From Acidobacteriota bacterium (GTDB taxonomy: Bacteria; Acidobacteriota; Vicinamibacteria; Fen-336), in assembly GCA_003223555.1 (NCBI GenBank), contig QHVM01000082.1, positions 163,762 to 227,761 of the forward strand: DNA of 64,000 nucleotides, read 5' to 3'. Below the pieces are notes generated by a model. It made no database searches. It was not told the DNA's origin and was given only the letters and a program-made list of their open reading frames with translations. Shown here in pieces: positions 1 to 64,000 of this stretch. How positions within the stretch are numbered: position 1 is the stretch's first letter; the number at the start of each line of letters is the position of its first letter. The translations under genes were made by a program, and so were the position numbers.

Positions 1-1161
1 TCGAGGCTCGCCCCCGGCGCCTTGATCCTCACCGGCGCCGATCGCGCGGCGGTCGAGCGGGCGGCGAAGGATCTCTCGCTGACCGTGGTGGCGCTGGACG
101 CGGCGCCGAAGGTGAAGGCGCACCAGGTCGGCGTGCCGCGGGTCGCCATCGTCCACGACTGGCTGAACACGCAGAACGAAGGCTGGTGGCGGATCGCCTT
201 CGACCGCTACGCGGTGCCCTACGACTACGTCTCCGTCCACGTCGTGCGCGACACGCCGGACCTGCGCTCGCGGTGGGACGTCATCGTCTTCCCGCCCACC
301 GGGGGTGCTTCGGTGCAGCGCGAGATCGCGGGGATCCAGGCCTCCGACGCCGTCCCCTGGACGCCGAGCGACAGGTACCCGAACCTCGGCGGGCCGGACA
401 AGACGGACGACATGCGGGGCGGGATCGGGTTCGAAGGCCTCGCCCACCTGCGCCGCTTCGTCGAGCAGGGAGGCGCGCTCGTCGCCGCCGCCAGCTCGGC
501 CGTGCTGCCGGTGCGGACGGGCCTGGTGGAGGCGGTGGACGTGGCGGAGACCCGGGGCTTGCAGGCGCGCGGCAGCGTGGTGCGGGCGACGATCGTCGAT
601 CGTGCGAGCCCCATCGCGTACGGCTACGGCGAGACCCTCGCCGTCTATTTCAACCAGGCGCCCGCCTTCGAGGCCGGTCCGGCGGTGGCCCTCGGCGGCG
701 CCCAGCGCTTCGCCGAGATCTTCGGGCCGCCGACGCAAGGCCGCGTCTCCGGCCGCGGCGGGCCGAAGGACCCCGACATCCCGCAGGGCCGTCCCTATGT
801 GGCGCCTCCCGAGACGCCCAAGGGTCCGCCGCAGACGATCGCCGACATCCCGGAGGAGATCCTGGACTTCGTCCGCAACCAGCTCCCGCCCGAGGACCGC
901 CTGCCGCGCGTGGTCGCCCGGTTCGCCAAGAAGGACGACCTGTGGGTCTCGGGGATGCTCGACAAGGGCGAGGAGCTGGCCGAGAGGCCGGCCGTCATCG
1001 ACTGCCCGCTCGGCAAGGGGCACGTGGTCCTCTTCGCCAACAACCCGATGTGGCGCTGGCAGACCCACGGCAGCCACGCCCTCGTCTTCAACACGATCCT
1101 GAACTGGGACCATCTCGACGCCGGCCGGACGGCGGCGAAGCCGGCGCCTCCCCGGCCCTGA
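1..1161 (+). CDS. Hypothetical protein, probably 5'-truncated at the window edge (the frame is open back to position 1; first ATG at 22)
   Basis: 379-aa ORF with no stop between position 1 and 22 in the same frame. No family recognised by eye. Confidence 0.5.
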   Translation, partial: SRLAPGALILTGADRAAVERAAKDLSLTVVALDAAPKVKAHQVGVPRVAIVHDWLNTQNEGWWRIAFDRYAVPYDYVSVHVVRDTPDLRSRWDVIVFPPTGGASVQREIAGIQASDAVPWTPSDRYPNLGGPDKTDDMRGGIGFEGLAHLRRFVEQGGALVAAASSAVLPVRTGLVEAVDVAETRGLQARGSVVRATIVDRASPIAYGYGETLAVYFNQAPAFEAGPAVALGGAQRFAEIFGPPTQGRVSGRGGPKDPDIPQGRPYVAPPETPKGPPQTIADIPEEILDFVRNQLPPEDRLPRVVARFAKKDDLWVSGMLDKGEELAERPAVIDCPLGKGHVVLFANNPMWRWQTHGSHALVFNTILNWDHLDAGRTAAKPAPPRP

Positions 1162-1200
1162 GGGCGCGCCGCATCGCGCGGCCCATGTCATCCTGAAGCC

Positions 1201-4200
1201 GTGGGCTTCCACCCCGCGGTCGAGGACTGGTTCGCGGCGACGTTTCCCGGCCCGACGCGGGCCCAGCGGCTGGCCTGGCCGGAGATCGCGGCCGGCCACT
1301 CGACCCTCGTCCTCGCGCCGACCGGCTCGGGCAAGACGCTGGCCGCCTTCCTCGCCGCCATCGACCGGCTGATGTTCACGCCGGCACCGCCGGCGGCGGA
1401 GCGGTGCCGCGTCGTCTACGTCTCTCCGCTGCGCGCCCTGGCCTTCGACGTGGAGCGCAACCTCCGCGCGCCCCTGGCCGGCATCGCCCGCACCGCCGAG
1501 CGCCGGGGCATCGACTTCCACCGGCCCGAGATCGGTCTGCGCACGGGCGACACCCCCGCCGCCGAGCGGGCCCGCATGGCGCGCCATCCGCCCGACATCC
1601 TCATCACGACTCCGGAGTCGCTCTTCCTCGTCCTGACCTCGCGGGCGCGGGCCATGCTCCCCTCGGCCGAGCTGGTGATCGTGGATGAGATCCACGCCCT
1701 CGTCGGGAGCAAGCGGGGCGCGCACCTCGCCCTCTCGCTCGAGCGGATGGCGGAGCTGGCGCGCACGCCGCCGCAGAGGGTCGGCCTCTCCGCCACCCAG
1801 CGTCCGCTGGAAGAGGTTGCCCGTTACCTGGGTGGCGGCGAAGGAGTCCGCGCCTGGCGGCCCCGGCCGGTGTCGATCGTCGACGCGGCCGAGGGCAAGG
1901 CGTTCGACCTCAAGGTCGAGGTCCCGGTCGAGGACATGTCGCGGCTGGGGGAGGTGCTGCCGGCGACCGCTCCCGACGGCAGGCTAGCCGAGGCGGCCAG
2001 CCAACCCGCGGGCGCCGTCGCTCGCCGGTCCATCTGGCCCGCGATCCATCCCCGCCTGCTGGAGCTCGTGCGCGCCCACCGTTCCACCTTGATCTTCGTG
2101 AACAGCCGGCGGCTGGCCGAGCGGCTGGCCGCCGCTCTCAACGACCTGGCCGGCGAGGAGCTTGTCCGGGCCCACCACGGCTCGGTCGCCCGCGAGCAAC
2201 GGATCGCCATCGAGGACGCGCTCAAGGCGGGCCGCCTGCCCGCCATCGTGGCCACGTCGTCCCTGGAGCTGGGGATCGACATGGGGGCGATCGACCTGGT
2301 GGTGCAGATCGAGACCCCGCCTTCGGTGGCGGCGGGGATGCAGCGGATCGGGCGCGGCGGCCACCAGGCCGGGGCGGTCTCCCGCGGCGTGATCTTCCCC
2401 AAGTACCGCGGCGACCTGCTCTCCACCGCCGCCATCACCCGCGCCATGCAGCAAGGCGCCGTGGAAGCGACCCGCGTCCCCGCCAATCCCCTCGACGTCC
2501 TCGCCCAGCAGATCGTGGCCGTCTGCACGGAAGGCCCGCGCAGCGTGGACTCGCTGCTGGCTCTGGTGCGCCGGGCCGCCTCCTTCGCCAGGCTGCCCCG
2601 GGCCCAGTTCGAGGGCGTCCTCGACATGCTGGCCGGCCGCTACCCGTCCGACGAGTTCGCCGAGCTGCGCCCGCGTCTGGTGTGGGACCGGCTCCGTGGC
2701 ACGGTGAGGGCGCGCGAGGGCGCGGCCCGGCTCGCCATCGCCAACGCGGGCACGATCCCCGACCGCGGGCTCTACGGCGTCTTCCTGGCCGAGGGAGGCC
2801 AGGAGGCGCCGGGGAGCCGGAGGAGATGGTGTTCGAGAGCCGGGTGGGCGAGGTCTTCGTGCTCGGCGCGTCGAGCTGGCGCATCGCGGAGATCACACGC
2901 GACCGGGTCCTGGTCGTCCCCGCGCCCGGCGAGCCCGGCAAGATGCCTTTCTGGCACGGCGACCGGGAGCCGCGCCCGGTCGAGCTGGGCCGGACGGTCG
3001 GCGCGCTCACGCGCGAGCTCGCGGCGCACCCGCGCGATCAGGGCCGGCGCCGCCTGGTCGACGAGCACGCCCTGGCCCCGGTCGCGGCGGACAACCTCCT
3101 CGATTACCTCGAGGAGCAGCGCCAGGCGACCGGCGTCCTGCCCGACGACCGGACGCTGGTGCTGGAGCGCTCGCGGGACGAGATGGGCGACTGGCGGCTG
3201 TGCCTGCTGTCGCCGTGGGGTGGGCGTGTCCATGCCCCGTGGTCACTGGCCCTCCAGGCCGGGATGCGCGCGGCCGGGGAAGCGGAAGTGGAGACGCTGT
3301 GGAGCGACGACGGCATCGTCGTCCGCGTCCCCGACCGCGAGCGGCCGCCCGAGGCGACCGCGCTCGTCCCGCAACCCGAGGAGGTCGAGGACCTGGTGGT
3401 GGCCGAGCTGGGCCGGAGCGCGCTGTTCGCGGCGCGTTTCCGCGAGGCGGCGGCCCGGGCGCTGCTCCTGCCCCGGCGGCGGCCCGGGCTGCGCTCGCCC
3501 CTGTGGATGCAGCGCAAGCGCGCGGCCGACCTGCTCGCGGTGGCCGCTCGCTTCGGCTCGTTCCCGATCATCCTCGAGACGTACCGGGAGTGCCTGCAGG
3601 ACGTGTTCGACGTGCCGTCGCTGCTGGAGCTGTTGCGGCGGATCCGCCGCCGCGAGCTGCGCCTGGTGACGGTCGACACGGCCAGCCCCTCGCCCTTCTC
3701 CGCGTCGCTGCTCTTCGGCTACGTGGCCAACTACATCTACGACGGCGACGCGCCCCTGGCCGAGCGCCGGGCCCAGGCCCTCTCGGTCGACCAGGCCCAG
3801 CTGAGGGAACTGCTGGGCGAGGCCGAGCTGCGCGAGCTCATCGACCCCGCGGTCCTGGCCGAGGTGGAGCAGGAGCGGCAATGCCTGGACGAGCGGCGGC
3901 GCGCCCACGGAGCGGACGCCGTGCACGACCTGCTCGTCCGGCTCGGCGACCTCACCCGCGACGAGCTGGCCGCCCGCGTCGCTCCGCCCGCCCGGGGGGA
4001 CGAGGCCGACGCCGCTCCGCGGGAGCTGGCCGAGCGCTGGGCGGCCGCCCTGGTCGACGCGCGGCGCGCCTTCTTCGTGAGCCTGGCCGGAGACGAGCGC
4101 CTGGCGGCGGCCGAGGACGCCGGCCGCCTGCGCGACGCGTTCGGGGTGCCTCCGCCGCCAGGTCTGCCGGGGGCGTTCCTGGACCCGGCCCGGGACGCCC

Positions 4201-5813
4201 TGCGCGACGTGGTTGCCCGCTACGCCCGCACCCACGGGCCGTTCACGGGGACTGACATCGCGCGGCGTTACGCCACCGCCGAGCAAGGCGTGGAACAGGC
4301 CCTGCGCCGCCTGGCCGAGGCGGGCCGGGTGCTGGAAGGCGAGTTCCGTCCCGGCGGCATTGGCCGCGAGTGGTGCGACGCCGCGGTGCTGCAGGCGTTG
4401 CGGCGCCGCTCGCTCGCCCGACTCCGCCGGCAGGTCGAGCCGGCCGAGCCCGCCGCCCTGGCCCGGCTCCTCCTCGACTGGCAGGACGTGGCGACCGGCG
4501 AGCTGCGTCCGCTCCAGAGCGGATCGGAGGCCGTCCTGCAGGTCGTCGAGCAGCTCCAGGGCGCGGTCGTGCCCGCCTCGGTCCTCGAGCGCGACGTGAT
4601 GCTCGCCCGCATCCCCGGCTACCGCCCGGCCGACCTCGACGCACCCTGTGCGGCGGGCGAGGTCGTATGGGTGGGGATCGCTCCGCTCGGCGAGCGGGAC
4701 GGCAAGGTCGCGCTCTTCCTCGCCGAAGACCTCTGGCTGCTCCACTCGCCGCGGGCCGACAAGCCGAAGGGCGAGGTCCACGACCGCCTGCGGGAGCATC
4801 TGGCTCGTCACGGCGCGAGCTTCTTCGCCGACCTGCACCAGGCCGCCGGGGGCGGGCTCGTGCAGCCGGTGCTCGACGCCCTCTGGGACCTGGTGTGGGC
4901 GGGCGAGGTGACCAACGACACCCTGGGCGCGCTGCGGGCCTTCGCGCGCAGCCCCGGCCGCCGGCGCCGCCCCGCCCGCCCGTCCGCGCCGTTCCGCTCC
5001 CGGCGTCACGCGCCCCCGAGCGCGGGCGGGCGCTGGAGCCTGCTCCTCCCGCCTCCGGCCTCGCGCACGCCGACCCCCACCGAGCGCGCCAAGGCCCAGG
5101 CCGAGCAGCTGCTGTCTCGCCACGGCGTGCTCACCCGGGCCGCGGTGATCGCGGAGGGCGTCCCGGGCGGCTTCGCCGCGCTCTACCCGGTGCTGCGCGC
5201 GCTCGAGGAATCGGGTCGGGTGCGGCGCGGATACTTCGTCTCCGGGCTGGGGGGCTCCCAGTTCGCGCACCCGGGCGCGCTCGAGCGGCTGCGCGCGCGG
5301 CGCGAGCCGTCCTCCGCGCTCGCCGACGCGCCGCGTCTCTCGGTGGCGGTGCTGGCCGCGACCGACCCCGCAAGCCCGTACGGCGCCTCGCTGCCGTGGC
5401 CCAAGGCAGGGGCCGGCCGCCTGCAGCGGGCCGCCGGCTCCCACGTCGTCCTCGTCGACGGAGCCCTCGTCGCGCATCTCCGGCCGGGCGAAGGAGAGAT
5501 CACGACCTTCCTGCCTGCGGACGAGCCCGCCCGCTCGCGCTCGGCCGCGGCCCTGGCCGGAGCGGTGGGCGGCTGGTCCGCGGCCGGGCACGGCGCCGTC
5601 GTCTGGATGAGCGTCGACGGCGAGCCGGTCGCGCGGAGCGCGCTCGCTTCCACGCTGCGCGCGGCGGGCTTCGTCCCGTCGGGACCGGGCATGAGGATAC
5701 GACCCGAATATGCGGCGGCGGCCGCCGCGCAGTCCCGTGCCGAGCCGGGCCCCGGGCCAGCCGAGGACGCGGACGACGAGGCGGCCGGGACGGCGGGGGA
5801 GCCCGAAGGCTGA
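1201..5813 (+). CDS. lhr: ATP-dependent helicase Lhr (DEAD/DEAH-box, large helicase-related), full length ~1537 codons but interrupted by an apparent -1 frame change near 2809-2814
   Basis: N-terminus reads AAGHSTLVLAPTGSGKT (Walker A), with DEIH, RAHHGS and IFPKYRGD motifs. ORF 1201..3669 continues in ORF 2682..5813 after a frame switch: frame A reads ...FLAEGGQEAPG and frame B reads GEPEEMVFESRVGEVFVLGASSWRIAEITRDRVLVVPAPGEPGKMPFWHGD. Combined length matches E. coli Lhr (1538 aa). Confidence 0.85.
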
Positions 5814-5841
5814 TGCGCTAAGGCGACCGCCTGACGCGGCT

Positions 5842-6912
5842 TCAGGCCCGCACCAGCGTCGCCCCCCAGCTCATGCCGGCCCCGAAGGCCACCAGCAACA
5901 CCAGGTCCCCCGGCCGGATCCTTCCCCGCCGGGCGCACTCGTCCCACAGCAGGGGGATGGTGGCGGCGGTGGTGTTGCCGTACTTGTGGATGTTGTGGAC
6001 GACCTTGTCGTCGGGGACCCCCAGCGCCTTCTGGCAGTGCTCGTTGATCCGCCGGTTGGCCTGGTGCATGAGCACGAGCGCCACGTCGTCGATCCTCAAG
6101 CCGTTGCGGGCGAGGACCTGCTGCGCGACCTCCACCATGCGGGTGGCGGCGAGCTTGAAGACGTAGCGGCCGTCCATCACCGGGATGTGGTCGCCGCGGG
6201 CGAACTGCTCGGGGTCGGTGTAGGGCCGGTGCTTGAAGCCGGTGCCGGGCACGTAGAGCTTGTCGTAATCGGCCCCGTCGGTGCCGAGGACGGAATCGAC
6301 GATCCCGCGCGAGCCGTCCTCCTGCGCCTGCAGCACCACCGCCGCCCCCGCGTCGCCGAAGAGCACGGTCAGGTGACGGAAGCGGGAGTTCCAGGCGTGC
6401 TCGGCCGGGGTGGGCGGCACGTCCGACCGGCCGTAGAGATAATCCCAGTTGGCGGCCGAGTAGGGCATGAAGCCGCTGTGGACCTCGGCCCCCACCAGCA
6501 GCACGGTGCGGGCCAGGCCCGCCCTGACGTGGGCGTCCACGAGCTGGAGGCCGTAGAGGAAGCCCACGCACTGCTGCCGGATGTCGAAGCAGGGGACGTT
6601 CCGCAGGCCGAGCTTGGCCTGCAGCAGAGGGCCGGCGCCCGGGAAATAGTAGTCGGGGGTCATGGTGGCGAAGACCACCAGGTCCACGTCCTCCGGCGCG
6701 GTGGCCCCCTCGGCCAGGGCCCGGCGGGCGGCGGCCACTCCCAGGTCGGAGGTGGCCGTGCCGAGGTCCACGTAGTAGCGCGTCTCCACCCCGCTGCGCT
6801 CGCGGATCCACTCGTCGCTCGTGTCCATGATGCGGGCCAGCATCTGGTTGGTCACGGCATTGGGGGGGATCTCGGAGCCGCTGCCGACGATGACCGCCCG
6901 CATGAAGCGCAT
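5842..6912 (-). CDS. fabH: 3-oxoacyl-ACP synthase III (KAS III, FabH), copy 1
   Basis: N-terminus AVIVGSGSEIP...NQMLARIMDTSDEWIRERSGV; Cys/His/Asn thiolase-fold catalytic context (CSGF..., [21 protein letters not shown]). Confidence 0.88.
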   Translation of the reverse strand: MRFMRAVIVGSGSEIPPNAVTNQMLARIMDTSDEWIRERSGVETRYYVDLGTATSDLGVAAARRALAEGATAPEDVDLVVFATMTPDYYFPGAGPLLQAKLGLRNVPCFDIRQQCVGFLYGLQLVDAHVRAGLARTVLLVGAEVHSGFMPYSAANWDYLYGRSDVPPTPAEHAWNSRFRHLTVLFGDAGAAVVLQAQEDGSRGIVDSVLGTDGADYDKLYVPGTGFKHRPYTDPEQFARGDHIPVMDGRYVFKLAATRMVEVAQQVLARNGLRIDDVALVLMHQANRRINEHCQKALGVPDDKVVHNIHKYGNTTAATIPLLWDECARRGRIRPGDLVLLVAFGAGMSWGATLVRA

Positions 6913-6959
6913 TCTATCCGGTTGCGCCGGGGCCGGGCGCCGGACTATGGTGGAGGCAC

Positions 6960-7406
6960 ATGCTCAAGCGGGGCGAGACGGCGCCGGACTTCGCGGTGGG
7001 CGGCCGCACCCTCTACCAGATCCTCGACGAGCGCGCGGCGGTGGTCTTCTTCTTCCCCAAGGCGTTCACCGCCGGCTGAACGAAGGAGGCCGGCGGGTTC
7101 CGCCGGGAGTACGACAACCTCCAGGCGTCGGGCTGCGAGGTCATCGGCGTGTCCCGGGATTCCCAGGAGACGAACGACCGCTTCCGGGAGAGCCTGCGCC
7201 TGCCCTACTCGCTCGTCGGCGACCCGGAGGAGCGGATCGTCCGCGCCTACGACGTGCGCTGGCCGATCCTCGGCATGGTCCAGCGCGTCACCTACGTGGT
7301 CGGGCGCAACCGGAAGGTGCGTCTCGCCTTCCACAGCGAGTTGGACATGGACGCCCACTCGGCGCGGGCCTGCCGCGCCCTCGCCGAGCAGGCTCCCTCC
7401 GCCTGA
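6960..7406 (+). CDS. Peroxiredoxin (Bcp/PrxQ family) with in-frame TGA (7077-7079) at the peroxidatic Cys position. Candidate selenocysteine-containing peroxiredoxin, ~148 aa
   Basis: ATG at 6960 reads MLKRGETAPDFAVGGRTLYQILDERAAVVFFFPKAFTAG-TGA-TKEAGGF... The Bcp motif is (K)AFTPGCT, so the TGA replaces the catalytic Cys codon. The same frame continues as ORF 7149..7406 (…GVSRDSQETNDRFRESLRLPYSLVGDPEERIVRAYDV…), which is the Bcp C-terminal half. Confidence 0.72.
7090..7106 (+). promoter_or_regulatory. SECIS-like hairpin 10 nt downstream of the UGA: CCGGCGG-GUU-CCGCCGG (or a 6-bp stem with GGUUC loop)
   Basis: Perfect 7-bp inverted repeat read directly from the sequence. The apical loop contains GGUUC, like the GGUC loop of the E. 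coli fdhF SECIS. Confidence 0.55.
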
Positions 7407-7431
7407 GGGCGGAAGGCGTCTGCGCCGCGGC

Positions 7432-8130
7432 ATGCCGGCCTCCCTTTCCGTCGTCATCCCCATGTACAACGAGGAGGCCTACGTGGAGCGGGCGGTGGCC
7501 GCGGCCCGCGCGGTGCTGGAAGGGATGGGGGCCGAGTGGGAGCTGGTGCTCGTCGATGACGCCTCCACCGACGCCACGCCGGCCCTCGCCGAGCGTCTGG
7601 CCCGGACCGACCCGCGCATCCGCGTGGTCCACAACCCGGTCAACCGTCGCCTGGGCGGCGCCTTGAGAGCCGGCTACGCCGCGGCCTCGAAGGAGCTGGT
7701 CTTCTACACGGACGCCGACCTGCCGGTGGACCTCGGGCAGCTCCCCCGGGCCGTGGGCCTGCTGGAGGGCCAGCAAGCGGACCTGCTCGCCGGCTATCGC
7801 TTCGACCGGACGTCCGAGGGCCTGCGCCGCGCGCTGTACACGATCGGCTACCACCTGCTCGTGCGGCTGCTCTTCGGCCTCCGCATCCGCGACGTGAACT
7901 TCGCCTTCAAGCTCTTCCGCCGCTCGCTGCTCCAGCGGATCGAGCTGAAGAGCGAGGGCAGCTTCATCGACGCCGAGCTGCTGCTGCGGGCGCGCAAGGC
8001 GGGGGCGGTGATGATCCAGCTCGGCCTCGACTACTTCCCGCGCACGCGGGGTTCGTCCAAGCTCTCCTCGCTGGACGTCATCGCCGCGATCCTGCGCGAG
8101 ATGGCAGGGCAGTGGCGTGAGCTGCGCTAG
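7432..8130 (+). CDS. Family 2 glycosyltransferase (polyprenol-phosphate sugar synthase / DPM1-like)
   Basis: SVVIPMYNEE...LVLVDDASTD...YTDADL motifs typical of GT2 (GT-A fold). Overlaps the start of the downstream GT-C gene by 14 nt. Confidence 0.8.
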   Translation: MPASLSVVIPMYNEEAYVERAVAAARAVLEGMGAEWELVLVDDASTDATPALAERLARTDPRIRVVHNPVNRRLGGALRAGYAAASKELVFYTDADLPVDLGQLPRAVGLLEGQQADLLAGYRFDRTSEGLRRALYTIGYHLLVRLLFGLRIRDVNFAFKLFRRSLLQRIELKSEGSFIDAELLLRARKAGAVMIQLGLDYFPRTRGSSKLSSLDVIAAILREMAGQWRELR

Positions 8131-9940
8131 GCGCGCCGCCCTCCTGGCCACCCTGCTCCTCGCCGCCGCCCTGCGTTTCGCCGGGCTGGGATGGGGCCTG
8201 CGCCAGCCGCCGCATCCCGACGAGGCCGTGTTCCTCGACAACGTGGCCCTCATGATCCGCAGCGGCGACCTGGACCATCGCTACTACCAGTACCCCGGCC
8301 TCTTCTTCTACATGCTGTATCCGCTCGTCCGCCTCCTGCCCCACGATCCGCCCGGACCGGCGGCCTACCTGGCCGCCCGCGCCCTGGTGGCCGCCTTCGG
8401 CGTGGCTTCGTGTGCGCTGGCCGCTCGGCTGGCCCGGGAGGTGGCCTCCCCCCGGGCGGGGCTGCTGGCGGCCCTGCTGCTGGCCGTCTCGCCGGTGGCG
8501 GTGGAGACGGCCCACATGGTCCGTCCCGACGTGGTGCTGCAGGCCCTCTGCCTGGCCGTGCTCATCGCGCTCGTCCGGGTCGGCGTCACTCTTCGCGGCG
8601 ACCTGCTCTCCGGTCTCGGCCTCGGCCTGGCGGGGGCGGTGAAGTTCTCGGCGGTGTTCCTCGTGCCCTCCTACCTCGCCCGGCGCCTCGTCGCGCCCGG
8701 ACCCCGGTGGCGGGGCCTGCTCGCCACGGCGGGCGTGGCCCTGGCGGCTTTCGTCCTGGCCAGCCCCTACGCGGTCCTGCACATGGCCGACTTCGTCGCC
8801 GGGGTGAGGGCCCAGGTCGGCTACCACTACCAGGAGCGGGGCCTGAGCCCGGTGTCCTATCCGCGCATGCTGCTCTTCTACCTGGAGGTCTGGCCCAAGG
8901 CCCTCGGATGGCCGGCGGTGCTGCTGGTCCTGGCCGCGCTGCCGTCCGCGTTCCGCGCCTGGCGGATATGGATCCCTTTCCTGTTTCTTCCCGCGACGGC
9001 CACCGCGGTGCTGGCCACCTCGGACATCCGCCACGACCGCTTCCTGCTGCCTGCGCTCGGCGTGGGGTTCGTCCTGGCCGGCCTGGGGGCGGAGCGGCTG
9101 GCCGGCCCGTGGCGCTTCGCCTTCCGCGCCGTCGCCGCCGTGGCGGCGGCGGTGCCGCTCGTCTCGTCGGTCGCCTACTTGCGCGGCGTGGTCGCCCCCA
9201 GCACCCGCGACCGTGTGCTCGACGCCATGGAGCCGGCCGCGCCTCGGGGAAGCCTCGTCATCTCCAGCGTCGAGCGGCTCGGCCTCGACCCCTCACGAGT
9301 CGAGGTCATGGAGATGGACCACCTGGGGCCGAGCCAGCGCGCCCAGCTCCGGGAGGCGGACTTCGTCGTGAGCACGGAGCGCGATGACCCGGCTTCCCTG
9401 GCCGGCCTCGAGAAGCTGCTGGAAACCGCGCCCGTGAACGCCTGGAACGGGCCGCGCCTCACGGTGTGGCGGGTTCCTCCCGCCCAGCGTCCCCTCCGGC
9501 GGCGCGTCCGCCTCGACCCGGCATGGCTGTCCGCCCCCGAGAACCCCGCCGAGATGCCGCTGGCCTGCGACGGCCGCGACGACACCTGGTGGCGGACCGA
9601 GGGCGTCCAGCGGCCGGGCGATTGGCTCCAGGTCAGATTGCCCGCGCCGGTCCTCCTCGACCGGATCGAGCTGGACGTCGACGGCAACGGCCGCTTCGCC
9701 GCCCGCGAGCTGCAGCTGCTCGTGTCCGCCGACGGGCGCCGCTTCGACGAGGCCCCGACGCGTCCCGGGCGGCCTCCGCTCGACGACCAGCGCGTGGAAG
9801 GCAAGAGCCACAGCCAGGTGCTGTTGCTCACGCCGCCCGCGCCGTCCCGCGCCTTTCGCCTCGTCCTCACCCGGCCTGGCGCCCATCGCTGGGGGGTGGC
9901 CGAGCTGCGGGTGGACGAGAGGGTGCCGCCCGCGCCGTAG
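8117..9940 (+). CDS. Membrane GT-C glycosyltransferase (GT39/PMT- or ArnT-like) with C-terminal discoidin/F5-8 type C-like domain
   Basis: Multi-TM N-terminal region with a DE-containing first loop (HPDEAVFLDNV). C-terminus reads ...CDGRDDTWWRTEGVQRPGDWLQVRLPAPVLLDRIELDV..., which is galactose-binding-like. Operon partner of the GT2 gene. Confidence 0.65.
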   Translation: MSCARRAALLATLLLAAALRFAGLGWGLRQPPHPDEAVFLDNVALMIRSGDLDHRYYQYPGLFFYMLYPLVRLLPHDPPGPAAYLAARALVAAFGVASCALAARLAREVASPRAGLLAALLLAVSPVAVETAHMVRPDVVLQALCLAVLIALVRVGVTLRGDLLSGLGLGLAGAVKFSAVFLVPSYLARRLVAPGPRWRGLLATAGVALAAFVLASPYAVLHMADFVAGVRAQVGYHYQERGLSPVSYPRMLLFYLEVWPKALGWPAVLLVLAALPSAFRAWRIWIPFLFLPATATAVLATSDIRHDRFLLPALGVGFVLAGLGAERLAGPWRFAFRAVAAVAAAVPLVSSVAYLRGVVAPSTRDRVLDAMEPAAPRGSLVISSVERLGLDPSRVEVMEMDHLGPSQRAQLREADFVVSTERDDPASLAGLEKLLETAPVNAWNGPRLTVWRVPPAQRPLRRRVRLDPAWLSAPENPAEMPLACDGRDDTWWRTEGVQRPGDWLQVRLPAPVLLDRIELDVDGNGRFAARELQLLVSADGRRFDEAPTRPGRPPLDDQRVEGKSHSQVLLLTPPAPSRAFRLVLTRPGAHRWGVAELRVDERVPPAP

Positions 9941-9982
9941 GGTGATCAGCGTCGCCCCGGCGGTTGTCGGTCCCGGCCGGGC

Positions 9983-11524
9983 ATGGTATCAGGGACCCTC
10001 ATGCTGACCGACCTCGCGATCACTCCCATCAGCGAGACGCTGCGCAACCTGTCGATCGACCGGCGCAGCGGCGACCTCCAGGTCCAGTCGGGGCGCACCG
10101 TCAAGACGGTGTTCTTCGACCATGGCCGCATCGTCTTCGCGGCCAGCAACCTCAAGAAGGACCGGCTGGGGGAGTCGCTGGTGGCCCTGGGGCGGATCAC
10201 CGACGAGGAGTTCAACCGCGCCTCGGCGCTGCTCCGGGAAGAGGGTCGAAAGCGCCGCTTCGGGGACGCCCTCGTCCACGCGGGGGTCCTGGACAAGAAC
10301 GAGGTCGGGCGCTCGGTGGCCCGGCAGGTGGACCGCATCGTGCGCTCGCTGTTCGAGCTGACGGAAGGGGTGACCGCCTTCGAGGACCGCCGCTCGGCCA
10401 TCCCGCTCGAGTACATGGTGAGCCTCTCCGTCCACCGCATGCTCTACGACGGCATCCGCCTGATGACGAGCCCCGAGCTGGTAGCGGCCGGCCTCGGCGA
10501 CCTCGACCGCCGCGTGAGCATGGTGGCCATCACCCCCTTCGCCTTCGACATGAAGGGCTGCCCGCCCGAAGAGCGGGAGATCCTCGAGCAGGCGCGGCGC
10601 AAGGTGACGCTGCGGCGGCTGGCCTGGGAGCCGGGCGGCCTGTCCTTCGCCCGCCTGCGCGCCTGTTACGCGCTCCTCGCCTCGGGCGTCCTGGAGGACG
10701 CCGAGCGCGCCGCCGATCCCGCCGAGCAGCCGGTCGTGCAGATGGAGACGGGTACTTTCCTGCTGTCCGCGCTCCGCCTCCAGCCCGACCCCTCCTCGCG
10801 GGACGCCATCCGGCAGGAGCTGGACGACGAGCTGGAGCGCTCGGCCCACCTCGACCGGGAGATGTGGCTGAAGGTCTCCCGCAACGCGCCCCGCGAGGAG
10901 CTCATCAAGGCGCTCGAGGACAAGATGGAGCGCTACCACACGCTGCTCGACGCGGCCGGGGACGACGAGGCGCTGAAGACCGACCTCGAGGTGATCCTGG
11001 GCCGAGCCTCCGCGATGCTGCGCCTGGCCCGCCAGGCGCCCGCCCCCCCCGCGCCGGCCGCTTCCGCGGCGCCGTCCGAGCCGGTCCCGGCCAATGAGGC
11101 GCGGACCGCCGACGGCGCTTTCGCCGGCGCGGCCCAGCTCGAGCACCTGCTGCTCGAGGGCGAGGTGCGGATGACCGTGTCCGACTACGCCAACGCCGTC
11201 CGCGTCTATGAGAAGCTCGTCGACCTCGCCCCGCGCGTGGCCGCCCACCGGGTGAGGCTGGCCATCGCCATGGCCAGCTACCCGCGCACCGCCAAGCAGG
11301 CGGAGCGTGAGTTCCTCGACGCGCTGCGCCTGGAGCCGAACAACGCCGACATCCATTACCAGTTCGGCCTCTACTACAAGGTGATGAAGCAGCGGGCGCG
11401 GGCCCTGGCCGAGATGCAGGCGGCCGTGCGCCTCAACCCGCGCCACCGCCTGGCCCGGGCGGAGCTGGAGGTGCTGTCGCCCAAGGACAGTGCGCTCCTC
11501 AACCTGAAGAAGCTGTTCAAGTAA
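9983..11524 (+). CDS. DUF4388 (PATAN-like) domain protein with C-terminal TPR repeats
   Basis: N-terminus LTDLAITPISETLRNLSIDRRSGDLQVQSGRTVKTVFFDHGRIVFAASN is the DUF4388 signature. C-terminal TPR-like helices (RVAAHRVRLAIAMASYPRTAKQAEREFLDALRLEPNNADIHYQFGLYYKV...). Confidence 0.7.
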   Translation: MVSGTLMLTDLAITPISETLRNLSIDRRSGDLQVQSGRTVKTVFFDHGRIVFAASNLKKDRLGESLVALGRITDEEFNRASALLREEGRKRRFGDALVHAGVLDKNEVGRSVARQVDRIVRSLFELTEGVTAFEDRRSAIPLEYMVSLSVHRMLYDGIRLMTSPELVAAGLGDLDRRVSMVAITPFAFDMKGCPPEEREILEQARRKVTLRRLAWEPGGLSFARLRACYALLASGVLEDAERAADPAEQPVVQMETGTFLLSALRLQPDPSSRDAIRQELDDELERSAHLDREMWLKVSRNAPREELIKALEDKMERYHTLLDAAGDDEALKTDLEVILGRASAMLRLARQAPAPPAPAASAAPSEPVPANEARTADGAFAGAAQLEHLLLEGEVRMTVSDYANAVRVYEKLVDLAPRVAAHRVRLAIAMASYPRTAKQAEREFLDALRLEPNNADIHYQFGLYYKVMKQRARALAEMQAAVRLNPRHRLARAELEVLSPKDSALLNLKKLFK

Positions 11525-11533
11525 TCTCGAATG

Positions 11534-11900
11534 CGGGCGAGCTACGCTCCGCATGGGTCTTCGTCATGCGCGCTCGCGGGAATGAATCCCGCTGCGCGCG
11601 CTGAAGGAAATGCTCCGCTGCGCTCGCCCGAACGCCGGGGATCGAAGCGGTCTCGCCCTGCGGGCGAGCTACGCTCCGCATGGGTCTTCGTCATGCGCGC
11701 TCGCGGGAATGAATCCCGCGGCGCGCACTGAAGGAAATGCTCCGCTGCGCTCGCCCGAACGCCGGGGATCGAAGCGGTTTCGCCCTGCGGGCGAGCTACG
11801 CTCCGCATGGGTCTTCGTCATGCGCGCTCGCGGGAATGAATCCCGCGGCGCGCACTGAAGGAAATGCTCCGCTGCGCTCGCCCGAACGCCAGGGAACGGG
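11534..11900. repeat. Tandem array of ~127-bp repeat units (2 full + 1 partial) belonging to the dispersed GCTCCGCT-core repeat family
   Basis: Unit starts (GCGGGCGAGCTACGCTCCGCATGG...) at 11534, 11660 and 11787. Each unit carries the hairpin CGCGGG-AATGAAT-CCCGCG and the right-end motif GAAATGCTCCGCTGCGCTCGCCCGAACGCC. The small ORFs 11531..11982 are repeat artefacts. Confidence 0.85.
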
Positions 11901-11932
11901 CGAAGCGGCGCTTCCTCGCTTTGCTTGCTGCG

Positions 11933-12775
11933 CTACCGGACCGCGAAGAGCAGCAGGCCGAACGGGGCCACGGCGGCCATGATCAGTACCGGGTCGGCGA
12001 GCAGCAGAGCCTGGACGAGGAACGGAAAGGCCACCACCAGGAGGACGATCCCCGGAAGGGGTCCGGCAACCGACCCCAGCCGGCCGGCCAGCGTCTCGCG
12101 GTTTCCGGCCACGCCGCTCCTGCGCGCGACGATGGCGGCGCCGAGCAACATCGCTCCCCAGGCGATCCACGCCCGGCGAGCCGTGAAGAGCGCTTCGGCG
12201 GAGGTGGCTCGCCAGAGGACGCCCACCGCGAGCAGGGCCAGGACCGAGCCCAGGGCGAGGCCGCCGCGGCGCAGCGCCTCCCGGGTCGGGCGGCCCGATC
12301 CCGCCCACCACTCGGCGCCGAGCGTGTACGAGCCGACGATGACCGCCCAGCCCACGAAGTTGCCGACGGGCACGCCGAGCCACGCGGCCGGTGGCGTCCA
12401 CCGCCAGAGCCCGTCCCGCACCGCCACCGGCTCCATGGCCAGGTCCACCGCGATCGCGAGAAGGGCGGCCGCGAGTGCTCGTCGGGCCGGCGTGGCGCTC
12501 CCGCGGCGGACGGCCACCGCCATGGCGCACGAGATGACGGCCGCCCATACCGCTACCACGGCCAGGGGCACGCCGCCGGGGGCGACCCGCCAGGACGATG
12601 GGTACTCGTGCGCGGCGAAGGCCGCGATGGCGGCGATCTCCAGCGCGTATCCATAGGCGGCGAGGGCGAGAAGCTCTCCCGCGGCCCGCCGTCCGCCGAG
12701 GGCGCGGCGGGCGTGGATGAAGGCGAGGGCCAGTGCCGCCGGCGCGACGAGAAGCTCGTAGGCTCCCGCCGGCAA
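11933..12775 (-). CDS. Polytopic integral membrane protein (~281 aa, probable TTG start at 12775), translationally coupled to the upstream PEP-utilising enzyme gene. Possibly carotenoid-biosynthesis-associated/DUF422-like
   Basis: Hydrophobic throughout (…NFVGWAVIVGSYTLGAEWW…, …LLVVAFPFLVQALLLADPVLIMAAVAPFGLLLFAVR). In-frame TTG 5 nt after the upstream stop. Family assignment is tentative. Confidence 0.5.
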   Translation of the reverse strand: MPAGAYELLVAPAALALAFIHARRALGGRRAAGELLALAAYGYALEIAAIAAFAAHEYPSSWRVAPGGVPLAVVAVWAAVISCAMAVAVRRGSATPARRALAAALLAIAVDLAMEPVAVRDGLWRWTPPAAWLGVPVGNFVGWAVIVGSYTLGAEWWAGSGRPTREALRRGGLALGSVLALLAVGVLWRATSAEALFTARRAWIAWGAMLLGAAIVARRSGVAGNRETLAGRLGSVAGPLPGIVLLVVAFPFLVQALLLADPVLIMAAVAPFGLLLFAVR

Positions 12776-12780
12776 CCGGC

Positions 12781-15700
12781 TCAACGCCGAGCCCGTTCGG
12801 CGATCCCGAAGCCGCTCCGGCCGGCGCCCTCGTACCGGGTGAAGCTCTCGTCGAGGACCAGCCGCCAGGGCCGGCCGGCGAGATGGCGGCCGGGGCGGCT
12901 CTCGGGCTGGACGGGCACGCTCAGCGTCGAGACGACCGTGCCCCTGACGTGCAGGGCGGGACCGGCGTCGGTCGTCACCTCGAGCTCGACCGAGCGGGGC
13001 CGGCCGGCGTCCTCGACCCAGGCGTGCTCCACGCGCGTGACCCGCTCGAGCGCTCCTCCGCGCCAGAGGAAGCCCCCCTCCACCATCCGGCCGCGCAGGC
13101 ACACCGCCAGCGCGTGCAGCGCGACGTCCTCGCCCAGGCGCACGGTGAAGAGGCCCCAGTGGTCGGCGGCGTCCCAGTCGCGGCGGCCGGCGGAGTGGTC
13201 GCGGCTCCCCGTTCCCACGAAGGTGAAGCGCCGCCCGTCCACCACGACCTCGCCCTCCGCCGTCCCCGACTGCTCGACGTGATGGGCGCCGAGCGGCTCC
13301 AGGAAGCGTCGGGTGTCCTCGTCGACGATGGCGCACAGGTCGACGGCCGGGGTCGTCGGCCGGAAGGCGAGGTCGATCGTCGCCTCCACGGTGCGCGGCG
13401 CGAGCAGCACCGGGAGGGGGCCGGGCGGGAAGGCGTCGGCCTCGTGCTCGGCGAGGCGCGTCGCCGCCCGCAGGCGCGGCGGCCTCCAGCCCCCGGCCAG
13501 GCCCGCCACGGCCAGCGCGCCCTCGTCCCGGCGGCCGTCGCCGCGCTCCAGCGCGAAGAGAAGCTTCCCGTCGGGCAGGAGAAGGGCGAGGACCCCCTCG
13601 CCCCGTCCGCCCGCCTTGAGCCCGAGAGAGCACACGATGCCGAGACGGCTCGTGGGGTCGAAGAGGTTGAAGTACACGCTCTCCCGCGCCAGGGGGTGAT
13701 CGTCCAGCGCGGGGAAGTCCTCTCCGGGCGCCGGAGGCCAGGCGAGGGCCCCGCGCGCGCTCGCGCCCGCTTCGGCCGGCCACGGCACGATCCGTCCCGC
13801 GCCGCCGTCGACCAGGATGCGCTGGCCGCCGCGGATGCGGCGCGTGGCATCGCGCACGTCCACGACGCACGGCACGCCCAGCTCCCGGGCCACGACCGCG
13901 CCGTGCGAAAGCAGGCCCCCCATCTCGGCCACCGCCCCGGCGGCGGAGGCGAGCAAGGGGCCGAGGGCCGCGTCGAGCACCGGCGCCACCAGCACCTCGC
14001 CCGGCTCGATCCGCGCCGTCTCGCCCTGGCGCACCACGCGCGCGGGCCCGACGCCGATGCCCGCGCTCACGCCGAGGCCGGCCAGGTCGCCTTCCGCCGG
14101 GGGCGCCGCCCCGGGGGCCGAGAAGTCGACCTCCCGCGGCGCGGCCAACGCGGCTTCGCGCTCCCAGCGGCGCCGGCGGCGCGCGACCGCCGGCCGGGAC
14201 ACGGCCGCCCCCCGCAGGGCCGCGCCCAGCTCGCCCGCGGTCAGGAAGAAGACGTCGTCCTCGGCCGCCAGCGCGCCGGTGGCGGCCAGCCGGCTCGCCG
14301 CCGCGCGCGCGATGTCCCGGCCGTGCTGGACGAGGACGACGGCGAGCGACTTCGTCGCTTCCCGCCGGGTCACCCATTCCCGCGCCGAGGCCAGGCCGCG
14401 CCGGAAGAGGGCCGCCCGCAGCGGCCCCAGCCGCGAGGCGATGGCCGCCTCGTCCGCGCGTCCGAGCTGCCCGGCGGCCCGGGCCCGGAACCCCGGCGGC
14501 CGCGCCGAGGACAGCCGCGCCTGCAAGGCGGCGAGCAGCGGCGAAGGATCGTCCTCCCAGGTGGGCGAGCGCAGCTCTCCTTCGGAGAGGCCGCGATGGC
14601 CCCACCGGCGCAGGAGATCGGCCAGGCGGGCGCGCAGCGCGGGCGGCGCGTCGCCCCGGCGCAGCGCCGCGGTGGCTCGAGCCGTCGGCTGGGCGAGCCA
14701 GGCCACCCATTCCAGATGCGCGGGCGCCTCCCCGGCGAGGACTTCCAGCGCCGCGACCGGGGCCGCGCTGTCGAGGCCGGCCAGGCCGGTCACGAGGCGG
14801 TTCACGCGAGGCGCGGCCTCGCCCGGCGCGAGGAGCGCGAGCAGCCGGGCCAGCAGCGCCAGCCGCACGCCGCACGCGCCCGAAGTGGCGACGTGGGCGG
14901 TGGCGACGAGGAGGCCGGTCCGCTCGAGGCCTTCGAGCATTGCGGCGAGCTCGTCCGCGCGGGCGGCCGCGACCGCTGCCCGTGACGGCCGGCGGGCGAG
15001 GGCCTGCTGCGCAGAGGCGATCTCTTCGGGCAGCCCTCGCGCCATCACCCGCAGCCGGGCCAGCACCCTGGCCAGCCGCGGCCAGGCGCTGACGGGCAGA
15101 CGGACCCGCTGCGCGGCGCCGCCGCCGAGGACCAGGCGCTCGACGTCGTCGCTCGCGAGGCCGGGCAGGCCGCGGCCGATCTCGAGGCAGAGGGAGAGGT
15201 TGAGGTAGACGCGCTCGCGGTGCAGCACCAGGAACGGTGGAGCATCGGCGGGAAGCAGCCCGGCTCGGCTCGCCACGTCGCGGAAGGCCTGCTCGAGGAG
15301 CGCCACCACCGTCGAGGCGGTCAGGGGGGTCACCGGATCGGGCAGCACCTCGCCGACGTTGGCGCGCGTGAGGCGCCGCAGGCGAGGGTCGCGGGGCGCC
15401 TCGCCCCCGGCGGTGATGGGCCGGGACTGCAGCAGCACGACGCCGCCCGAGCTGACCGCCCATTCCACGTCCTGGGGTCCGCCCAGCAGATCCTCGACCC
15501 GGCGCGCCAGGCGGAAGACGGTCGCCAGGTCGGGCGCGGGGAGGCTTCCCGTGGCCGGTCCCTCCCGTAGCGCTCCCGTCTCGCGGTCGAGGACGTATCG
15601 GTCGGGTCGCACCGAGCCCGATACCACCGCCTCGCCCCGGCCCGGGTGGGACTCGACGAGCATCGCGTCCGGCTCGGCGGGATGGCGGGTGAAGACGACC

Positions 15701-16119
15701 CCGGCCGCGCGCGGCTCTACGAAGCGCTGGACGAGGACGGCCGGGACGGTCAGGCTGCCGTCGACGGCCAGCCCCATGACGCGCGCGTAACCGGCCGCCG
15801 CTTCCGCCGAGCGACGCACCGCTTCGACGGCCGGGACGAGCACCTCGGCGCTCACGTCGAGCAGCGTGCGGTACTGGCCGGCGAAGCTGGCTTCGGCGGT
15901 GTCCTCGACGAGAGCCGACGAGCGTACGGCCACCCGCCCGCCGAGGCGGGCGGCGGCGGAGAGGAGGGCCGTCTCGCCGCCCTCGCCGATGACCTCGTCC
16001 GCGGCGACGACGAAACCGTCGGGGACGGGCAGGCCCGCTTGCCGGAGGCGGGCGAGGACGAACGCCTTGCCTCCGACGTGGAGGCGGTCAGCTTCGCCGA
16101 TCTCGTCCAGCCAGATCAC
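12781..16119 (-). CDS. Multidomain PEP-utilising enzyme (1112 aa): N-terminal PPDK/PEP-synthase-type ATP-grasp nucleotide-binding domain, central phosphohistidine swivel (mobile) domain, and ~300-aa C-terminal domain of unknown function (rifampin-phosphotransferase-like architecture plus extension)
   Basis: N-terminus IGEADRLHVGGKAFVLARLRQAGLPVPDGFVV (the PPDK_N hallmark). Swivel-domain signature GGLLSHGAVVARELGVPCVVDV near residue 760. No TIM-barrel PEP-utilizer C-domain recognised. Confidence 0.7.
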   Translation of the reverse strand: MIWLDEIGEADRLHVGGKAFVLARLRQAGLPVPDGFVVAADEVIGEGGETALLSAAARLGGRVAVRSSALVEDTAEASFAGQYRTLLDVSAEVLVPAVEAVRRSAEAAAGYARVMGLAVDGSLTVPAVLVQRFVEPRAAGVVFTRHPAEPDAMLVESHPGRGEAVVSGSVRPDRYVLDRETGALREGPATGSLPAPDLATVFRLARRVEDLLGGPQDVEWAVSSGGVVLLQSRPITAGGEAPRDPRLRRLTRANVGEVLPDPVTPLTASTVVALLEQAFRDVASRAGLLPADAPPFLVLHRERVYLNLSLCLEIGRGLPGLASDDVERLVLGGGAAQRVRLPVSAWPRLARVLARLRVMARGLPEEIASAQQALARRPSRAAVAAARADELAAMLEGLERTGLLVATAHVATSGACGVRLALLARLLALLAPGEAAPRVNRLVTGLAGLDSAAPVAALEVLAGEAPAHLEWVAWLAQPTARATAALRRGDAPPALRARLADLLRRWGHRGLSEGELRSPTWEDDPSPLLAALQARLSSARPPGFRARAAGQLGRADEAAIASRLGPLRAALFRRGLASAREWVTRREATKSLAVVLVQHGRDIARAAASRLAATGALAAEDDVFFLTAGELGAALRGAAVSRPAVARRRRRWEREAALAAPREVDFSAPGAAPPAEGDLAGLGVSAGIGVGPARVVRQGETARIEPGEVLVAPVLDAALGPLLASAAGAVAEMGGLLSHGAVVARELGVPCVVDVRDATRRIRGGQRILVDGGAGRIVPWPAEAGASARGALAWPPAPGEDFPALDDHPLARESVYFNLFDPTSRLGIVCSLGLKAGGRGEGVLALLLPDGKLLFALERGDGRRDEGALAVAGLAGGWRPPRLRAATRLAEHEADAFPPGPLPVLLAPRTVEATIDLAFRPTTPAVDLCAIVDEDTRRFLEPLGAHHVEQSGTAEGEVVVDGRRFTFVGTGSRDHSAGRRDWDAADHWGLFTVRLGEDVALHALAVCLRGRMVEGGFLWRGGALERVTRVEHAWVEDAGRPRSVELEVTTDAGPALHVRGTVVSTLSVPVQPESRPGRHLAGRPWRLVLDESFTRYEGAGRSGFGIAERARR

Positions 16120-16143
16120 GCCGGGGCCGGGCGTACCGGCTCT

Positions 16144-16659
16144 CTAGCGGGGACTCGACGGGGCGGCAGGGCTTCCGGAGGGCGTGATGGTGAAGGTCTT
16201 CTCTCCCGCCTTCGCCCCTCCGGCCCAGATCTCCACGCGATGGGTGCCGGCCGGCCAGGCCGACGTGTCCTTGGCTCGGAAATTGACCACGTTGGCCCCG
16301 GGCGGGACCACCAGCTGGTCGTCTCCTTCTCCGGCCCCGGTGGGGGAATACCAGGAGAGCTTGACCTCGGTCCCGGGGGAGATCGCGCTCACCTTCAGGG
16401 AGACGAAGAGGGGGTTGCCCTGGGCGAAAGCGGCGCCGGCCGCGGACACGCTTCCATCGGGAGCGAGGCTGTGGCCGAGCACGACCGAATCCATGAGCAC
16501 AGTCCGCGCCGCCTCGGCCACGCCGCCTGCGGGCGCCCCGGCCGGGACGGCGGACGCCGCCGGCGCCGGCGTGGGGGCGGGCTCGTTGCGGGAGCAGCCG
16601 CCCGAGCCGGCGAGCGTGGCAAGGCCCAGGGCGGCAACGCCGATTCTTGCGTTCATCAT
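16144..16659 (-). CDS. Small secreted lipoprotein (signal peptide + lipobox-like LAGSGGC)
   Basis: MMNARIGVAALGLATLAGSGGCSRNEP..., then an Ala/Pro-rich linker and a beta-rich C-terminal domain. Confidence 0.6.
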   Translation of the reverse strand: MMNARIGVAALGLATLAGSGGCSRNEPAPTPAPAASAVPAGAPAGGVAEAARTVLMDSVVLGHSLAPDGSVSAAGAAFAQGNPLFVSLKVSAISPGTEVKLSWYSPTGAGEGDDQLVVPPGANVVNFRAKDTSAWPAGTHRVEIWAGGAKAGEKTFTITPSGSPAAPSSPR

Positions 16660-16740
16660 GAGGCTCCTCCCTCCGATTCTATGCTCTCGGGGACGGCGCC
16701 GGCAGCCCTGCGCACGCTCGGCGCGGGCCGCGGTCCCCGC

Positions 16741-17634
16741 TCAGCTCATCGGCCCCTGCGCGATGCGCTCCAGGATCGCGATCGGGGCCTTGTCGGGCAG
16801 GACCAGGGTGGCCCGCGCCACGAGGAACGTCTGCTCGAGGGCGTAGCGTCCCCTCAGCACGGCGTGGGAGACCATGTCGGTGAACACCATCCACGTCGAG
16901 CCGGCCGGGAACTCCACCTGGCGCTTCTCGACCGAGCGCTGGAACTCCGCGCTCTCCTTCAGGTGATGATGGAAGGAGAGCATGAAGCGGTCGTAGGGGG
17001 AGCGCACGGACACGTCCAGCCCCGCCCATCGCGCCAGCCTGCGCAGCCGGTCGGCGAGGCCGTCCCGCCGTGCCCGCTCAACCAGGGCCGGCGGCGCGAA
17101 GCGGGGCGCGATCTGCTCGAAGGTGCCCCCCGTGAGCCATACCCGCGCCTCGGCCGGGTTGACGTTGGTGAAGAGGCGCAGGATCCGGTCGCCCCGGGTC
17201 GGCCGGGTGGGGAAGGCGTCGACGTGCAGCAGGTCGTTGCGCGACCGGCGCGGCAGCTCCCGCCCCTCCTCCTCCTCGGGCCGGAAGCTCGCCAAGTCGA
17301 CCCTCCAGCTCCGCGCGTAACGCGGCAGGAGCCACGCCGCGAACTCCGTGGCCCGCCGCGAATAGAGCCGGAGGGCGCCGCGCAGCCGCTCGGCGTCGGC
17401 GCTCGTTCCGCGGGCGAACCCGGTCACCCGGTCCTGGGCCGGGCGGTAGGCGATGTTCTTGTGGTAGCCCGCCCCGCTCTGGCGCTGAGCGAGGAGGACC
17501 GCGCGTTCCGCCTCCGGCAGCTCGAACGGCGATCCAGGGAAGAAGAGGATCCGTCCCTCCTCGAGGGCCCGGCAGTAGTCGATCTCACGCGCCGGTGAAG
17601 GATCGGCCACCGTCTCCACGAGGGGAAGGACCAT
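16741..17634 (-). CDS. Kdo hydroxylase-like protein (KdoO family Fe(II)/2-oxoglutarate dioxygenase)
   Basis: Motifs RILFFPGSPF, LLHVDAFPTRPTRGDRILRLFTNVNP and WMVFTDMVSHAVL resemble the Kdo_hydroxy family. Assigned from memory of the family, not from a search. Confidence 0.5.
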   Translation of the reverse strand: MVLPLVETVADPSPAREIDYCRALEEGRILFFPGSPFELPEAERAVLLAQRQSGAGYHKNIAYRPAQDRVTGFARGTSADAERLRGALRLYSRRATEFAAWLLPRYARSWRVDLASFRPEEEEGRELPRRSRNDLLHVDAFPTRPTRGDRILRLFTNVNPAEARVWLTGGTFEQIAPRFAPPALVERARRDGLADRLRRLARWAGLDVSVRSPYDRFMLSFHHHLKESAEFQRSVEKRQVEFPAGSTWMVFTDMVSHAVLRGRYALEQTFLVARATLVLPDKAPIAILERIAQGPMS

Positions 17635-17644
17635 CGCGGCGAGC

Positions 17645-18694
17645 CTACCACGGCCGGGTGAGGAACTCCCAGACGAAGGCCACCGTGAGGAAGGAGAGCA
17701 GCACCTGCGCCGACTGCGGGGAGCGGACCTTCAGGCGGTGCCAGGCTCCGGCGGCCAGCAGCAGCACCGGGAGCATCAGCAGCAGTACGCCGCCGGCGGC
17801 GCCGAAGCCGAGCCGGTCGGCCCACGGCGCCAGGGGCGCCGCCCGGAGCACTCCGCCGTAGAGCAGCTGGAGATGCAGCACGTAGACGAGCAGCGTCTCG
17901 TGCCCGATGAGGGCGAGCGCCGCGATGCCCGGCCACTCTCGCCGGGCCGCCGTTTCCATCCCGAGCAGGAGCAGCAGCAGGCCGCCGAGACGGAGCAGCG
18001 CGTAGCCGGGCGACGGCCCCCAGAAATCGACCCGGCCTCTCAGCGCCAACGAGATGGCGGCGCCGGCGACGAGCAGCCCGCCGCCCCAGACGAGAGCCCG
18101 GCGGGCGCGCGTGGCCGCGCCCTGCCGGCCCAGGGCCGAGCCGGCGACCGTCCCCGCCAGCACGAAGGCGGAGAAGGGGAACACCGGGAAGGGCGAGGGG
18201 GCGGCCTGGGCGTCGAAGTAGGCGCCGGCGGCCAGGGGCAGCCGGCGCGACAGGTCCGAGGCCCACACGAAGGGAGTGGCGGCGAGCACGGCCAGCGTCA
18301 GCGCGCCCGCCGCTCCCACCCAGCGCCGGCCGGCCACCCATTGCAGGGCGAGGACGAAGAGCTGGCTCACCGCGATCACGTGCAGGGCGTTGCACGAGAG
18401 GGCATGGGCCTTCTCGGCCGGGGTGCCCTGCAGCACCGTCTTCCACAGCGACAGGTAGGGAAGGTTCAGGGCGTAGCCGACGCCGAGGATGAAGAACAGC
18501 CGGCGTGCGCGCCGGAGGCTGGCCCGGGCCGACAGGGGAGCGCGGGGCAGGCCGGCCACGAACCCGGAGGCAAACAGGAACCCCGGCGCGGTCGAGCCAT
18601 GGAAGAGGAGCTGGAGCTGGTAGAGGGGATCCGCGCGGGCGGCCGGGGACAGCAGCGTCTCGGCGAGGTGGCCCTGGACCATGACGAGGGCCAC
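17645..18694 (-). CDS. DUF1624 / acyltransferase-3-like polytopic membrane protein (HGSNAT-like). The true start may lie upstream of the first canonical start codon
   Basis: Multi-TM protein. The conserved N-terminal motif (R-x-I-x-ID-x-FRG) is encoded in-frame just upstream (…RREIYIDAFRGLVALVM…) with no ATG/GTG/TTG. Confidence 0.55.
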   Translation of the reverse strand: MALVMVQGHLAETLLSPAARADPLYQLQLLFHGSTAPGFLFASGFVAGLPRAPLSARASLRRARRLFFILGVGYALNLPYLSLWKTVLQGTPAEKAHALSCNALHVIAVSQLFVLALQWVAGRRWVGAAGALTLAVLAATPFVWASDLSRRLPLAAGAYFDAQAAPSPFPVFPFSAFVLAGTVAGSALGRQGAATRARRALVWGGGLLVAGAAISLALRGRVDFWGPSPGYALLRLGGLLLLLLGMETAARREWPGIAALALIGHETLLVYVLHLQLLYGGVLRAAPLAPWADRLGFGAAGGVLLLMLPVLLLAAGAWHRLKVRSPQSAQVLLSFLTVAFVWEFLTRPW

Positions 18695-18771
18695 CAGCCC
18701 CCGGAACGCATCGATGTAGATCTCGCGGCGGGCGCGGGGGCGCGCGCGCCGCTCAGGCCCGACCCACTGCC

Positions 18772-19467
18772 TCAGACTACCAGAGTGCTCCCGCCCGCCG
18801 CCTGCTGCACGTGCTTCAGCAGCAGCGACTCCGGGGCCGCGCCCACGAACTCGACGGTCTCGCCGACGACCGTCTTCGGCACCGACGAGACGCCGTACTT
18901 CTGGGCCAGCTCGGGATAGCCCGTCACCTCCACGCCGTCGGCGGTGATCTTGTCGCTCTCGATCGCGAAGCGGATGGCCAGGCGGACCGCCCGGGGACAG
19001 TAGGGTCAGGTCGGGGTCGAGAAGACCTGGAGGTGCACGGGGCGCGGCAGCTCCATGAGGGCGGCCCGTGTCTCGTCGGACAGGCCGCTGTCGCCCCGGG
19101 ACACGTCCAGGATCGCCTCGACGAGCGTCCCGAACTCGTAGCCGGACGGCAGGCCGTAGAGGCGGATGCCGTAGTCCTTGTCCTTCCCCATCACCGCGAT
19201 GGCGGGGATGCGCGCGATGCCGAGCGACTCGACCTTCTCCTTGTCGAGGACGAAATTGTACGACTCGACCGTCAGCCGGGGGTCGATGGCGGCCAGCTCC
19301 TCGACGAGGCGCCGCACCTGCTCGGACTCGGGATCGGCCAGGGCCTGGGAGAACACCGCCAGCCGCACGGGCTCGACGAGCCGGGCGAACTCCTCCTTGA
19401 GCTGGGAGGCGACGTCGTCGGTCATCAGCGGCATGCGCGAAACGTCCTCCGCCATCGAGTATAGCAA
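18772..19467 (-). CDS. Two-domain glutaredoxin-like / protein-disulfide-oxidoreductase (PDO)-like thioredoxin-fold protein with in-frame TGA (19006-19008) at the first Cys of the CPYC motif. Candidate selenoprotein (U-P-Y-C), ~231 aa
   Basis: ORF 19006..19467 ends …LQVFSTPT-TGA. The same frame continues PYCPRAVRLAIRFAIESDKITADGVEVTGYPELAQKYGVSSVPKTVVGETVEFVGAAPESLLLKHVQQAAGGSTLVV and stops at 18772. TPTCPYCP is the canonical Grx/Trx active site. The N-terminal Trx-like unit lacks CxxC, as in the glutaredoxin-like two-domain family. Confidence 0.72.
18978..18994 (-). promoter_or_regulatory. SECIS-like hairpin 11 nt downstream of the UGA: CCGGGCG-GUC-CGCCUGG (one G-U pair), or a 6-bp stem with GGUCC loop
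   Basis: Read from the sequence. Loop GGUCC compared with GGUUC in the peroxiredoxin element. The similar stems (CCGGCGG / CCGGGCG) and identical spacing support a shared function. Confidence 0.5.
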
Positions 19468-19474
19468 ACGGCCG

Positions 19475-20674
19475 TCAGCGCACCAGGACGAGCCCGGCGG
19501 CCAGCGTCAGCAGCGTCACCGGCACCCCGACCTTCAGGTACTCGGCGAAGCCGAGCGGCGAGAGCTTGCGCGCGCCCTCGGCCACGATGAGGTTGGCGAT
19601 GGAGCCGACGAGCGTGAGGTTGCCGGCCAGCGTGGAGGCCATGGCCAGCGTGATCCACGCCCGATGGGGCTGGGGCAGGTCGGGCACGAGATGGGTGAAG
19701 AGCATGACCGCGGGAACGTTCGAGACCAGGTTCGACAGCACCGCGACGGACGCGGCGAGGGAGACCACCCCGTGGGCCTCCCGGGCGTGGAGGGCATCGA
19801 ACAGGGCATCCGTGACGCCGGCCGCCCTGGCCGCTCCGACCACCACGAACAGGCCGGCGAAGAGCGTCAGCAGGTTCCAGTTGATCTCCAGGAACACCTT
19901 CTCCGGCTTCACGCGCCGGGTGAGCAGCAGGGCGGCCCCCGCGGTGAAGGCGACCATCGAGACGTTGGCCCCCGCGAAGAACCACGCGATCATGGCCACC
20001 GAGGCGGCGAGGCTCTTCAGGGTCAGGAACGGATGGAGCCTCGCCCGCGGCTCGGCGCGGGCGGCGAACGGCCGGGCCAGCTCCCGCCGGTACACGAGCG
20101 CGATCACCGCGAAGTCGACGAGGAGACCCACCACCGCCACGGGAGCCAGGGCGGCGAAGAAGGCGCGGTAGTGCATCCCGGAGGCGACCCCGATGAGCAT
20201 GTTCTGCGGGTTGCCGGTGAGGGTGGCGGTGGAGCCGATGTTGCTGGCGGTGGCGAGCGCGATCAGGTACGGCGTCGCCCGCACGCCGAGGCCGGCGGCC
20301 ACCTCCAGCACCAGCGGGGTGAGCGCCAGGCAGACGGTGTCGTTGACGAAGACGGCCGAGAGCACGCCGGCCACCGCCACCAGCCCCGCCAGCAGCCCCC
20401 GCGGGGAGGCGGCCCGCCGCGCCACCGCCGCGGCCACCCAGCGGAAGAACCCGGCCAGGCGGAGGTGCCCGACGATCACCATGGTCCCGAAGAGGAGCAC
20501 CAGCGTGCCGAGGTCCACCATGCCGTAGGCCTGCTCGGGGGTGACGACGTGGAAGGCGACCATGAACGCCGCCCCCACCACCGCCGCTCCCGTGCGGTCG
20601 AGGCGGATGCCGGGCGCGCGGCCCAGGGCCACCACCAGGTAGGTGGCGGTGAAGATGGTCGCGGCGGTCAGCAA
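19475..20674 (-). CDS. ArsB/NhaD-superfamily anion permease (arsenite/citrate-transporter-like)
   Basis: 399-aa polytopic membrane protein with TLTGNPQNMLIG and SNIGSTATL motifs typical of the ArsB/NhaD/SLC13 fold. Its stop is 8 nt upstream of the Sec-PDO start. Confidence 0.65.
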   Translation of the reverse strand: MLTAATIFTATYLVVALGRAPGIRLDRTGAAVVGAAFMVAFHVVTPEQAYGMVDLGTLVLLFGTMVIVGHLRLAGFFRWVAAAVARRAASPRGLLAGLVAVAGVLSAVFVNDTVCLALTPLVLEVAAGLGVRATPYLIALATASNIGSTATLTGNPQNMLIGVASGMHYRAFFAALAPVAVVGLLVDFAVIALVYRRELARPFAARAEPRARLHPFLTLKSLAASVAMIAWFFAGANVSMVAFTAGAALLLTRRVKPEKVFLEINWNLLTLFAGLFVVVGAARAAGVTDALFDALHAREAHGVVSLAASVAVLSNLVSNVPAVMLFTHLVPDLPQPHRAWITLAMASTLAGNLTLVGSIANLIVAEGARKLSPLGFAEYLKVGVPVTLLTLAAGLVLVR

Positions 20675-20684
20675 GCCTTCCGCT

Positions 20685-21941
20685 TCAGACCCACTTCGGG
20701 AACCACGTCCACGGCCGGAGCCCGCCGCCGAGATCGTGGAAGTACCAGCCGGCCGGGACGGGCAGCGCGATCAGGAAGGGCAGGAAGAAGAAGAAGAGCA
20801 CGACCACGAGCGCGACGTAGCCGCGGGCCAGCGGCGCCCATCTTCCCTCCCATCCGCGGTCGAGGAGTCCCCCCAGGCTGAGGCAGGCGTACGGGATGGC
20901 CTCGAAGAGGTAGTGGCCGTAGTTGAGCGTGCGGGGCGAGATCCCCCACGGCAGGTACAGGAGGCAGAAGCCGAGGCCCGAGAACAGCCGGCGGGGATCC
21001 CGCTCGCGCGCACCCGTGCCAAGCGCCCACAGCGTGACCGGCACCGAGGCCCACCACAGCGCGGGGTTCCCGATGGCCACGATGCCGCGGATCGTCTCCC
21101 CGGTCTGCTTGAAGTGATACCAGGTCGGCCGGTACAGCCACGGCCAGGTGTACCACTTGCTGAAGTAGGGATGCGTCGCGCGGAGGTCGGAGTGGTAGCG
21201 CCAGATCGCCTGCTGCAGGGGCCACAGCTCCTTGAGCGAGTGCCCCTGCCCCTGCCGCAGCCAGGGGACGTAGCTGAGGACGTAGACCGCCACCGGCAGC
21301 ACGACGAAGGCGAGCAGGGCCAGCGCCAGCTCGCGGGGCTTGATGAGGCGCAGCCGCCGCACCGCGAGCAGCACGAGGCCCAGGAAGGAGGCCGCCCACA
21401 GGCTCGTCCAGCGCGTGGAGAGCGCGAGGCCCAGGAAGACGCCCGCCAGCGCCATGTCGGGAGCGGAGAGGCGCGGGCGGAGGGCCGCCCGCAGGATGAA
21501 CAGCGCGGCCGCCACCTGGAACAGCACCGCGAAGATGTTGGTCATCGCGATGCGGCTCTGCACGAGATAGACGCCGTCGCACAGCAGCAGCACCGAGGCG
21601 AGCACCGCGGCGCGCTCGCCGGCGGTCGCCCGCCGGGCCAGCGCATAGAACACCGGGGCCAGGGCGACCCCGGCCAGCGCGGGAAGCAGCCGCCACGCCC
21701 AGGGCACGTAACCGAACAGCCACACGCCGACCGCGATGAGGAGCTTGGCCGTCGGGGGATGCACCCACTCGGTGGGCGGCTCGCCCTTCAGGTACTGGAG
21801 GGCGGTCTTGGCGTGGTACACCTCGTCGAAGACCTCCTCGTCCGGAACGCCCAGCCGGGGGAGCCGGAAGAGCGCCGCGGCGAGGGCGAGCAGGAGCGCG
21901 ATGGCGAGGTCCCGCCGCGGCCCGGATGGGGGCAGCCTCAT
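20685..21941 (-). CDS. Dolichyl-phosphate-mannose protein mannosyltransferase-like (PMT/GT39) membrane glycosyltransferase
   Basis: LPRLGVPDEEVFDEVYHAKTA (DE motif in the first periplasmic loop); multi-TM; 418 aa. Confidence 0.7.
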   Translation of the reverse strand: MRLPPSGPRRDLAIALLLALAAALFRLPRLGVPDEEVFDEVYHAKTALQYLKGEPPTEWVHPPTAKLLIAVGVWLFGYVPWAWRLLPALAGVALAPVFYALARRATAGERAAVLASVLLLCDGVYLVQSRIAMTNIFAVLFQVAAALFILRAALRPRLSAPDMALAGVFLGLALSTRWTSLWAASFLGLVLLAVRRLRLIKPRELALALLAFVVLPVAVYVLSYVPWLRQGQGHSLKELWPLQQAIWRYHSDLRATHPYFSKWYTWPWLYRPTWYHFKQTGETIRGIVAIGNPALWWASVPVTLWALGTGARERDPRRLFSGLGFCLLYLPWGISPRTLNYGHYLFEAIPYACLSLGGLLDRGWEGRWAPLARGYVALVVVLFFFFLPFLIALPVPAGWYFHDLGGGLRPWTWFPKWV

Positions 21942-21960
21942 CGGCGGAAGAGTATAGCGC

Positions 21961-23529
21961 TCAGTCCGCCGCGGACTTCTTCCGGAGCGCGGAGCGCGGC
22001 TCGAGCAGCTCGAGCGCGTAGGTCACGGGCACGCCGAAGGAGTTGCCGCCGAACTTCGGAAGCACCGCATACTCCACCGCGATCACCTGACCGTTCTTGT
22101 TGAAGATCGGCCCCCCGCTGCCGCCCTGGGTGGTGGGAGCGTCGAACACGATGTCGCTGCGCGTGATGTCGCCGATATGGCCCTGGGTGGTGGAGGGGCG
22201 GATGAGGCCCCGCACGCTGAGCGCCTCGGTCACCCGCTCCGAGTTGGTGCCGTGAGACTCCAGGATCTGCTTCACCACCACCGTCTCGGCCTTGGCCAGG
22301 ATGGCCTCCAGTCCCGCCGGGTAGCCCACGACCACCACCGGCTGACCGGCCACCGACCCGGTGCGCGAGCGGTCGAGGGGGAGCACGGGGATCCTCCTTC
22401 CCCCCAGCTCCACCCTCAGCAGGGCCAGGTCGACGGTGTCCGACCGTCTCTCCAGGGCCAGCTCGAAGGGCTGCTTCTGCTGGGGGAAGAACCCGCGGAG
22501 GTAGCTGAGGCGGGGCCGATAGCCCGCCTTCTGCAGCTTCTCGGCCTCGTCGTCGTTCCACCAGGGCTCGGCCAGGTGGCGGTTGGTGAGGATGAGACCC
22601 CTCGCGTCCACCAGGAAGCCGGTTCCGTAATACTCGACGGTGTGCACCGACCCGGTGCCCTCGGGGTCCAGGGCCGCCCCACCGTCGCTGTCCCGGACCG
22701 GCTCCCCGGACTCGTCCTGCCGGTACCGCAGCGGCCGGCCGGAGGCGTCGGCGAAGGCGTAGGCGCCCTGGATGAGCGCCACTCCCGCCCCGAACTCCCG
22801 GATGATGCGCTCGCCGGCCGCGCGCTCCGACTCCAGGGCCTGGAGACGCTCGCGCGTCGAGCCGAGCTCGTCCCGCAGGACCTGCACCTCGCCGCGGGCG
22901 GGATCCGTGAGCCGGCGCAGCAGCTCCGCCTCCCTTGCGCGAACCTGCTCCAGCTTCAGCCGGTCGGCGTCGCCGCGCCGGCGCTCGGCCTCGACGCGGG
23001 CCTCGAACGCGCGCCGCTCGGTGTCCGCCTGCTGCACCGCGCGGCGGAGGGTCGCCACCTCGCGGCCGAGCCGCCGCGACTGGAGATAGCTCCAGGACAG
23101 CAGGGCGAGGGCCACGATCAGCACCGCGGCCAGCGCGCGACGGAAGCTGCGGCTCGTCTGATGGACCATCCGGAAGGCCATGGTCTCGGACAGCCGCGGC
23201 GCCGCCGGCCTCCTCTCCGCCACGCGGCGAGGGGCGTCGGGGAGGCGGAAGCGGAGGCGGGGACCACCCCGGCCCAGCTCCACCGTGTCGCCGTCGCGCA
23301 GCACGGCTTCCTGGATCTCGTGGCCGGCGAGGAAGGTCCCGAGCGCCGAGCCGCTGTCGACCAGGACGACGTCCGCGTCGCGTTGGTGGAGGACGGCGTG
23401 GCGCGGGGCGAGGCCGGCGATGACCACGTCCGCCGCGGGGTCGGCCCCGATCGTGGCCGGCAGGCGGGGGACGGAAACCGAGCGGCCCTGGTCCGGGCCG
23501 CTCAGGTGCTCGAAGGCGATGCGGGTCAT
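21961..23529 (-). CDS. FHA-domain protein fused to trypsin-like (S1/Trypsin_2) serine protease domain, single TM between them. Start taken at ATG 23529 (MTRIAFEHL…)
   Basis: FHA region (VPRLPATIGADPAADVVIAGLAPRHAVLHQRDADVVLVDSGSALGTFL); coiled-coil; C-terminal protease motifs (GTGFLVDARGLILTNRHL, GGSGGPIF). The upstream 77 codons of the longer ORF are low complexity. Confidence 0.65.
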   Translation of the reverse strand: MTRIAFEHLSGPDQGRSVSVPRLPATIGADPAADVVIAGLAPRHAVLHQRDADVVLVDSGSALGTFLAGHEIQEAVLRDGDTVELGRGGPRLRFRLPDAPRRVAERRPAAPRLSETMAFRMVHQTSRSFRRALAAVLIVALALLSWSYLQSRRLGREVATLRRAVQQADTERRAFEARVEAERRRGDADRLKLEQVRAREAELLRRLTDPARGEVQVLRDELGSTRERLQALESERAAGERIIREFGAGVALIQGAYAFADASGRPLRYRQDESGEPVRDSDGGAALDPEGTGSVHTVEYYGTGFLVDARGLILTNRHLAEPWWNDDEAEKLQKAGYRPRLSYLRGFFPQQKQPFELALERRSDTVDLALLRVELGGRRIPVLPLDRSRTGSVAGQPVVVVGYPAGLEAILAKAETVVVKQILESHGTNSERVTEALSVRGLIRPSTTQGHIGDITRSDIVFDAPTTQGGSGGPIFNKNGQVIAVEYAVLPKFGGNSFGVPVTYALELLEPRSALRKKSAAD

Positions 23530-23530
23530 C

Positions 23531-24046
23531 TCAGTGGCCGGCCGCCTGGACGCTGCGCGCGCCGATGCGCCGCTCCACGTCGGCGGTGGCGAACCGGGTC
23601 CACCGGGAGGATCCGATGCGCAGGAAGACCTCCACCGTGGCATCGCGGAACCTCTCGTGCCGGAACATGCTTTCGGGAGGCCCGGTGGAGAAGTAGCGGC
23701 CCTCCCCCTCGGGCTTGAGCACGACGAGCGCCCGGCTGCCGGCGGGGAGGAGCTTGTCACCGGGCGCGGCCACCCTCCGCCAGGCCGAGCTCCAGATGGC
23801 GTCCTCCCCCTTGCGCCGGAAGGTCACCTGGGCCTCGACGGTGCGCTGGTCCCGGGTCCCGTTGTTGTGGACCTCGAAGCGGACGACGGGGGCGATGTAC
23901 TGCGTGTCGCCCTGCGCGGGGTCGATCGCCCAGTAGGTCTCCACGTCAGTGACCTCGAGCACGGTCCGGGGATCGGGAGAGCGGCACGCACCCGGCAGGG
24001 CGGCGAGGACGAGCACGGCCGTTCCCGTGGGTCGCTTGAGCCGCAC
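23531..24046 (-). CDS. Secreted hypothetical protein (signal peptide), translationally coupled to the FHA-protease gene (1-nt spacer)
   Basis: MRLKRPTGTAVLVLAALPGAC…; the stop TGA is followed by G then ATG of the next gene. Confidence 0.5.
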   Translation of the reverse strand: MRLKRPTGTAVLVLAALPGACRSPDPRTVLEVTDVETYWAIDPAQGDTQYIAPVVRFEVHNNGTRDQRTVEAQVTFRRKGEDAIWSSAWRRVAAPGDKLLPAGSRALVVLKPEGEGRYFSTGPPESMFRHERFRDATVEVFLRIGSSRWTRFATADVERRIGARSVQAAGH

Positions 24047-24057
24047 CGGCCATCATT

Positions 24058-25218
24058 CTACCGCCGGGCCGCCTCCTCCTGCCGCGGCGGGGGCGCGGCG
24101 ACCGGCATCGCGATCCGGAAGCGCGCCCCCGGACCCTCGGGCAGCAGCTCGAGGGTGCCGCCATGGTCCTCGACGAAGCGCCGGGCGACGGCCAGGCCGA
24201 GGCCGGTGCCGCCCTTCTTGCCCCGGGTGACGAAGGGCTCGAAGAGCCGGTCGCGGATCTCGGGGGGCACGCCGGGACCCTCGTCGGCCAGGGTGAGGAC
24301 GAGGCGCGGCCCGCCGTCGGCGGGCGGAGCGGGCACGAGCTCGGCCCCGAGGTGGAACCGGCCCCGGCCGCCCATGGCGTCGCGGGCGTTGGCGGCGATA
24401 TTGCTCACCACGCGGCGCAGCTTGTCGACGTCGACGGCGGCCACCACGTCCCGGGGCACGCGGAAGTCGCGCACCAGCTCCAGCGTCGGCTGCTCGGCCT
24501 GCACGCCGGCCGCCAGCTCGTCGAGTATCGCGCCGAGGGCCAGCGGGCGGCGGGCGAGGCGCCGCCCCCCGCGCGCGAAGTCCAGCGTCTCCGTCGTCAT
24601 GCGGTCCAGGCGGTCCACCATCCGGGTGATGAGCCGGGCGCGGTCGCGCACCTCCGCCGAGGATCCAGGGTCGTCGGCCAGCGATTCCGCGTAGCCGCGG
24701 ATCACCGTCATGGGGCCGCGGAAATCGTGGGCGAGCATGCCGGCCATCGTCCCGAGGGCCGCCATGCGCTCGGAGGCGATGAGCTCCCGCTGGTAGAGGT
24801 GGTTCTCGAGGGCGAGGGCGGCCCGCGCGGCGAGCGAGGACAGCTCCCGGGCCTCCACCGCGCGCAGCGGACGCCGCCGCCGCCCCCGCCGCGCCCCGAG
24901 GACCAGCATCCCCACCAGGCCGCTGCGGGCGAGCAGGGGCACCAGGACCCCGTCCCGGCTCCGCCCGGGAGGCCGGGTCGGAGTCTCGAGGAGCAAGCCG
25001 TCGGAGAGCAGGAAGCGGGCCTCCGGCGCGTCCACCATCTGGCCCGGCGCCAGGGCCTGCCCGGCCGCGCCGCCCGAGGAAAGCACCTGGAAGGAGTCGA
25101 GCTTGCGGTCCCAGAGCAGCAGCGTCGCGTCGGGCACGTCCAGGGCGGCCGGCAGCTCGCGGGTCAGCAGGCGGGCGAGGCCGTCGAGGTCCGGGACCTC
25201 CAGGACGCGGTCGGCCAT
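24058..25218 (-). CDS. Cytoplasmic sensor histidine kinase with N-terminal GAF-like domain (HisKA + HATPase_c)
   Basis: H-box MAALGTMAGMLAHDFRGPMTVIRGYAESL. The HATPase domain has N, G1 (DEGPGVP) and G2 (GGTGLGLAV) boxes. Confidence 0.8.
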   Translation of the reverse strand: MADRVLEVPDLDGLARLLTRELPAALDVPDATLLLWDRKLDSFQVLSSGGAAGQALAPGQMVDAPEARFLLSDGLLLETPTRPPGRSRDGVLVPLLARSGLVGMLVLGARRGRRRRPLRAVEARELSSLAARAALALENHLYQRELIASERMAALGTMAGMLAHDFRGPMTVIRGYAESLADDPGSSAEVRDRARLITRMVDRLDRMTTETLDFARGGRRLARRPLALGAILDELAAGVQAEQPTLELVRDFRVPRDVVAAVDVDKLRRVVSNIAANARDAMGGRGRFHLGAELVPAPPADGGPRLVLTLADEGPGVPPEIRDRLFEPFVTRGKKGGTGLGLAVARRFVEDHGGTLELLPEGPGARFRIAMPVAAPPPRQEEAARR

Positions 25219-25259
25219 CCGCCGCAGCTCGGCGGCGTGGGTGGAGAAGCGGCGCTCGT

Positions 25260-25289
25260 TTGACAGCTCGAAACCCCGCTCGTTATCAT
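25260..25289 (+). promoter_or_regulatory. Sigma70-like promoter candidate: TTGACA – 18 nt – TATCAT, ~200 nt upstream of the ABC transporter operon
   Basis: Consensus -35 hexamer and near-consensus -10 stand out in a ~70% GC background, in the divergent intergenic region. Confidence 0.4.
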
Positions 25290-25494
25290 ACGATTCCTCG
25301 CCTCGCGCCCGGCGGCAAGCCGGAGCGCGCGGGCGCCCCCGGGACTCCAGGCCTCATGGCCCCGGGTCACCCAGGATGCACCGCAGCGACTACCGGCTCT
25401 CACCGAAATTGACTGGCTCGCGGACGGCCCGCCCGGCCGCCGAACGTGCTCGCTCCGCTTCCGGGCGCCGTCCCTTTCATAAGGCTGGATTGAA

Positions 25495-26481
25495 ATGATC
25501 GAGGTCGAGAACCTCACCAAACGCTACGGCCGCACGACCGCGGTGGACGGGATCTCCTTCCGCGTGCGGAAGGGGGAGATCCTCGGCTTCCTCGGCCCCA
25601 ACGGGGCGGGGAAGACCACCACCATGCGCATCCTCACCGGCTACCTGCCGCCCACCGAGGGCACGGCCCGCGTGGCCGGCTACGACGTCTTCGAGGCGCC
25701 GATCGAGGTGAAGAAGCGCGTGGGCTACATCCCGGAGACGCCGCCCCTCTATCCGGACATGGAGGTGGACGAGTTCCTGGACTTCTGCGCGAAGATCAAG
25801 GGCATCCCCGGCCCGTCGCGCAAGGGCAAGATCGACGAGGCGGTCGACAAGACCCGCGTCGGCGACGTCCGCGGCCGGCTCATCGGCCGGCTGTCCAAGG
25901 GCTACCGCCAGCGGGTGGGCCTGGCCCAGGCCATCCTGAACAACCCCGACGTCCTCATCCTCGACGAGCCGACCGCGGGCCTCGATCCCAAGCAGATCAT
26001 CGAGACCCGCGAGCTCATCAAGGGGCTGGGGGGCGACCACACGATCGTGCTCTCCACGCACATCCTGCCCGAGGTCTCCATGACCTGCGGTCGGGTGGTG
26101 ATCATCAACAAGGGCAAGGTGGTGGCCGAGGACACGCCGGAGAACCTCACCCGCCGCCTGCGCGGCGCGGGAGCGCTGCGCGTCGACGTGCGGGGCGAGG
26201 CGACCGCGGCCGCCGAGGCGGTCCGCTCGGTACCCGGGGTGGTCTCGGTCCGTCCCCGTCCCGAGTCGGCGGGGGTGGCGACGCTGGAGGTGGAGGCGGA
26301 GCCGGGACGGGACGTGCGGCCGGACATCGCGCGCGCGGTGGTCTCGCGCGGCCTCGACCTGCTCGCCCTGCACCAGGTGGGCATGAGCCTGGAGGAGATC
26401 TTCCTCCACCTCACCACCACCGACGCCGCCCGCGCCGAAGCCCCCCCGGCCGCCCCGCGCTCCGCGGAGGTGACGGCATGA
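25495..26481 (+). CDS. ABC transporter ATP-binding protein (ABC-2 type, GldA-like)
   Basis: Walker A GPNGAGKTT, signature LSKGYRQRV, Walker B ILILDEPT. Confidence 0.85.
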   Translation: MIEVENLTKRYGRTTAVDGISFRVRKGEILGFLGPNGAGKTTTMRILTGYLPPTEGTARVAGYDVFEAPIEVKKRVGYIPETPPLYPDMEVDEFLDFCAKIKGIPGPSRKGKIDEAVDKTRVGDVRGRLIGRLSKGYRQRVGLAQAILNNPDVLILDEPTAGLDPKQIIETRELIKGLGGDHTIVLSTHILPEVSMTCGRVVIINKGKVVAEDTPENLTRRLRGAGALRVDVRGEATAAAEAVRSVPGVVSVRPRPESAGVATLEVEAEPGRDVRPDIARAVVSRGLDLLALHQVGMSLEEIFLHLTTTDAARAEAPPAAPRSAEVTA

Positions 26482-27269
26482 CCTCGCTCCGCAACGTGGC
26501 GGCGATCGTCGAGAAGGAGTGGCGCCACTACTTCGGCAGCCCGATCGCCTACGTCTCGCTGACCGTGTGGGCGCTGCTGTTCGGCATCTTCTTCTACTTC
26601 GCGTTCTCGTTCTTCCTGCGGGAGTCCATGATGGCCGCCCAGCAGATGGAGTTCGGGGGCGGCCCCAAGATGTCCCTGAACGAGCTGCTGATCCGTCCCG
26701 TGATGCACAACATGGCGGTGGTGGCCCTGTTCCTGGCCCCGATGCTCACGATGCGGCTGTTCGCCGAGGAGAAGCGGCAGGGGACGATCGAGCTGCTCGC
26801 CACCGCGCCCCTGACCGACCTCCAGATCGTCCTCGGCAAGTTCCTGGCCGCGGCCGGCCTCTACGGCCTCATGATCCTGGCCGGCCTGGTCGACCTGGCC
26901 CTCATCTGGCACTACGCGTCGACGCCCCCCGAGTGGAAGCCCGTGCTGACCGGCGCTCTCGCCCTGCTGCTCTTCGGGTCGTGCTTCCTCGCCCTGGGGG
27001 TGTTCGTCTCCACCCTCACCCGCAACCAGATCGTGGCCGGCATCCTGTCGTTCTGCCTCTTCCTCGGCGTGTGGACGCTGGGCTGGGCCGACGATCCCGG
27101 GGCGGGGCCGGTCATGAAGGCGATCGCCTACCTCGGGGTGACCACGCACATGGAAGACATGGTCAAAGGGGTGGTGGACCTGAAGGACGTCGTCTTCTAC
27201 CTGAGCTTCATCGCCTTCGGCCTGTTCCTGGCCCACCAATCGGTGCAGAGCCAGCGGTGGAGGGCATGA
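26478..27269 (+). CDS. ABC-2 type transporter permease (GldF-like)
   Basis: 6-TM permease. ATGA overlaps with flanking genes on both sides. Confidence 0.75.
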   Translation: MTSLRNVAAIVEKEWRHYFGSPIAYVSLTVWALLFGIFFYFAFSFFLRESMMAAQQMEFGGGPKMSLNELLIRPVMHNMAVVALFLAPMLTMRLFAEEKRQGTIELLATAPLTDLQIVLGKFLAAAGLYGLMILAGLVDLALIWHYASTPPEWKPVLTGALALLLFGSCFLALGVFVSTLTRNQIVAGILSFCLFLGVWTLGWADDPGAGPVMKAIAYLGVTTHMEDMVKGVVDLKDVVFYLSFIAFGLFLAHQSVQSQRWRA

Positions 27270-28882
27270 TGAAGAGGGCCATCGACCTGCTCGCTCCCCT
27301 CGGCCTGGCCGTCATCGTCGGGTCCGAGGCGTGGCAGCGCTCCGGCCACGCGCTGCCCGGCAAGCCCGACGCCTACCTCATCGCGGGGGCCGCCCTGATC
27401 CTCGCCCACCTGCTGCTGCGCTGGGAGGACGTCTCGAAACGGGTGGGCCGCCGGCAGATGAAGTACGGGGCCAACACCGCCGTGCTGGTGGTGGCCGTCG
27501 TCGGCATCCTCGGCTTCGTCAACTACCTCGTCTACCGCCACACCAAGCGGTGGGACCTCACGAAGAACAAGCGTTACAGCCTCTCCGACCAGACGAAGAA
27601 GGTGCTGGCCGGGCTCAAGGAGGACGTCAAGATCACCTACTTCCAGCGCTCGGCGGAGAGGACGGCGGCCCAGGACCGCATGAAGGAGTATCAGGCCGCT
27701 TCCCCGAGGGTGAAGGTCGAGTTCGTGGACCCGGTGGCGAGCCCGGCCAAGGCCCAGGCCTACGAGGTGCGCGGCCCGTGGCCGATCCTGGTGGTGGAGC
27801 GGGGCGGCAAGCGCGAGAAGGCCACCAACGATTCCGAGCAGGACCTCACCAACGCCTTCATCAAGGTGACCCGCGAGAAGAAGAAGACGGTCTGCTTCGT
27901 GGAGGGCGAGGGCGAGCGGGACATGGACGACGGCGCCGACGGCGGCTTCTCGGCCGTCAAGACCGCCCTCGGCAAGAGCCAGTACGAGACGAAGAAGGTG
28001 CTGCTGGCCCGCGAGCCCGCCGTCCCCGCCGACTGCACGGTGATGGTGGTGGCCGGGCCCCAGCGCGACCTGCTGCCGACCGAGATCGACGCCCTGCGCC
28101 GCTACGCGAAGGGCGGCGGGAAACTGCTCGTGATGTCGGAGCCGGAGGTGAAGTTCCCCACGCCCAACCTGGACGCGCTGGCCAAGGAGTTCAACATCGA
28201 GCTCAGCAAGGACATCGTGGTGGACGTCTCCCCGGTGGGGCAGATCTTCGGGACGGGGGCCCTCACGCCCATCGCCGCCTCGTATCCCTTCCACGAGATC
28301 ACCAAGGACTTCCGGGTCATGACGGTCTTCCATACCGCGCGGAGCGCCGAGGCCGGCAAGGGCACCGTGGAGGGCGTGACCGTGCAGAACCTCCTCCAGA
28401 CCTCTCCCGCGTCGTGGGCGGAGACCGACCTCACCCTGAAGGAGCCGGTGGAGATGAACGAGGGCAAGGACCGCAAGGGACCGATCTCTCTCGGCGCGGT
28501 GGCCACCGTCAAGGCCAGCCCTCCGGCCCCACCGGCGCCGGCCTCGCCGCCCTCTTCGCCGTCGCCCGCCGCGTCGGTGTCTCCTTCCCCCGCCGAGGAG
28601 CCGCCGGCGCCCGCCGAGGGCCGGGTGGTCGTCCTCGGCGACAGCGACTTCGCCACCAACGCGCTGCTCGGCTTCCAGGGCAACCAGGACTTCTTCCTCA
28701 ACACGGTGGCCTGGCTGGCCCAGGACGTCGACCTCATCTCCATCCGGGCCAAGGAACCCGAGGACCAGCGGCTGTTCGTCACCCGGCAGCAGCAGCAGAA
28801 CGTGCTTCTCGTCTCGCTGCTCCTCGTGCCGGGCGCTTTCGTGGTCATGGGCATCGCCGCCTGGTGGAAGCGCCGCGGATGA
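27266..28882 (+). CDS. GldG-like ABC-transport auxiliary component (large periplasmic protein with N- and C-terminal TM anchors)
   Basis: Begins MMKRAIDLLAPLGLAVIVG…; the C-terminal TM is LLVSLLLVPGAFVVMGIAAWWKRRG. Architecture matches GldG/ABC_transp_aux. The upstream part of ORF 26519..28882 is an alternative-frame artefact. Confidence 0.7.
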   Translation: MMKRAIDLLAPLGLAVIVGSEAWQRSGHALPGKPDAYLIAGAALILAHLLLRWEDVSKRVGRRQMKYGANTAVLVVAVVGILGFVNYLVYRHTKRWDLTKNKRYSLSDQTKKVLAGLKEDVKITYFQRSAERTAAQDRMKEYQAASPRVKVEFVDPVASPAKAQAYEVRGPWPILVVERGGKREKATNDSEQDLTNAFIKVTREKKKTVCFVEGEGERDMDDGADGGFSAVKTALGKSQYETKKVLLAREPAVPADCTVMVVAGPQRDLLPTEIDALRRYAKGGGKLLVMSEPEVKFPTPNLDALAKEFNIELSKDIVVDVSPVGQIFGTGALTPIAASYPFHEITKDFRVMTVFHTARSAEAGKGTVEGVTVQNLLQTSPASWAETDLTLKEPVEMNEGKDRKGPISLGAVATVKASPPAPPAPASPPSSPSPAASVSPSPAEEPPAPAEGRVVVLGDSDFATNALLGFQGNQDFFLNTVAWLAQDVDLISIRAKEPEDQRLFVTRQQQQNVLLVSLLLVPGAFVVMGIAAWWKRRG

Positions 28883-30231
28883 AGCTGCCCGATTTCTGGA
28901 AGACCTACGCGGTCCTGGCCGTGCTGGGCGGCCTGGGAGCCTACGTCTACTTCGTCGAGTCCAAGAAGGAGGGGAAGCCGGAGAAGTCGAAGGAGAAGGT
29001 CGTCAGCCTCGACAAGGCAAAGGTCAAGGAGCTGAGCCTGGCTGGAGCGGGCAAGGAAGAGGTGAAGCTCGTCAAGGACGGGACGAGCTGGCGCCTCACC
29101 GCTCCCCAGGCCGCCCCCGCCGACGCGCAGGAGGCCGAGTCGGTGCTCTCCAGCCTGGAGGGGCTGGAGATCGACGAGGTCGTCTCGGAGACGCCGGGCA
29201 AGCTCTCCGAGTTCGGCCTCGACCCTCCGAAGACGAAGGTGACCGTCGTCCAGCAGGGTGGTCCCGCCCAGGAGGTGCTCTTCGGCAACAAGACGCCGGA
29301 CGAAGGCTCGGTCTACGCCAAGCAGCCGAACCGGCCGCGCGTGTTCACGGTGGCCGCCTACAGCGCGAACACGTTCGACAAGAAGCCGTTCGACCTGCGC
29401 GACCGCGACCTCCTGCACGTCCAGCGCGACGCGGTGCGGAAGCTGGAGGTCACGGGCCCCGACGGCGGCTACGCCCTCGCCCGCGACGAGCGAGGCGAAT
29501 GGGGATTCACCGCGCCGCTCGCCACCCGGGCCGGACGGTGGTCGGTCGACGGCCTGCTCGGCAACGTGGAGACGCTGCGCATGGAATCGGTGGCGGCCGA
29601 GGAGCCCGGCGACCTCAAGCCCTACGGCCTCGACAAGCCGGCGCGCGTCGTGAGGCTCGGCCTCGCCGACGGCAACACGAAGACGCTGGAGATCGGCGGG
29701 GCCACCGGGGACAAGAAGCACTACGCCCGCGCGGGCGGGCGGAGCCTGGTGGCGGTGATCCCCGACGCGATCGTCGACGAGCTGGGCAAGGGCAAGGACG
29801 CGCTGCGGGCCAAGCGGCTGCTCGAGGTGTCGAGCTTCGACGTGGAGGGCTTCAACGTCGAGGCCGGCGGCGCGAAGAAGGCCTACGGCCGCACGGCGTC
29901 GAAGGACAAGGACGGCGTCGAGACGTCCAAGTGGAAGCGCACGGTCCCCGACGGCAAGGACCTCGACACCACCAAGGTCCAGGACGCTCTGTTCCTCGTC
30001 GGCGGGGTGGAGGTGCAGGAGTTCCTGGACAAGCCCGCGGGCGCCGAGACCTACGGCCTCGACCACCCTGCCCTGAAGGTGACGATCCGGGAGAAGGACA
30101 AGCCCGAGAGCTTCTTCGAGGTGGGGGAGAAGGGGGGGGCCTACTACGCGCGGCGCGCCGGAGACGAGGCCGTCCTGAAGCTCGACGCGACCAAGGCCGC
30201 CGACCTCGTCAAGAAGTTCTCCGAGCTTTGA
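28879..30231 (+). CDS. DUF4340-like protein (signal-anchor plus repetitive beta-rich periplasmic domain), typical fourth gene of GldA/F/G-type clusters
   Basis: MKLPDFWKTYAVLAVLGGLGAYVYFV… ATGA overlap with the preceding gene. Family call by architecture and context. Confidence 0.55.
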   Translation: MKLPDFWKTYAVLAVLGGLGAYVYFVESKKEGKPEKSKEKVVSLDKAKVKELSLAGAGKEEVKLVKDGTSWRLTAPQAAPADAQEAESVLSSLEGLEIDEVVSETPGKLSEFGLDPPKTKVTVVQQGGPAQEVLFGNKTPDEGSVYAKQPNRPRVFTVAAYSANTFDKKPFDLRDRDLLHVQRDAVRKLEVTGPDGGYALARDERGEWGFTAPLATRAGRWSVDGLLGNVETLRMESVAAEEPGDLKPYGLDKPARVVRLGLADGNTKTLEIGGATGDKKHYARAGGRSLVAVIPDAIVDELGKGKDALRAKRLLEVSSFDVEGFNVEAGGAKKAYGRTASKDKDGVETSKWKRTVPDGKDLDTTKVQDALFLVGGVEVQEFLDKPAGAETYGLDHPALKVTIREKDKPESFFEVGEKGGAYYARRAGDEAVLKLDATKAADLVKKFSEL

Positions 30232-30412
30232 TGAAGCAGTTGGCCGGGCGCGCGGTGTCCACTCCGCGCGCTCCGTCCTGATCGACCGCGGTCAGAGGAC
30301 GGCGCGGTCGATATCGGATCCATCAACGAGTCGCGCGCTCCGGGACACGCGCGCCTTCGTTGCACTTGTTCTTGCTTCTCTGCGTTCCTCGGCGGCCTCT
30401 GCGTTTAATTCG

Positions 30413-30850
30413 TTAGCGATTTGGTGAGGGCGGCGGGAGGGCTAGCGTACGGACGAAGAGGACCACCTTCCAGCGGTCCTCATCGGCGGGGATCTCCCGC
30501 TTGTAGGCCGGCATGATCACGTCCGCGCCGTCCCGCAGCCCGGTCGAGACCTTCCAGAAGATCTCGCCGTCGGTCAGCTTGGCCTGCTTGGCCGGGTTCG
30601 TCAGGTCCTCGGGCGGCTTGACGCCGTAGCGGCCGGAGGGGCCGTCGCCCTTGCCCTTCTCCCCGTGGCACCGCTGGCAGTTCTTGCGGTAGAGGAAGCG
30701 GCCCTTCTGCAGCGCGTCGGCCGAGACGGCGATCGGATTGAGGCGGGTCCGCTCCTCGGGCGGGGCCACCCAGTCCTGGGCCGCCAGCGGCAGGACGGCC
30801 GAGCAGGCCGCGGCCACGGCCAGCGATCCCCAACGGCCGGCGCCGCTCAC
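30413..30850 (-). CDS. Class I c-type cytochrome (monohaem, CxxCH)
   Basis: Signal peptide, CQRCHG haem-binding motif, and a distal Met (IMPAYK). Confidence 0.8.
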
Positions 30851-31512
30851 GGCTTCGGCGTGGCCTGGGGGCCGGGCGACGCCCGCCGGGCCGGGGTCCG
30901 GGTCGAGCGCGAGGCCGAGGGCTTCGCGGCCGCCGGCCTGGCCGCGGCGCCTTCGACGCGCGCGCTCTTGATCACGACCGGGGTGACCGGCACGTTTTCA
31001 TAGGGCCCCTTGGTGGTCGTGGACACGGCCACGATCCGGTCCACGACGTCCATGCCCTCCAAGACCTGGCCGAAGACGGCATATCCGGCGCCGCGGATGC
31101 CGAAGTCCAGGGAGGGGTTGTCCTTCACGTTGATGAAGAACTGCGCGGTCGCGCTGTTGGGATCGCTCGTGCGGGCCATGGCGATCGTGCCGCGCAGGTT
31201 GCGCAGTCCGTTGCGCGACTCGTTGCGGATGGGAGGGCTGGTGGGCTTCTCCTTCAGCTCGGCGTTCATGCCCCCGCCCTGGATCATGAAGCCCGGTATG
31301 ACACGGTGGAAGACCGTGCCCGCATAGTGTCCGGCCCGCACGTACTTCAGGAAGTTGGCGACCGAGATGGGCGCCTTCGCCTGGTCGAGGGCGACCCGGA
31401 TCCGGCCCAGGCTCGTCTCCAGCACCACCACGGGTCCGGCGGGTGCGGAGGGGCTGGGGGAGGGGGAGGCAGCGGCCTGGGCGAGCAGAAGCGCGGCAGT
31501 CGTCAAGAGCAT
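30847..31512 (-). CDS. ppiA: Peptidyl-prolyl cis-trans isomerase, cyclophilin type (periplasmic)
   Basis: [14 protein letters not shown]…GTIAMAR…QFFIN…[13 protein letters not shown] are cyclophilin signatures. Signal peptide present. Confidence 0.85.
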
Positions 31513-31584
31513 GCGGGAATTCTACCAAGGTTGATCCGGTCCGGGCCCGGGCCTTAGAATGCCAGGGTTGCCTTCCTGAGCGGC

Positions 31585-33003
31585 ATGGTCCTCTTCAACT
31601 ACTCCACGAAGGAGCTGACGGCCAAGGTCGTGTATTACGGCCCCGGCCTCTGCGGCAAGACCACGAACCTCCAGTGGATCCACGAGAAACTCCCCATCAA
31701 GAACAAGGGGAAGATGCTGTCGCTCGCCACCGAGGCCGACCGGACGCTGTTCTTCGACTTCCTGCCCATCGAGCTGGGCACGATCCGCGGCATGAAGACC
31801 CGGATCCAGCTCTACACCGTGCCCGGCCAGGTCTTCTACAACGCCACCCGGCGGATGGTGCTGAAGGGGGCCGACTGCGTGGTGTTCGTGGCCGACAGCC
31901 AGGAGCCGATGCTGGACGCGAACCTGGACTCGGTGGCCAACCTCAAGGAGAACCTGGAGGCCAACGAGATCGACGCCGACGAGATCCCGACCGTCCTGCA
32001 GTACAACAAGCGTGACCTGCCCAACGCGCTGCCCATCGAGATCCTGAACGAGAAGCTGAACCCGAAGGGGCTGCCCTACTTCGAGGCGGTGGCCATGAAG
32101 GGCATCGGCGTCGAGGAGACGCTGAAGGGGGCGACGACTCTGGTCTTCCGCACCCTCGCCACCAAGTACGGCGGCGCCGAAGGACCGGCCGCCTCAGCCA
32201 CGGCCACCGCTCCCGTCAAGCCGGCCGCGGCGGCCGCCCCGGCCTCCTCGGTGCCCTCGGCCGGCCCGGCCTCGGCCGTCTCCGCGTCCCCGGCATCGGC
32301 CCGCGGGCCGGTCTCGACGCTGCCGCCGGGCGCCCGGGCCGCGGCGGTGACCGGGGATGCGGACATCGAGCTGGAGCTGCCGGCCGGCATGGAAGGCGAG
32401 GAGATCCAGCTGCCGACCAGCGAGGCCGAGGAGATCTCGCTGACGGTGGACGAGGAGCCGGTCCTGATGGCGGCGGCCGAGACGACCGCTCCTCGCGTCG
32501 ACACCAAGAGCACGCTGGTGCGCGGGGCGAACGATGCGGCGGACCTGCGCCGGCGGATCAGCCAGCCGATCGTGGAGCCGGAGCTGAGCCTGGAGGCGAT
32601 CGACGAGGAGGAGGCGGAGATCGAGGAGATCAGCCTGGAGAGCCCGCCGCCCCGCTCCGCTCCCCCGCGCCCGCCAATCCGCCCGGCGGTCGCGCCCGCG
32701 GCCGTCGCCGCACCCCCGGTGCGGCCGGTGGCGGTCGCCCCGACGCGCCCGGCGCCGGCGGTCCCCACGCCTCGCTCCGCACCGGCACCCCCTCCGCGCG
32801 GACCGGTCCCTCGTCCTGCACCCGCCGCTTCCTCTGCGGTGTCGGCGTCGTCCTCCATCTCCACGGCCCCGGTGTCGGTGCAGCTCAGCGGCGCGCCGGG
32901 GCAGACCGACATCTCGATCCCGGTGGAGGTCATCCTGAACAACGGCACCGCCCAGGTGAACATCCACCTGCGCCTGACGCTGAACCTCAAGCTCCAGGAG
33001 TAG
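31585..33003 (+). CDS. MglA/SofG-family Ras-like small GTPase with ~280-aa low-complexity (Ala/Pro/Ser/Glu-rich) C-terminal extension
   Basis: The first ~195 aa are near-identical in pattern to M. xanthus MglA (YYGPGLCGKTTNL, TIRGMKTRIQLYTVPGQ, QYNKRDL). The remainder is disordered and ends in a short beta-like segment. No mglB-like neighbour. Confidence 0.8.
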   Translation: MVLFNYSTKELTAKVVYYGPGLCGKTTNLQWIHEKLPIKNKGKMLSLATEADRTLFFDFLPIELGTIRGMKTRIQLYTVPGQVFYNATRRMVLKGADCVVFVADSQEPMLDANLDSVANLKENLEANEIDADEIPTVLQYNKRDLPNALPIEILNEKLNPKGLPYFEAVAMKGIGVEETLKGATTLVFRTLATKYGGAEGPAASATATAPVKPAAAAAPASSVPSAGPASAVSASPASARGPVSTLPPGARAAAVTGDADIELELPAGMEGEEIQLPTSEAEEISLTVDEEPVLMAAAETTAPRVDTKSTLVRGANDAADLRRRISQPIVEPELSLEAIDEEEAEIEEISLESPPPRSAPPRPPIRPAVAPAAVAAPPVRPVAVAPTRPAPAVPTPRSAPAPPPRGPVPRPAPAASSAVSASSSISTAPVSVQLSGAPGQTDISIPVEVILNNGTAQVNIHLRLTLNLKLQE

Positions 33004-33167
33004 CCGGGAACAGCTCCGGCGCCCGGCTCCTGGTCTTTTGACGCAGAGGTCGCAGAGAACAGAAAGAGGCCGCGGAGAACAGATAGGGGTCTCTTTCCAG
33101 CGCCGAGCCGGCGTTTTCTTTCCCCTCTGCGTCCTCTGCGTTAAAGAGCCGGTCGGGCCGGGGCGGG

Positions 33168-34073
33168 CTACTCCGCGGCGGGGATGGCCATGAGCGCGCT
33201 GCGCTGGACGTCCTGGTAGCGCACCGCGGCGACGTCGAAGGCCTCGATGGCGGCGAGCAGCTTCTCGAAGGTCGCGTCGAAGGAGGGCAGCGTCTTCCGG
33301 GCCCGGGACAGCGGCGTCGTGCGGGCGAGCACGTAGTTCTTCACGAACGGATGCCGGATGCCGCGCTTCTTGAGCTCGGCGACGACCCGGCCCAGGGCCT
33401 CGTCCGCCGCCCGCACCGCCTCCGCCCTCGCCTCGCGCTGGGGCAGCGTCTTGGCGAAGGTCCCGGGCAGGAAGGCATCCACCCGGCGCAGGATGGGCGC
33501 GAAGGCTCCCCCGGCGAAGCGCTTGTTGGCCTCGTAGAGCAGCCCGAGAGTGATGAGGTGGGCCGCCTCGAACTGGAAGGCATAGTCCTGCTCGCCCTTC
33601 CTGGGCTCGGCCTCGAGCAGGCCGCGGTACATCCGGATCACCTCCAGCGACTTCTCCTTGAGGTTGTGGGCCTTCTCGGTATTGAGGGCCAGGATCTGGA
33701 AGGCGACCTCGGTCTCGGGGATCACGATCGCCGGCACCCAGTCCGCCTTCAGCTTCTGGAGGGCCTTCAATCGGTGGTGGCCGTTCGGCGTCCAGTACAC
33801 CCCGGGCTGCGGCGAGACGAGCACGATCGGGTCCACGAAGCGGTCGATCTTCTTGACCATCTCCTGCAGCCGCTTGGCGTGGGTGGGAGAGAGGTCGCGC
33901 TGGTAGGGGGTGGGGGCGACCTTGTCGATGGGCAGGAGCGCGAAGAGCTGCCAATGGCCGCCCACGGGCTCGCGGTAGGCGGCCAGCGGCCGGCCGCCGT
34001 CGGCCTGGACCTGGGCGGCCAGCGCCGCGACGGCCGGCGCCGGCCGCTCGTCGGGATGCACGGCGAGAGCCAT
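33168..34073 (-). CDS. ParB/sulfiredoxin-like N-terminal domain protein (ParB-like nuclease domain family)
   Basis: VLVSPQPGVYWTPNGHHRLKALQKL is a ParB/Srx-fold motif. Start chosen at MALAVHPDE (34073); the longer ORF N-terminus is low complexity. Confidence 0.55.
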   Translation of the reverse strand: MALAVHPDERPAPAVAALAAQVQADGGRPLAAYREPVGGHWQLFALLPIDKVAPTPYQRDLSPTHAKRLQEMVKKIDRFVDPIVLVSPQPGVYWTPNGHHRLKALQKLKADWVPAIVIPETEVAFQILALNTEKAHNLKEKSLEVIRMYRGLLEAEPRKGEQDYAFQFEAAHLITLGLLYEANKRFAGGAFAPILRRVDAFLPGTFAKTLPQREARAEAVRAADEALGRVVAELKKRGIRHPFVKNYVLARTTPLSRARKTLPSFDATFEKLLAAIEAFDVAAVRYQDVQRSALMAIPAAE

Positions 34074-34137
34074 CGAGCGCGCTCCGGAGGAAAAGCTTAG
34101 CAGGCTTTGCCGCGGCGGAAGGTAGAATCGCCACGAC

Positions 34138-36921
34138 ATGAGGGTCACGCGGCTCCGCGACTTCGGCGTCGTCCGCTCTCTTCTCGTCCTCTGCGCGCTC
34201 TGCCTCGTCGCCGTCGTCCCCCTCCACGCCCAGCTCACGCCGATCCCGCAGGCCCAGGGAGGAGCGGGCCTGGGCCTCGCCCTTCGGCGGCTCGGGGTGA
34301 CCGGACGCGTCCTCTACGTCACGGCCCATCCCGACGACGAGCACAATGGCGTCCTCGTCGCGCTCTCCCGCGGCCGCGGGATCCGCACCGGCCTGCTGAC
34401 CCTGACCCGGGGCGACGGCGGCCAGAACGCGATCGGCCCCGAGCTGTTCGAGGCCCTGGGCGTCCTCCGCACGGAGGAGCTCGCCACGCTGCACCGCTAC
34501 GATGGCGTCGAGCAGTACTTCTCGCTCGCCTACGAGTTCGGTTACTCGTTCAGCGTCGACGAGACCTTCCGCAAGTGGGGCCACGACGAGACCCTCGGCG
34601 ACGTGGTGCAGCGGATCCGGGCCTTCGAGCCCGACGTGATCCTGACCCTTTCCCTCGAGTCGAAGGGCGGCGGACAGCACCACCAGGCCTCGGCCCGGCT
34701 GGCCGTGGAGGCGTTCCGGGCCGCCGCCGATCCGGCGCGCTACCCGGAGCAGGTCCGTTCGGGGCTGTCTCCCTGGCAGGCGCGCAAGATCTACCAGGGT
34801 GGCGTCGGGGGCGGGCGCGAGCCGATCGCCGGGCCGCCTCCGGTCACGGTGCCGACGGGCGTGTACGATCCCCTGCTCGGGATGTCGTGGCAGGAGCTGG
34901 GGAGCATCGCCCGCGCGTCGCACCGCTGCCAGGGGGCGAGCCAGCTCAAGGCCGAGCCCGGCCCCGGTGAAGGCGTCTACTACCTCGTCGACAGCGCACC
35001 CGCCGTGACGGCCAAGGAGAGCGACATCCTGGACGGCATCGACGTGTCCCTCAAGGGGCTGCGACGCTTCGTGGCCGGACAGGAGGCCAGCGTGCCGTTC
35101 CTCGACGGCGATCTGGACCTCCTCCAGCGCCGCATCGACGACGTCCACGCCACCTTCGACGTCCAGGCGCCCGAGAAGACGCTGCCCCCGCTGCGGATCG
35201 CGGTGGACGGCCTGCGTGCGCTGCGCCGCCGGGTGGACCAGAGCGGGCTCGACGGGCCGGCCCGCCGGCGCATGACCGACCGGCTGGCCGACGAGGAGGC
35301 CGCCGCCGCCGCCGCGCTGGAGCTGGCCCAGGGCCTCTCCTTCGAGGTGCGGGCCGAAGACGGCCAGGTCGTGCCCGGCCAGACCTTCGGCGTGACGGCG
35401 CGGGTCTTCAACCAGGGGCCGGTCCCGCTCGCCGTCGACGGCCTCGCGCTGCGGGTCCCCGAAGGCTGGTCGGCCCGGAACGTCTCCGGAGGGCCGAAGG
35501 AGCTGGGGGCCTGGCACGGGCTGGAGGTGAAGTTCGCGGTTACCGCCTCGGACAGCGCCCGGCCCTCCCAGCCCTACTGGCACCGCCGCAACGGCCGCGA
35601 CCGCTACGAGGTGGACGATCCCCGGCTCACGGGGCTGCCGTGGGCTCCGCCCGACGTGGTGGCCGAGCTCGACTGGCGCACGGGCGGCGCCGCCGCCCGC
35701 ACGCGCGCTCCCGCCCTCTGGCGCTACGAAGGGCCGTGGGTGGGAGGCGAGAAGCAGAAGGTCGTGAACGTCGTGCCCCTGCTCTCCGTCCGCCTGGCCC
35801 CCGACGTCGCGGTCGCGCCGCTCTCCGCCTCCGGCGCGCGCAAGGAGTTCCGCGTCGGTGTGCTGAACGGCGCTTCCGGCCCCGCCTCCGCGACGGTGCG
35901 GCTGGAGGTTCCCCGGGGCTGGCGAGCCGAGCCGGCCGAGACTCCGCTGAGCTTCCGCTTCGAGGGCGAGGAGATCGCGGCGCGCTTCTTCGTCAGCCCT
36001 CCCGCCGCGCTGGAGGCCGGAAACTACGAGGTCCGGGCGGTCGCCTCCGCCGGCGGCCGGGAATATCGCGAGGGCTACCAGGTGATCGCCTACGACCACG
36101 TGCAGGAGCGCCACCTCTTCCATCCCGCCTCCGCCCGCGTGGAAGCCTTCGACGTGCGGGTCGCCCCCGGCGTATCGGTTGGATACGTGATGGGGTCCGG
36201 AGACGACGTGCCGGAGGCCCTGCGCCAGATCGGCGTCCCGGTCACGATGCTGGGTGTGGACGAGCTGGCCTACGGCGACCTCTCGCGCTACACGACGATC
36301 GTCCTCGGCATCCGCGCGTACGGCGCGCGGCCCGACCTGCGCTCGTACCAGCAGCGCCTGATGGACTACGTGCGCGGCGGCGGCCACCTCGTCGTCCAGT
36401 ACAACCGGGCCGACTTCAACGTCCTGGCCGCCCCGGCGCGGCGCACCGGACCGGCCGGGGGAGGGGAGGCCCTGCCCGAGAGCCCCTTCGCGCCCTACCC
36501 CGCCTCGATCGCCGTCATCCGCATCGTGGACGACAGCTCGCGCACGCCGGACGGCAAGCCCCGCGTGATCGAGGAGACGGCGCGGATCACCGACGAGGAC
36601 GCGCCCGTCACCGTGCTGGTGCCCGCCGACCCGGTCTTCACCACTCCCAACCGGATCGGCCCCGGGGACTGGCAGGGCTGGGTGCAGGAGCGCGGCACCT
36701 ATTTCCTGGACGCCCGCGATCCGCGCTACGTCGACCTGGTCTCGATGACCGACCCGTTTCCGCTGAACCCGGGCGTGAGGAAGGGAGCGCTCGTCGAGGC
36801 GCCGGTCGGCCAGGGGACATGGACCTACGTGGGGCTGGGTCTGTTCCGCCAGGTCACGGCCGGGACCCCGGGGGCTTACAGGCTGCTGGCCAACCTCGTC
36901 AGCCGACCGGCGGGTCGGTAG
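34138..36921 (+). CDS. Large secreted PIG-L/LmbE-family deacetylase domain protein (927 aa) with extended C-terminal beta-rich domains
   Basis: Signal peptide, then VTAHPDDEHNGVLVALSRGRGIRTGLLTLTRGDGGQN (HPDDE zinc-binding motif of PIG-L). Confidence 0.7.
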   Translation: MRVTRLRDFGVVRSLLVLCALCLVAVVPLHAQLTPIPQAQGGAGLGLALRRLGVTGRVLYVTAHPDDEHNGVLVALSRGRGIRTGLLTLTRGDGGQNAIGPELFEALGVLRTEELATLHRYDGVEQYFSLAYEFGYSFSVDETFRKWGHDETLGDVVQRIRAFEPDVILTLSLESKGGGQHHQASARLAVEAFRAAADPARYPEQVRSGLSPWQARKIYQGGVGGGREPIAGPPPVTVPTGVYDPLLGMSWQELGSIARASHRCQGASQLKAEPGPGEGVYYLVDSAPAVTAKESDILDGIDVSLKGLRRFVAGQEASVPFLDGDLDLLQRRIDDVHATFDVQAPEKTLPPLRIAVDGLRALRRRVDQSGLDGPARRRMTDRLADEEAAAAAALELAQGLSFEVRAEDGQVVPGQTFGVTARVFNQGPVPLAVDGLALRVPEGWSARNVSGGPKELGAWHGLEVKFAVTASDSARPSQPYWHRRNGRDRYEVDDPRLTGLPWAPPDVVAELDWRTGGAAARTRAPALWRYEGPWVGGEKQKVVNVVPLLSVRLAPDVAVAPLSASGARKEFRVGVLNGASGPASATVRLEVPRGWRAEPAETPLSFRFEGEEIAARFFVSPPAALEAGNYEVRAVASAGGREYREGYQVIAYDHVQERHLFHPASARVEAFDVRVAPGVSVGYVMGSGDDVPEALRQIGVPVTMLGVDELAYGDLSRYTTIVLGIRAYGARPDLRSYQQRLMDYVRGGGHLVVQYNRADFNVLAAPARRTGPAGGGEALPESPFAPYPASIAVIRIVDDSSRTPDGKPRVIEETARITDEDAPVTVLVPADPVFTTPNRIGPGDWQGWVQERGTYFLDARDPRYVDLVSMTDPFPLNPGVRKGALVEAPVGQGTWTYVGLGLFRQVTAGTPGAYRLLANLVSRPAGR

Positions 36922-37168
36922 CGGCATGCGCCTTGCAGATTCCCACCGCGAAGGGACCGCGTCCTCCTCATCCGACGGACACGGCTGGTTCACGGTGGCT
37001 GAAGTCTCCTTCGTGCTCAACGAGCTGCGCGATCGTTGGAGCCGGGAGTTTCCCCCGTTGTCAGTCGACACCCCGCCGATGGCGGTGGGGCTGACCATGA
37101 CTCGCTCGCTCCGGCGTGACGTCCGGCCTGAGGCGGCCGGCGTGACCCGGCCAATCAGGAGGTAGTCG

Positions 37169-37624
37169 ATGGCGGAATCCGACAACAAGGGCATCGTGGG
37201 GACAGTGACCTCAGGCGTGGGCTCGGCGGCCAGCACCGTCGCCTCGGGCGTGGGGTCGGCCGCGAGCACGGTGGCGTCGGGCGTCGGCACGGCGGCGCAG
37301 AAGGTCGGCTCCGTGGTGGGCACCGCGGTCGGCAGCGCGGCCGGGGCGGTGGCCGGTGTGGCCAAGAAGGCGGTCCACGCGGTCGGAGTCGGTGGGTCCG
37401 AGAAGCCCGCATCCTCGACGGCGGCTCCTCGCAAGCCGCCGCGCGCCCGTTCCCGCGCCCGCGGCACGCGCGCCACCACTTCGCGCAAGGTGCGGGGAAG
37501 CCGCTCGCGCGGGCGGCCGGCGAGGGGACGCAAGGCCGGCGGCCGCGCCTCTGCGTCGCGCCGTATACGGGGCCGGGCGCGGAGCAAGCCGCGCGCCCGC
37601 CGGCGCACGACGCGCAAGAAGTAG
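37169..37624 (+). CDS. Small repetitive basic protein: Gly/Ala/Ser/Val-rich tandem-repeat N-half and Arg/Lys-rich C-terminal tail (histone-H1/AlgP-like charge pattern)
   Basis: Strong RBS (CAGGAGG then 7 nt then ATG). 33-nt in-frame nucleotide repeats encode SGVGSAASTVA x2. The C-terminal 70 aa are >40% Arg/Lys. Confidence 0.5.
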   Translation: MAESDNKGIVGTVTSGVGSAASTVASGVGSAASTVASGVGTAAQKVGSVVGTAVGSAAGAVAGVAKKAVHAVGVGGSEKPASSTAAPRKPPRARSRARGTRATTSRKVRGSRSRGRPARGRKAGGRASASRRIRGRARSKPRARRRTTRKK

Positions 37625-37629
37625 CCCAG

Positions 37630-38850
37630 CTAGCGCCGCAGGCGCCGGCTGCCCCGGCGGTCCCGCGTGTGCCGGCGCTCCGGGTACACCATCAGGCTGG
37701 CTCGGGTCAGCGTGCCCTCGCCGAAGCGCCGGTCGACGGCGTCGCGCACCTGGTCGGCCGCGCTGGCGGCCGCCGCGAACAGATCGAGCTGCGTCCCGGC
37801 CCCGAAGCCGGAGGTGTAGATCCCGAGCAGGCGCACCCGCCGCTCGCCATGCACGCCTTCGAAGAGCCGCCAGACGACGCGGAAGAGGACGTCGCCGGCG
37901 TCGGTCGGCTCGGGCAGCGTCTCCGCGCGGGTGAGGGTGCGGAAGCCCTCGTCGCGGTACTTGAGCGTCAGCGTGCGCGCGCGCAGGCCGTGGCCACGCA
38001 GGCGGCGGGCGACCGCATCGGCCAGGTCGAGGAGCGTCCCGCGCAGCGCGGCGAGGTCCGAGACGTCCTTGTCGAAGGTATGCTCCTGGCCCAGGCTCTT
38101 GGTCTCGCCCGGGTCGGCCACCACGGGGCGATCGTCTTCCCCCCGCGCCAGCCGCATCAGGTCGTGCCCGTGCGTGCCGAGCCTCCGGGCCAGGCGGCCG
38201 GGGTCGAGGGCGGCCAGGGCGCCGATCGTGTGGACGCCGAGCCGCGTCAGCTCCTCCTCGGTCTTCGGTCCCACCCCCCACAGGCGCCGGATCGGCAGCG
38301 GAGCCAGGAAGGCCGCCTCGGCGCCGGGCCGCACCACCACGAGACCGTCGGGCTTGCGCATGTCGGAGGCGACCTTGGCCACGAGCTTCGACGTCGCGAC
38401 GCCGACCGAGGCGGTGAGGGCGGTCCGCTCGCGAACCGCCTCCTTGAGCCGCCGGGCCACCGTCTCGCCGTCGCCGAAAGCGCGGCGGCTGCCGGTGACG
38501 TCGAGGAATGCCTCGTCGATCGAGACCGGCTCCACGCAGTCGCTGAAGCCGCCCACGACCTCCATCACCTCCTTCGAGACTGCCGCGTACTTGTCCATGT
38601 CGGGGTGGACGTATACGCCGTGGGGGCAGCGCTTCCAGGCCTGTGAGATCGGCATCGCGCTGGAGATCCCGAACGCCCGCGCCTCGTAGGAGGCGGTCGC
38701 GACGACGCCCCGCCCTCGCCCGCCTCGGGGGTCGGCGCCCACGACGACCGGCCGGCCCTTCAGCTCCGGGCGGTCGCGCTGCTCGATGGCGGCGTAGAAG
38801 GCGTCCATGTCCACGTGCAGGATCGTCCGGACGCCCGCCATGGAAGGCAT
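37630..38850 (-). CDS. dinB: DNA polymerase IV (DinB, Y-family translesion polymerase)
   Basis: ILHVDMDAFYAAIEQRDRPELKGRPVVVG… is the canonical DinB N-terminus. Start taken at MPSMAGVRT (38850); 38841 is also possible. Confidence 0.88.
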   Translation of the reverse strand: MPSMAGVRTILHVDMDAFYAAIEQRDRPELKGRPVVVGADPRGGRGRGVVATASYEARAFGISSAMPISQAWKRCPHGVYVHPDMDKYAAVSKEVMEVVGGFSDCVEPVSIDEAFLDVTGSRRAFGDGETVARRLKEAVRERTALTASVGVATSKLVAKVASDMRKPDGLVVVRPGAEAAFLAPLPIRRLWGVGPKTEEELTRLGVHTIGALAALDPGRLARRLGTHGHDLMRLARGEDDRPVVADPGETKSLGQEHTFDKDVSDLAALRGTLLDLADAVARRLRGHGLRARTLTLKYRDEGFRTLTRAETLPEPTDAGDVLFRVVWRLFEGVHGERRVRLLGIYTSGFGAGTQLDLFAAAASAADQVRDAVDRRFGEGTLTRASLMVYPERRHTRDRRGSRRLRR

Positions 38851-38885
38851 TCTACCGGGCTGGGGTGCCGGCTTCGGCCCGGTGG

Positions 38886-39170
38886 TCAGTGACCGAGCGT
38901 GCGGCAGGACCCGCTGCTGACGCACGGCTTGTCGGGCTCCATGATGCAGCGGTCGGAGCCGCCCGGGACGCTCAGCAGCTGGAGGCTGGGATGCGTGTGG
39001 ACGTGGACCGCGGCCGGCGCCGCCGTCCGGAGGCGGCCGGCCTGGAGCCGGGCCACCGCTTCCTCGAGGGCGGACACCCGCGACTCGAGGTCCGCCGTGG
39101 CCGGCGTCCCGCCCTCGCGGATCTGGGAGAGCACCTCCTCGGTCAGCTCGCGGATGCGATTGTCGTCCAC
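38886..39170 (-). CDS. Small BMC-operon protein (94 aa): N-terminal amphipathic encapsulation-peptide-like helix plus C-terminal His/Cys-rich tail
   Basis: MDDNRIRELTEEVLSQIREGG (amphipathic helix) … HVHTHPSLQLLSVPGGSDRCIMEPDKPCVSSGSCRTLGH. Last gene of the coupled BMC operon. Confidence 0.5.
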   Translation of the reverse strand: MDDNRIRELTEEVLSQIREGGTPATADLESRVSALEEAVARLQAGRLRTAAPAAVHVHTHPSLQLLSVPGGSDRCIMEPDKPCVSSGSCRTLGH

Positions 39171-39194
39171 CAGGCGATTCTAGCGCCGGCCGGG

Positions 39195-39467
39195 CTAGCC
39201 CGCGATCTCGACGGAGTCCACGATCCCCACGATGGCCGCGTCTACCCCGGCCAGGCCGCGGTCGAGCGCCATCATCGCCGCCTTGCCGTCGAGGACCAGG
39301 AGCACGCGGTCGCCGACCCCGGCGTCGACCGCGTCGATGGCCATCACCGCGGGGCCGCGGTCCTGGCCGTCGAGGTCGAGCGGCTGGGCGAGGAGGAGCT
39401 TGGCTCCTTCGAGCTTGCCGTTCTTCTGCGTGGAGACGACGCTGCCCACGACGCGCGCGATCAGCAT
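39195..39467 (-). CDS. BMC vertex protein (BMC-P, EutN/CcmL/PduN family), copy 1
   Basis: MLIARVVGSVVSTQKNGKLEGAKLLLAQPLD… is the EutN/CcmL signature. 90 aa. Confidence 0.88.
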   Translation of the reverse strand: MLIARVVGSVVSTQKNGKLEGAKLLLAQPLDLDGQDRGPAVMAIDAVDAGVGDRVLLVLDGKAAMMALDRGLAGVDAAIVGIVDSVEIAG

Positions 39468-39733
39468 CAGGACGTGCTCCAGTGGTCGACGATGCCCACG
39501 ATGGCGGCGTCGGTCGGGACCTCGGCGGGCAGGAAGGGCAGGGCGGCCTCGCGCCCGCGAACGTAGAAGACCTCCTCCGCCGCTCCCGCGCCCACCGAGT
39601 CGACCGCGACCAGTGGCCGGCCGCTCGGGGCGCGGTCCGGGCGCAAGGGCTGGATGACGAGCAGCTTCGTTCCGGCGAGGCCGGGGTCCTTGCGGGTGGC
39701 GACGACGGTGCCGATGACGCGGGCCAGGAACAC
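39467..39733 (-). CDS. BMC vertex protein (BMC-P, EutN/CcmL family), copy 2
   Basis: MFLARVIGTVVATRKDPGLAGTKLLVIQPL…; its stop overlaps the next start by 1 nt (TGATG). Confidence 0.85.
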   Translation of the reverse strand: MFLARVIGTVVATRKDPGLAGTKLLVIQPLRPDRAPSGRPLVAVDSVGAGAAEEVFYVRGREAALPFLPAEVPTDAAIVGIVDHWSTS

Positions 39734-39736
39734 GGC

Positions 39737-40006
39737 TCAGTCCTTCACTTCGACGGTGTCGACGACGCCCACGATGGCCGCGTCCACCGGACAGTCCTTG
39801 AGGCCGGAAGCCATGCGGGCCGAGGAGCCGCTCACGACGAGGACGCGGTCGCCGAGGCCGGCGTCCACCGTGTCCACCGTGACCACGTATCCGGCCTCGT
39901 CCTTGCCGCGGGGGTCGATCATCCGCACGAGGAGGAACTTCGAGCCCAGCAGGCGCTCGTCCTTCCGCGTGGCGACCACCGTGCCGACCACCCGCGCGAG
40001 GATCAT
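39737..40006 (-). CDS. BMC vertex protein (BMC-P, EutN/CcmL family), copy 3
   Basis: MILARVVGTVVATRKDERLLGSKFLLVRMID…. Confidence 0.85.
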   Translation of the reverse strand: MILARVVGTVVATRKDERLLGSKFLLVRMIDPRGKDEAGYVVTVDTVDAGLGDRVLVVSGSSARMASGLKDCPVDAAIVGVVDTVEVKD

Positions 40007-40033
40007 GAGGGAGAGCCGGGGCCGGGAGGGGGT

Positions 40034-40318
40034 CTACTTCGCCGCCTTGCCGATGGGCAGCACGTCCTCGAGGTTGGCGTGCGGCCGGGGGATCACGTGC
40101 ACGGAGACCAGCTCGCCCACCCGCCGGGCGGCCGCCGCGCCCGCGTCGGTGGCGGCCTTGACCGCCGCCACGTCGCCGCGCACCAGGGCGGTCACATAGC
40201 CGGACCCGATCTTCTCGTAGCCGACGAGGGTGACCTTCGCCGCCTTCACCATGGCGTCGGCGGCCTCGATCATCGCCACCAGCCCCCGGGTCTCGATCAT
40301 GCCCAGCGCTTCACCCAT
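40034..40318 (-). CDS. BMC hexamer shell protein (BMC-H, PduA/CcmK/EutM family, Pfam00936)
   Basis: [77 protein letters not shown] is the near-consensus BMC-H sequence. Confidence 0.92.
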
Positions 40319-40375
40319 GCTGCCTCCCCTGAACGGCCAATGCGGTCAGACTCTGGACCGGCGCGTGGCCGGAAG

Positions 40376-41149
40376 TCAAGTACGGAAGCGCTCGATCGCT
40401 TCCGCCAGCAGGCGCACCAGCTCCTCGCGGCTGAGGCTGAACCGCGCGGGCCCGCCCTCCGCGCCGGCGGCCAGCGTCGGCGAGGGCCGCGGCTCCGGCG
40501 CGCACACCGGCGGAGGGTAGCCGGCCGGCTCGCGCATCGCCGCCAGCCGCTCGACGTCGGCGGCCGGGAGGTGGCCCTCTCGACCCAGCAGCCGCGCCAC
40601 CAGCGCCACGCGCGCCACCTGCTCGAGGGTCTCCATGCGCTCCCAGGCCTGGTAGAGGTCGACCCCGACGGAGAGGGCGCCGTGGTTGGCGAGCAGGAGC
40701 GTCTGGGCTTCGCAGATCGCGCGGCCGACGTTGTCGGCCAGCTCGGAGGTCGAAGGCGTGCCGTAGGGGATCACGGGCACCACGCCGAGCGTCACCACCG
40801 CCTCCGCGGTCAGCGGCCGGTCGAGCGGGATCCCGGCCACCGCGAAGCCGGTGGCGGTCGGGGGGTGGGCGTGCACGACCGCGCCCACGTCGCTCCGGCG
40901 GCGGTAGACCGCGGTGTGCATGAGGACCTCGGTCGAGGCGCGCCCCCCGTCGAGGGGCCGGCCCTCGAGGTCGGTCCTCACGATGCATTCGGGCGCGAGG
41001 AAGCCCTTGCAGACCGCGGCGGGCGTCACGTAGAGGACGCTTCCGTCACGGACCGAGATGTTGCCCTCGTTGCCGCCGATGAGCCGGCGGGCGTAGAGCC
41101 GCCGGCCGACCTCGACCATATCGGCCCGGATCCGGTCGCTGCCGTTCAC
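40376..41149 (-). CDS. Class II aldolase/adducin-family enzyme (fuculose-/rhamnulose-phosphate aldolase-like) with Pro-rich linker and C-terminal encapsulation-peptide-like amphipathic helix
   Basis: GNEGNISVRDGSVLYVTPAAVCKG…, VVHAHPPTATGFA and LANHGALSVG are class II aldolase motifs. C-terminus PAGYPPPVCAPEPRPSPTLAAGAEGGPARFSLSREELVRLLAEAIERFRT. Confidence 0.85.
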   Translation of the reverse strand: MNGSDRIRADMVEVGRRLYARRLIGGNEGNISVRDGSVLYVTPAAVCKGFLAPECIVRTDLEGRPLDGGRASTEVLMHTAVYRRRSDVGAVVHAHPPTATGFAVAGIPLDRPLTAEAVVTLGVVPVIPYGTPSTSELADNVGRAICEAQTLLLANHGALSVGVDLYQAWERMETLEQVARVALVARLLGREGHLPAADVERLAAMREPAGYPPPVCAPEPRPSPTLAAGAEGGPARFSLSREELVRLLAEAIERFRT

Positions 41150-41412
41150 GGGCCGGGGGGCAGGGCCAGGGCGCGGTCGCGGCAGGCCGGCGAGCAGAAG
41201 TGCATCTGGCGGCCGCCGACGACCGCGCTCACCGCGCGCTCCCGGGGGAGGAAGGTGTTGCAGATGCGGTCCCGCACCATGTCGACGCCGGGGGCGGGCG
41301 TGGCGGCCGGCGGCTCGCGCAGGCCCTCGACCAGGCCGGCCACGAACCGCAGCCCGATCCGGACGAGGAAGAGCGCGACCAGGAAGCGGACGAAGGCGAC
41401 GATGAGGATCAC
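41146..41412 (-). CDS. Membrane-anchored YHS/TRASH-domain (metal-binding zinc-ribbon-like) protein. Start taken at GTG 41412, which gives a GTGA overlap with the upstream TPR gene
   Basis: One TM helix (VILIVAFVRFLVALFLVRIGLRFVAGL), then VRDRICNTFLPRERAVSAVVGGRQMHFCSPACRDRA (YHS pattern C-x2-…-FCS-x2-C). GGAGG lies 5 nt upstream of the GTG. The longer ATG-41505 ORF would overlap the TPR gene by 97 nt. Confidence 0.55.
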   Translation of the reverse strand: MILIVAFVRFLVALFLVRIGLRFVAGLVEGLREPPAATPAPGVDMVRDRICNTFLPRERAVSAVVGGRQMHFCSPACRDRALALPPGP

Positions 41413-42026
41413 GACGGCCTCCGGCTGGCGCGCACCTGGTCGATCTGCTCGCGCAGGCCCCGGAGCTGCGGATCGTCCGGATAGCGCTTGATCAGCCCTT
41501 CCCACACCGCCACCGCGTCCTTGGGCCGGCCGGTCTGCATGAGCGCGATACCCTTGTTGTAGAGCGCCTTCTTGTGGCCGGGGTCGCTGGCCAGGGCCCG
41601 GTCGAACTCGGCCAGCGCCTCGCCGGCCTTGCCGGCGCTGACGAGGCAGGCCCCCAGGTCGACCCGCACGTCGTTGTTGTCGGGCGCGAGCGCGAGAGCC
41701 TCCCGGTACCAGCGGGCCGCCTCGTCGAACTGGCTGTGATCCATGAGCAGGTTGCCCAGCTCGATCCGGGCCTGGACGTTTGCCTTCTCGCGCGCGGCCA
41801 GGGACTCAAGCGCCCGCACCTCGTTGGGGTCCGGGGTCGCGGCCGCGCCGGCTCGGGCGCGTCCGGCCGCCGGCGCCGGCGCCACCTCGGCCTCGGCCGT
41901 CGGCGCGCCCGCGCCCGGCGGCGGCACGCGCGACTCCGCGTGGTCGCCGAGGCCCGCCGCCATGTAGCCGAGCACGAAGCCGAAGACGATGCCGGCCACC
42001 GCGTAGATCATCGGGTCTTTATTCAT
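41409..42026 (-). CDS. N-terminally membrane-anchored TPR-repeat protein, first gene of the BMC operon
   Basis: TM helix MIYAVAGIVFGFVLGYMAAGL, an Ala/Pro linker, then TPR helices (ARIELGNLLMDHSQFDEAARWYREALALAPDNNDVRVDLGACLVSAGKAGEALAEFDRALASDPGHKKALYNKGIALMQTG…). Confidence 0.7.
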   Translation of the reverse strand: MNKDPMIYAVAGIVFGFVLGYMAAGLGDHAESRVPPPGAGAPTAEAEVAPAPAAGRARAGAAATPDPNEVRALESLAAREKANVQARIELGNLLMDHSQFDEAARWYREALALAPDNNDVRVDLGACLVSAGKAGEALAEFDRALASDPGHKKALYNKGIALMQTGRPKDAVAVWEGLIKRYPDDPQLRGLREQIDQVRASRRPS

Positions 42027-42425
42027 GCGGATGCGGCGCGCTCCGCTCCGCGCATGAAGTCATCAAGCGCACGCGGCCGGGGTGAACCCGTCCGCGTGCG
42101 GCAGAGGAAACGCTCCGCTGCGCGCGCCGGACGTTCATGCCGGACATGCTCCGGTCCACGGCATGCGGATGCGGCGCGCTCCGCTCCGCGCATGAAGTCA
42201 TCAAGCGCACGCGGCCGGGGTGAACCCGTCCGCGTGCGGCAGAGGAAACGCTCCGCTGCGCGCGCCGGACGCTCGCGCCGGAGAGGTGTGAATGCGCGCA
42301 CTTCGCTCCGCGTAATCCGAATGCGGCACGCTCCGCTTCGCGCGCCGGACGCTCACAATCAAGATGCTGCTCGCCCTGCGCTGCGCGCGCCGAGCGTTCA
42401 TGCCGGAAGCGTCTCCTGTCCACGG
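42024..42425. repeat. Repeat array filling the ~400-nt spacer upstream of the BMC operon: two tandem 118-bp units plus 1-2 degenerate units of the GCTCCGCT-core family
   Basis: Units begin CATGCGGATGCGGCGCGCTCCGCTCCGCGCATGA at 42024 and 42142. Each has the hairpin GCACGCGG-CCGGGGTGAACCCGTC-CCGCGTGC and the right-end motif GAAACGCTCCGCTGCGCGCGCCGGACG. Further partial copies run to 42425. ORFs 42023..42301 and 42201..42401 are repeat artefacts. Confidence 0.85.
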
Positions 42426-43553
42426 CTACCGGCGGTCTAGGGGGACGTACACGACGTCGCGCGGGCCGGTGTACTCGCTCTCCGGGCGGATGAGGCGGTT
42501 GTTGGCGAGCTGCTCGAGGACGTGGGCCGTCCAGCCGGCGATGCGGGACACGGCGAAGACGGGCGTGAAGAGGTCGGTGGCGATCCCGAGGCTGTGGTAG
42601 ACGGAAGCGGAGTAGAAGTCGACGTTGGCGTTCAGGCCCTTCTGGGCGCGCATGAGGCCTTCGATCTTCTCCGAGAGCTCGAACCACCGCCGGTCCGCCC
42701 CTGCTTCCCCGAGCTGGCGCGACATCCGCCGCAGGTGGGTCGCCCGGGGGTCTTCCGTCCGGTAGACCGCGTGGCCGAAGCCCATGATCTTCTTCTTCGC
42801 CCCGAGGGCCTCGCGCAGCCACGGCTCGGCCCGCTCGGGCGAGGCGATCTCCTCCAGCATCTTCATCACCGCCTCGTTGGCCCCGCCGTGAAGCGGGCCC
42901 TTGAGGGTGGCCAGGGCGGAGGTGATGGCGCCGTGCAGGTCGCCCAGGGTGGAGGCGGCGACGCGGGCGGCGAAGGTCGAGGCGTTGAACTCGTGGTCGG
43001 CGTGCAGGACGAGGGCCATGTCCATGGCCCGCTCGGCGGTGGCGGGCGGCCTCTCCCCGGTGAGCATGAACAGGAAGTTGGCGGCGTGGGAGAGCGCGGG
43101 ATCGGGAGGCAGGACCGGCTGGCCTTTCCTGACCCGCTCGACCAGCGCGACGAGGGTGGCCATCTGGGCGGTGAGCCGCAGCGCCTTGCGCGCGTTGGCG
43201 GCCGGGGTCTCGTTGCCCGCGTCGGGATCGAAGGCTCCCAGGGCGGAGACGAGCGTCCGCAGCGACGTCATCGGGTGCGTGGCCGGGGGCAGCAGGCGGA
43301 GGAGGGCCGGCACGGGCGCGGGCACGGCGCGCTCCCGCACCAGCTCGGAGGTGAAGGCGGCCAGCTCCGCCCGGCGGGGAAGCTGGCCCCGGTGGAGCAG
43401 GAAGGCGACCTCCTCGAAGGTGGAATGCTCGGCCAGCGCGTGGATGTCGATGCCCCGGTAGGCGAGGAGGCCCCGCTCCCCTTCGATGGAGCAGATGGCG
43501 CTCTCGCCCGCCACGACGTTGCGCAGCCCGGTGCCCGGCTTCACGGTGTCCAC
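42426..43553 (-). CDS. Citrate synthase (~376 aa, probable GTG start at 43553 preceded by GGAGG)
   Basis: GLRNVVAGESAICSIEG…, GHAVYRTEDPRA and …DFYSASVYHSLGI are citrate synthase signatures. The longer ORF N-terminus (to 43709) is not conserved. Confidence 0.85.
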   Translation of the reverse strand: MDTVKPGTGLRNVVAGESAICSIEGERGLLAYRGIDIHALAEHSTFEEVAFLLHRGQLPRRAELAAFTSELVRERAVPAPVPALLRLLPPATHPMTSLRTLVSALGAFDPDAGNETPAANARKALRLTAQMATLVALVERVRKGQPVLPPDPALSHAANFLFMLTGERPPATAERAMDMALVLHADHEFNASTFAARVAASTLGDLHGAITSALATLKGPLHGGANEAVMKMLEEIASPERAEPWLREALGAKKKIMGFGHAVYRTEDPRATHLRRMSRQLGEAGADRRWFELSEKIEGLMRAQKGLNANVDFYSASVYHSLGIATDLFTPVFAVSRIAGWTAHVLEQLANNRLIRPESEYTGPRDVVYVPLDRR

Positions 43554-43677
43554 TCGCGGCCTCCGCGCGATAAGTGAACCATTATTCAGTCGCGCCGCGG
43601 GCGGCGTCAAGGCGCGCGGTCTGGGCGCCCGGATCGGCCAGCGGTAAGATGCGGCAGCGTCCGGGAGGAGGCCCGCC

Positions 43678-44142
43678 ATGATCAAGCTCGAGCGCATCCT
43701 CGTCCCCACCGACTTCTCGGAGAGCGCCCGCCACGCCCTCAGCTACGGGATCTCCTTCGCCGAGGAGTTCGAGGCCGAGCTGCTCCTGCTCCACGTCGTG
43801 GAGACGATCCCGGTCGGCTACGCGAGCGACCTCTTCCCGGTGCCGATGGCCGAGGTTTTCCAGGAGATGTCCGGCTACGCCAAGGCCGAGCTGGCCAAGC
43901 TGGCCGCCCTGGCCCGGGAAAGGAAGGTCGCGGTGCGCGAGATGGTGACCCAGGGCAAGCCCTCGGCCGAGATCGTCCGCGTGGCCCGGGAGGAGACCGC
44001 GGACATGATCGTCCTCGGCACCCACGGCACCGGAATCCTGGACAAGGCGCTCTTCGGGTCGACCACCGAGCGGGTGGTGCGCAAGGCGCCCTGCCCGGTC
44101 CTCACCTGCCGCCTCTCCGAGCACGAATTCGTTAACGGGTGA
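43678..44142 (+). CDS. Universal stress protein (UspA family)
   Basis: MIKLERILVPTDFSESARHAL…LLLLHVVE…MIVLGTHGTGILDKALFGSTTERVVRKAPCPVLT. Confidence 0.85.
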   Translation: MIKLERILVPTDFSESARHALSYGISFAEEFEAELLLLHVVETIPVGYASDLFPVPMAEVFQEMSGYAKAELAKLAALARERKVAVREMVTQGKPSAEIVRVAREETADMIVLGTHGTGILDKALFGSTTERVVRKAPCPVLTCRLSEHEFVNG

Positions 44143-44283
44143 ATGCGGCGCGCTCCGCTACGCACTCTTCGTCATCCAGCGTCTCGCCTCGGAGTGAATC
44201 CTCGGCGAGACGACCAGCGAAATGCTCCGCTCCGCGCGCCGGACGCTTCATGCCCGAGGACGTGACTCGCGACGCGCCGGTCG
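44143..44283. repeat. Single copy of the GCTCCGCT-core intergenic repeat family
   Basis: GAATGCGGCGCGCTCCGCTACGC…CTTCGTCATC…hairpin CTCGCC-TCGGAGTGAATCCTCG-GCGAG…GAAATGCTCCGCTCCGCGCGCCGGACGCTTCATGCC. Confidence 0.8.
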
Positions 44284-45294
44284 CTAGTCCCAGGCCAGGC
44301 CGGACCAGCGCGCGAGCACGGTGCCCACCGTGAATCCCGCCCCCACCGAGGCCATGAGGACGAGGTCCCCGCGGCGCAGCCGGCCCTCGTCGAGCGCGGT
44401 GCCGAGCGCGAGGGGGATGGTGGCGGCGGTCGTGTTGCCGTAACGGTGGATGTTCTTCAGCACCTTCGACTCGGGGAAGCCCAGCCGCTCGCTGGCCCCG
44501 TCGATGATGCGGACGTTGGCCTGGTGGGCCACGAAGAGGTCGACGTCGGCGGGGACGAGCCCGTTGCGGTCGAGCAGGTGCTTGGTGGCCTCGGCGAACT
44601 TCCGCACCGCGTACTTGAAGACGTGGGCGCCGTCCTGGCGGACGTAATGCAGCCGCTTCTCCACCGTCTCGTGGGAGGGCGGCTGGGCGCTGCCGCCGGC
44701 CGGCATGTAGAGGTGGCAGCTTCCCGCCCCGTCCACCTCGTTGTAGAAGTCGATGATGCCGGTGTCGTCCGCGGACGGCTCGACCAGCACCGCCCCCGCG
44801 CCGTCGCCGAAGAGCACGCAGGTGGTGCGGTCCTGCATGTCCAGGATCGAGGTCATCACGTCGGCCCCGACCACGAGGACCTTGTCGTGGGCGCCGGTCT
44901 CGACGAACTGCGCCCCCAGGGTCAGGGCGTAGAGGAAGCCGGAGCAGGCGGCCGAGATGTCGAAGCCCCACGCCCGGGTGGCCTTGAGCTTGTCCTGGAG
45001 GACGCAGGCGGTGGCGGGGAAGACGGTGTCGGGGGTCACCGTCGCCACCACGATGAGGTCCAGCTCGGCCGCGTCGAGCCCCCGGCGTTCGAGGCACTCC
45101 CGGACCGCCTTCGTGGCCAGCTCGCTCGTCGGCGTGCCCGGCTCGGCCCACCGCCGCTGCTCGATGCCGGTCCGGGTCCGGATCCACTCGTCGTTGGTGT
45201 TGACGATCTTCTCGAGGTCGGCGTTGGTGACCACGCGCTCGGGGACGTAGCGCCCCAGCGACGTGATGCGCGCCCGGCGGTTCGCCCGCGGCAT
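44284..45294 (-). CDS. fabH: 3-oxoacyl-ACP synthase III (FabH), copy 2
   Basis: [35 protein letters not shown]…, [18 protein letters not shown] and [14 protein letters not shown]. Confidence 0.88.
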
Positions 45295-45383
45295 TTCGGG
45301 AAGGCTATTAGAGCCGAGCCGCCGGGGTCAAGCACGCGGCGGTTGTCAGCGTGCGGGAGGACGTGGCAGGCTAGGCGCCCGGC

Positions 45384-45800
45384 ATGCAGACCCCCGAGCA
45401 GCTCCTGAGGATCATGGCCGAGCAGGTGCCGTTCAACCGCCTGCTGGGCATGCACGGCGAATCGGTGGCGGCCGGCTCGTGCGTTCTGGTGCTGCCGGTG
45501 CGGCCCGATTTCGTGGGCGACTTCCGGCGTCCAGCCTTGCACGGCGGCGTGCTCTCCTCGCTCATCGACACCGCGGGCGGGGTCGCGGCCTGGTCCGCCC
45601 TCGGCCCGGGCGAGTCCGTCTCCACGGTGGACCTGCGGGTGGACTTCCTGGAGCCGGCGGGGCTGGGCGGTCCGCTGCGGGCCGACGCCCAGCTCGTGCG
45701 CAAGGGCAACCGCGTCTGCCACGTGCGGATCGCGGTCACCCAGGACGGCCTGCTCGTCGCCGAGGGCCGGGGCGTCTACAACATCCACAAGCGGAGCTGA
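45384..45800 (+). CDS. Hotdog-fold thioesterase (PaaI/YbgC-like, 'uncharacterized domain 1' family)
   Basis: …MHGESVAAGSCVLVLPVRPDFVGDFRRPALHGGVLSSLIDTAGGVAAW… is the PaaI-type pattern. Confidence 0.7.
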   Translation: MQTPEQLLRIMAEQVPFNRLLGMHGESVAAGSCVLVLPVRPDFVGDFRRPALHGGVLSSLIDTAGGVAAWSALGPGESVSTVDLRVDFLEPAGLGGPLRADAQLVRKGNRVCHVRIAVTQDGLLVAEGRGVYNIHKRS

Positions 45801-45803
45801 CGG

Positions 45804-46811
45804 GTGCGCGTCCTCGTCGTGGGCGGGACGCGCTTCGTCGGCTACGAGCTCGTCTGGCGCCTGCTCGCCGGCGGGCACCGGCTGACCCTCTTCAACCGCG
45901 GCACCCGTCCCGACCCGTTCGGGGAGCGGGTGGAGCGGCTGCGGGGGGACCGTACCGCGGGCGACCTGGCTCGCCTGGTGGCCGGGCGCCGTTTCGACGC
46001 GGCGGTCGACTTCGCTGTCTTCAACGGTGATGAAGCCGCGGAAGCGGTCGGGGTGTTGCGAGGTCACGTCGGCCACTACGTGATGATCTCCTCCGGCCAG
46101 GTGTACCTGGTGCGCGAGCCGCGGCCCACGCCGGCCCGGGAGGACGACTACGACGGTCCCCTCATGGCGGCTCCCGCTCTTGCCAGGGAGAAGGAAGAGT
46201 GGGACTACGGCATGGGCAAGCGCGCGGCGGAGGACGTCCTGGCCCGCGCATGGCAGGCGGAGCGGTTCCCGTCGACCCGCCTGCGCCTGCCGATGGTCAA
46301 CGGCGAGCGCGACCACCACCGCCGCCTGGAGGGTTACCTCTGGCGCCTGCTCGACGGCGGCCCGGTCGTCCTGCCCGACGGCGGGATGCGCCCGATGAGG
46401 CACGTCTACTCCGGCGCCGTGGCGCGGGCCACGGCGGCGCTGCTCGGCCGGAGCGACACGTTTGGCCAGGCCTACAACCTCGCCCAGGACGAGACGCCCA
46501 CGCTGCGGGAGGCGCTGACGGTGGTCGCCGAACGGCTCGGCGCCTCGCCGCGCCTCGTCACCGTGCCATCGTCGCAGATCGAGACCGCCGGCCTGGACGT
46601 CGTGGCCGTCTCGCCCTTCAGCGGCCGGTGGATGTCCTTCCTCGACCCGTCGCGAGCCAAGACCGAGCTGGGCTTCCGCCACGAGCCGCTGGCCGAATAC
46701 CTCGGCCGGATCGTGGCCGCCTTCCTGGCCCAGCCGCCGGCGTCGCCGCCCGAGAGCCTCTCCCATCGGGCCGACGAGATCGCCCTCGCCGGGTCCGCCG
46801 GGAGACACTAG
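45804..46811 (+). CDS. NAD-dependent epimerase/dehydratase family protein (extended SDR)
   Basis: MRVLVVGGTRFVGYELVWRLLAGGHRLTLFNRG is an N-terminal Rossmann GxxGxxG. Confidence 0.75.
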   Translation: MRVLVVGGTRFVGYELVWRLLAGGHRLTLFNRGTRPDPFGERVERLRGDRTAGDLARLVAGRRFDAAVDFAVFNGDEAAEAVGVLRGHVGHYVMISSGQVYLVREPRPTPAREDDYDGPLMAAPALAREKEEWDYGMGKRAAEDVLARAWQAERFPSTRLRLPMVNGERDHHRRLEGYLWRLLDGGPVVLPDGGMRPMRHVYSGAVARATAALLGRSDTFGQAYNLAQDETPTLREALTVVAERLGASPRLVTVPSSQIETAGLDVVAVSPFSGRWMSFLDPSRAKTELGFRHEPLAEYLGRIVAAFLAQPPASPPESLSHRADEIALAGSAGRH

Positions 46812-47686
46812 ATCCTCGCTTCCTCTCCCTCGAGCATCTTCCGGGCCGCGTCCAGCTCGCGCCGTTTGTCCTCGGTCACGGTCGGGTACTCGAGCTTCAA
46901 GGCCTCGAGGGCCTCGACGATGACGTCGGCCACCGCCATCCGCATGAACCACTTGTGGTCGGCGGGGACGACGTACCACGGGGCGCGCTCGGTGCTGGTC
47001 GCTTCCAGCATGTCCTCGTAGGCGGCCATGTACTCGTCCCAGTGCTCGCGCTCCTTCACGTCGCTCACCGAGAACTTCCAGTTCTTCTGCGGCTCGTCGA
47101 GCCGGGCCAGGAAGCGCCGGCGCTGCTCCTCCTTGGAGACGTGGAGGAAGAACTTCAGGATCACGGTGCCGTTGCGGGCCAGGTAGCGCTCGAGGGCGTT
47201 GATGTCCTTGAAGCGCTGCTTCCAGATGCCCACGTCCACCAGCTCGGCGGGCAGCTTCTCGGCGGCGAGGATGCCGGGGTGGACTCGCACGACCAGCACC
47301 TCTTCGTAATACGAGCGGTTGAAGACGCCGATCCGGCCGCGCTCGGGCAGGCAGCGGTTCGTGCGCCACAGGAAGTCGTGATCCAGCTCCTCGGCCGAGG
47401 GCGCCTTGAACGAGTAGACCTGGCATCCCTGGGGGTTGACCCCCGACATGACGTGCTCGATCGTGCTGTCCTTGCCCGCAGCGTCCATGGCCTGGAAGAT
47501 CAAGAGCAGCGCGTAGCGGTCGCTCGCGTAGAGCCGCTCTTGAAGCTCCCGGAGGCGCTCGATGCCCTGGACCAGGCGGTCCTTGGCTTCCTTCTTGGAC
47601 TCGAACCCCGCGGTGTGGGCGGGGTCGCGGTCCTTCAGCCGGAACTTCCCGCCCGGCGGGACGCGCAGCTCTTCGAAGACACTCAC
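46808..47686 (-). CDS. Polyphosphate kinase 2 (PPK2 family), GTG start overlapping the upstream stop (GTGA)
   Basis: …LYASDRYALLLIFQAMDAAGKDSTIEHVMSGVNPQGCQVYSFKAPSAEELDHDFLWR… is the PPK2 Walker A/lid pattern. 293 aa. Confidence 0.85.
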   Translation of the reverse strand: MSVFEELRVPPGGKFRLKDRDPAHTAGFESKKEAKDRLVQGIERLRELQERLYASDRYALLLIFQAMDAAGKDSTIEHVMSGVNPQGCQVYSFKAPSAEELDHDFLWRTNRCLPERGRIGVFNRSYYEEVLVVRVHPGILAAEKLPAELVDVGIWKQRFKDINALERYLARNGTVILKFFLHVSKEEQRRRFLARLDEPQKNWKFSVSDVKEREHWDEYMAAYEDMLEATSTERAPWYVVPADHKWFMRMAVADVIVEALEALKLEYPTVTEDKRRELDAARKMLEGEEARI

Positions 47687-48606
47687 CGCAGCATGAGGTC
47701 CCGGAAGTCCGGTGGCCGGGGCGTGCTTTCGCCGGACAACGCCTTCTCCACCGCGAACTCGGCCATCTTCTCCACCGCCCAGGGGAAGTGGGCGTCCTTC
47801 AAGCTGCGGTAGTCGAGGTCGGGCGTGTAGTTGGTGAGGTCGATGCCGTAGTACTCGCCGTCCCGGATCGCGAACTCGAGCGCGTTCATGTCGTAGCCGA
47901 GGGCCTGGTTGAAGCGCAGCGACAGCTCCTCCGCCCTGTCGCGCACCGCCGGCGGCAGCGCGTCGTAGTCCTGGTTGTAGCCGCCCCGGCCGAGGGGAGC
48001 GGGATCGTAGCGGATCGCGCGGGCGTGGCGGCGGCCGATCGTCGGTACGCGCACGTACGTGTCCCAGGCGATGAACTCCTGCAGCATCATCGTCTTCTGT
48101 CCCGACGCGTTGTAATGGAAGATCAGCTCGTCCACGTTGTGGATCTTGTTGACGTCCTTCCATCCCCCGCCGAAGGCCGGTTTCATGATGCAGGGCGCCC
48201 CCACGAAGGAGAGGTACATCTCGAAGTCGGTCGGCCAGAGGTTGCGCAGGCTCTCGTCGTTGACGTCCTCGACGTAGGCGCGATTGGGCAGGACGACCGT
48301 CTTCGGCTCGCGGATCCCCAGCTTCTCGGCCGCGGCGTAGCCGAAGAACTTGTCGTCGGCGCTCCGCCAGAAGATGTTGTTGATCACGTAGGTCCCCTGC
48401 AGCGCGGCCATCTTCAGGTAGACGGCGTAGTAGGGCACCTCGTGGCTCATCCGATCCAGGACCACCCGGTAGGGGACCCGCTCGTTGAGCTTGGTGCCTC
48501 CGAGCTGGACGAACTCGGCGGCGACCCCCTTGTCCATCGAGTTGACGCGGGCGACGAACGCGTCGGGGAACGAGTTCTCGCGGCCGCGCAGGACGCCGAT
48601 ACGCAT
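47683..48606 (-). CDS. ATP-grasp fold ligase-like protein (family not assigned), translationally coupled to PPK2
   Basis: ATP-grasp hallmarks: Lys in PCIMKPAFGGGWKDV, hinge MLQEFI, EYYGIDLTN. Falls in the same frame as the upper half of artefactual ORF 46808..48697. Confidence 0.6.
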   Translation of the reverse strand: MRIGVLRGRENSFPDAFVARVNSMDKGVAAEFVQLGGTKLNERVPYRVVLDRMSHEVPYYAVYLKMAALQGTYVINNIFWRSADDKFFGYAAAEKLGIREPKTVVLPNRAYVEDVNDESLRNLWPTDFEMYLSFVGAPCIMKPAFGGGWKDVNKIHNVDELIFHYNASGQKTMMLQEFIAWDTYVRVPTIGRRHARAIRYDPAPLGRGGYNQDYDALPPAVRDRAEELSLRFNQALGYDMNALEFAIRDGEYYGIDLTNYTPDLDYRSLKDAHFPWAVEKMAEFAVEKALSGESTPRPPDFRDLMLR

Positions 48607-48730
48607 GGCTGGCTTCTCCTCGGAGACCCGGCCGGTCCGGGGGTCGGGGATGATAGCACGCGCTCCGGCGCCGGCCGGTCTCGTGGGACACGCTCACCGG
48701 CTTGGGCTTCCGCCCGGCCTTCGAAAGACG

Positions 48731-49183
48731 CTAGGGCTGGAGCGCGGTCTCCACCGCGCAGGTGGCGGAGGCCTCGTCGCGCACCTCGGCGCGGCGGTCG
48801 CGAGAGACGTCGCGGGGCCACTGCCGCCGGTCGAGCGCCATCCGCCGGCGCTCGACGGCGTGGCCGGCCAGGCGGTCCACCAGCTCGACCAGCGCTTCGG
48901 CGTCGAGGGGCTTGGCGAGGTGGCCCGTGATGGCCGGGACCTGGCCGCCCTTCTCGGGGGACAGCGAGCGGATCGCGCGGACCAGACCGATCCCGTGCTG
49001 GCCGGGCATGTCGAGGTCCACCACCATCACGTCCGGGACGACGCCGATGACCGTCGCGAGCGCGCAGCCGGGGCTCGATACCGTGATCACCTGCGCGCCC
49101 CGGCCGCGGAGCAGCCTGGCCACCGCCTCCAACGATTCCACGTCGTCGTCCACCACGAGCACCCGCGCCCCCCGGATTCCCAT
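48731..49183 (-). CDS. Single-domain response regulator (CheY-like receiver)
   Basis: VLVVDDDVESLEAV…VMVVDLDMPGQHG…AITGHLAKP (REC motifs: acidic pocket, phosphoacceptor Asp, conserved Lys). Confidence 0.8.
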   Translation of the reverse strand: MGIRGARVLVVDDDVESLEAVARLLRGRGAQVITVSSPGCALATVIGVVPDVMVVDLDMPGQHGIGLVRAIRSLSPEKGGQVPAITGHLAKPLDAEALVELVDRLAGHAVERRRMALDRRQWPRDVSRDRRAEVRDEASATCAVETALQP

Positions 49184-49330
49184 CGCCCCGTCCCCCCGGA
49201 TCGTTCGGCACCGCGAGGTTCCTTTGCAACCGCCGAGCCAGACGCAAACCGCGTGTTTGCGGCCCGGCCGGCGGGGACGATGGACGGGGTGTCTACCGAA
49301 GAGGTCAGGCGGCTGTCCCCGGCCGCGCCG

Positions 49331-50122
49331 TTACCGGAGGCCGTCGAGGAACGACCGCACCTGGCGGTTGAACTCGGCCGGATTTTCCATGCTCGTCAGG
49401 TGGCCGGCTTTCGGGACGACGGCCAGCCGGCTCCCGGCAATGCCGCGCTGGAGGAACTGCGCTTCCGCGACCGGGGTGATCTCGTCCTCGTCCCCGACCA
49501 CGATCAGGCACGGGACCTGGATCTCCCGCAGGGTGGGGCTGGAATCGGCGCGGGCGGCCAGGCCGGCCAGCGCGTCGACGATGCCGCGGGGGGGATTGGA
49601 CTCGATCATCCGCCGGACGCTCGCCACGAGATCCGGCCGATCCCGGTGGCTGGTCGCCCCCAGCAGCTTGGGCAGCACGGCGCCGGCTATCGCGGGCGTC
49701 CCGTCCCGGAGGACCTGCTGCGCCTGCGCAGCCCGGACCGCCCGCGTCTCCACCGAGTCGGCTCCCGCCTTCGTGTCCGCCAGGACGAGGGCGCGGAGGC
49801 GCTGGGGGTGGCGGCGGACGAGGGCGAAGGCCGCATAGCCCCCCATCGAGAGGCCGCCCACGGCCGCGCTCGCCAGGCCGAGCCGGTCCAGCACGCCCAC
49901 CGCGTCGTCCGCGATCCGTTCCATGGTGAGCAGGCCGTCGCCGGGCGGCGACGCGCCGAAGCCCCGGCAGTCGAACCGCACGACCCGGTAGCCGTCGGCC
50001 AGCGCCGCCGCCTGCTCGTCCCACATCGCGAGCCCGAGAGGGAATGCGTGGAGGAGCAGCACCGCCGGTCCGGTGCCCGCCACTTCGCAGGCCAGCTCCG
50101 CCCCGGCCACCTTGAGCTTCAC
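49331..50122 (-). CDS. Alpha/beta hydrolase (3-oxoadipate enol-lactonase/esterase-like), probable GTG start at 50122
   Basis: VLLLHAFPLGLAMWDEQ…GLSMGGYAAF (nucleophile elbow GxSxG) …GHLTSMENP. The N-terminal 97 aa of ORF 49331..50416 are low complexity. Confidence 0.75.
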   Translation of the reverse strand: MKLKVAGAELACEVAGTGPAVLLLHAFPLGLAMWDEQAAALADGYRVVRFDCRGFGASPPGDGLLTMERIADDAVGVLDRLGLASAAVGGLSMGGYAAFALVRRHPQRLRALVLADTKAGADSVETRAVRAAQAQQVLRDGTPAIAGAVLPKLLGATSHRDRPDLVASVRRMIESNPPRGIVDALAGLAARADSSPTLREIQVPCLIVVGDEDEITPVAEAQFLQRGIAGSRLAVVPKAGHLTSMENPAEFNRQVRSFLDGLR

Positions 50123-51159
50123 CGAGCCCGCCTCGCCGCCGCCAGGCGCTCCTCGGCGATGCGGTCGGCCAGGCGGTGGGGCGCCACGCCTTCCTCCCGC
50201 GCCCGCCGCCACAGCGCGGCCAGCCGCTCGCCGATCTGCTCGACGCGTCGCGTGACGCCGGCCTCGTCCGTCTCGCCCTGCTCGTAGAGGAGGCTCAGCA
50301 GCCCGCCCGCGTTGACGACGTAGTCGGGGCCGTAGAGGATGCCGCGCTCGTGCAGCGCGTCGCCGTGGCGCGGCTCGGCGAGCTGATCGTTGGCCGCCCC
50401 CACCACCGCCCGGCACCGCAGGCGGGGCAGCGCGGCGTCGTCGATGACGCCGCCGGCGGCGTTGGGTGAGAGCACGTCCGCCTCGAGGTCGCAGATCGCC
50501 TCCGGCGGCGCGACCTCCGCCTTCAGCTCCGCCGCCGCCCGCTCGGTCCGGGACGGGTCGACGTCGGCCACCGTGAGCCGCACCGCCGCCCGGGCCAGCA
50601 TCCGCGCCAGGCGGTAGCCGACCTGCCCCAGGCCCTGCACGGCGACGTGCAGGCCACGGAGGGGCCGGCCGAGCTCCGCGGCGGCGGCTCGGATCGACGA
50701 GAAGACGCCGAGCGCGGCCAGCTCGGCCGTGTCGAGCTTCGCCCCCGGCGGGGTGTGGCTCACGTGGCGGGTGAGCCGGGACATCACCGCGATGTCGCGG
50801 CCGTCGATCCCCATGTCGGCCCCGGTCTGGAAGCGGCCGCCCAGGCGGTCGATCGCGCGCGCGTAGGCGGCGAGGAGCGCGCGGGTCTTGTCGCGGCCGG
50901 GATCGCCGAGGATGACCGCCTTGCCGCCGCCCCGCGGCATCTCGGCCAGCGCCGCCTTGTACGTCATGGCGCGGGAGAGGCGTAGCGCGTCGATCGCCGC
51001 CTCCTCGAGGCCGGGGTACGGGCGCATCCGGGTCCCGCCCACGGCCGGCCCCAGCGCCGTGTCGTGGATGGCGATCACGGCCCGGAGCCCGGCCTCGGCG
51101 TCCTGGACGAGGATGACTTCCTCGTGGCCCATCTCCCGGGCCAGCGCGAGGGCGGTCAT
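50119..51159 (-). CDS. Glu/Leu/Phe/Val-family amino-acid dehydrogenase (leucine/valine dehydrogenase-like)
   Basis: EVILVQDAEAGLRAVIAIHDTALGPAVGGTRMRPY…GGGKAVILG…VQGLGQVGYRLARML. Start at ATG 51159; the rest of ORF 50119..52062 is artefactual. Confidence 0.8.
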   Translation of the reverse strand: MTALALAREMGHEEVILVQDAEAGLRAVIAIHDTALGPAVGGTRMRPYPGLEEAAIDALRLSRAMTYKAALAEMPRGGGKAVILGDPGRDKTRALLAAYARAIDRLGGRFQTGADMGIDGRDIAVMSRLTRHVSHTPPGAKLDTAELAALGVFSSIRAAAAELGRPLRGLHVAVQGLGQVGYRLARMLARAAVRLTVADVDPSRTERAAAELKAEVAPPEAICDLEADVLSPNAAGGVIDDAALPRLRCRAVVGAANDQLAEPRHGDALHERGILYGPDYVVNAGGLLSLLYEQGETDEAGVTRRVEQIGERLAALWRRAREEGVAPHRLADRIAEERLAAARRAR

Positions 51160-51207
51160 GGAAGCCACGGAGTATACTCTGCCGTTCCCTTGCCCTGGAG
51201 GCTCGCG

Positions 51208-51921
51208 GTGAAGGGAAGCCTGTCCCAGGGTGCGCTCCCGGTCGTCCTGGGCCGCCTCTACGTCGAGCGCCGCTCCGGCCTGCTCCACCTCAAGCGCGGT
51301 GCGGAACGGCGGAGCGCCCGCTTCCGCAAGGGACACATCGTCCACGCCGACACCAACGCTGCCGAGGACCACATGGGCGAGGTGCTGGTGCGGACCGGGC
51401 TGCTCAGCCAGGCCGACCTCGACCGGGCCACCGCCCGCGTGCTGCGCGAGCGAAAGCGGCTGGGCCAGGTACTTCAGGAGCTGCGGATCCTCGACGAGCA
51501 CCTGCTCGAGGACGCCCTCGCCCTGCACGTGCAGGAGGTCCTGCGCAAGGCGTTCCGGTGGGAGGACGGCGAATGGTCCTTCGAAGAGCAGGAGGTGGAG
51601 ACCCCGCTGCAGGAGGACGCGACGCTGAAGGTCTTCACCGGCGACGTGATCCTGGAGGCGGCCCGCAGCGTGGCCGACCCCGCCGCGGTGCGGCACGCGC
51701 TCGGCGACCCCGACCGACCGGTCGTGCTGAGCGCCGACCCGGTGCTGCGCTTCCAGCAGATCGCCCTCAACGAAGCCGAGAGCGAGGTGCTGGGCCGGGT
51801 GGACGGCACGCGGACCGTACGGCAGCTCGTCTCGGCGCTCTCCCTGCCGGCGGAGGAGACCGAGCGGAGCCTGCTCGGACTCGTCTGCCTCGGCATGGTG
51901 GAGCCTTCGCCCGGAACCTGA
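51208..51921 (+). CDS. DUF4388 (PATAN-like) domain protein, GTG start preceded by GGAGG
   Basis: LSQGALPVVLGRLYVERRSGLLHLKRGAERRSARFRKGHIVHADTN… is homologous in pattern to the N-terminus of 9983..11524. Confidence 0.6.
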   Translation: MKGSLSQGALPVVLGRLYVERRSGLLHLKRGAERRSARFRKGHIVHADTNAAEDHMGEVLVRTGLLSQADLDRATARVLRERKRLGQVLQELRILDEHLLEDALALHVQEVLRKAFRWEDGEWSFEEQEVETPLQEDATLKVFTGDVILEAARSVADPAAVRHALGDPDRPVVLSADPVLRFQQIALNEAESEVLGRVDGTRTVRQLVSALSLPAEETERSLLGLVCLGMVEPSPGT

Positions 51922-51924
51922 GGT

Positions 51925-52040
51925 GTTGACGGGGCAGCGTTCGGCGAGCGAAGCGGAGCATCTCCCTGACCGCGCGAAGCGGGATCCACTCCCGCAAGCG
52001 CGCATGGGCGAAGCTTCGTGCGGAGCGAAGCTCGCCGCAT
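51925..52040. repeat. Single inverted-orientation copy of the GCTCCGCT-core repeat family
   Basis: Reverse complement reads GAATGCGGCGAGCTTCGCTCCGCACG…CTTCGCCCATGCGCGC…hairpin GCGGG-AGTGGAT-CCCGC…GAGATGCTCCGCTTCGCTCGCCGAACGC. Confidence 0.75.
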
Positions 52041-52060
52041 TCGAGCACGAGGAGCCTGAC

Positions 52061-52399
52061 ATGGAGAGACTGAGGACGTTCGAGGAGTTCTGGCCCTTCT
52101 ACGTGTCCGAGCACAGCCGGAGGACCACCCGGGCCCTCCACTTCGCGGGGACGACGCTGGTGCTGGGGGCGGTGGTGGCGGCGGCGCTGCGCTCGCCGTG
52201 GTGGCTGGCCGCGGCGCCCGTCCTCGGCTACGGGCCGGCCTGGATCGCACATTTCTTCGTCGAGAAGAACCGTCCGGCCACCTTCACCTACCCGCTGTGG
52301 TCGCTGCGCGGGGACTTCCGGATGTGGCGGCTGATGCTGCTGGGACGGATGGAGCCGGAGGTGGAGCGAGCGGTGCGGCTCTATCCCCGTGCCGGCTGA
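52061..52399 (+). CDS. DUF962 (Mpo1/YGL010w-like) small membrane protein
   Basis: MERLRTFEEFWPFYVSEHSRRTTRALHFAGTTLVLG…WIAHFFVEKNRPATF (DUF962 pattern). Confidence 0.65.
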   Translation: MERLRTFEEFWPFYVSEHSRRTTRALHFAGTTLVLGAVVAAALRSPWWLAAAPVLGYGPAWIAHFFVEKNRPATFTYPLWSLRGDFRMWRLMLLGRMEPEVERAVRLYPRAG

Positions 52400-52836
52400 G
52401 ACCGCGCCGGCCAGCGCATGAGGGTGGAGCTGGACGGGCAGCCGGCGCGGAACTCCCACGACTGTCGAACCGCCTCCGGGGCCTTGTCCCGGGGCAGGTC
52501 CTCGAAGCCATGCCGGCGGAAGAAGTCGGCCGCCGTCGTGGTGAGCAGGTAGAGGCCCTCGAGCTTGAGCTTGCGGGCCAGCCCTTGCGCGCCCGCGACG
52601 AGGAGGCCGCCGATGCCCTCGCCGCGATAGTCGGGGTCGACCGCCACGCTGCGCAGCAGGCCGTCGTCGCCGCACACCTCCACGCCGCAGAGCCCCACCA
52701 GCCGGCTGGCGTCGCGCACGACCAGGTAGTTGCCGAAGTGGTCGACCACCCCCTCCTCGGGCAGCTCTACGCGGTGGAGCAGCTCGCGCGCGGGGCCGAT
52801 GTCGTGGGCCTGGGCCGGCTCGGCGCTAAACGGCAT
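52381..52836 (-). CDS. GNAT-family N-acetyltransferase (start at ATG 52836)
   Basis: …VAVDPDYRGEGIGGLLVAGAQGLARKLKLEGLYLLTT… (acetyl-CoA binding motif A). Confidence 0.75.
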   Translation of the reverse strand: MPFSAEPAQAHDIGPARELLHRVELPEEGVVDHFGNYLVVRDASRLVGLCGVEVCGDDGLLRSVAVDPDYRGEGIGGLLVAGAQGLARKLKLEGLYLLTTTAADFFRRHGFEDLPRDKAPEAVRQSWEFRAGCPSSSTLMRWPARSQPARG

Positions 52837-52895
52837 GGGCCATTCTAAGCCCGGCCGCCGACGCGGAGCCGGGTTAGAATCTGGGTTCCGGGGTC

Positions 52896-55010
52896 TTGAT
52901 GCCACTGAGGAAGAGCGCCGTCTTTCTGTGGCTCCTGTATGCGCCGGTCGTCTGCGCGCAGACGAGCCCATCTCCATCGCCGAGCCCCTCTCCGTCGCGG
53001 TCGGAATACGTCGAGGTCGTCGCCACCCGCATTCCCGAGACGCCGGCCGACGTGCCGGCGGCCATCGACGTGCTCACCGGCGACGAGCTGCGGGACCGGG
53101 GCGCGACCGACCTGCACGAGGCGCTGGCTCTCCTCGCGGGCGTCGACGTGGCCCCCGGGGGCGACAACGGCCCGGCGGCCTCCGTGCCGGAGTTCTGGGG
53201 TCTCAAGGAGTTCGACGCCTTCCTGCTGGTCGTCGACGGCGTGCCGTGGGGCGGCGCGTTCAATCCCGCCCTGGCCAGCCTGAGCCTGGACGACGTGGAA
53301 CGGATCGAGGTGCTGCGCGGCCCGGCGCCCGTCATGTACGGGGCCACGTCGTTCGTGGGGGTCGTGCACGTCGTGCGGCGCAGCCCGGCCGACCGTCGAG
53401 GCAGCGCCGGCGTGTCCGGAGGAAGCTACGGCAGCGGGGCGATCCGGGGCGAGGTCGGTCTTCCGAGGTGGCTCGGCTTCGACTCGCGCCTCTCCGCCGA
53501 CGTCGGTCGCGAGCGCTACCGCGACGACCGCTCGGGCGCCGACCGCGGGCACGTCCTCTGGCGGGGGAGCCGCGCTGTCGGAAGCGGCCGGCTGCGCCTC
53601 GACCTCGACGGCACGTGGCTGGACCAGGATCCGGCCAGCCCGCATCCCCGGCAAGGCGGCGCGCTCTCCGACCGCGTCCCGCTCGACGCGAACCACAACC
53701 CGGACGGCGCTTTCCTCAACGAGCGTCGGTTCTTCGCCGCCGCCGGCTACGACCACGGCTTGGGCCGGGGAACCTGGTCCACGACGCTGTCCTTCACGCG
53801 CTCGAGCCAGGACGTCTTCCGCGGGTTCCTGGCCGACCTCGGCGGCGCGGCGCCCGACGCCCGCGGCCAGCGGGGCACGATCGGCGTGAGCGACCTCTAC
53901 TTCGACACCCACCTGGCGTGGGCAGCGGCCGAGCGCTGGAAGCTCGTGGCCGGCGTCGACCACCTGCATGGGGGGGCGGAGGGGCACGGCGCCGCCTTCG
54001 ATTACTTCGCGCCGCTCGACGGCTCGTTCGCGCCGGTGGTCGCCGAGCCGACCGTGTTCGACAAGGACATCGGCGACCGGCGGGAGTTCTCGGGGCTCTA
54101 CGCCTTCGGCGAGTGGAATCCTTCGCCGGTCTGGCGGCTGCAGGCGGGCGCCCGGCTCAACCGGACCGCCGAGAGCCGCGAAGAGGGAGAGCCGAACGCC
54201 TCCCGCGGCGCCGGGGAGGAATCCGGCCGGGAGCGCGAGGACCTGCGCCTGAGCGGCAGCGCCGGGCTGGCCTGGACGCCCTGGCAGCGGGGATCCGACC
54301 GCGTCCGGCTCTTCGCCAGCTACAGCGACACGTTCAAGCCGGCCGCCCTCGACTTGAACTTCGCCGCGAGCGAGCCCGCGGGCGGCGAGCGCATCCTGGA
54401 GCCCGAGACGTCGCAGGCGCTCGAGGCCGGGATCAAGTCGCGCCTGGCCGGCGGCCGGCTGGACGTCGAGCTGAGCGGGTTCCTGATGGGCTTCCGCAAC
54501 CTCGTCGTGGCCCAGGCGATCGGCGGGCTGCCGGCGCTGGCCAACGCGGGCCGCGAGCGCTTCAAGGGGATCGAAGCCACCGCCGTCTGGCGCCTGGCCG
54601 GCCATCTCAGCGGGCGGGCGTCCTACTCGTTCCACGACGCGCGCTTCCGCGACTACCTGACCGAGTTCGACGGCGTCCCGACCCAGCTCGCCGGCAAGCG
54701 GCTGGAGATGTCGGCCCGGCACATGGGCTCGGCGGGACTCGCGTACGCCCCTCCCCGCGGACTGGTGGCCACGGCCGAGCTGAGGCTGGTGGGCAGCCGC
54801 TACTTCGACAAGCGCAACACCGCCCTGGCTCCCGGCTACGCGGAGGTATCGACCGGCCTCGGCTGGCGGACGGGGAAGTGGGAGGCGCGCGTGGCCGGCC
54901 GCAACCTCGGCGACGAGCGGGCGCCGGTGTCGGAAAGCGAGCTGGGCGATTCGCAGTATTACCGCCTGCCGGCCCGCCGCGTGGAGCTGAGCATCCTGCG
55001 GCGCTTCTGA
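52896..55010 (+). CDS. TonB-dependent outer-membrane receptor
   Basis: Signal peptide, plug-domain motifs (IDVLTGDELR…IEVLRGPAPVMYGATSFVGVVHVV), and a C-terminal …SILRRF aromatic terminus. Confidence 0.85.
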   Translation: MMPLRKSAVFLWLLYAPVVCAQTSPSPSPSPSPSRSEYVEVVATRIPETPADVPAAIDVLTGDELRDRGATDLHEALALLAGVDVAPGGDNGPAASVPEFWGLKEFDAFLLVVDGVPWGGAFNPALASLSLDDVERIEVLRGPAPVMYGATSFVGVVHVVRRSPADRRGSAGVSGGSYGSGAIRGEVGLPRWLGFDSRLSADVGRERYRDDRSGADRGHVLWRGSRAVGSGRLRLDLDGTWLDQDPASPHPRQGGALSDRVPLDANHNPDGAFLNERRFFAAAGYDHGLGRGTWSTTLSFTRSSQDVFRGFLADLGGAAPDARGQRGTIGVSDLYFDTHLAWAAAERWKLVAGVDHLHGGAEGHGAAFDYFAPLDGSFAPVVAEPTVFDKDIGDRREFSGLYAFGEWNPSPVWRLQAGARLNRTAESREEGEPNASRGAGEESGREREDLRLSGSAGLAWTPWQRGSDRVRLFASYSDTFKPAALDLNFAASEPAGGERILEPETSQALEAGIKSRLAGGRLDVELSGFLMGFRNLVVAQAIGGLPALANAGRERFKGIEATAVWRLAGHLSGRASYSFHDARFRDYLTEFDGVPTQLAGKRLEMSARHMGSAGLAYAPPRGLVATAELRLVGSRYFDKRNTALAPGYAEVSTGLGWRTGKWEARVAGRNLGDERAPVSESELGDSQYYRLPARRVELSILRRF

Positions 55011-55012
55011 TG

Positions 55013-55110
55013 CCGAATGCGGCGCGCTCCGCTTCGCGCGCCGAACACTCAGAATCGAGAGATTGCGCGCCAGTGCTTCGCTTCGCGCGCCGAACGCCCG
55101 TTTGACGCGC
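55013..55110. repeat. Degenerate copy of the GCTCCGCT-core repeat (both end motifs present, hairpin absent)
   Basis: GAATGCGGCGCGCTCCGCTTCGCGCGCCGAACACTC…GCTTCGCTTCGCGCGCCGAACGCCC. Confidence 0.65.
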
Positions 55111-55296
55111 ATCGCCCGACCGGATAGGATTCTCCTGGTCGTCCTTCCGATCCGGTGCGAGACATGAACCGGGAATTCTTCCTCAAGCCGTCGGCCGCCT
55201 CTCCTCGACTCCGCGACACCTAGCCTCCGCTCCGCCTCGCCGCAGGGGAGCCGCCAGAAGCCGCAACGGAGTCGCTCCATCCACCGAGAGGTCGCC

Positions 55297-56739
55297 ATGC
55301 CGAAGGCCGAGATCGTTCCCATCAAGGATCAGACCGAAAAGCCCCGCCGGCGGCGCAGCGACCGGGTGCGGGTGATGCCCCGGGTCCCCCGGCCGGGCAT
55401 GTCGCGCAAGAAGATCATCGAGGAATCCCGCCGCTGGCTGAGCCTCATCAACGCCCACAAGCTCAACGACTACAAGCGGCGCAAGATCGTGACCGAGACG
55501 ATCGACAACTTCCGTTACTACTACAACCGCGGCTTCCTCGAGTACCGCAAGGCGGTGACCGAGAGCGGCGAGTACGCGGCCGTCGAGTGGAGCGGCCGGG
55601 GCAGCCATTTCGAGGACGTCACCGGCCGACGTTTCATCGACTGCCTGGGCGGGTACGGCATCTACTCGGCCGGGATCAACCACCCGAAGATCGTGCGGGC
55701 GGTGAAGTCGCAGCTCGACCGCATGCCGCTCAGCTCGCAGGAGCTGCTCGACCCGCTGCGAGGCGCGCTCGCGCGCCTGCTCGGCGAGCTGGCCCCCGGC
55801 GACCTCCAGGACTGCTTCTTCATCTCCAACGGCACCGACGCGGTCGAAGGAGCGATGAAGCTGGCCCGGCTCTACACGGGCAAGCCCGGCTTCATCTCCT
55901 GCATCCGCGGCTTCCACGGCAAGAGCTACGGCTCGCTCTCCCTCATGGGCAAGGCCGAGTACCGCCTCGCCTTCGAGCCGCTGCTGCAGGACGTGTACTT
56001 CGTCCCCTTCGGCGACGCCCAGGCGGTGGAGAACGAGCTGCGGAAGGCGGAGGCGGTGGGCATGGCGATCGCCGGGGTGGTGGTGGAGCCGGTGCAGGGC
56101 GAGGCGGGCGCCATCGTCCCCTCGCCCGACTTCTGGCCGCGGGTGCGCGAGGTCTGCACCCGCTACGGCGTGCTGCTCATCGCCGACGAGGTCCAGACCG
56201 GCATGGGCCGCACCGGCAAGATGTTCGCGGTCGAGCACTGGGACGTGGTGCCCGACATCATGTGCCTGGGCAAGGCGCTCGGCGGCGGGGTGATGCCGCT
56301 CTCGGCCTTCATGTCCACCCCCGAGATCTGGAAGGTGCTCGAGCCCAACCCCTTCATCCATTCCTCGACCTTCGGCGGGAACCCGCTCGCGTGCGCGGCC
56401 GGCATCGCCGCCGTCAACGTGACGCTGGAGGAGGACCTGCCGGGCCAGGCCGCCGCGACCGGCGAGTACCTGATGGGCGAGCTGCGCCGGCTCCAGCGGC
56501 GCTACCCGGAGCACCTGATGGAGGTGCGGGGGCTCGGCCTGCTCATCGGCGTCGAGTTCGTCGACACCGAGTTCGGCTACTCGGTGGCGGCGGGGTTGTT
56601 CAAGCGGGGGGTGCTCGTGGCAGGGACGCTGCTCAACGCCAAGACCCTCCGCGTCGAGCCGGCCCTCAACATCCCGCGGCCGCTCGTGGACGAGCTGCTC
56701 GACAAGCTCGACGACACGCTGCAAGAATTGACGGCTTAG
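55297..56739 (+). CDS. patA: Putrescine aminotransferase (class III PLP aminotransferase, PatA/YgjG type)
   Basis: High positional similarity to E. coli YgjG along the whole length: GFLEYRK…FIDCLGG…LSSQELLDPLR…DEVQTGMGRTGKMFA…HSSTFGGNPLACAA…GTLLNAKTLRVEP. Confidence 0.85.
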   Translation: MPKAEIVPIKDQTEKPRRRRSDRVRVMPRVPRPGMSRKKIIEESRRWLSLINAHKLNDYKRRKIVTETIDNFRYYYNRGFLEYRKAVTESGEYAAVEWSGRGSHFEDVTGRRFIDCLGGYGIYSAGINHPKIVRAVKSQLDRMPLSSQELLDPLRGALARLLGELAPGDLQDCFFISNGTDAVEGAMKLARLYTGKPGFISCIRGFHGKSYGSLSLMGKAEYRLAFEPLLQDVYFVPFGDAQAVENELRKAEAVGMAIAGVVVEPVQGEAGAIVPSPDFWPRVREVCTRYGVLLIADEVQTGMGRTGKMFAVEHWDVVPDIMCLGKALGGGVMPLSAFMSTPEIWKVLEPNPFIHSSTFGGNPLACAAGIAAVNVTLEEDLPGQAAATGEYLMGELRRLQRRYPEHLMEVRGLGLLIGVEFVDTEFGYSVAAGLFKRGVLVAGTLLNAKTLRVEPALNIPRPLVDELLDKLDDTLQELTA

Positions 56740-56768
56740 CCCGTCCGCTCGGCTAAACTCCCCGGGAA

Positions 56769-57874
<1,106 letters not shown>

Positions 57875-57878
<4 letters not shown>

Positions 57879-58714
57879 CCACGCGGCGCGCCGCGCTCCT
57901 GCTCCTGCTGCCGGGCCTGGCCGTGCTCGCCGCGCTCTTCCTCGCGCCCCAGATCCTCATGCTCGAGTCCTCGCTCGGGCGGCGGTCGGTCTACGGCGGC
58001 GTGATCCACGAGTGGGGCCTCGGCAACTACCGCCGGGCCCTGGAGCCGCTCTACCTCGTCATCCTCGCCCGCAGCGTGGCTCTCGCCCTGGCCACCACGC
58101 TGCTGTGCCTGCTCCTCGCCTACCCGGTCGCCTACTGGCTGGGAAGGAAGGCCCCCCCGCGCGTCCGCAGCGCGCTGCTGGTGCTCGTGATCCTTCCCTT
58201 CTGGACGAGCTTCCTCGTGCGCATGTACGCCTGGATCTTCATGCTGCGCACCGAAGGTGTCGTGAACCTGCTCCTGGCCCACGTGGGCCTCGGCCCGCTC
58301 AACCTCCTCTACAACGACGCCGCGGTGCTGCTGGGGCAGGTCTACGGGGAGCTGCCGTTCATGATCCTTCCCCTCTACGCTTCGCTCGAGAAGCTCGACC
58401 GCGCGCTGCTGGAGGCGGCGGCCGACCTCGGCGCGGGGCCGGCCCGGGCGCTCTGGCGCGTGACCGTTCCCCTGAGCCGCCCCGGGATCGTAGCCGGCGC
58501 GGTGCTCGTCTTGATCCCCTCACTGGGGGCGTACCTGGCGCCCGACCTGCTGGGCGGCGCCCGTACGATGTACATGGGCACGCTCATCCAGAGCCAGTTC
58601 GCCGTCGTCCGTGACGCGCCCTTCGGGGCCGCGCTCTCGTTCCTGCTCTCGCTCGTCGTCCTGCTGCTGCTGGCCGTCTTCCGCCGCCCGCTGCGCGAGG
58701 CGGGGGGCGCGTGA
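57875..58714 (+). CDS. potB: Spermidine/putrescine ABC importer permease (PotB-like)
   Basis: 6-TM BPD_transp_1 permease with EAA-like loop (LEKLDRALLEAAADLGAGPARALWRVTVPL). Confidence 0.8.
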
Positions 58715-60528
58715 GGTCCGGCGGCGGAGCGCTCGCCGCGGTGAGCGCGGGCGTGTACCTGTTCCTCTACGCGCCGATCCTGGTGCTCGTCGCCTTCTCG
58801 TTCAACGCCGGCCGGCTCACCGCGGCCTGGACCGGCTTCACCCTGGACTGGTACGCCCGGGCCGCGCAGGACCCCCAGATCCTGGCCGCGCTGCGCAACA
58901 GCCTCAAGGTGGCCGTCACGGCGACGGCGATCGCGACCGCCGTCGGGACGGCGGCCGCGGTCGCGTTCCACCGCTGGCGCTTCCGCCGCCAGCCGGCGCT
59001 CGACACCCTGGTCACGCTGCCCATCGTGGTTCCCGAGATCGTGATGGCCTCCTCGCTGCTGCTGCTCTTCGCCGCCCTGCGCCTCCGGCTCGGCTTCCTG
59101 ACCGTGATCCTCGCCCACGTCGGCTTCTCCGTGTCCTACGCGGTGGTGGTCGTGCGCGCGCGGCTGGCCGGCTTCGACCGCAGCCTGGAGGAGGCCGCCG
59201 CCGACCTGGGCGCGACGCCGCTCCGGGCCTTCTTCCGGGTCACCCTGCCGCTCATCGCGCCCGGCGTGCTGGCCGCGGCGCTGCTGGTCTTCTCGCTGTC
59301 GATCGACGACTACGTGATCACCTCGTTCGTGGCCGGGGTCGGGTCCACGACGCTCCCCATCCAGATCTACTCCATGGTCAAGAGCGGGGTGTCGCCGGAG
59401 ATCAACGCCGTCTCGACCCTGCTCCTCGTGGCGACCAGCCTCCTCCTGTGGGCCGCTTCGCGGCTGGAGCGGGGCCGGCGGGGCTGGGGCACCGCGGTGC
59501 CGGTGGGGGCGGCCCTGGCCGTGCTCGGCGCGCCCTTCCTCCTGGGGCGTGGCCCGGCGGGCGGCGAGCGCGTCCTGAACCTCTACATCTGGTCGGCCTA
59601 CATCTCGCCCGAGACGCTGGCGAAGTTCGAGCGGCGGCAGGGCGCCCGCGTCAACGTGGACCTCTACGACAGCAACGAGGCCCTGATGGCCAAGGTGCAG
59701 GCGGGCAACGCCGGCTACGACGTCATCTGCCCCTCGAACTACGTGGTGCAGATCCTCCAGAAGCAGTCGCTGCTGCGCGCGCTCGACCACTCCGCCGTGC
59801 CGCACCTCCCGAACGTCGACCCGCGCTTCCTCGACCGCGACTTCGACCCCGGCAACCGCTACTCGGTCCCCTATTTCTGGGGCACGACCGGGATCGGCTA
59901 CGACAAGACGAAGACCGGGCCGGTCGATTCCTGGGGCGCCCTGTGGGACCCGCGCTTCAGGGGCCGCATCCTGATGCTCGACGACGGGCGGGAGGCGCTG
60001 GGAGCGGCGCTCAAGTGGAAGGGCTTCAGCCTCAACGCCACCGATCCCGCCTCCGTGCGCGCCGCCGAGCAGCTCCTGATCGTCCAGAAGCCGCTCGTGC
60101 GCACCTACAACTCGTCGAGCTTCGAGGACATCCTGCTCTCCCGCGACGTCTGGCTCGCCCAGGGCTGGAACGGCCAGTTCGCCAAGATCATGGGGATCGA
60201 CCCTCGCCTGGACTACGTCGTGCCCCGGGAGGGCTCGGGCCTGTTCATCGACAGCCTGGCCATCCCCGCCGGCGCCCCCCATCCCGAGCTGGCCCATGCG
60301 TTCATCGACTTCACGCTGGAGGCGGACATCGCGGCCGAGATCTGCCGCACGATGGGCTACTCGACGCCCAACCGGGCGGCGATGCCGCTGCTGCCGGAGT
60401 CGATGCGGCGCAACCCGGCCATCTTCCCGCCCGGCGACGTGCTCGCGCGGACCGAGACGATCCAGGACGTCGGCGAGGCCACGCTGCTCTACGACCGGGC
60501 CTGGACCGAGGTCAAGACCAGCCGCTGA
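58711..60528 (+). CDS. Fusion protein: PotC-like ABC permease (N-terminal ~270 aa) + PotD/PotF-like periplasmic polyamine-binding protein (C-terminal ~330 aa)
   Basis: N-half: LEEAAADLGATPLRAFFRVTLPLIAPGV (EAA loop). Then a TM linker, then LNLYIWSAYISPETLAKFERRQGARVNVDLYDSNEALMAKVQAGNAGYDVICPSNY… (PotD/PotF fold). Confidence 0.75.
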   Translation: MRSGGGALAAVSAGVYLFLYAPILVLVAFSFNAGRLTAAWTGFTLDWYARAAQDPQILAALRNSLKVAVTATAIATAVGTAAAVAFHRWRFRRQPALDTLVTLPIVVPEIVMASSLLLLFAALRLRLGFLTVILAHVGFSVSYAVVVVRARLAGFDRSLEEAAADLGATPLRAFFRVTLPLIAPGVLAAALLVFSLSIDDYVITSFVAGVGSTTLPIQIYSMVKSGVSPEINAVSTLLLVATSLLLWAASRLERGRRGWGTAVPVGAALAVLGAPFLLGRGPAGGERVLNLYIWSAYISPETLAKFERRQGARVNVDLYDSNEALMAKVQAGNAGYDVICPSNYVVQILQKQSLLRALDHSAVPHLPNVDPRFLDRDFDPGNRYSVPYFWGTTGIGYDKTKTGPVDSWGALWDPRFRGRILMLDDGREALGAALKWKGFSLNATDPASVRAAEQLLIVQKPLVRTYNSSSFEDILLSRDVWLAQGWNGQFAKIMGIDPRLDYVVPREGSGLFIDSLAIPAGAPHPELAHAFIDFTLEADIAAEICRTMGYSTPNRAAMPLLPESMRRNPAIFPPGDVLARTETIQDVGEATLLYDRAWTEVKTSR

Positions 60529-62633
60529 GCGGCGACGAGCGCCATCGCCCACAGCAGCGCCAGCCCGTAGAGCTCCCGCGAGAGCAGGAGCGCGGTGAGC
60601 CCGGGACGGGGCCCGCCGTCGTAGAAGGTCCACTGGTTGCCATAGGCGACGAGACCGAAGGCGAGCGCCAGGGCGAAGGCAGAGCCGGCGGAAAGGGGAC
60701 GCTGGGCGGCGCTGGCGACGAGGGCCAGGAACGTGATGGCGGTGACCGTCTCGTAGTGGATCCAGGCCGCCGGGACGGCCATCACCATCACGACGAGGAA
60801 GAGGCCGAAATGGAGGGCGGCGGCCGTCGAGCCTCGCTGGGGGCAGCGGCTCGCCGCGATCGCCGACGCGCCGGCGGCGAGCGCGAAACCCGCCCACGTC
60901 AGCAGGTCGATCGTGCGGTCGTGGACCGGCTCCGGCCGGCGCGCGGAGAGCAGCAGCCGGGCCAGGAAGCCGTTCCAGGTCTGGTTCTCCACCCACCCGG
61001 TGCCGCCGCCGATGCGGGGCAGGACCTCCGTCGCGTAGACGACGTGCTCGGGTCCGCCCAGGGCGGCGACGGCGACCGCATTCAGGACCACGAGCCAGGC
61101 CCCCGTCCAGGCCACGGCCTTCCATTCGCGCCGCGCGGCGAGGAACAGCGCCAGCACCAGCGGGTAGAGCTTGAGCAGCGTGGCCAGGGCGAGGGCGAGG
61201 CCGAGGAGGCCGTGGCGGCCGCGCTGGAACGCGACGAGCGCGAGCGTCCCGAGGAGCAGGATGACGATGTCGATCTGGCCGTAGGCGATCGTGTCGAAGG
61301 CCGGCTGCATGAGGCCGAGGACGGCGGCCACCCCGGCGACCGCGACGCCGGTCCCCACCCGGGCCCGGAGCCACGCGAAGAGGACGGCCGCCGCGGCGAG
61401 GTAGAGCACGACGTCGATCGCGCGGTCGATGCCGAGGGCGGTGCGCACCTCGAGCCGGGAGAACGGGAGCAGCAGCATGCCGTAGAACGGCGGCACCTTG
61501 AAGACGGCGCCGAAGTGGTTGGCCGCGACCTCGGCCGGCTTGTAGAGCGAGCCGCCCAGCGTGAAGTCGCGGGCGGCGGTCCACAGTGTCGTGAAGTCCA
61601 CCGCCGGCCGGTGGAAGGCCAGGACGGCGGCGCCGACCGCCTGCGCCGCGGCGCCGAGAGCGACGACGAGCAGGGCCGGCCTTTCCCGGGCCCGTGTCGC
61701 CGGCCAGGCGGCGACCACGGCCAGGCTGCCGAGCACGATGAGGCCGACCGTCCCCGCGACCACGGTCGGACAGAAGCGGTGCGTCTCCCAGCAGAGCGCG
61801 CCGTGATAGGCGACGAGCATCTGGTAGCCCACCACCATCAAGAGGACGAGCGCGCCCGGCGCGGCTTCTCCGGGCGGCTCCCACCAGCGACGGCCCGGGG
61901 AGCGGACGAGCGCCGCCCAGAGCAGCACCGCCGCGTGGGCGAGGACCACCCCGATCAGGAGCCGGTGGGTGAACGGCGCGACCTCGAGCGGCCGCCCGGC
62001 CGCGGCGATGGCCAGCAGCCCTCCGGCGACCGCGGGCCCCAGCCGTCCCGCCCGCGACGAGACGCGCAAGCGCCCGAGCAGCAGCGCGAGGGCGGCGGCG
62101 AAGGAGGGCAGCACGAAGAGCTGCCGCACCGGGGGCAGCGCCCACCCCGAGGGGGTCCACCCCACGCGCTCGACCGCGACCCCGCGCGCCCGGGCATCCC
62201 GGCCCCTCGTCCAGGCCGGCGAAGAGAGCACGACGCGCAGGTCCCCGCCCTCGAGCGCGGAGCGGGGGATCGTGGCCGACAACGTGCTCCGGCCGTGGAC
62301 GTCCGCGGCGAGCAGCGTCCGTCCACCGGCGCTCAGGCTGAGCGGGACCGGCGGCGCGTCCTCCGGCGTCCGCACCTGGAGCTGCAACACGCCGCCGCCG
62401 CGTCCGACCTGGGGAAGCGCGATCACGCTCGCGCGCTCGTCACGGCGGTGGCCGCCCTTGCTCCAGCGGTAAGGCACTCCGCCCCGCGTCTCGAGCTCGT
62501 GGAAGTTCTGGAAGACGACCGGGTCCTGCTCGCCGGCGGCGCGGCTCACGCCGGGGGTGAACGCATAGGCGGCGAGGAGCGTGGCGAGCGTGACCAGGCC
62601 CGCCGCCCCCGCGCTCGAGCGCAGGCGGCTCAC
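60489..62633 (-). CDS. DUF2029 / GT87-like (PimE-type) GT-C membrane glycosyltransferase with N-terminal secreted domain
   Basis: Signal peptide, ~170-aa soluble region, then a multi-TM core with LKLYPLVLALFL (DUF2029 signature). Confidence 0.6.
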   Translation of the reverse strand: MSRLRSSAGAAGLVTLATLLAAYAFTPGVSRAAGEQDPVVFQNFHELETRGGVPYRWSKGGHRRDERASVIALPQVGRGGGVLQLQVRTPEDAPPVPLSLSAGGRTLLAADVHGRSTLSATIPRSALEGGDLRVVLSSPAWTRGRDARARGVAVERVGWTPSGWALPPVRQLFVLPSFAAALALLLGRLRVSSRAGRLGPAVAGGLLAIAAAGRPLEVAPFTHRLLIGVVLAHAAVLLWAALVRSPGRRWWEPPGEAAPGALVLLMVVGYQMLVAYHGALCWETHRFCPTVVAGTVGLIVLGSLAVVAAWPATRARERPALLVVALGAAAQAVGAAVLAFHRPAVDFTTLWTAARDFTLGGSLYKPAEVAANHFGAVFKVPPFYGMLLLPFSRLEVRTALGIDRAIDVVLYLAAAAVLFAWLRARVGTGVAVAGVAAVLGLMQPAFDTIAYGQIDIVILLLGTLALVAFQRGRHGLLGLALALATLLKLYPLVLALFLAARREWKAVAWTGAWLVVLNAVAVAALGGPEHVVYATEVLPRIGGGTGWVENQTWNGFLARLLLSARRPEPVHDRTIDLLTWAGFALAAGASAIAASRCPQRGSTAAALHFGLFLVVMVMAVPAAWIHYETVTAITFLALVASAAQRPLSAGSAFALALAFGLVAYGNQWTFYDGGPRPGLTALLLSRELYGLALLWAMALVAAQRLVLTSVQARS

Positions 62634-62637
62634 CGCA

Positions 62638-63996
62638 CTAGCGGCCGCTGACCGTCATCCGGCGGATGCGCAGGGTGGGGGAGGCGGAAGAGCCCCGGAA
62701 GACGAGGTCGCGGCCGACCGCGTCGACCTCCAGCAGCATCTCCTTGAGGTTGCCGGCAATGGTCACCTCGTGCACGGGATGGGCGAAGCGGCCCTTGTCG
62801 ATCCACTGTCCGACCGCGCCTTGCGAGTAGTCGCCGGAGACGAGGTCGACGCCGAAGCCGATGAGGTCGGTGACGTAGAGGCCGCTCTCGACCCCGGCCA
62901 CGATCTCCGCGGGCGGCGTCTCGCCGGCGGCGAAGCAGAGGTTGGCCGGGCCGACCGTGGGCGCGCCGCCGACGCTGCGGCGGGCGCTGCCCGTGGGGCG
63001 CGCGCCGATCTTGCGCGCGGCGTAGCTGTCGCAGAGGTAGAAGCGCAGCACGCCCGCGTCGAGGGGAACGTTCCGGCGGGTGGGCAGGCCTTCTCCGTCG
63101 AAGGGCCGCGACCCCAGGCCGCGGAACGCCCGCCCCTCGTCGACGACCGTGAGCAGGGGGGAGGCGACCTGCTGGCCGAGACGGTCCTTCAGGAACGTGG
63201 CGTTGCGGAAGACGGAGTAGCCCGACAGCGCCCGGAAGACCTGGCCCAGCAGCTCCGCCGCGGTCTCGGGGTCGAAGACGACCGGCACCTCGCAGGTGGC
63301 GGCCTTGCGCGCGCCCAGCCGCCGCAGGGTGCGCGCCGCGGCCTCGCGCCCGACCTCCTCCGGCGCCTGCAGGTCACCCAGCCCGCGGCCGGTCGTGTAC
63401 CAGTAGTCGCGCTCCATCGCCCCGTCCCGCTCGGCCACCGGGACGACGGAGAGCGACACGCTGGAGGTGCGGTACTGGCCGGCGAAGCCGAGGCTGTTGG
63501 CGAGCACGACCGTGTCCTCGCCGGAGCCGTAGGTGGCGCCCTGGGAGTTGGTGATCTCGGGCGAGGCGGCCAGGGCGGCCGCCTCGGCCCGGCGGGCCCA
63601 CTCGATCCGCTCCGCGGTCGGCAGCGCGGCGGGAGACGGATCGAAAAGACCCAGCTCCAGCTCTTCCGGAGGTGCGACCTCGTCGGGCAGCCCCGCCGCG
63701 GGGTCCTCGCCGGTGACGCGGGCCATCTCGACGGTCTCCGCGACCAGGGCCGCGAGGGCCGAAGGGGAGAAGTCGGACGTGTAGCTGGTGGCGCTGCGCC
63801 GGCCCACGAAGGCGCGCAGCCCCAGCGCCTTGCTCCCTGCTTCCTTGAGGGTCTCCACCTCCCCCTTGCGCACCGTCACCGTGAAGTCCGTCCCCTCGCC
63901 GACGAGCACGTCGGCGGCGTCGGCGCCCTGGGCGCGCGCCTTGCGCAGCAGGTCGGCCGCGAGGTCGCGGTAGTCCATCCGCCGCGATTCTGCCAC
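62638..63996 (-). CDS. pmbA: PmbA/TldD-family metalloprotease
   Basis: …GDYSQGAVGQWIDKGRFAHPVHEVTIAGNLKEML… and overall collinearity with E. coli PmbA. 452 aa. Confidence 0.8.
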   Translation of the reverse strand: MAESRRMDYRDLAADLLRKARAQGADAADVLVGEGTDFTVTVRKGEVETLKEAGSKALGLRAFVGRRSATSYTSDFSPSALAALVAETVEMARVTGEDPAAGLPDEVAPPEELELGLFDPSPAALPTAERIEWARRAEAAALAASPEITNSQGATYGSGEDTVVLANSLGFAGQYRTSSVSLSVVPVAERDGAMERDYWYTTGRGLGDLQAPEEVGREAAARTLRRLGARKAATCEVPVVFDPETAAELLGQVFRALSGYSVFRNATFLKDRLGQQVASPLLTVVDEGRAFRGLGSRPFDGEGLPTRRNVPLDAGVLRFYLCDSYAARKIGARPTGSARRSVGGAPTVGPANLCFAAGETPPAEIVAGVESGLYVTDLIGFGVDLVSGDYSQGAVGQWIDKGRFAHPVHEVTIAGNLKEMLLEVDAVGRDLVFRGSSASPTLRIRRMTVSGR

Positions 63997-64000
63997 GGTC

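Follow-up and report, generated by a model that had tools for sequence, protein, structure and literature searches.

A long MglA GTPase of Acidobacteriota with a conserved C-terminal tail and no adjacent mglB

Background

MglA is the paradigm of a bacterial Ras-like polarity switch, and current models of its action involve three or four distinct proteins (MglA, MglB and RomR/RomX). A gene near the middle of the 64-kb stretch of DNA analyzed here (the window) raises the question of why such a switch should be encoded as a protein of 472 aa, when canonical MglA has about 195 aa, and what takes the place of the mglB gene expected beside it. The initial annotation, made from the DNA sequence, had called the product an orphan MglA with a disordered extension and had proposed a SofG-like paralog or a novel scaffolded GTPase, with an error of the assembly as the objection to be met. 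We have examined the GTPase domain, the tail, the family and the genomic neighborhood of this protein (henceforth long MglA); the features discussed are collected in Table 1.

Results and discussion

The GTPase domain

The protein encoded by ORF 31585..33003 is an MglA of Group 1. Its residues 3–197 align without gaps to residues 3–196 of MglA from M. xanthus (5ymx_A, E 1.2e-70) and also to MglA from T. thermophilus (3t12, E 1.6e-65), which bears out the original assignment of residues 1–195, and the best non-MglA match in the PDB is Rab7 (E 1e-5). Comparison with the known structures (5YMX, 6IZW, 3T12) reveals the same G domain end to end, with the P-loop, Arg53-Thr54, TVPGQ and NKRD all present. 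The global identity to M. xanthus MglA is 57%, and it is similar (57–62%) in all Acidobacteriota classes compared. Pfam detects only Ras/Arf matches in this protein, within residues 50–184, and finds around the G domain neither the LRR nor the COR domains of Roco GTPases.

The hallmarks of Group 1 are an arginine finger adjoining the G2 threonine and a G3 motif that reads TVPGQ rather than DxxGQ or GTPGQ (Wuichet & Sogaard-Andersen 2015), and published work on MglA identifies the intrinsic arginine finger as Arg53, beside the Mg-binding Thr54. In an alignment of 98 homologs, the mean pairwise identity of the G domain is 88.6%. Invariant in 98/98 are G19, G21, G24, K25 and T26 of the P-loop, R53-T54 (in EADRTLFFD), V79, P80, G81 and Q82 of G3 and the NKxD of G4; T78 is present in 97/98. 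The catalytic Gln had been correctly recognized in VPGQ, while the arginine of TIRGMKTR, proposed as catalytic at the same time, is the wrong residue, the finger being R53 of the DRT motif. The β2 strand that contacts MglB, DRTLFFDFLP, is identical to that of M. xanthus MglA. All catalytic residues of long MglA are under strict selection, and the protein is predicted from these motifs to be a complete, hydrolysis-competent switch.

Table 1. Features of the long MglA gene, its product and its surroundings (positions in the window)
Feature	Residues	Position	Strand	Basis or remarks
Long MglA gene		31585..33003	+	472 codons + TAG, ATG start
MglA Group 1 GTPase domain	1–197	31585..32175	+	PDB MglA matches, identity, homolog alignment
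G1/P-loop GPGLCGKT	19–26	31639..31662	+	Gly21 kept
G2 DRT	52–54	31738..31746	+	Arg53 finger, Mg-binding Thr54 (roles from papers)
G3 TVPGQ	78–82	31816..31830	+	Catalytic Gln82
G4 NKRD	141–144	32005..32016	+	98-homolog alignment
Ala/Pro/Ser/Glu-rich tether, predicted disordered	198–425	32176..32859	+	Composition, AF2 coil with low pLDDT
Short linear motif TLPPGAR	245–251	32317..32337	+	Motif counts vs shuffles
First acidic-hydrophobic motif GDADIELELP	257–266	32353..32382	+	Family consensus DELLxSLELQP
KSTLVRG...DLRRRISQ	308–327	32506..32565	+	Thr310, then short basic helix
Second acidic amphipathic motif EPELSLEAIDEEEAEIEEISLES	331–353	32575..32643	+	Family conservation
Pro/Ala-rich basic spacer	354–425	32644..32859	+	21 Pro; no Asp/Glu in 361–425
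Amphipathic β-hairpin STAPVSVQL...DISIPVEVILNNGTAQVNIHLRLTLNLKLQE	47 aa	32860..33000	+	Profile search, hydrophobic moment, AF2
Sigma-70-like promoter match TTGATC-18-TAGAAT		31531..31560	+	~25 bp before ATG; consensus match only
Terminator-like hairpin + T-run		33099..33115	+	3' of stop
Cyclophilin, PpiA-like		30847..31512	-	PF00160, E 3.5e-46; divergent neighbor
DUF4388/PATAN protein + TPR		9983..11524		E 4e-14
DUF4388/PATAN protein		51064/51208..51921		E 1.7e-18

A coding tail in a whole family

The remaining residues, 198–472, form a tail of 275 aa. Could it be an artifact, produced by a missed stop, a frameshift or an assembly fusion of two genes? The region has a GC content of 72%, at which long open frames arise easily, and the two other frames across it contain a single stop each; the length of the ORF alone is thus no evidence for a coding tail. 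The tail is coding, since its GC3 is coding-like throughout (0.82–1.0 in each 50-codon bin) and since the same architecture, motifs and C-terminal module recur in >120 protein clusters of 410–515 aa and in dozens of Acidobacteriota genomes (mostly Vicinamibacteria) sequenced in different studies. The identical 472-aa protein is moreover present on 7 independent contigs. Conservation across so many genomes refutes the suspected frameshift or missed stop, and we regard the chance of an artifact as practically nil.

Searches with tblastn confirmed 570 relatives in species-representative genomes, and every one of the 80 loci kept encodes a long or multidomain form of MglA; nearly all are labeled Acidobacteriota, with other labels on four records. 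Members of the long MglA family have 300–550 aa and are found across several Acidobacteriota classes, over which the architecture of the tail is conserved; in the minimal form, from Holophagaceae (~300 aa), the tail is pared down to the hairpin, a linker and a single acidic motif. The long form is the standard form of the gene in a whole bacterial class and not a one-off oddity. A literature search on long or acidobacterial MglA returned nothing beyond the 2015 census (Wuichet & Sogaard-Andersen), and an MglA tail with a terminal β-hairpin is previously undescribed. That census analyzed only MglAs of 150–240 aa, the single-domain size of Group 1, which long MglA exceeds; such proteins were therefore missed, and with them size-filtered censuses of prokaryotic small GTPases have overlooked whole subfamilies.

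The disordered tether and its motifs

The tail is far less conserved than the G domain (mean pairwise identity 29% vs 88.6% among the 98 homologs), and neither Pfam nor NCBIfam matched any family to it. Its 228 residues outside the terminal module have the composition A52/P41/S24/E22 and a net charge of -12, which together with the AF2 coil and the conserved acidic motifs upholds the early description of a disordered, Ala/Pro/Ser/Glu-rich extension with acidic blocks. AF2 was run on full-length long MglA with the 98 homologs (mean pLDDT 54.5) and on residues 304–472 (mean pLDDT 61.3). In the full-length model even residues 1–61 of the G domain fall below pLDDT 50, a probable consequence of the near-invariance of this domain in the alignment. 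The tail was modeled as coil, except for one short helix (315–326, pLDDT about 76, in the basic DLRRRI region) and a low-confidence terminal hairpin, and in neither of these low-confidence models was any element of the tail docked onto the G domain.

Several short motifs stand out against this background. The pattern [TS][LI]PP occurs in 102 of 160 members (shuffles: 19.7 ± 4.1) and PPGx[RK] in 32 of 160 (shuffles: 5.2 ± 2.3). The first acidic-hydrophobic motif has equivalents in other Acidobacteriota classes. In the region of the basic helix T310 and R322 are invariant in the family, with L321 and I325 at ≥90%. The second acidic motif, EPELSLEAIDEEEAEIEEISLES, resembles in character the MglB Ct-helix EISDDDIDNLF, as judged by eye only. 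A PilZ-like reading (RxxxR...DxSxxG) of the RRRIxR segment together with the terminal module was dropped, as the second motif and the spacing did not fit, again by eye.

The C-terminal β-hairpin module

The last 47 aa are better conserved than the rest of the tail, with a mean pairwise identity of 47% vs 29% for the tail as a whole in the 98 homologs. AF2 pairs strands 439–451 and 454–466 (pLDDT about 60), and the terminal strand is the most β-amphipathic segment of the protein, with a β hydrophobic moment of 3.04 vs 0.94 ± 0.58; the moment exceeds 2.5 in ~90% of 165 members. The last 14 residues carry a median net charge of +2. What had been noticed as a terminal beta-like segment is thus recovered as a conserved amphipathic module, predicted with low confidence to be a hairpin.

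An exhaustive profile search of 1.84 billion representatives (E<1e-3) returned 100 representatives; those inspected proved to be long MglAs or pieces of long MglAs that lack the N-terminus, with the module always at the C-terminal end. No credible other protein context was found among the matches inspected, and by this search the module is confined to the C-terminal end of long MglAs. Some repeat proteins that matched it (P0155, P0169) look spurious. A single case, P0131, stands apart: a lipoprotein-like signal peptide is followed there by a long-MglA tail.

Genomic neighborhood and the search for MglB

Six-frame ORFs of the 64-kb window and of 85 related loci (±10 kb) were searched by phmmer with the verified sequence of M. 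xanthus MglB, and nothing was found at E≤1. Neither Pfam scans of the window genes nor precomputed Pfam revealed a Robl_LC7 domain. In the loci examined, long MglA never adjoins mglB, and by the neighborhood criterion (no mglB within four genes) it is an orphan, as first proposed. Such a situation is not unique: 390 of 449 MglAs in the census were coupled to mglB (within four genes), and 59 were unlinked (Wuichet & Sogaard-Andersen 2015). A neighboring mglB-mglA pair has been published for Chloracidobacterium.

The cyclophilin reported upstream on the opposite strand is indeed present (Table 1), and its synteny with long MglA extends to 40 loci. In Vicinamibacteria the syntenic genes comprise an ABC transporter/GldG-like/DUF4340 group, the cyclophilin, a ParB_N-like protein, a PIG-L protein and DinB; the neighbors found in other classes are different housekeeping genes (Der, a CPBP protease, ComEC, IHF). 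As the neighbors differ between classes, the synteny is probably historical rather than functional, and the cyclophilin, a conserved neighbor, is probably not a functional partner. The neighborhood as a whole consists of housekeeping and metabolic genes and offers no functional hint. The ParB_N-like neighbor was considered as a PadC-type bactofilin adaptor and rejected, its only matches being weak and generic (ParB/Srx).

PATAN genes and the sister paralog

Both DUF4388/PATAN proteins that had been noted in the window were confirmed (Table 1). The two genes lie 18–21 kb from long MglA and are not conserved neighbors. These Acidobacteriota genomes contain at least two MglA paralogs, and the sister paralog in the same genomes is an MglA-GYF_2-REC-DUF4388/PATAN fusion. 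Because this paralog fuses both domains and MglA>PATAN> gene neighborhoods have been published, the MglA-PATAN link, at first put forward as speculative, gains indirect support. The REC-PATAN part of the sister protein recalls the PATAN-REC arrangement of the PatA type, but long MglA itself has no PATAN domain.

Comparison with known systems

Long MglA differs from M. xanthus and T. thermophilus MglA in the conserved, β-hairpin-ended tail and in the position of its gene, which is not next to mglB. SofG of M. xanthus, a Group 1 GTPase of 239 aa with an arginine finger, works independently of MglB and acts with the bactofilin BacP. It shares with long MglA the group, the finger and a length greater than that of MglA; the far longer C-terminal tail of long MglA and its lack of an N-terminal addition set it apart from SofG as described. 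The mglA of Bdellovibrio bacteriovorus is likewise an orphan without an adjacent mglB. In the Bdellovibrio protein, however, the P-loop Gly21 is lost (Ser), consistent with GAP independence, whereas long MglA keeps this glycine in all 98 homologs and has the long tail besides.

The D/E-rich Ct-helix of MglB and the Glu-rich tail of RomR dock in a pocket of MglA formed by α5 and the β2-β3 loop (Baranwal et al. 2019). The MglB segment EISDDDIDNLF and AIDEEEAEIEEISL of long MglA are both acidic, with spaced Ile/Leu, and both lie on a flexible extension. Positions L/I64, I67, K/R181 and R/K189 of the pocket are conserved at 99–100% in the 98 homologs, and most long MglA members lack a basic residue at position 185. 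Unlike the helices of MglB and RomR, the acidic motifs of long MglA stand in cis on the GTPase, and the likeness is compositional, with homology not demonstrable. RomR combines Pro-rich with Glu-rich regions. Among eukaryotic small GTPases, Ras, Rho and Rab end in a disordered hypervariable linker with a basic/hydrophobic targeting element, an arrangement analogous to that of long MglA (small GTPase, disordered linker, terminal element); in long MglA the linker has ten times the length, CAAX box and lipidation are both absent, and the putative terminal element is a β-hairpin.

Possible roles of the tail

The tail hints at a switch that carries an anchor or regulator of its own and does not rely on an adjacent MglB gene. 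Our confidence is slightly better than even that long MglA is an MglA switch tethered by a disordered linker of ~230 residues to a net-basic amphipathic β-hairpin acting as anchor or regulator. The G domain would cycle between GTP and GDP like MglA of M. xanthus or T. thermophilus, and the hairpin would be a built-in localization or self-association element, binding the membrane or a polar scaffold. To our knowledge, amphipathic β-hairpins are no established membrane-targeting device in bacteria, where helices are the norm. The tether may act as a flexible hub, in which the D/E-plus-Leu/Ile motifs could dock in the allosteric pocket of MglA as MglB and RomR do with their D/E-rich helices; the protein might thereby provide regulation and/or competition between partners in cis. 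As its cellular output the switch may serve type IV pili, another polar machine or a process that has nothing to do with motility. All of this function of the tail, cis-regulation included, is our inference. A more far-reaching version, which we consider rather improbable, makes the tail a cis surrogate for the regulators that act on MglA in trans and the protein a self-localizing, self-regulating small GTPase wired to the MglA-GYF-REC-PATAN protein: the acidic helix or helices would fill the allosteric pocket used by MglB and RomR, the hairpin would extend the open β0 edge of the G-domain sheet like the N-terminal strand of MglB or else hold the protein at the membrane or pole, and the PPGxR motif would connect long MglA to its sister.

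Alternatively, long MglA may be a conventional MglA served in trans by MglB (perhaps also RomR/RomX) encoded elsewhere, with the tail as a lineage-specific spacer or effector-recruiting hub that has no regulatory role. That long MglA keeps G21, R53 and Q82 speaks for continued action of a GAP on it, so an unlinked mglB is quite possible; the unchanged MglB-contacting β2 strand, the existence of unlinked mglA genes and of mglB-mglA in some Acidobacteria, and the extent of our MglB search (the window and, in each related genome, ±10 kb) point the same way. The lack of MglB near any of the 85 related loci speaks against such an arrangement, and the conservation of several motifs and of the terminal module across classes is more than a passive spacer needs, so that we hold this alternative to be a serious but minority possibility. 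A quite unlikely one, close to the SofG-like paralog initially envisaged, is a second GTPase working with a bactofilin-type landmark and distinct from the organism's MglA. SofG is also a Group 1, MglB-independent protein with sequence beyond the G domain, and the genomes in question do have more than one MglA paralog; yet long MglA starts exactly as MglA does, with no N-terminal extension, Pfam scans of the window genes found no bactofilin domain (such linkage is not needed in M. xanthus), and the 57–62% identity to M. xanthus MglA maintained across classes looks like orthologous descent, as expected of the MglA lineage of Acidobacteriota and not of a divergent paralog.

On the tethered-switch reading that we favor, a large lineage abundant in soil appears to have fused a disordered hub and a terminal targeting element to the MglA switch, and in the sister gene GYF-REC-PATAN signaling domains. 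The two proteins can be viewed as natural fusion experiments, indicating which partners and surfaces matter, and through the family one may approach what orphan MglAs and the PATAN domain do. The cultured Vicinamibacteria that we know of are described as non-motile; if this is so, the long MglA family may reveal a role of MglA outside motility. Should the tail prove to be a cis surrogate, it would be a bacterial counterpart of the eukaryotic design of hypervariable region plus anchor.

Local DNA features

The divergent intergenic region between the cyclophilin and long MglA genes measures 72 bp and contains the only sigma-70-like match (1 found vs 0.0 expected in shuffles). Terminator-like hairpins number 2 vs 1.0 expected, which by itself is not above chance. 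The long MglA gene looks monocistronic. Its divergent neighbor, the cyclophilin, has an apparent N-terminal signal peptide, as judged by eye.

Identity of the G domain

The ORF 31585..33003 (+), 472 codons from an ATG start to a TAG end, encodes a protein (long MglA) whose residues 3–197 give gap-free alignments with the sequences in the crystal structures of Myxococcus xanthus MglA (MxMglA; 5ymx, 6h17 and 6hjh in the PDB, E about 1e-70) and of T. thermophilus MglA (3t12, E 1.6e-65); the best PDB matches after MglA are to Rab7 (about 1e-5). The MglA-type GTPase domain proposed in the initial annotation is thus borne out, with 57% global identity to MxMglA, and Pfam and NCBIfam return only generic Ras/Arf/small_GTP matches for it. 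The catalytic Arg had been placed in the segment TIRGMKTR, which is wrong: papers on MglA identify the intrinsic arginine finger as Arg53, beside the G2 Thr54, found here in the context EAD-R53-T54-LFFD. G19, G21, G24, K25, T26, R53, T54, D58, V79-Q82 and N141/K142/D144 are invariant in 98/98 homologues, among which the mean pairwise identity is 88.6% for the G domain, 47% for the terminal module (the last 47 residues) and 29% for the rest of the tail (residues 198–425); the switch is thus very strongly constrained, and the tail evolves fast between fixed islands. The MglA of Bdellovibrio, which has no MglB, has lost Gly21, whereas long MglA keeps it. Judged by its sequence, long MglA is a Group-1 MglA, and its intact and strongly constrained catalytic apparatus argues that it is a GTP-hydrolysing switch, neither locked nor degenerate.

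The C-terminal tail

At the G+C content of this region (about 72%) a long open frame proves nothing, and two other frames across it likewise have a single stop. The third-position GC of the + frame is 0.82–1.0 in every 50-codon bin, the whole tail included. A search of 5.8 billion proteins revealed more than 120 clusters of 410–515 aa covering the query end to end, the identical protein occurs on seven independent metagenome contigs, and a scan of species-representative genomes identified 570 confirmed relatives; all 80 loci kept encode long or multidomain forms of MglA. The coding-like GC3 throughout the tail and the conservation of the architecture across clusters, contigs and genomes exclude a missed stop, frameshift or assembly error as the origin of the extension, the outcome that the initial annotation had named as fatal to its reading. 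Acidobacteriota is the label of nearly all of the 80 loci; most of these belong to the class Vicinamibacteria, and the versions from Holophagaceae and Polarisedimenticolia diverge more. We infer that the few labelled Hyphomicrobium, Patescibacteria or Verrucomicrobiia are mis-binned contigs.

Residues 198–425 (228 residues, including 52 Ala, 41 Pro, 24 Ser and 22 Glu) have a net charge of -12, and the tail matches no family in Pfam or NCBIfam. Its conserved elements are listed in the table. The full-length AlphaFold2 model is poor (mean pLDDT 54.5) and shows the tail as coil except for a helix at 316–326, while the model of residues 304–472 exhibits a helix at 315–326 (pLDDT about 76) and a low-confidence (about 60) two-stranded hairpin, 439–451/454–466. 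The last strand is the most β-amphipathic 11-mer of the protein (moment 3.04 versus 0.94 ± 0.58) and scores above 2.5 in about 90% of 165 family members; over the final 14 residues the median net charge is +2. Tail length in other classes ranges from about 100 to 350 residues, with D/E-plus-Leu/Ile motifs always retained and the same kind of hairpin at the end; the Holophagaceae form (roughly 300 aa) is a miniature of the same design.

The C-terminal end, whose conservation had been left to be checked, turned out to be a conserved unit. A HMMER profile of its 47 residues, run against 1.84 billion representative proteins, reached E<1e-3 in 100 of them, nearly always with the extreme C-terminus as the matching part. 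Those inspected are long MglAs or pieces of long MglAs truncated at the N-terminus, and none among these places the module in any other context. A few multi-repeat proteins among the matches look spurious. One single-representative protein of 228 aa (P0131) has a lipoprotein-like signal peptide (MKKAALIFLTVALAFSVAACGKK) followed directly by the Pro-rich/acidic tail and the terminal module; it lacks a GTPase domain and could stem from a rearrangement or from faulty gene calling. We regard the identity and the architecture of long MglA as established almost beyond doubt.

Features of long MglA, its locus and related proteins (window coordinates unless residues or a locus are given)
Feature	Position	Strand	Remarks
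Divergent cyclophilin upstream	30847..31512	-	PF00160, E 3.5e-46
Promoter-like site	31531-31560		above shuffles
Terminator-like hairpin	33099-33115		not above shuffles
TLPPGAR, conserved tail island	residues 245-251; 32317-32337		
Acidic-hydrophobic motif	residues 257-266		family consensus DELLxSLELQP
K-S-T310-L-V, then DLRRRI	residues 308-327		T310 and R322 invariant
EPELSLEAIDEEEAEIEEISLES, conserved tail island	residues 331-353		
Basic spacer	residues 354-425		Pro/Ala-rich
Terminal module	residues 426-472		conserved unit xxPVxVxL...GxTDVxIPVEVxLxxGxAQVxIHLRLTLNLKL
DUF4388/PATAN protein	9983-11524	+	C-terminal TPR repeats
Second DUF4388/PATAN protein	51064/51208-51921	+	
Sister paralogue copies	L062:10001-11932, L055:10001-12592; also L057, L059-L061, L070		outside window

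Absence of a linked MglB and possible mechanism

The M. xanthus MglB (MxMglB) sequence used as a phmmer probe agrees with PDB 6h5b_B along its entire length (E 1e-99, no mismatch in the alignment), and it is sensitive, since the same search picks up T. thermophilus MglB at 3e-17. It gave no match at E≤1 when run against the window and 85 loci translated in six frames (11,497 ORFs, each 60 aa or longer), and Robl_LC7 was found neither in Pfam scans of nearly all window genes nor in the precomputed Pfam annotation of contigs overlapping the window. By the published criterion (mglB absent within four genes of mglA), long mglA is an orphan throughout the family in the loci examined, as the initial annotation had stated for this gene.

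The main rival explanation is that long MglA is a conventional MglA served by an MglB encoded elsewhere, its tail being a mere hub. The retention of GAP-dependent residues agrees with this, as does the existence of mglB-mglA in Chloracidobacterium, recorded in the 2015 census of prokaryotic small GTPases; the conservation of the tail elements speaks against it. The census lists two acidobacterial Group-1 MglAs (194–196 aa), of which one belongs to an mglB-mglA pair, and as it classified only G proteins of 150–240 aa, long forms were excluded by design. A SofG-like role for long MglA appears unlikely.

Our preferred reading, tentative and not one that we would call probable, is that the tail would combine anchoring with regulation in cis, supplying functions given in trans in other organisms. 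As an element for localisation or self-association, the terminal amphipathic hairpin, with its net basic charge, is the strongest candidate: it could attach to the membrane or to a polar scaffold, or prolong a β-sheet. On its long tether the G domain would be free to scan the volume around such an anchor, presenting short motifs to partners. In character, the tail's acidic amphipathic motifs are like two elements that bind the allosteric pocket of MglA, composed of α5 (K181, K185) and the β2-β3 loop (L64, I67), and modulate nucleotide exchange: the D/E-rich helix at the C-terminus of MglB (EISDDDIDNLF) and RomR's Glu-rich tail. In the long MglA family L/I64, I67, K/R181 and R/K189 are conserved at 99–100%, but position 185 is variable. 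The N-terminal strand of MglB joins the open β0 edge of MglA, to which a strand of the tail could be added likewise. None of the proposed docking or anchoring of the tail was reproduced by AlphaFold2, either for the full-length protein or for residues 304–472. Long MglA is a real and tidy lead for researchers of bacterial polarity, its mechanism being a candidate only.

Genomic neighborhood

The upstream gene is indeed a cyclophilin on the opposite strand, as initially annotated; it has an apparent signal peptide (judged by eye), and therefore its product should not meet the cytoplasmic Pro-rich tail. The promoter-like and terminator-like sites suggest that long mglA is a monocistronic unit. 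The gene order of the window is common to related loci, which makes its origin in an uncultured Vicinamibacteria-like bacterium very probable. The synteny is strong in Vicinamibacteria: ABC ATPase, permease, GldG-like auxiliary protein, DUF4340, divergent cyclophilin, long mglA, convergent ParB_N-like gene, PIG-L/NEW3 protein and DinB, with a GAF-HisKA-HATPase histidine kinase as another conserved member of the block. In other classes long mglA is flanked by other housekeeping genes (Der, CPBP protease, ComEC, IHF), and we therefore attribute the synteny to history, not to function.

In about 30 loci of Vicinamibacteria the ABC cassette, found here at 25495–30231 (+), lies upstream of cyclophilin and long mglA. 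It comprises the ATPase, an ABC-2 permease, DUF4340 and a GldG-like ABC_transp_aux protein, the last of which weakly matches IFT52 GIFT, and is similar to the GldA/F/G-type transporter of Flavobacterium gliding, a link to MglA being a possibility only. Just upstream, it is adjoined by genes at 21961–25218 (-) for an FHA and trypsin-like protease fusion, a 161–171 aa protein without family and the histidine kinase. The convergent neighbor (33168–34073 (-), roughly 301 aa), conserved beside long mglA in 16 loci, shows only weak similarity to the ParB/Srx superfamily (ParB 4umk at 1e-4, SerK and SbnI weaker); no specific support was found for a PadC-like adaptor. The window also contains a bacterial microcompartment cluster (38886–42026 (-)), shared by several of the related loci, in which three EutN/CcmL pentamer genes are accompanied by genes for a BMC shell protein, a class II aldolase and a TPR protein and by small ORFs of unknown kind.

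A sister paralogue and the PATAN proteins

Several of the same genomes encode a second MglA of 577–929 aa, sometimes on the same contig (locus pairs L035/L062 and L037/L070), with the domain order MglA - linker - GYF_2 - receiver - DUF4388/PATAN. Its G domain shows 65–72% identity to Vicinamibacteria long MglA and 49–58% to MxMglA, from which we infer that it probably arose by duplication within the Vicinamibacteria lineage. Its neighbors, annotated by eye from their sequences, are EAL and GGDEF proteins and Wza/Wzc-like polysaccharide-export genes. The literature searched contained no description of this architecture or of the long MglA forms; as far as we could determine, no earlier account exists of the conserved tail, the family-unique module, the sister GYF-REC-PATAN fusion or the distribution throughout the phylum, and the G domain is of a known kind.

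The [TS][LI]PP motif occurs in the tails of 102/160 members (shuffles 19.7 ± 4.1) and its fuller form PPGx[RK] in 32/160 (shuffles 5.2 ± 2.3); it is absent outside Vicinamibacteria. We take [TS][LI]PP(G x R/K) to resemble the ligand consensus of eukaryotic GYF domains, and long MglA and its sister paralogue may interact via this motif and the GYF_2 domain.

Both DUF4388/PATAN proteins noticed in the window were confirmed. Their link to MglA, offered initially as speculation, gains 'Rosetta-stone' support from the sister fusion as far as an MglA-PATAN association is concerned, and the 2015 census reported occasional MglA-PATAN gene neighborhoods. The 5' extension of a long ORF on the other strand runs into the second PATAN gene; that ORF probably yields no more than its Glu/Leu/Phe/Val dehydrogenase part (50119 to about 51120). 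About 2 kb from this PATAN gene lies a gene for a stand-alone response-regulator receiver protein of 150 aa (48731–49183 (-)), and the two possibly form one signalling set.

Follow-up and report, generated by a model that had tools for sequence, protein, structure and literature searches.

A structured intergenic repeat of about 118 nt, apparently undescribed, in soil Vicinamibacteria

Results

Repeat copies in the window

Between a TPR gene, the first of a TPR / aldolase / BMC / EutN cluster, and a citrate synthase gene on the same strand lies an array of complete and partial copies of a repeat that recurs elsewhere in the window, as the whole 64-kb stretch of DNA analysed is called here (Table 1). 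The window contains 12 occurrences of the core motif of the repeat, GCTCCGCTNCGC, where 0.55 would be expected; 0 of 100 shuffles reached 12. A covariance model (CM) built on 27 copies, five of them from the window, matched seven full units of ~118 nt at four loci (E = 1e-19 to 1e-24), scores that are partly by construction for those window units that had served as seeds. Two short forms with an internal deletion were matched as well. The preliminary description had counted six loci, including a short motif at 25440-25470. This motif was not detected by the CM at E <= 10 even with the filters off, so it was dropped as a family member and five loci are left. All copies are intergenic, as had been stated.

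The first unit of the 42-kb array has the left (L) end CGGATGCGGCGCGC and the right (R) end GCTCCGCTGCGCGCGCCGGACG plus TTCATGCCGGAC, with an apical hairpin GCACGCGG-C-CGGG-GTGAA-CCCG-T-CCGCGTGC between them; the second unit ends in the common right extension CTCGCGCCGGAG. The description of this array as two tandem units of ~118 nt was correct as to the units, whereas the tandem period is 138 bp (1.9 units at 42024-42282 according to TRF), made up of the 118-nt unit and a 20-nt junction. The junction resembles the right flank of the array plus the CAT of the TPR start codon, which indicates that the duplicated unit took in flanking DNA. The mosaic that follows begins with a degenerate L fragment, GTGAATGCGCGCACTTCGCTCCGCG, and contains a short form (42317-42363) in which the L end is fused to the R end without the hairpin; this is followed by the spacer module CTCACAATCAAGATGCTGCTCGCCCT and another R module, GCGCTGCGCGCGCCGAGCGTTCATGCCGGAAG. 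The same module order recurs in L215 and at other loci.

The tandem array reported near 11534-11900 was confirmed by TRF (11532-11895). Its units belong to a subfamily with the terminal helix CGGGCGAGC/GCTCGCCCG, and it is located between two convergent genes, DUF4388-TPR (+) and a Caroten_synth membrane protein gene (11933-12790, -). Its earlier placement upstream of an operon start is thereby refuted. The array at 42027-42425 does lie upstream of the TPR/BMC genes, but it follows citrate synthase just as directly, and a link of the elements to operon starts is not supported. The single unit at 44 kb, with its tail, fills the entire spacer between Usp and FabH, and the Usp stop codon, TGA, consists of the first bases of the element. 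The inverted unit (terminal helix CGGCGAGC/GCTCGCCG) is flanked by a DUF4388/PatA_N gene (51064-51921, +) and an Mpo1-like gene (52061-52399, +). The short form at 55 kb starts 3 nt past the stop codon of a TonB-dependent receptor gene; it consists of an L end fused to an R end, a spacer module and a second R module, and is 85% identical to 42317-42375 (repeat family D3).

Table 1. Coordinates of the repeat copies in the window and of the genes bordering the 42-kb array
Feature	Position	Strand	Evidence and remarks
Three tandem 127-bp units	11528..11912	+	TRF 2.9 copies, 98% matches; CM 92-101 bits
Full unit	11528..11646	+	CM
Full unit	11655..11773	+	CM
Full unit	11782..11900	+	CM
TPR gene	41409..42026	-	Pfam TPR families; start codon 1 nt from array L end
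Full unit 1 of 42-kb array	42028..42145	+	CM 116.6 bits, E = 1.1e-24
Junction between tandem units	42146..42165	+	ATGCTCCGGTCCACGGCATG; TRF period 138
Full unit 2 of 42-kb array	42166..42283	+	CM 114.5 bits, E = 3.1e-24
Mosaic of partial modules	42284..42410	+	CM match 42289-42363, 45.4 bits; repeat families D3, D4
Short form with internal deletion	42289..42407	+	CM match 42289-42363
Citrate synthase gene	42426..43709	-	Pfam PF00285, E = 1e-135; stop codon abuts array right side
Single unit plus 25-nt tail	44140..44283	+	Unit 44140-44258; CM 109.9 bits
Single inverted unit	51926..52043	-	CM 99.1 bits
Internally deleted short form	55014..55108	+	CM 51.8 bits, E = 6e-10

Distribution of the family

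Soil metagenomes, three Vicinamibacteria MAGs and the window together yielded 78 distinct copies. The family occupies at least 80 dispersed loci in several genomes, beside genes that are unrelated to one another. Among exact 22-mer matches, genuine copies were present only in three Vicinamibacteria/Acidobacteria MAGs. Matches in Sphingomonadales were rejected, as they share one alignable, coding-like flank, and in the other matches outside Acidobacteriota the rest of the element was absent. Source records of homologues of the neighbouring proteins name Vicinamibacteria. The 8.5 kb fetched from a 1.43-Mb contig (ERZ25039600:contig_9584) contained no copy. As far as sampled, the family is thus confined to a clade of soil Vicinamibacteria (Acidobacteriota). 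Rfam 15 gave zero matches for the whole window at the gathering threshold and only chance-level matches (E >= 0.17) for 41990-42460 at E <= 10, and neither Rfam nor repeat-focused full-text searches gave a description of the family or, more widely, of repeats in Vicinamibacteria. The repeat family is real and apparently undescribed.

Fold and covariation

The family consensus is a single rod, which can form from one DNA strand or from RNA of either strand. At its base an 8-9-bp terminal helix pairs the two ends (CGGCGCGC with GCGCGCCG), a covarying pairing that had been overlooked. Past this helix come two symmetric 3x3 internal loops of conserved sequence (TNC/TNC and TCC/TCC) with GC pairs between them, then a variable spacer and a 12-bp apical hairpin closed by an RTRRA pentaloop. 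Folding z-scores were -1.5 to -4.5 on both strands. The internal CTTCGTCAT that had been listed as shared by the units is only weakly conserved, its TC alone being nearly invariant.

Covariation was measured for the 78 copies on a MAFFT alignment made without structure. Paired cells amounted to 92.4%, compared with 82.4% in shuffles, and only 30-49% were paired in slid controls. Changes on both sides were seen in 19 of 28 pairs (201 cells vs 55 expected), a value that 0 of 500 shuffles reached. The copies contain 44 distinct apical stems and 22 variants of the terminal helix; examples are CGGTGCGC/GCGCACCG, CACTGCGC/GCGCAGTG and TGTCCCGC/GCGGGACA. The hairpin stems quoted in the preliminary description are as described, and their compensatory pattern holds throughout the collection. 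Mean column entropy was 0.17 bits in the internal loops, 0.31 in the terminal helix, 1.07 in the apical stem and 1.4-1.6 in the spacers. Many independent double changes have left the helices paired, and the unpaired loops are constant. These results strongly support the view that the secondary structure is under selection or is required, as had been proposed.

Separate REP-like hairpins within the L and R modules were rejected: the covariation partner of column 26 is column 90, not column 13. A small peptide read from the invariant L-end ATG was likewise rejected: reading frames and lengths vary among copies, and the stems covary as nucleotides.

Insertion, loss and array variation

Comparison with related genomes shows that the copies behave as insertions. 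In the window and in L001 the Usp-FabH spacer contains the element and spans 141 bp; it measures -4 to 42 bp in four orthologous loci (L223, L219, L220, L222) and 9 bp in the P0002 contig (from gene coordinates alone). The PatA_N-Mpo1 spacer is 139 bp long in the window. At the same site a relative with 95% protein identity (L224) has a 63-bp remnant from which the interior is deleted, and in two others (L225 and L226, with 87% and 80% protein identity) the site is empty, with spacers of 25 and 18 bp. Copies decay by internal deletion between repeated modules.

Neither of these two sites, when compared with its empty orthologues, showed a duplication of 3 bp or longer; duplications of 1-2 bp are possible. 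Side-by-side inspection of 34 flank pairs showed no consistent repeat. Partial duplications of flanking DNA were seen at L181 (30-nt repeat) and at L217 (19-24-nt repeat). Terminal inverted repeats together with target-site duplications had been named as findings that would speak for a mobile MITE and against selection on structure. The ends are indeed inverted repeats, and they covary, showing that they are kept as structure rather than as sequence; duplications of 3 bp or longer did not appear at the two sites compared.

Two orthologous pairs show how copies change in place. L027 and L181 are ~87% identical overall and carry a copy at the same site; the 16 differences between the copies fall in spacers, N positions or the loop, except for one compensatory G-C to A-T pair. 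The copies of L180 and L210 are identical in 118 of 118 bases between flanks that are ~87% identical, a finding more in keeping with strong constraint, gene conversion or site-specific re-insertion than with simple selfish decay. The array between the TPR and citrate synthase genes consists of one, two or three units in contigs whose flanks are 99-100% identical. These differences in unit number could partly be artefacts of short-read assembly, as the unit of 138 bp is close to the assembler k-mer of about 141. Several contigs end inside a unit.

Genomic context and orientation

Copies occupy short spacers at the 3' ends of genes, in either orientation. Among 38 loci with both neighbours called (by a GC3-based ORF filter, not a gene finder), 14 were convergent, 11 sense co-directional, 9 antisense co-directional and 4 divergent. 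For the co-directional loci this means no strand bias relative to the flanking genes, a point that the preliminary description had raised. The 105 neighbouring ORFs belong to diverse housekeeping genes, with no recurrent transposase among their top families, and the scan of ~48 ORFs of the window gave no match to a transposase or integrase family. The sole inverted pair of copies, 1.5 kb apart at L137, encloses ORFs whose translations, judged by eye, are DapA-like and GAF-like, and was therefore rejected as a composite transposon or REPtron.

Mismatches in the helices were balanced overall between G.T and A.C (15 vs 23). When they were read in the predicted transcript, the G.U type prevailed by 16 to 6 (sense 8:5, antisense 1:8; Fisher p = 0.031). 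Transcription-coupled C-to-T mutation is another possible explanation of this asymmetry, which was calculated from 22 mismatches with the help of crude gene calls. Within 41300-44400 no terminator-like site overlapped the elements. The apical hairpin is followed by CGRCAGAGGAAACG, and the copies scanned contain no terminator-type T-run. The apical stem was also considered as a guide, in the logic of IS200/IS605 or bridge RNAs. This was rejected: the longest match between a stem arm and its own flanks was 5.63 (null 5.37 +/- 0.10), and the excess is provisionally attributed to tandem neighbours rather than to a guide.

Discussion

The family is best explained, and in our judgement probably, as a new structured repeat of the REP/ERIC/MITE kind: a non-coding, non-autonomous element of ~118 nt whose spread or persistence depends on its fold. 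Of the two options offered in the preliminary description, a structured RNA and a REP/BIME-like element, the latter fits best, in view of the location at gene 3' ends in both orientations, the presence or absence of copies among relatives, and the mosaics and arrays. The element is three to five times as long as a REP and lacks the GTAG tag, which speaks against a REP-type reading; against mobility it can be said that a candidate mobilising enzyme is not among the scanned ORFs and that the insertion behaviour is deduced from sequence comparison.

A dedicated, strand-specific cis-acting RNA is unlikely. In this case a specific protein or nuclease would bind to the rod, whose internal loops are conserved and whose pentaloop (GUGAA) is GNRA-like, and would thereby govern the termination, antitermination, processing or decay of many transcripts in Vicinamibacteria; dispersal would be secondary to this host function. 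Such a role would agree with the unpaired nucleotides being the most conserved ones while the stems covary, with the mostly downstream placement and the G.U bias in the predicted transcript, and with the two orthologous pairs, one changed at ~13% genome divergence only in spacers and by one compensatory pair, the other unchanged between diverged flanks. It is difficult to reconcile with orientation, which is about 50:50 relative to transcription: every second transcript would contain the complementary strand, in which the loops read UUCAC and the internal loops GGA/GNA. Moreover, the entire hairpin has been lost at the PatA_N-Mpo1 site in the 95%-identical relative and both sites compared are empty in others; the neighbouring genes have no function in common, and variable tandem arrays and mosaics typify repeats rather than regulators. 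Taken with the absence of an Rfam match and the overall balance of G.T and A.C mismatches, these observations count against the RNA option of the preliminary description.

Recognition at the level of DNA appears quite improbable. Here two direct copies of GCTCCGC(TNCGC), ~72 bp apart, would be bound by a nucleoid or regulatory protein, or the extruded hairpin would serve as a recombination site of the attC or dif/Xer type. The most conserved bases do form the direct repeat GCTCCGC in both arms, wobble mismatches lack an overall strand asymmetry and placement is independent of orientation, and an imperfect palindrome with extrahelical bases that are conserved is also a feature of attC sites. 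Binding to the duplex, however, would not need covariation of the terminal helix and the apical stem, and some relatives lack or have lost the copies. An integron context is likewise missing, the neighbours being housekeeping genes in both orientations with no integrase in the window or among the 105 neighbours, and the ends (right GCCGRAC, left ATGCGG) do not match RYYYAAC/GTTRRRY. Finally, neutral tandem-duplication debris, its complementarity kept by quasi-palindrome template switching with neither selection nor mobility, is disfavoured as very improbable: partial flank duplications (L181, L217 and the array junction in the window) and frequent arrays and internal deletions would suit it, but template switching would erase the mismatched internal loops, which are the best conserved part, local duplication does not explain at least 80 dispersed loci beside unrelated genes, and sites that are empty in relatives hold a complete, consensus-like unit here.

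Among known elements, the ERIC (IRU) sequences of Enterobacteriaceae are imperfect palindromes of ~127 bp, non-coding and strictly intergenic, which lie in both orientations near gene ends and form one long hairpin. ERIC variants arise by internal deletion or insertion, reports on these elements describe compensatory changes and orientation-dependent mRNA effects, and ERIC is not known to have a transposase. The Vicinamibacteria repeat is like ERIC in size, in being non-coding, in its location at gene ends in both orientations, in its one-hairpin fold and in its internal-deletion variants. It is an analogue only, in a different phylum, set apart by its host and by the lack of an Rfam match, and it differs in its hypervariable apical stem with a conserved pentaloop, its symmetric internal loops of conserved sequence and its tandem arrays. 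The general class of small bacterial intergenic repeats has been reviewed (PMC3184786).

With REP, BIME and REPIN sequences and their RAYT (TnpA_REP) transposases the family shares GC-rich palindromes downstream of genes, mosaic clusters and an apparent lack of target duplication, as well as, putatively, recognition by structure and conserved unpaired bases, TnpA_REP requiring a bulge (PMC8266576, PMC3733652, PMC3116915). REPs are located between unidirectional and convergent ORFs (PMC3733652), and the repeat shows the same preference, with 14 convergent, 20 co-directional and 4 divergent loci. A REP is a single hairpin of 20-40 nt with a 5' GTAG (or CGTC) tag and a REPIN consists of two inverted REPs, whereas the present element is one nested rod of ~118 nt whose arms are not hairpins themselves. 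It has no GTAG. The reverse complement of its right end starts with CGTY, reading CGTC-CGGCGCGC in copies that end in CCGGACG and CGTT-CGGCGCGC in those that end in CCGAACG; the CGTC tag is therefore present in some copies only. No RAYT gene was seen among the scanned ORFs.

MITEs such as Correia/NEMIS and RUP resemble the repeat in their length of 100-150 nt, in complementary ends that give a long hairpin in the transcript, in gene-adjacent insertion and in presence or absence between strains. They differ in having sequence-conserved TIRs of 15-30 bp that match a parent insertion sequence, and target-site duplications. The ends of the Vicinamibacteria repeat are 8-9 bp long and subterminal, preceded by CGRATG and followed by RACGCTCGCGCCGGAG, and exist in 22 covarying variants; the fetched loci, ~1.1 Mb in all, showed no parent insertion sequence with the same ends. 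BOX elements of pneumococcus and MIRU-type repeats are similar in their L, hairpin and R organization with extra R modules and in module or unit numbers that vary between strains, but are unrelated in sequence and host and are not defined by a covarying terminal helix. Sites of the attC type (e.g. VCRs) are imperfect palindromes of ~60-140 nt that follow stop codons, carry extrahelical bases and are recognised as folded single strands. The repeat shares with them the palindrome length, the location at stop codons and structural conservation with extrahelical bases. Unlike them, its copies are dispersed in both orientations outside any integron array, with no integrase family match in the scanned ORFs and with ends that deviate from the R''/R' core consensus. 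The lack of duplication and the dependence on structure would also suit PATEs derived from IS200/IS605. The left flank is AT-rich, with T T W W W C C before CGRATG and no fixed tetranucleotide, a composition that may reflect stop and start codons.

For the REP/ERIC/MITE-like repeat that we favour, spread may proceed through recognition of the folded form by an enzyme acting in trans, the best candidate being a single-strand-DNA HUH tyrosine transposase of the RAYT/TIRYT type. TnpA_REP needs conserved mismatches (a bulge) in the REP hairpin (PMC8266576), and TIRYT tyrosine transposases are encoded in Acidobacteria (PMC3733652). Resident copies are probably co-transcribed with their neighbours as a stable stem-loop; with a predicted energy of about -50 to -70 kcal/mol, the rod could, as a 3' or intercistronic stem-loop, affect mRNA decay or processing. 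A more far-reaching and unlikely proposal is that the rod is the substrate of a structure-specific HUH-type single-strand-DNA transposase or of an RNA-binding protein that reads the TCC/TNC loops and the RTRRA pentaloop. This would be a long-lived, vertically inherited partnership of repeat and protein, comparable to REPIN-RAYT, with a different, far larger and modular substrate, and the rod would also act as a transcript-level control element at more than 100 gene ends.

Vicinamibacteria are among the most abundant soil bacteria and have barely been cultured. For this group the repeat family provides a clade marker and a source of strain-level length polymorphism, and it probably causes contigs to break and arrays to collapse when soil metagenomes are assembled. 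Its hypervariable paired stems and invariant mismatched loops form a clean natural data set on the requirements of the putative structure-reading protein. The copies can also reshape gene boundaries: in the window one supplies the stop codon of Usp and another lies directly against the start codon of the gene that opens the TPR/BMC cluster.

Copies in the window and anatomy of the unit

A dispersed repeat family had been claimed in the preliminary description, and the core of this claim proved to be real. The 12-mer GCTCCGCTNCGC occurs 12 times in the window (G+C content 72.7%) against 0.55 expected occurrences, and tandem arrays were reported by Tandem Repeats Finder. A covariance model, seeded with 27 copies and run without filters, detected seven full units with E-values between 1e-19 and 1e-24, although five of the seeds were from the window and the matches to these units are partly by construction. 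All window copies are intergenic. The short motif at 25440-25470, also listed previously as a family member, gave no match in the unfiltered covariance-model search and was not counted.

Repeat features detected in the window
Feature	Position	Strand	Size	Method
Tandem array	11532-11895		2.9 units of 127 bp	Tandem Repeats Finder
Tandem array	42024-42282		1.9 units of 138 bp	Tandem Repeats Finder
Full unit	11528-11646	+		covariance model
Full unit	11655-11773	+		covariance model
Full unit	11782-11900	+		covariance model
Full unit	42028-42145	+		covariance model
Full unit	42166-42283	+		covariance model
Full unit	44140-44258	+		covariance model
Full unit	51926-52043	-		covariance model
Truncated form	42289-42363			covariance model
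Truncated form	55014-55108			covariance model

In the short forms 55014-55108 and 42317-42363 an internal deletion fuses the left (L) end to the right (R) end, as in the comparison locus L224, and a recurrent spacer module and a second R module then follow; the element family is thus modular and mosaic. Directly 3' of the stop of ORF 22-1161, the sequence GGGCGCGCCGCATCGCGCGGCCC (1160-1185) includes a reversed 12-nt L-end match (GATGCGGCGCGC); this site, with no covariance-model detection, is either a remnant or a chance match.

The unit spans about 118 nt, from CGRATGCGG to CGCCGGAG. Its boundaries were set by comparing loci L180 and L210, which are identical at 118 of 118 positions, ending exactly after CGCCGGAG, between flanks of about 87% identity. 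In 5' to 3' order it consists of a lead-in (CGRATG), the 5' arm of a terminal helix (CGGCGCGC), an internal loop (TNC), GC pairs, an internal loop (TCC), GCG pairs, a variable spacer of about 8 nt, a conserved segment (TCATCAAGC), an apical hairpin (8-bp variable stem, 1x1 mismatch, CGGA, loop RTRRA, TCCG, stem), a variable spacer of about 5 nt, a conserved segment (GGARA), CGC pairs, an internal loop (TCC), GC pairs, an internal loop (TNC), the 3' arm of the terminal helix (GCGCGCCG) and a tail (RACGCTSGCGCCGGAG). RNAalifold predicted this arrangement as a rod, and single copies were predicted to fold in the same way on either strand (-49 to -74 kcal/mol, z-scores -1.5 to -4.5). The apical hairpin had been recognized in the preliminary description; the pairing of the two ends had been missed.

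Covariation and conservation

A two-ended pattern matched at least 120 stretches in metagenome contigs; 82 distinct full-length copies were gathered in all, 78 of which were aligned with MAFFT without using structure. In this alignment 92.4% of cells were paired compared to 82.4% in shuffles, and changes on both sides were found in 19 of 28 pairs (201 cells, 55 expected). None of 500 shuffles reached the observed covariation values, and sliding the partners by 1-3 columns reduced pairing to 30-49%. The aligned copies carry 44 variants of the apical stem and 22 of the terminal helix, such as CGGTGCGC/GCGCACCG, CGGCACGC/GCGTGCCG, CACTGCGC/GCGCAGTG, TGTCCCGC/GCGGGACA and CGGGCGAGC/GCTCGCCCG, and in 13 copies the column 26-90 pair has switched to A-T in place of G-C, irrespective of terminal-helix subfamily. 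The suggested selection on secondary structure is supported by this covariation.

The most conserved positions are the unpaired internal loops, with a mean column entropy of 0.17 bits, compared to 0.31 in the terminal helix, 1.07 in the apical stem and 1.4-1.6 in the spacers. This is the reverse of neutral decay. A purely mutational "palindrome correction" could also keep the arms complementary, but it would remove mismatches, and the mismatched internal loops are the best conserved parts. So clean a separation of covarying helices from invariant mismatched loops is indicative of a specific putative partner.

Loci L027 and L181, about 87% identical across 8 kb, share one copy at the same site. 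The 16 differences in its 111 nt fall in the spacers, two N positions and the first loop base, and include one additional compensatory apical-hairpin pair (GGGA/TCCC to GGAA/TTCC); no change was found in the terminal helix, internal loops, L or R modules. Together with the identity of the whole L180 and L210 units despite diverged flanks, this shows that selection or gene conversion preserves some copies at their sites; other copies decay, for example that in L224. A diverged relative of the element, with a GTCAA apical-hairpin loop and a flanking 19-24-nt direct repeat (GCGTCCTCGCTCCGACCTA), lies within the BMC gene cluster of a related genome (L217 446-563, soil contig GX_farmland_Scaff2282343).

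Insertion and growth of arrays

The element behaves as an insertion. The Usp-FabH spacer is 141 bp long and filled by the element in the window and in the 96% identical contig L001, and it measures -4 to 42 bp in relatives with 80-89% Usp identity. In one of these comparison loci (L223) the two stop codons overlap (GACTAGTCC), and in the window the first bases of the element form the Usp stop TGA (TGAATGCGG). Similarly, the PatA_N-Mpo1 spacer is 139 bp with the element in the window, and 25 bp (L225, 87%) or 18 bp (L226, 80%) without it; L224 (95% protein identity) carries at this position, between the same flanks, a remnant that lost 76 internal nt, its R end being fused to the final 8 nt of the L end. 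The filled/empty comparisons at these two spacers and the flank pairs inspected (34) revealed no target duplication of 3 bp or longer.

Among contigs whose flanks are 99-100% identical, the citrate synthase-TPR spacer varies in length: 181 bp with one unit in L003, 399 bp for the window, 445 bp in both L001 and L005, and 582 bp with three units in L002. Since array junctions hold copies of flanking DNA, the arrays have expanded by local duplication, although some length differences may be assembly artefacts because 138-bp units are at the resolving limit of short-read assemblers. Partial flank duplications also lie beside copies in L181 (30 nt) and L217 (19-24 nt). In L181 (~9010-9220) the 30 nt, which stem from the 3' end of the coding sequence of the gene on the right (CTGACCAGCTTGCTGACGCCCGGCTCCTCC), are repeated left of the element, and this partial tandem duplication, which takes in the element, is absent from the orthologous L027 3150-3360. 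Tandem arrays of 2-3 units occur also at other loci and in other genomes (metagenome and MAG loci L160, L171, L211, L213, L039, L034). Short-read assemblies are apparently broken by the family, as several contigs terminate within a unit.

Genomic context

With our GC3-based ORF filter both neighbours were called at 38 of 81 element loci: 14 convergent, 11 co-directional with the element sense, 9 co-directional with the element antisense and 4 divergent. The element thus favours gene 3' ends, without orientation preference. Usually a stop codon lies 1-4 nt from its L end, or a divergent start codon a few nt away, and 43 of 81 copies have a stop triplet within 14 nt (background 19%), a proximity largely forced by the orthologous empty spacers spanning just 0-25 bp. 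The left flank is AT-rich at -10 to -6, and there may be a preference for AT-rich targets.

The proposed location of arrays upstream of operon starts was not upheld: the array at 11528 is between convergent genes, and that at 42027 is inside a co-directional gene string that is contiguous in relatives. In L222, 4 bp separate citrate synthase from the next genes, those for the small protein and the aldolase, which in relatives stand ahead of the BMC genes. The elements of region 41300-44400 contain no pattern resembling a terminator or a promoter. The TPR gene and the array (41409-42425) are both extra in the window lineage relative to L222, L220 and L217, where the genes for the small protein, aldolase, BMC-H and EutN come 4-143 bp after citrate synthase; in L219 a TPR gene adjoins Usp, and the fetched stretch has no BMC or citrate synthase genes.

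Helix mismatches are balanced overall (15 G.T, 23 A.C). Split by flanking-gene direction, small numbers were obtained: 8 G.T and 5 A.C in sense-only copies, 1 G.T and 8 A.C in antisense-only copies (Fisher p = 0.031), hence 16 G.U against 6 A.C in predicted transcripts (binomial p = 0.052). This split suggests joint transcription of copies and their neighbours and a role of the fold in RNA, whichever strand is transcribed, but the same pattern would be expected from transcription-coupled C-to-T mutation on the non-template strand. The "structured RNA" envisaged previously is unlikely as a dedicated strand-specific gene.

Host range and nature of the element

When the exact 22-mer GARAYGCTCCGCTNCGCNCGCC was scanned across 185,579 species-representative genomes, genuine copies were found in three MAGs only: Acidobacteria bacterium AA35 (at least 13 loci), Vicinamibacteria SMAG_U14493 (at least 10 copies) and Vicinamibacteria SMAG_U3907. 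Other matches were rejected because the rest of the element was absent; those in Sphingomonadales shared an alignable, coding-like flank. Homologues of neighbouring proteins were from sources named Vicinamibacteria, and soil metagenomes contain contigs that match the window with 99-100% identity around the TPR gene.

The element is best described as a new family of small dispersed repeats, structured and of the REP/BIME-ERIC-MITE kind, yet a member of none of these; the earlier reading "REP/BIME-like, not neutral junk" is supported. It is too long for a REP and lacks the GTAG tag. A MITE is contradicted by the lack of long sequence-conserved terminal repeats, of target duplications of at least 3 bp at the two tested sites and of a parent insertion sequence in about 1.1 Mb of fetched loci, and an attC site by the lack of integron context and core sites. 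The family is not present in Rfam. It is real, well defined and of a familiar kind, apparently undescribed, and it visibly remodels gene ends in an important soil lineage.

In behaviour the element is closest to ERIC, and in recognition logic to REP/RAYT, in which the HUH enzyme requires conserved hairpin mismatches (PMC8266576). An HUH enzyme acting on single-stranded DNA would be the most economical candidate for mobilizing it, because RAYT-like TIRYT transposases, with repeat families of their own, are known from Acidobacteria (PMC3733652). The 105 neighbouring ORFs matched 133 Pfam families, HrcA, ATP synthase and glutamine synthetase among them, with no recurrent transposase among the top families listed, and no transposase or integrase family was matched among about 48 window ORFs scanned.

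Other features of the window

A second, unrelated palindromic repeat (TTTGACGCAGAGGTCGCAGAG...CTCTGCGTCCTCTGCGTTAAAG) occupies a convergent intergenic spacer at 33030-33145. Its motif CCTCTGCG(N)CCTCTGCGTTAAA was also found near element copies in the metagenome loci L182 and L203, thus it is probably another dispersed family of these genomes. An Lhr-type helicase (1201-5813, +) extends across two overlapping frames, 1201-3669 and 2682-5813, its WH_Lhr domain being broken at ~2800-2820 beside an 8-bp tandem repeat (2802-2825); the split is either a frameshift, a pseudogene or a sequencing error. Two FabH (KAS III) paralogues, 5842-6912 (-) and 44284-45294 (-), are 71-80% identical in patches at the nucleotide level (repeat families D8 and D15).
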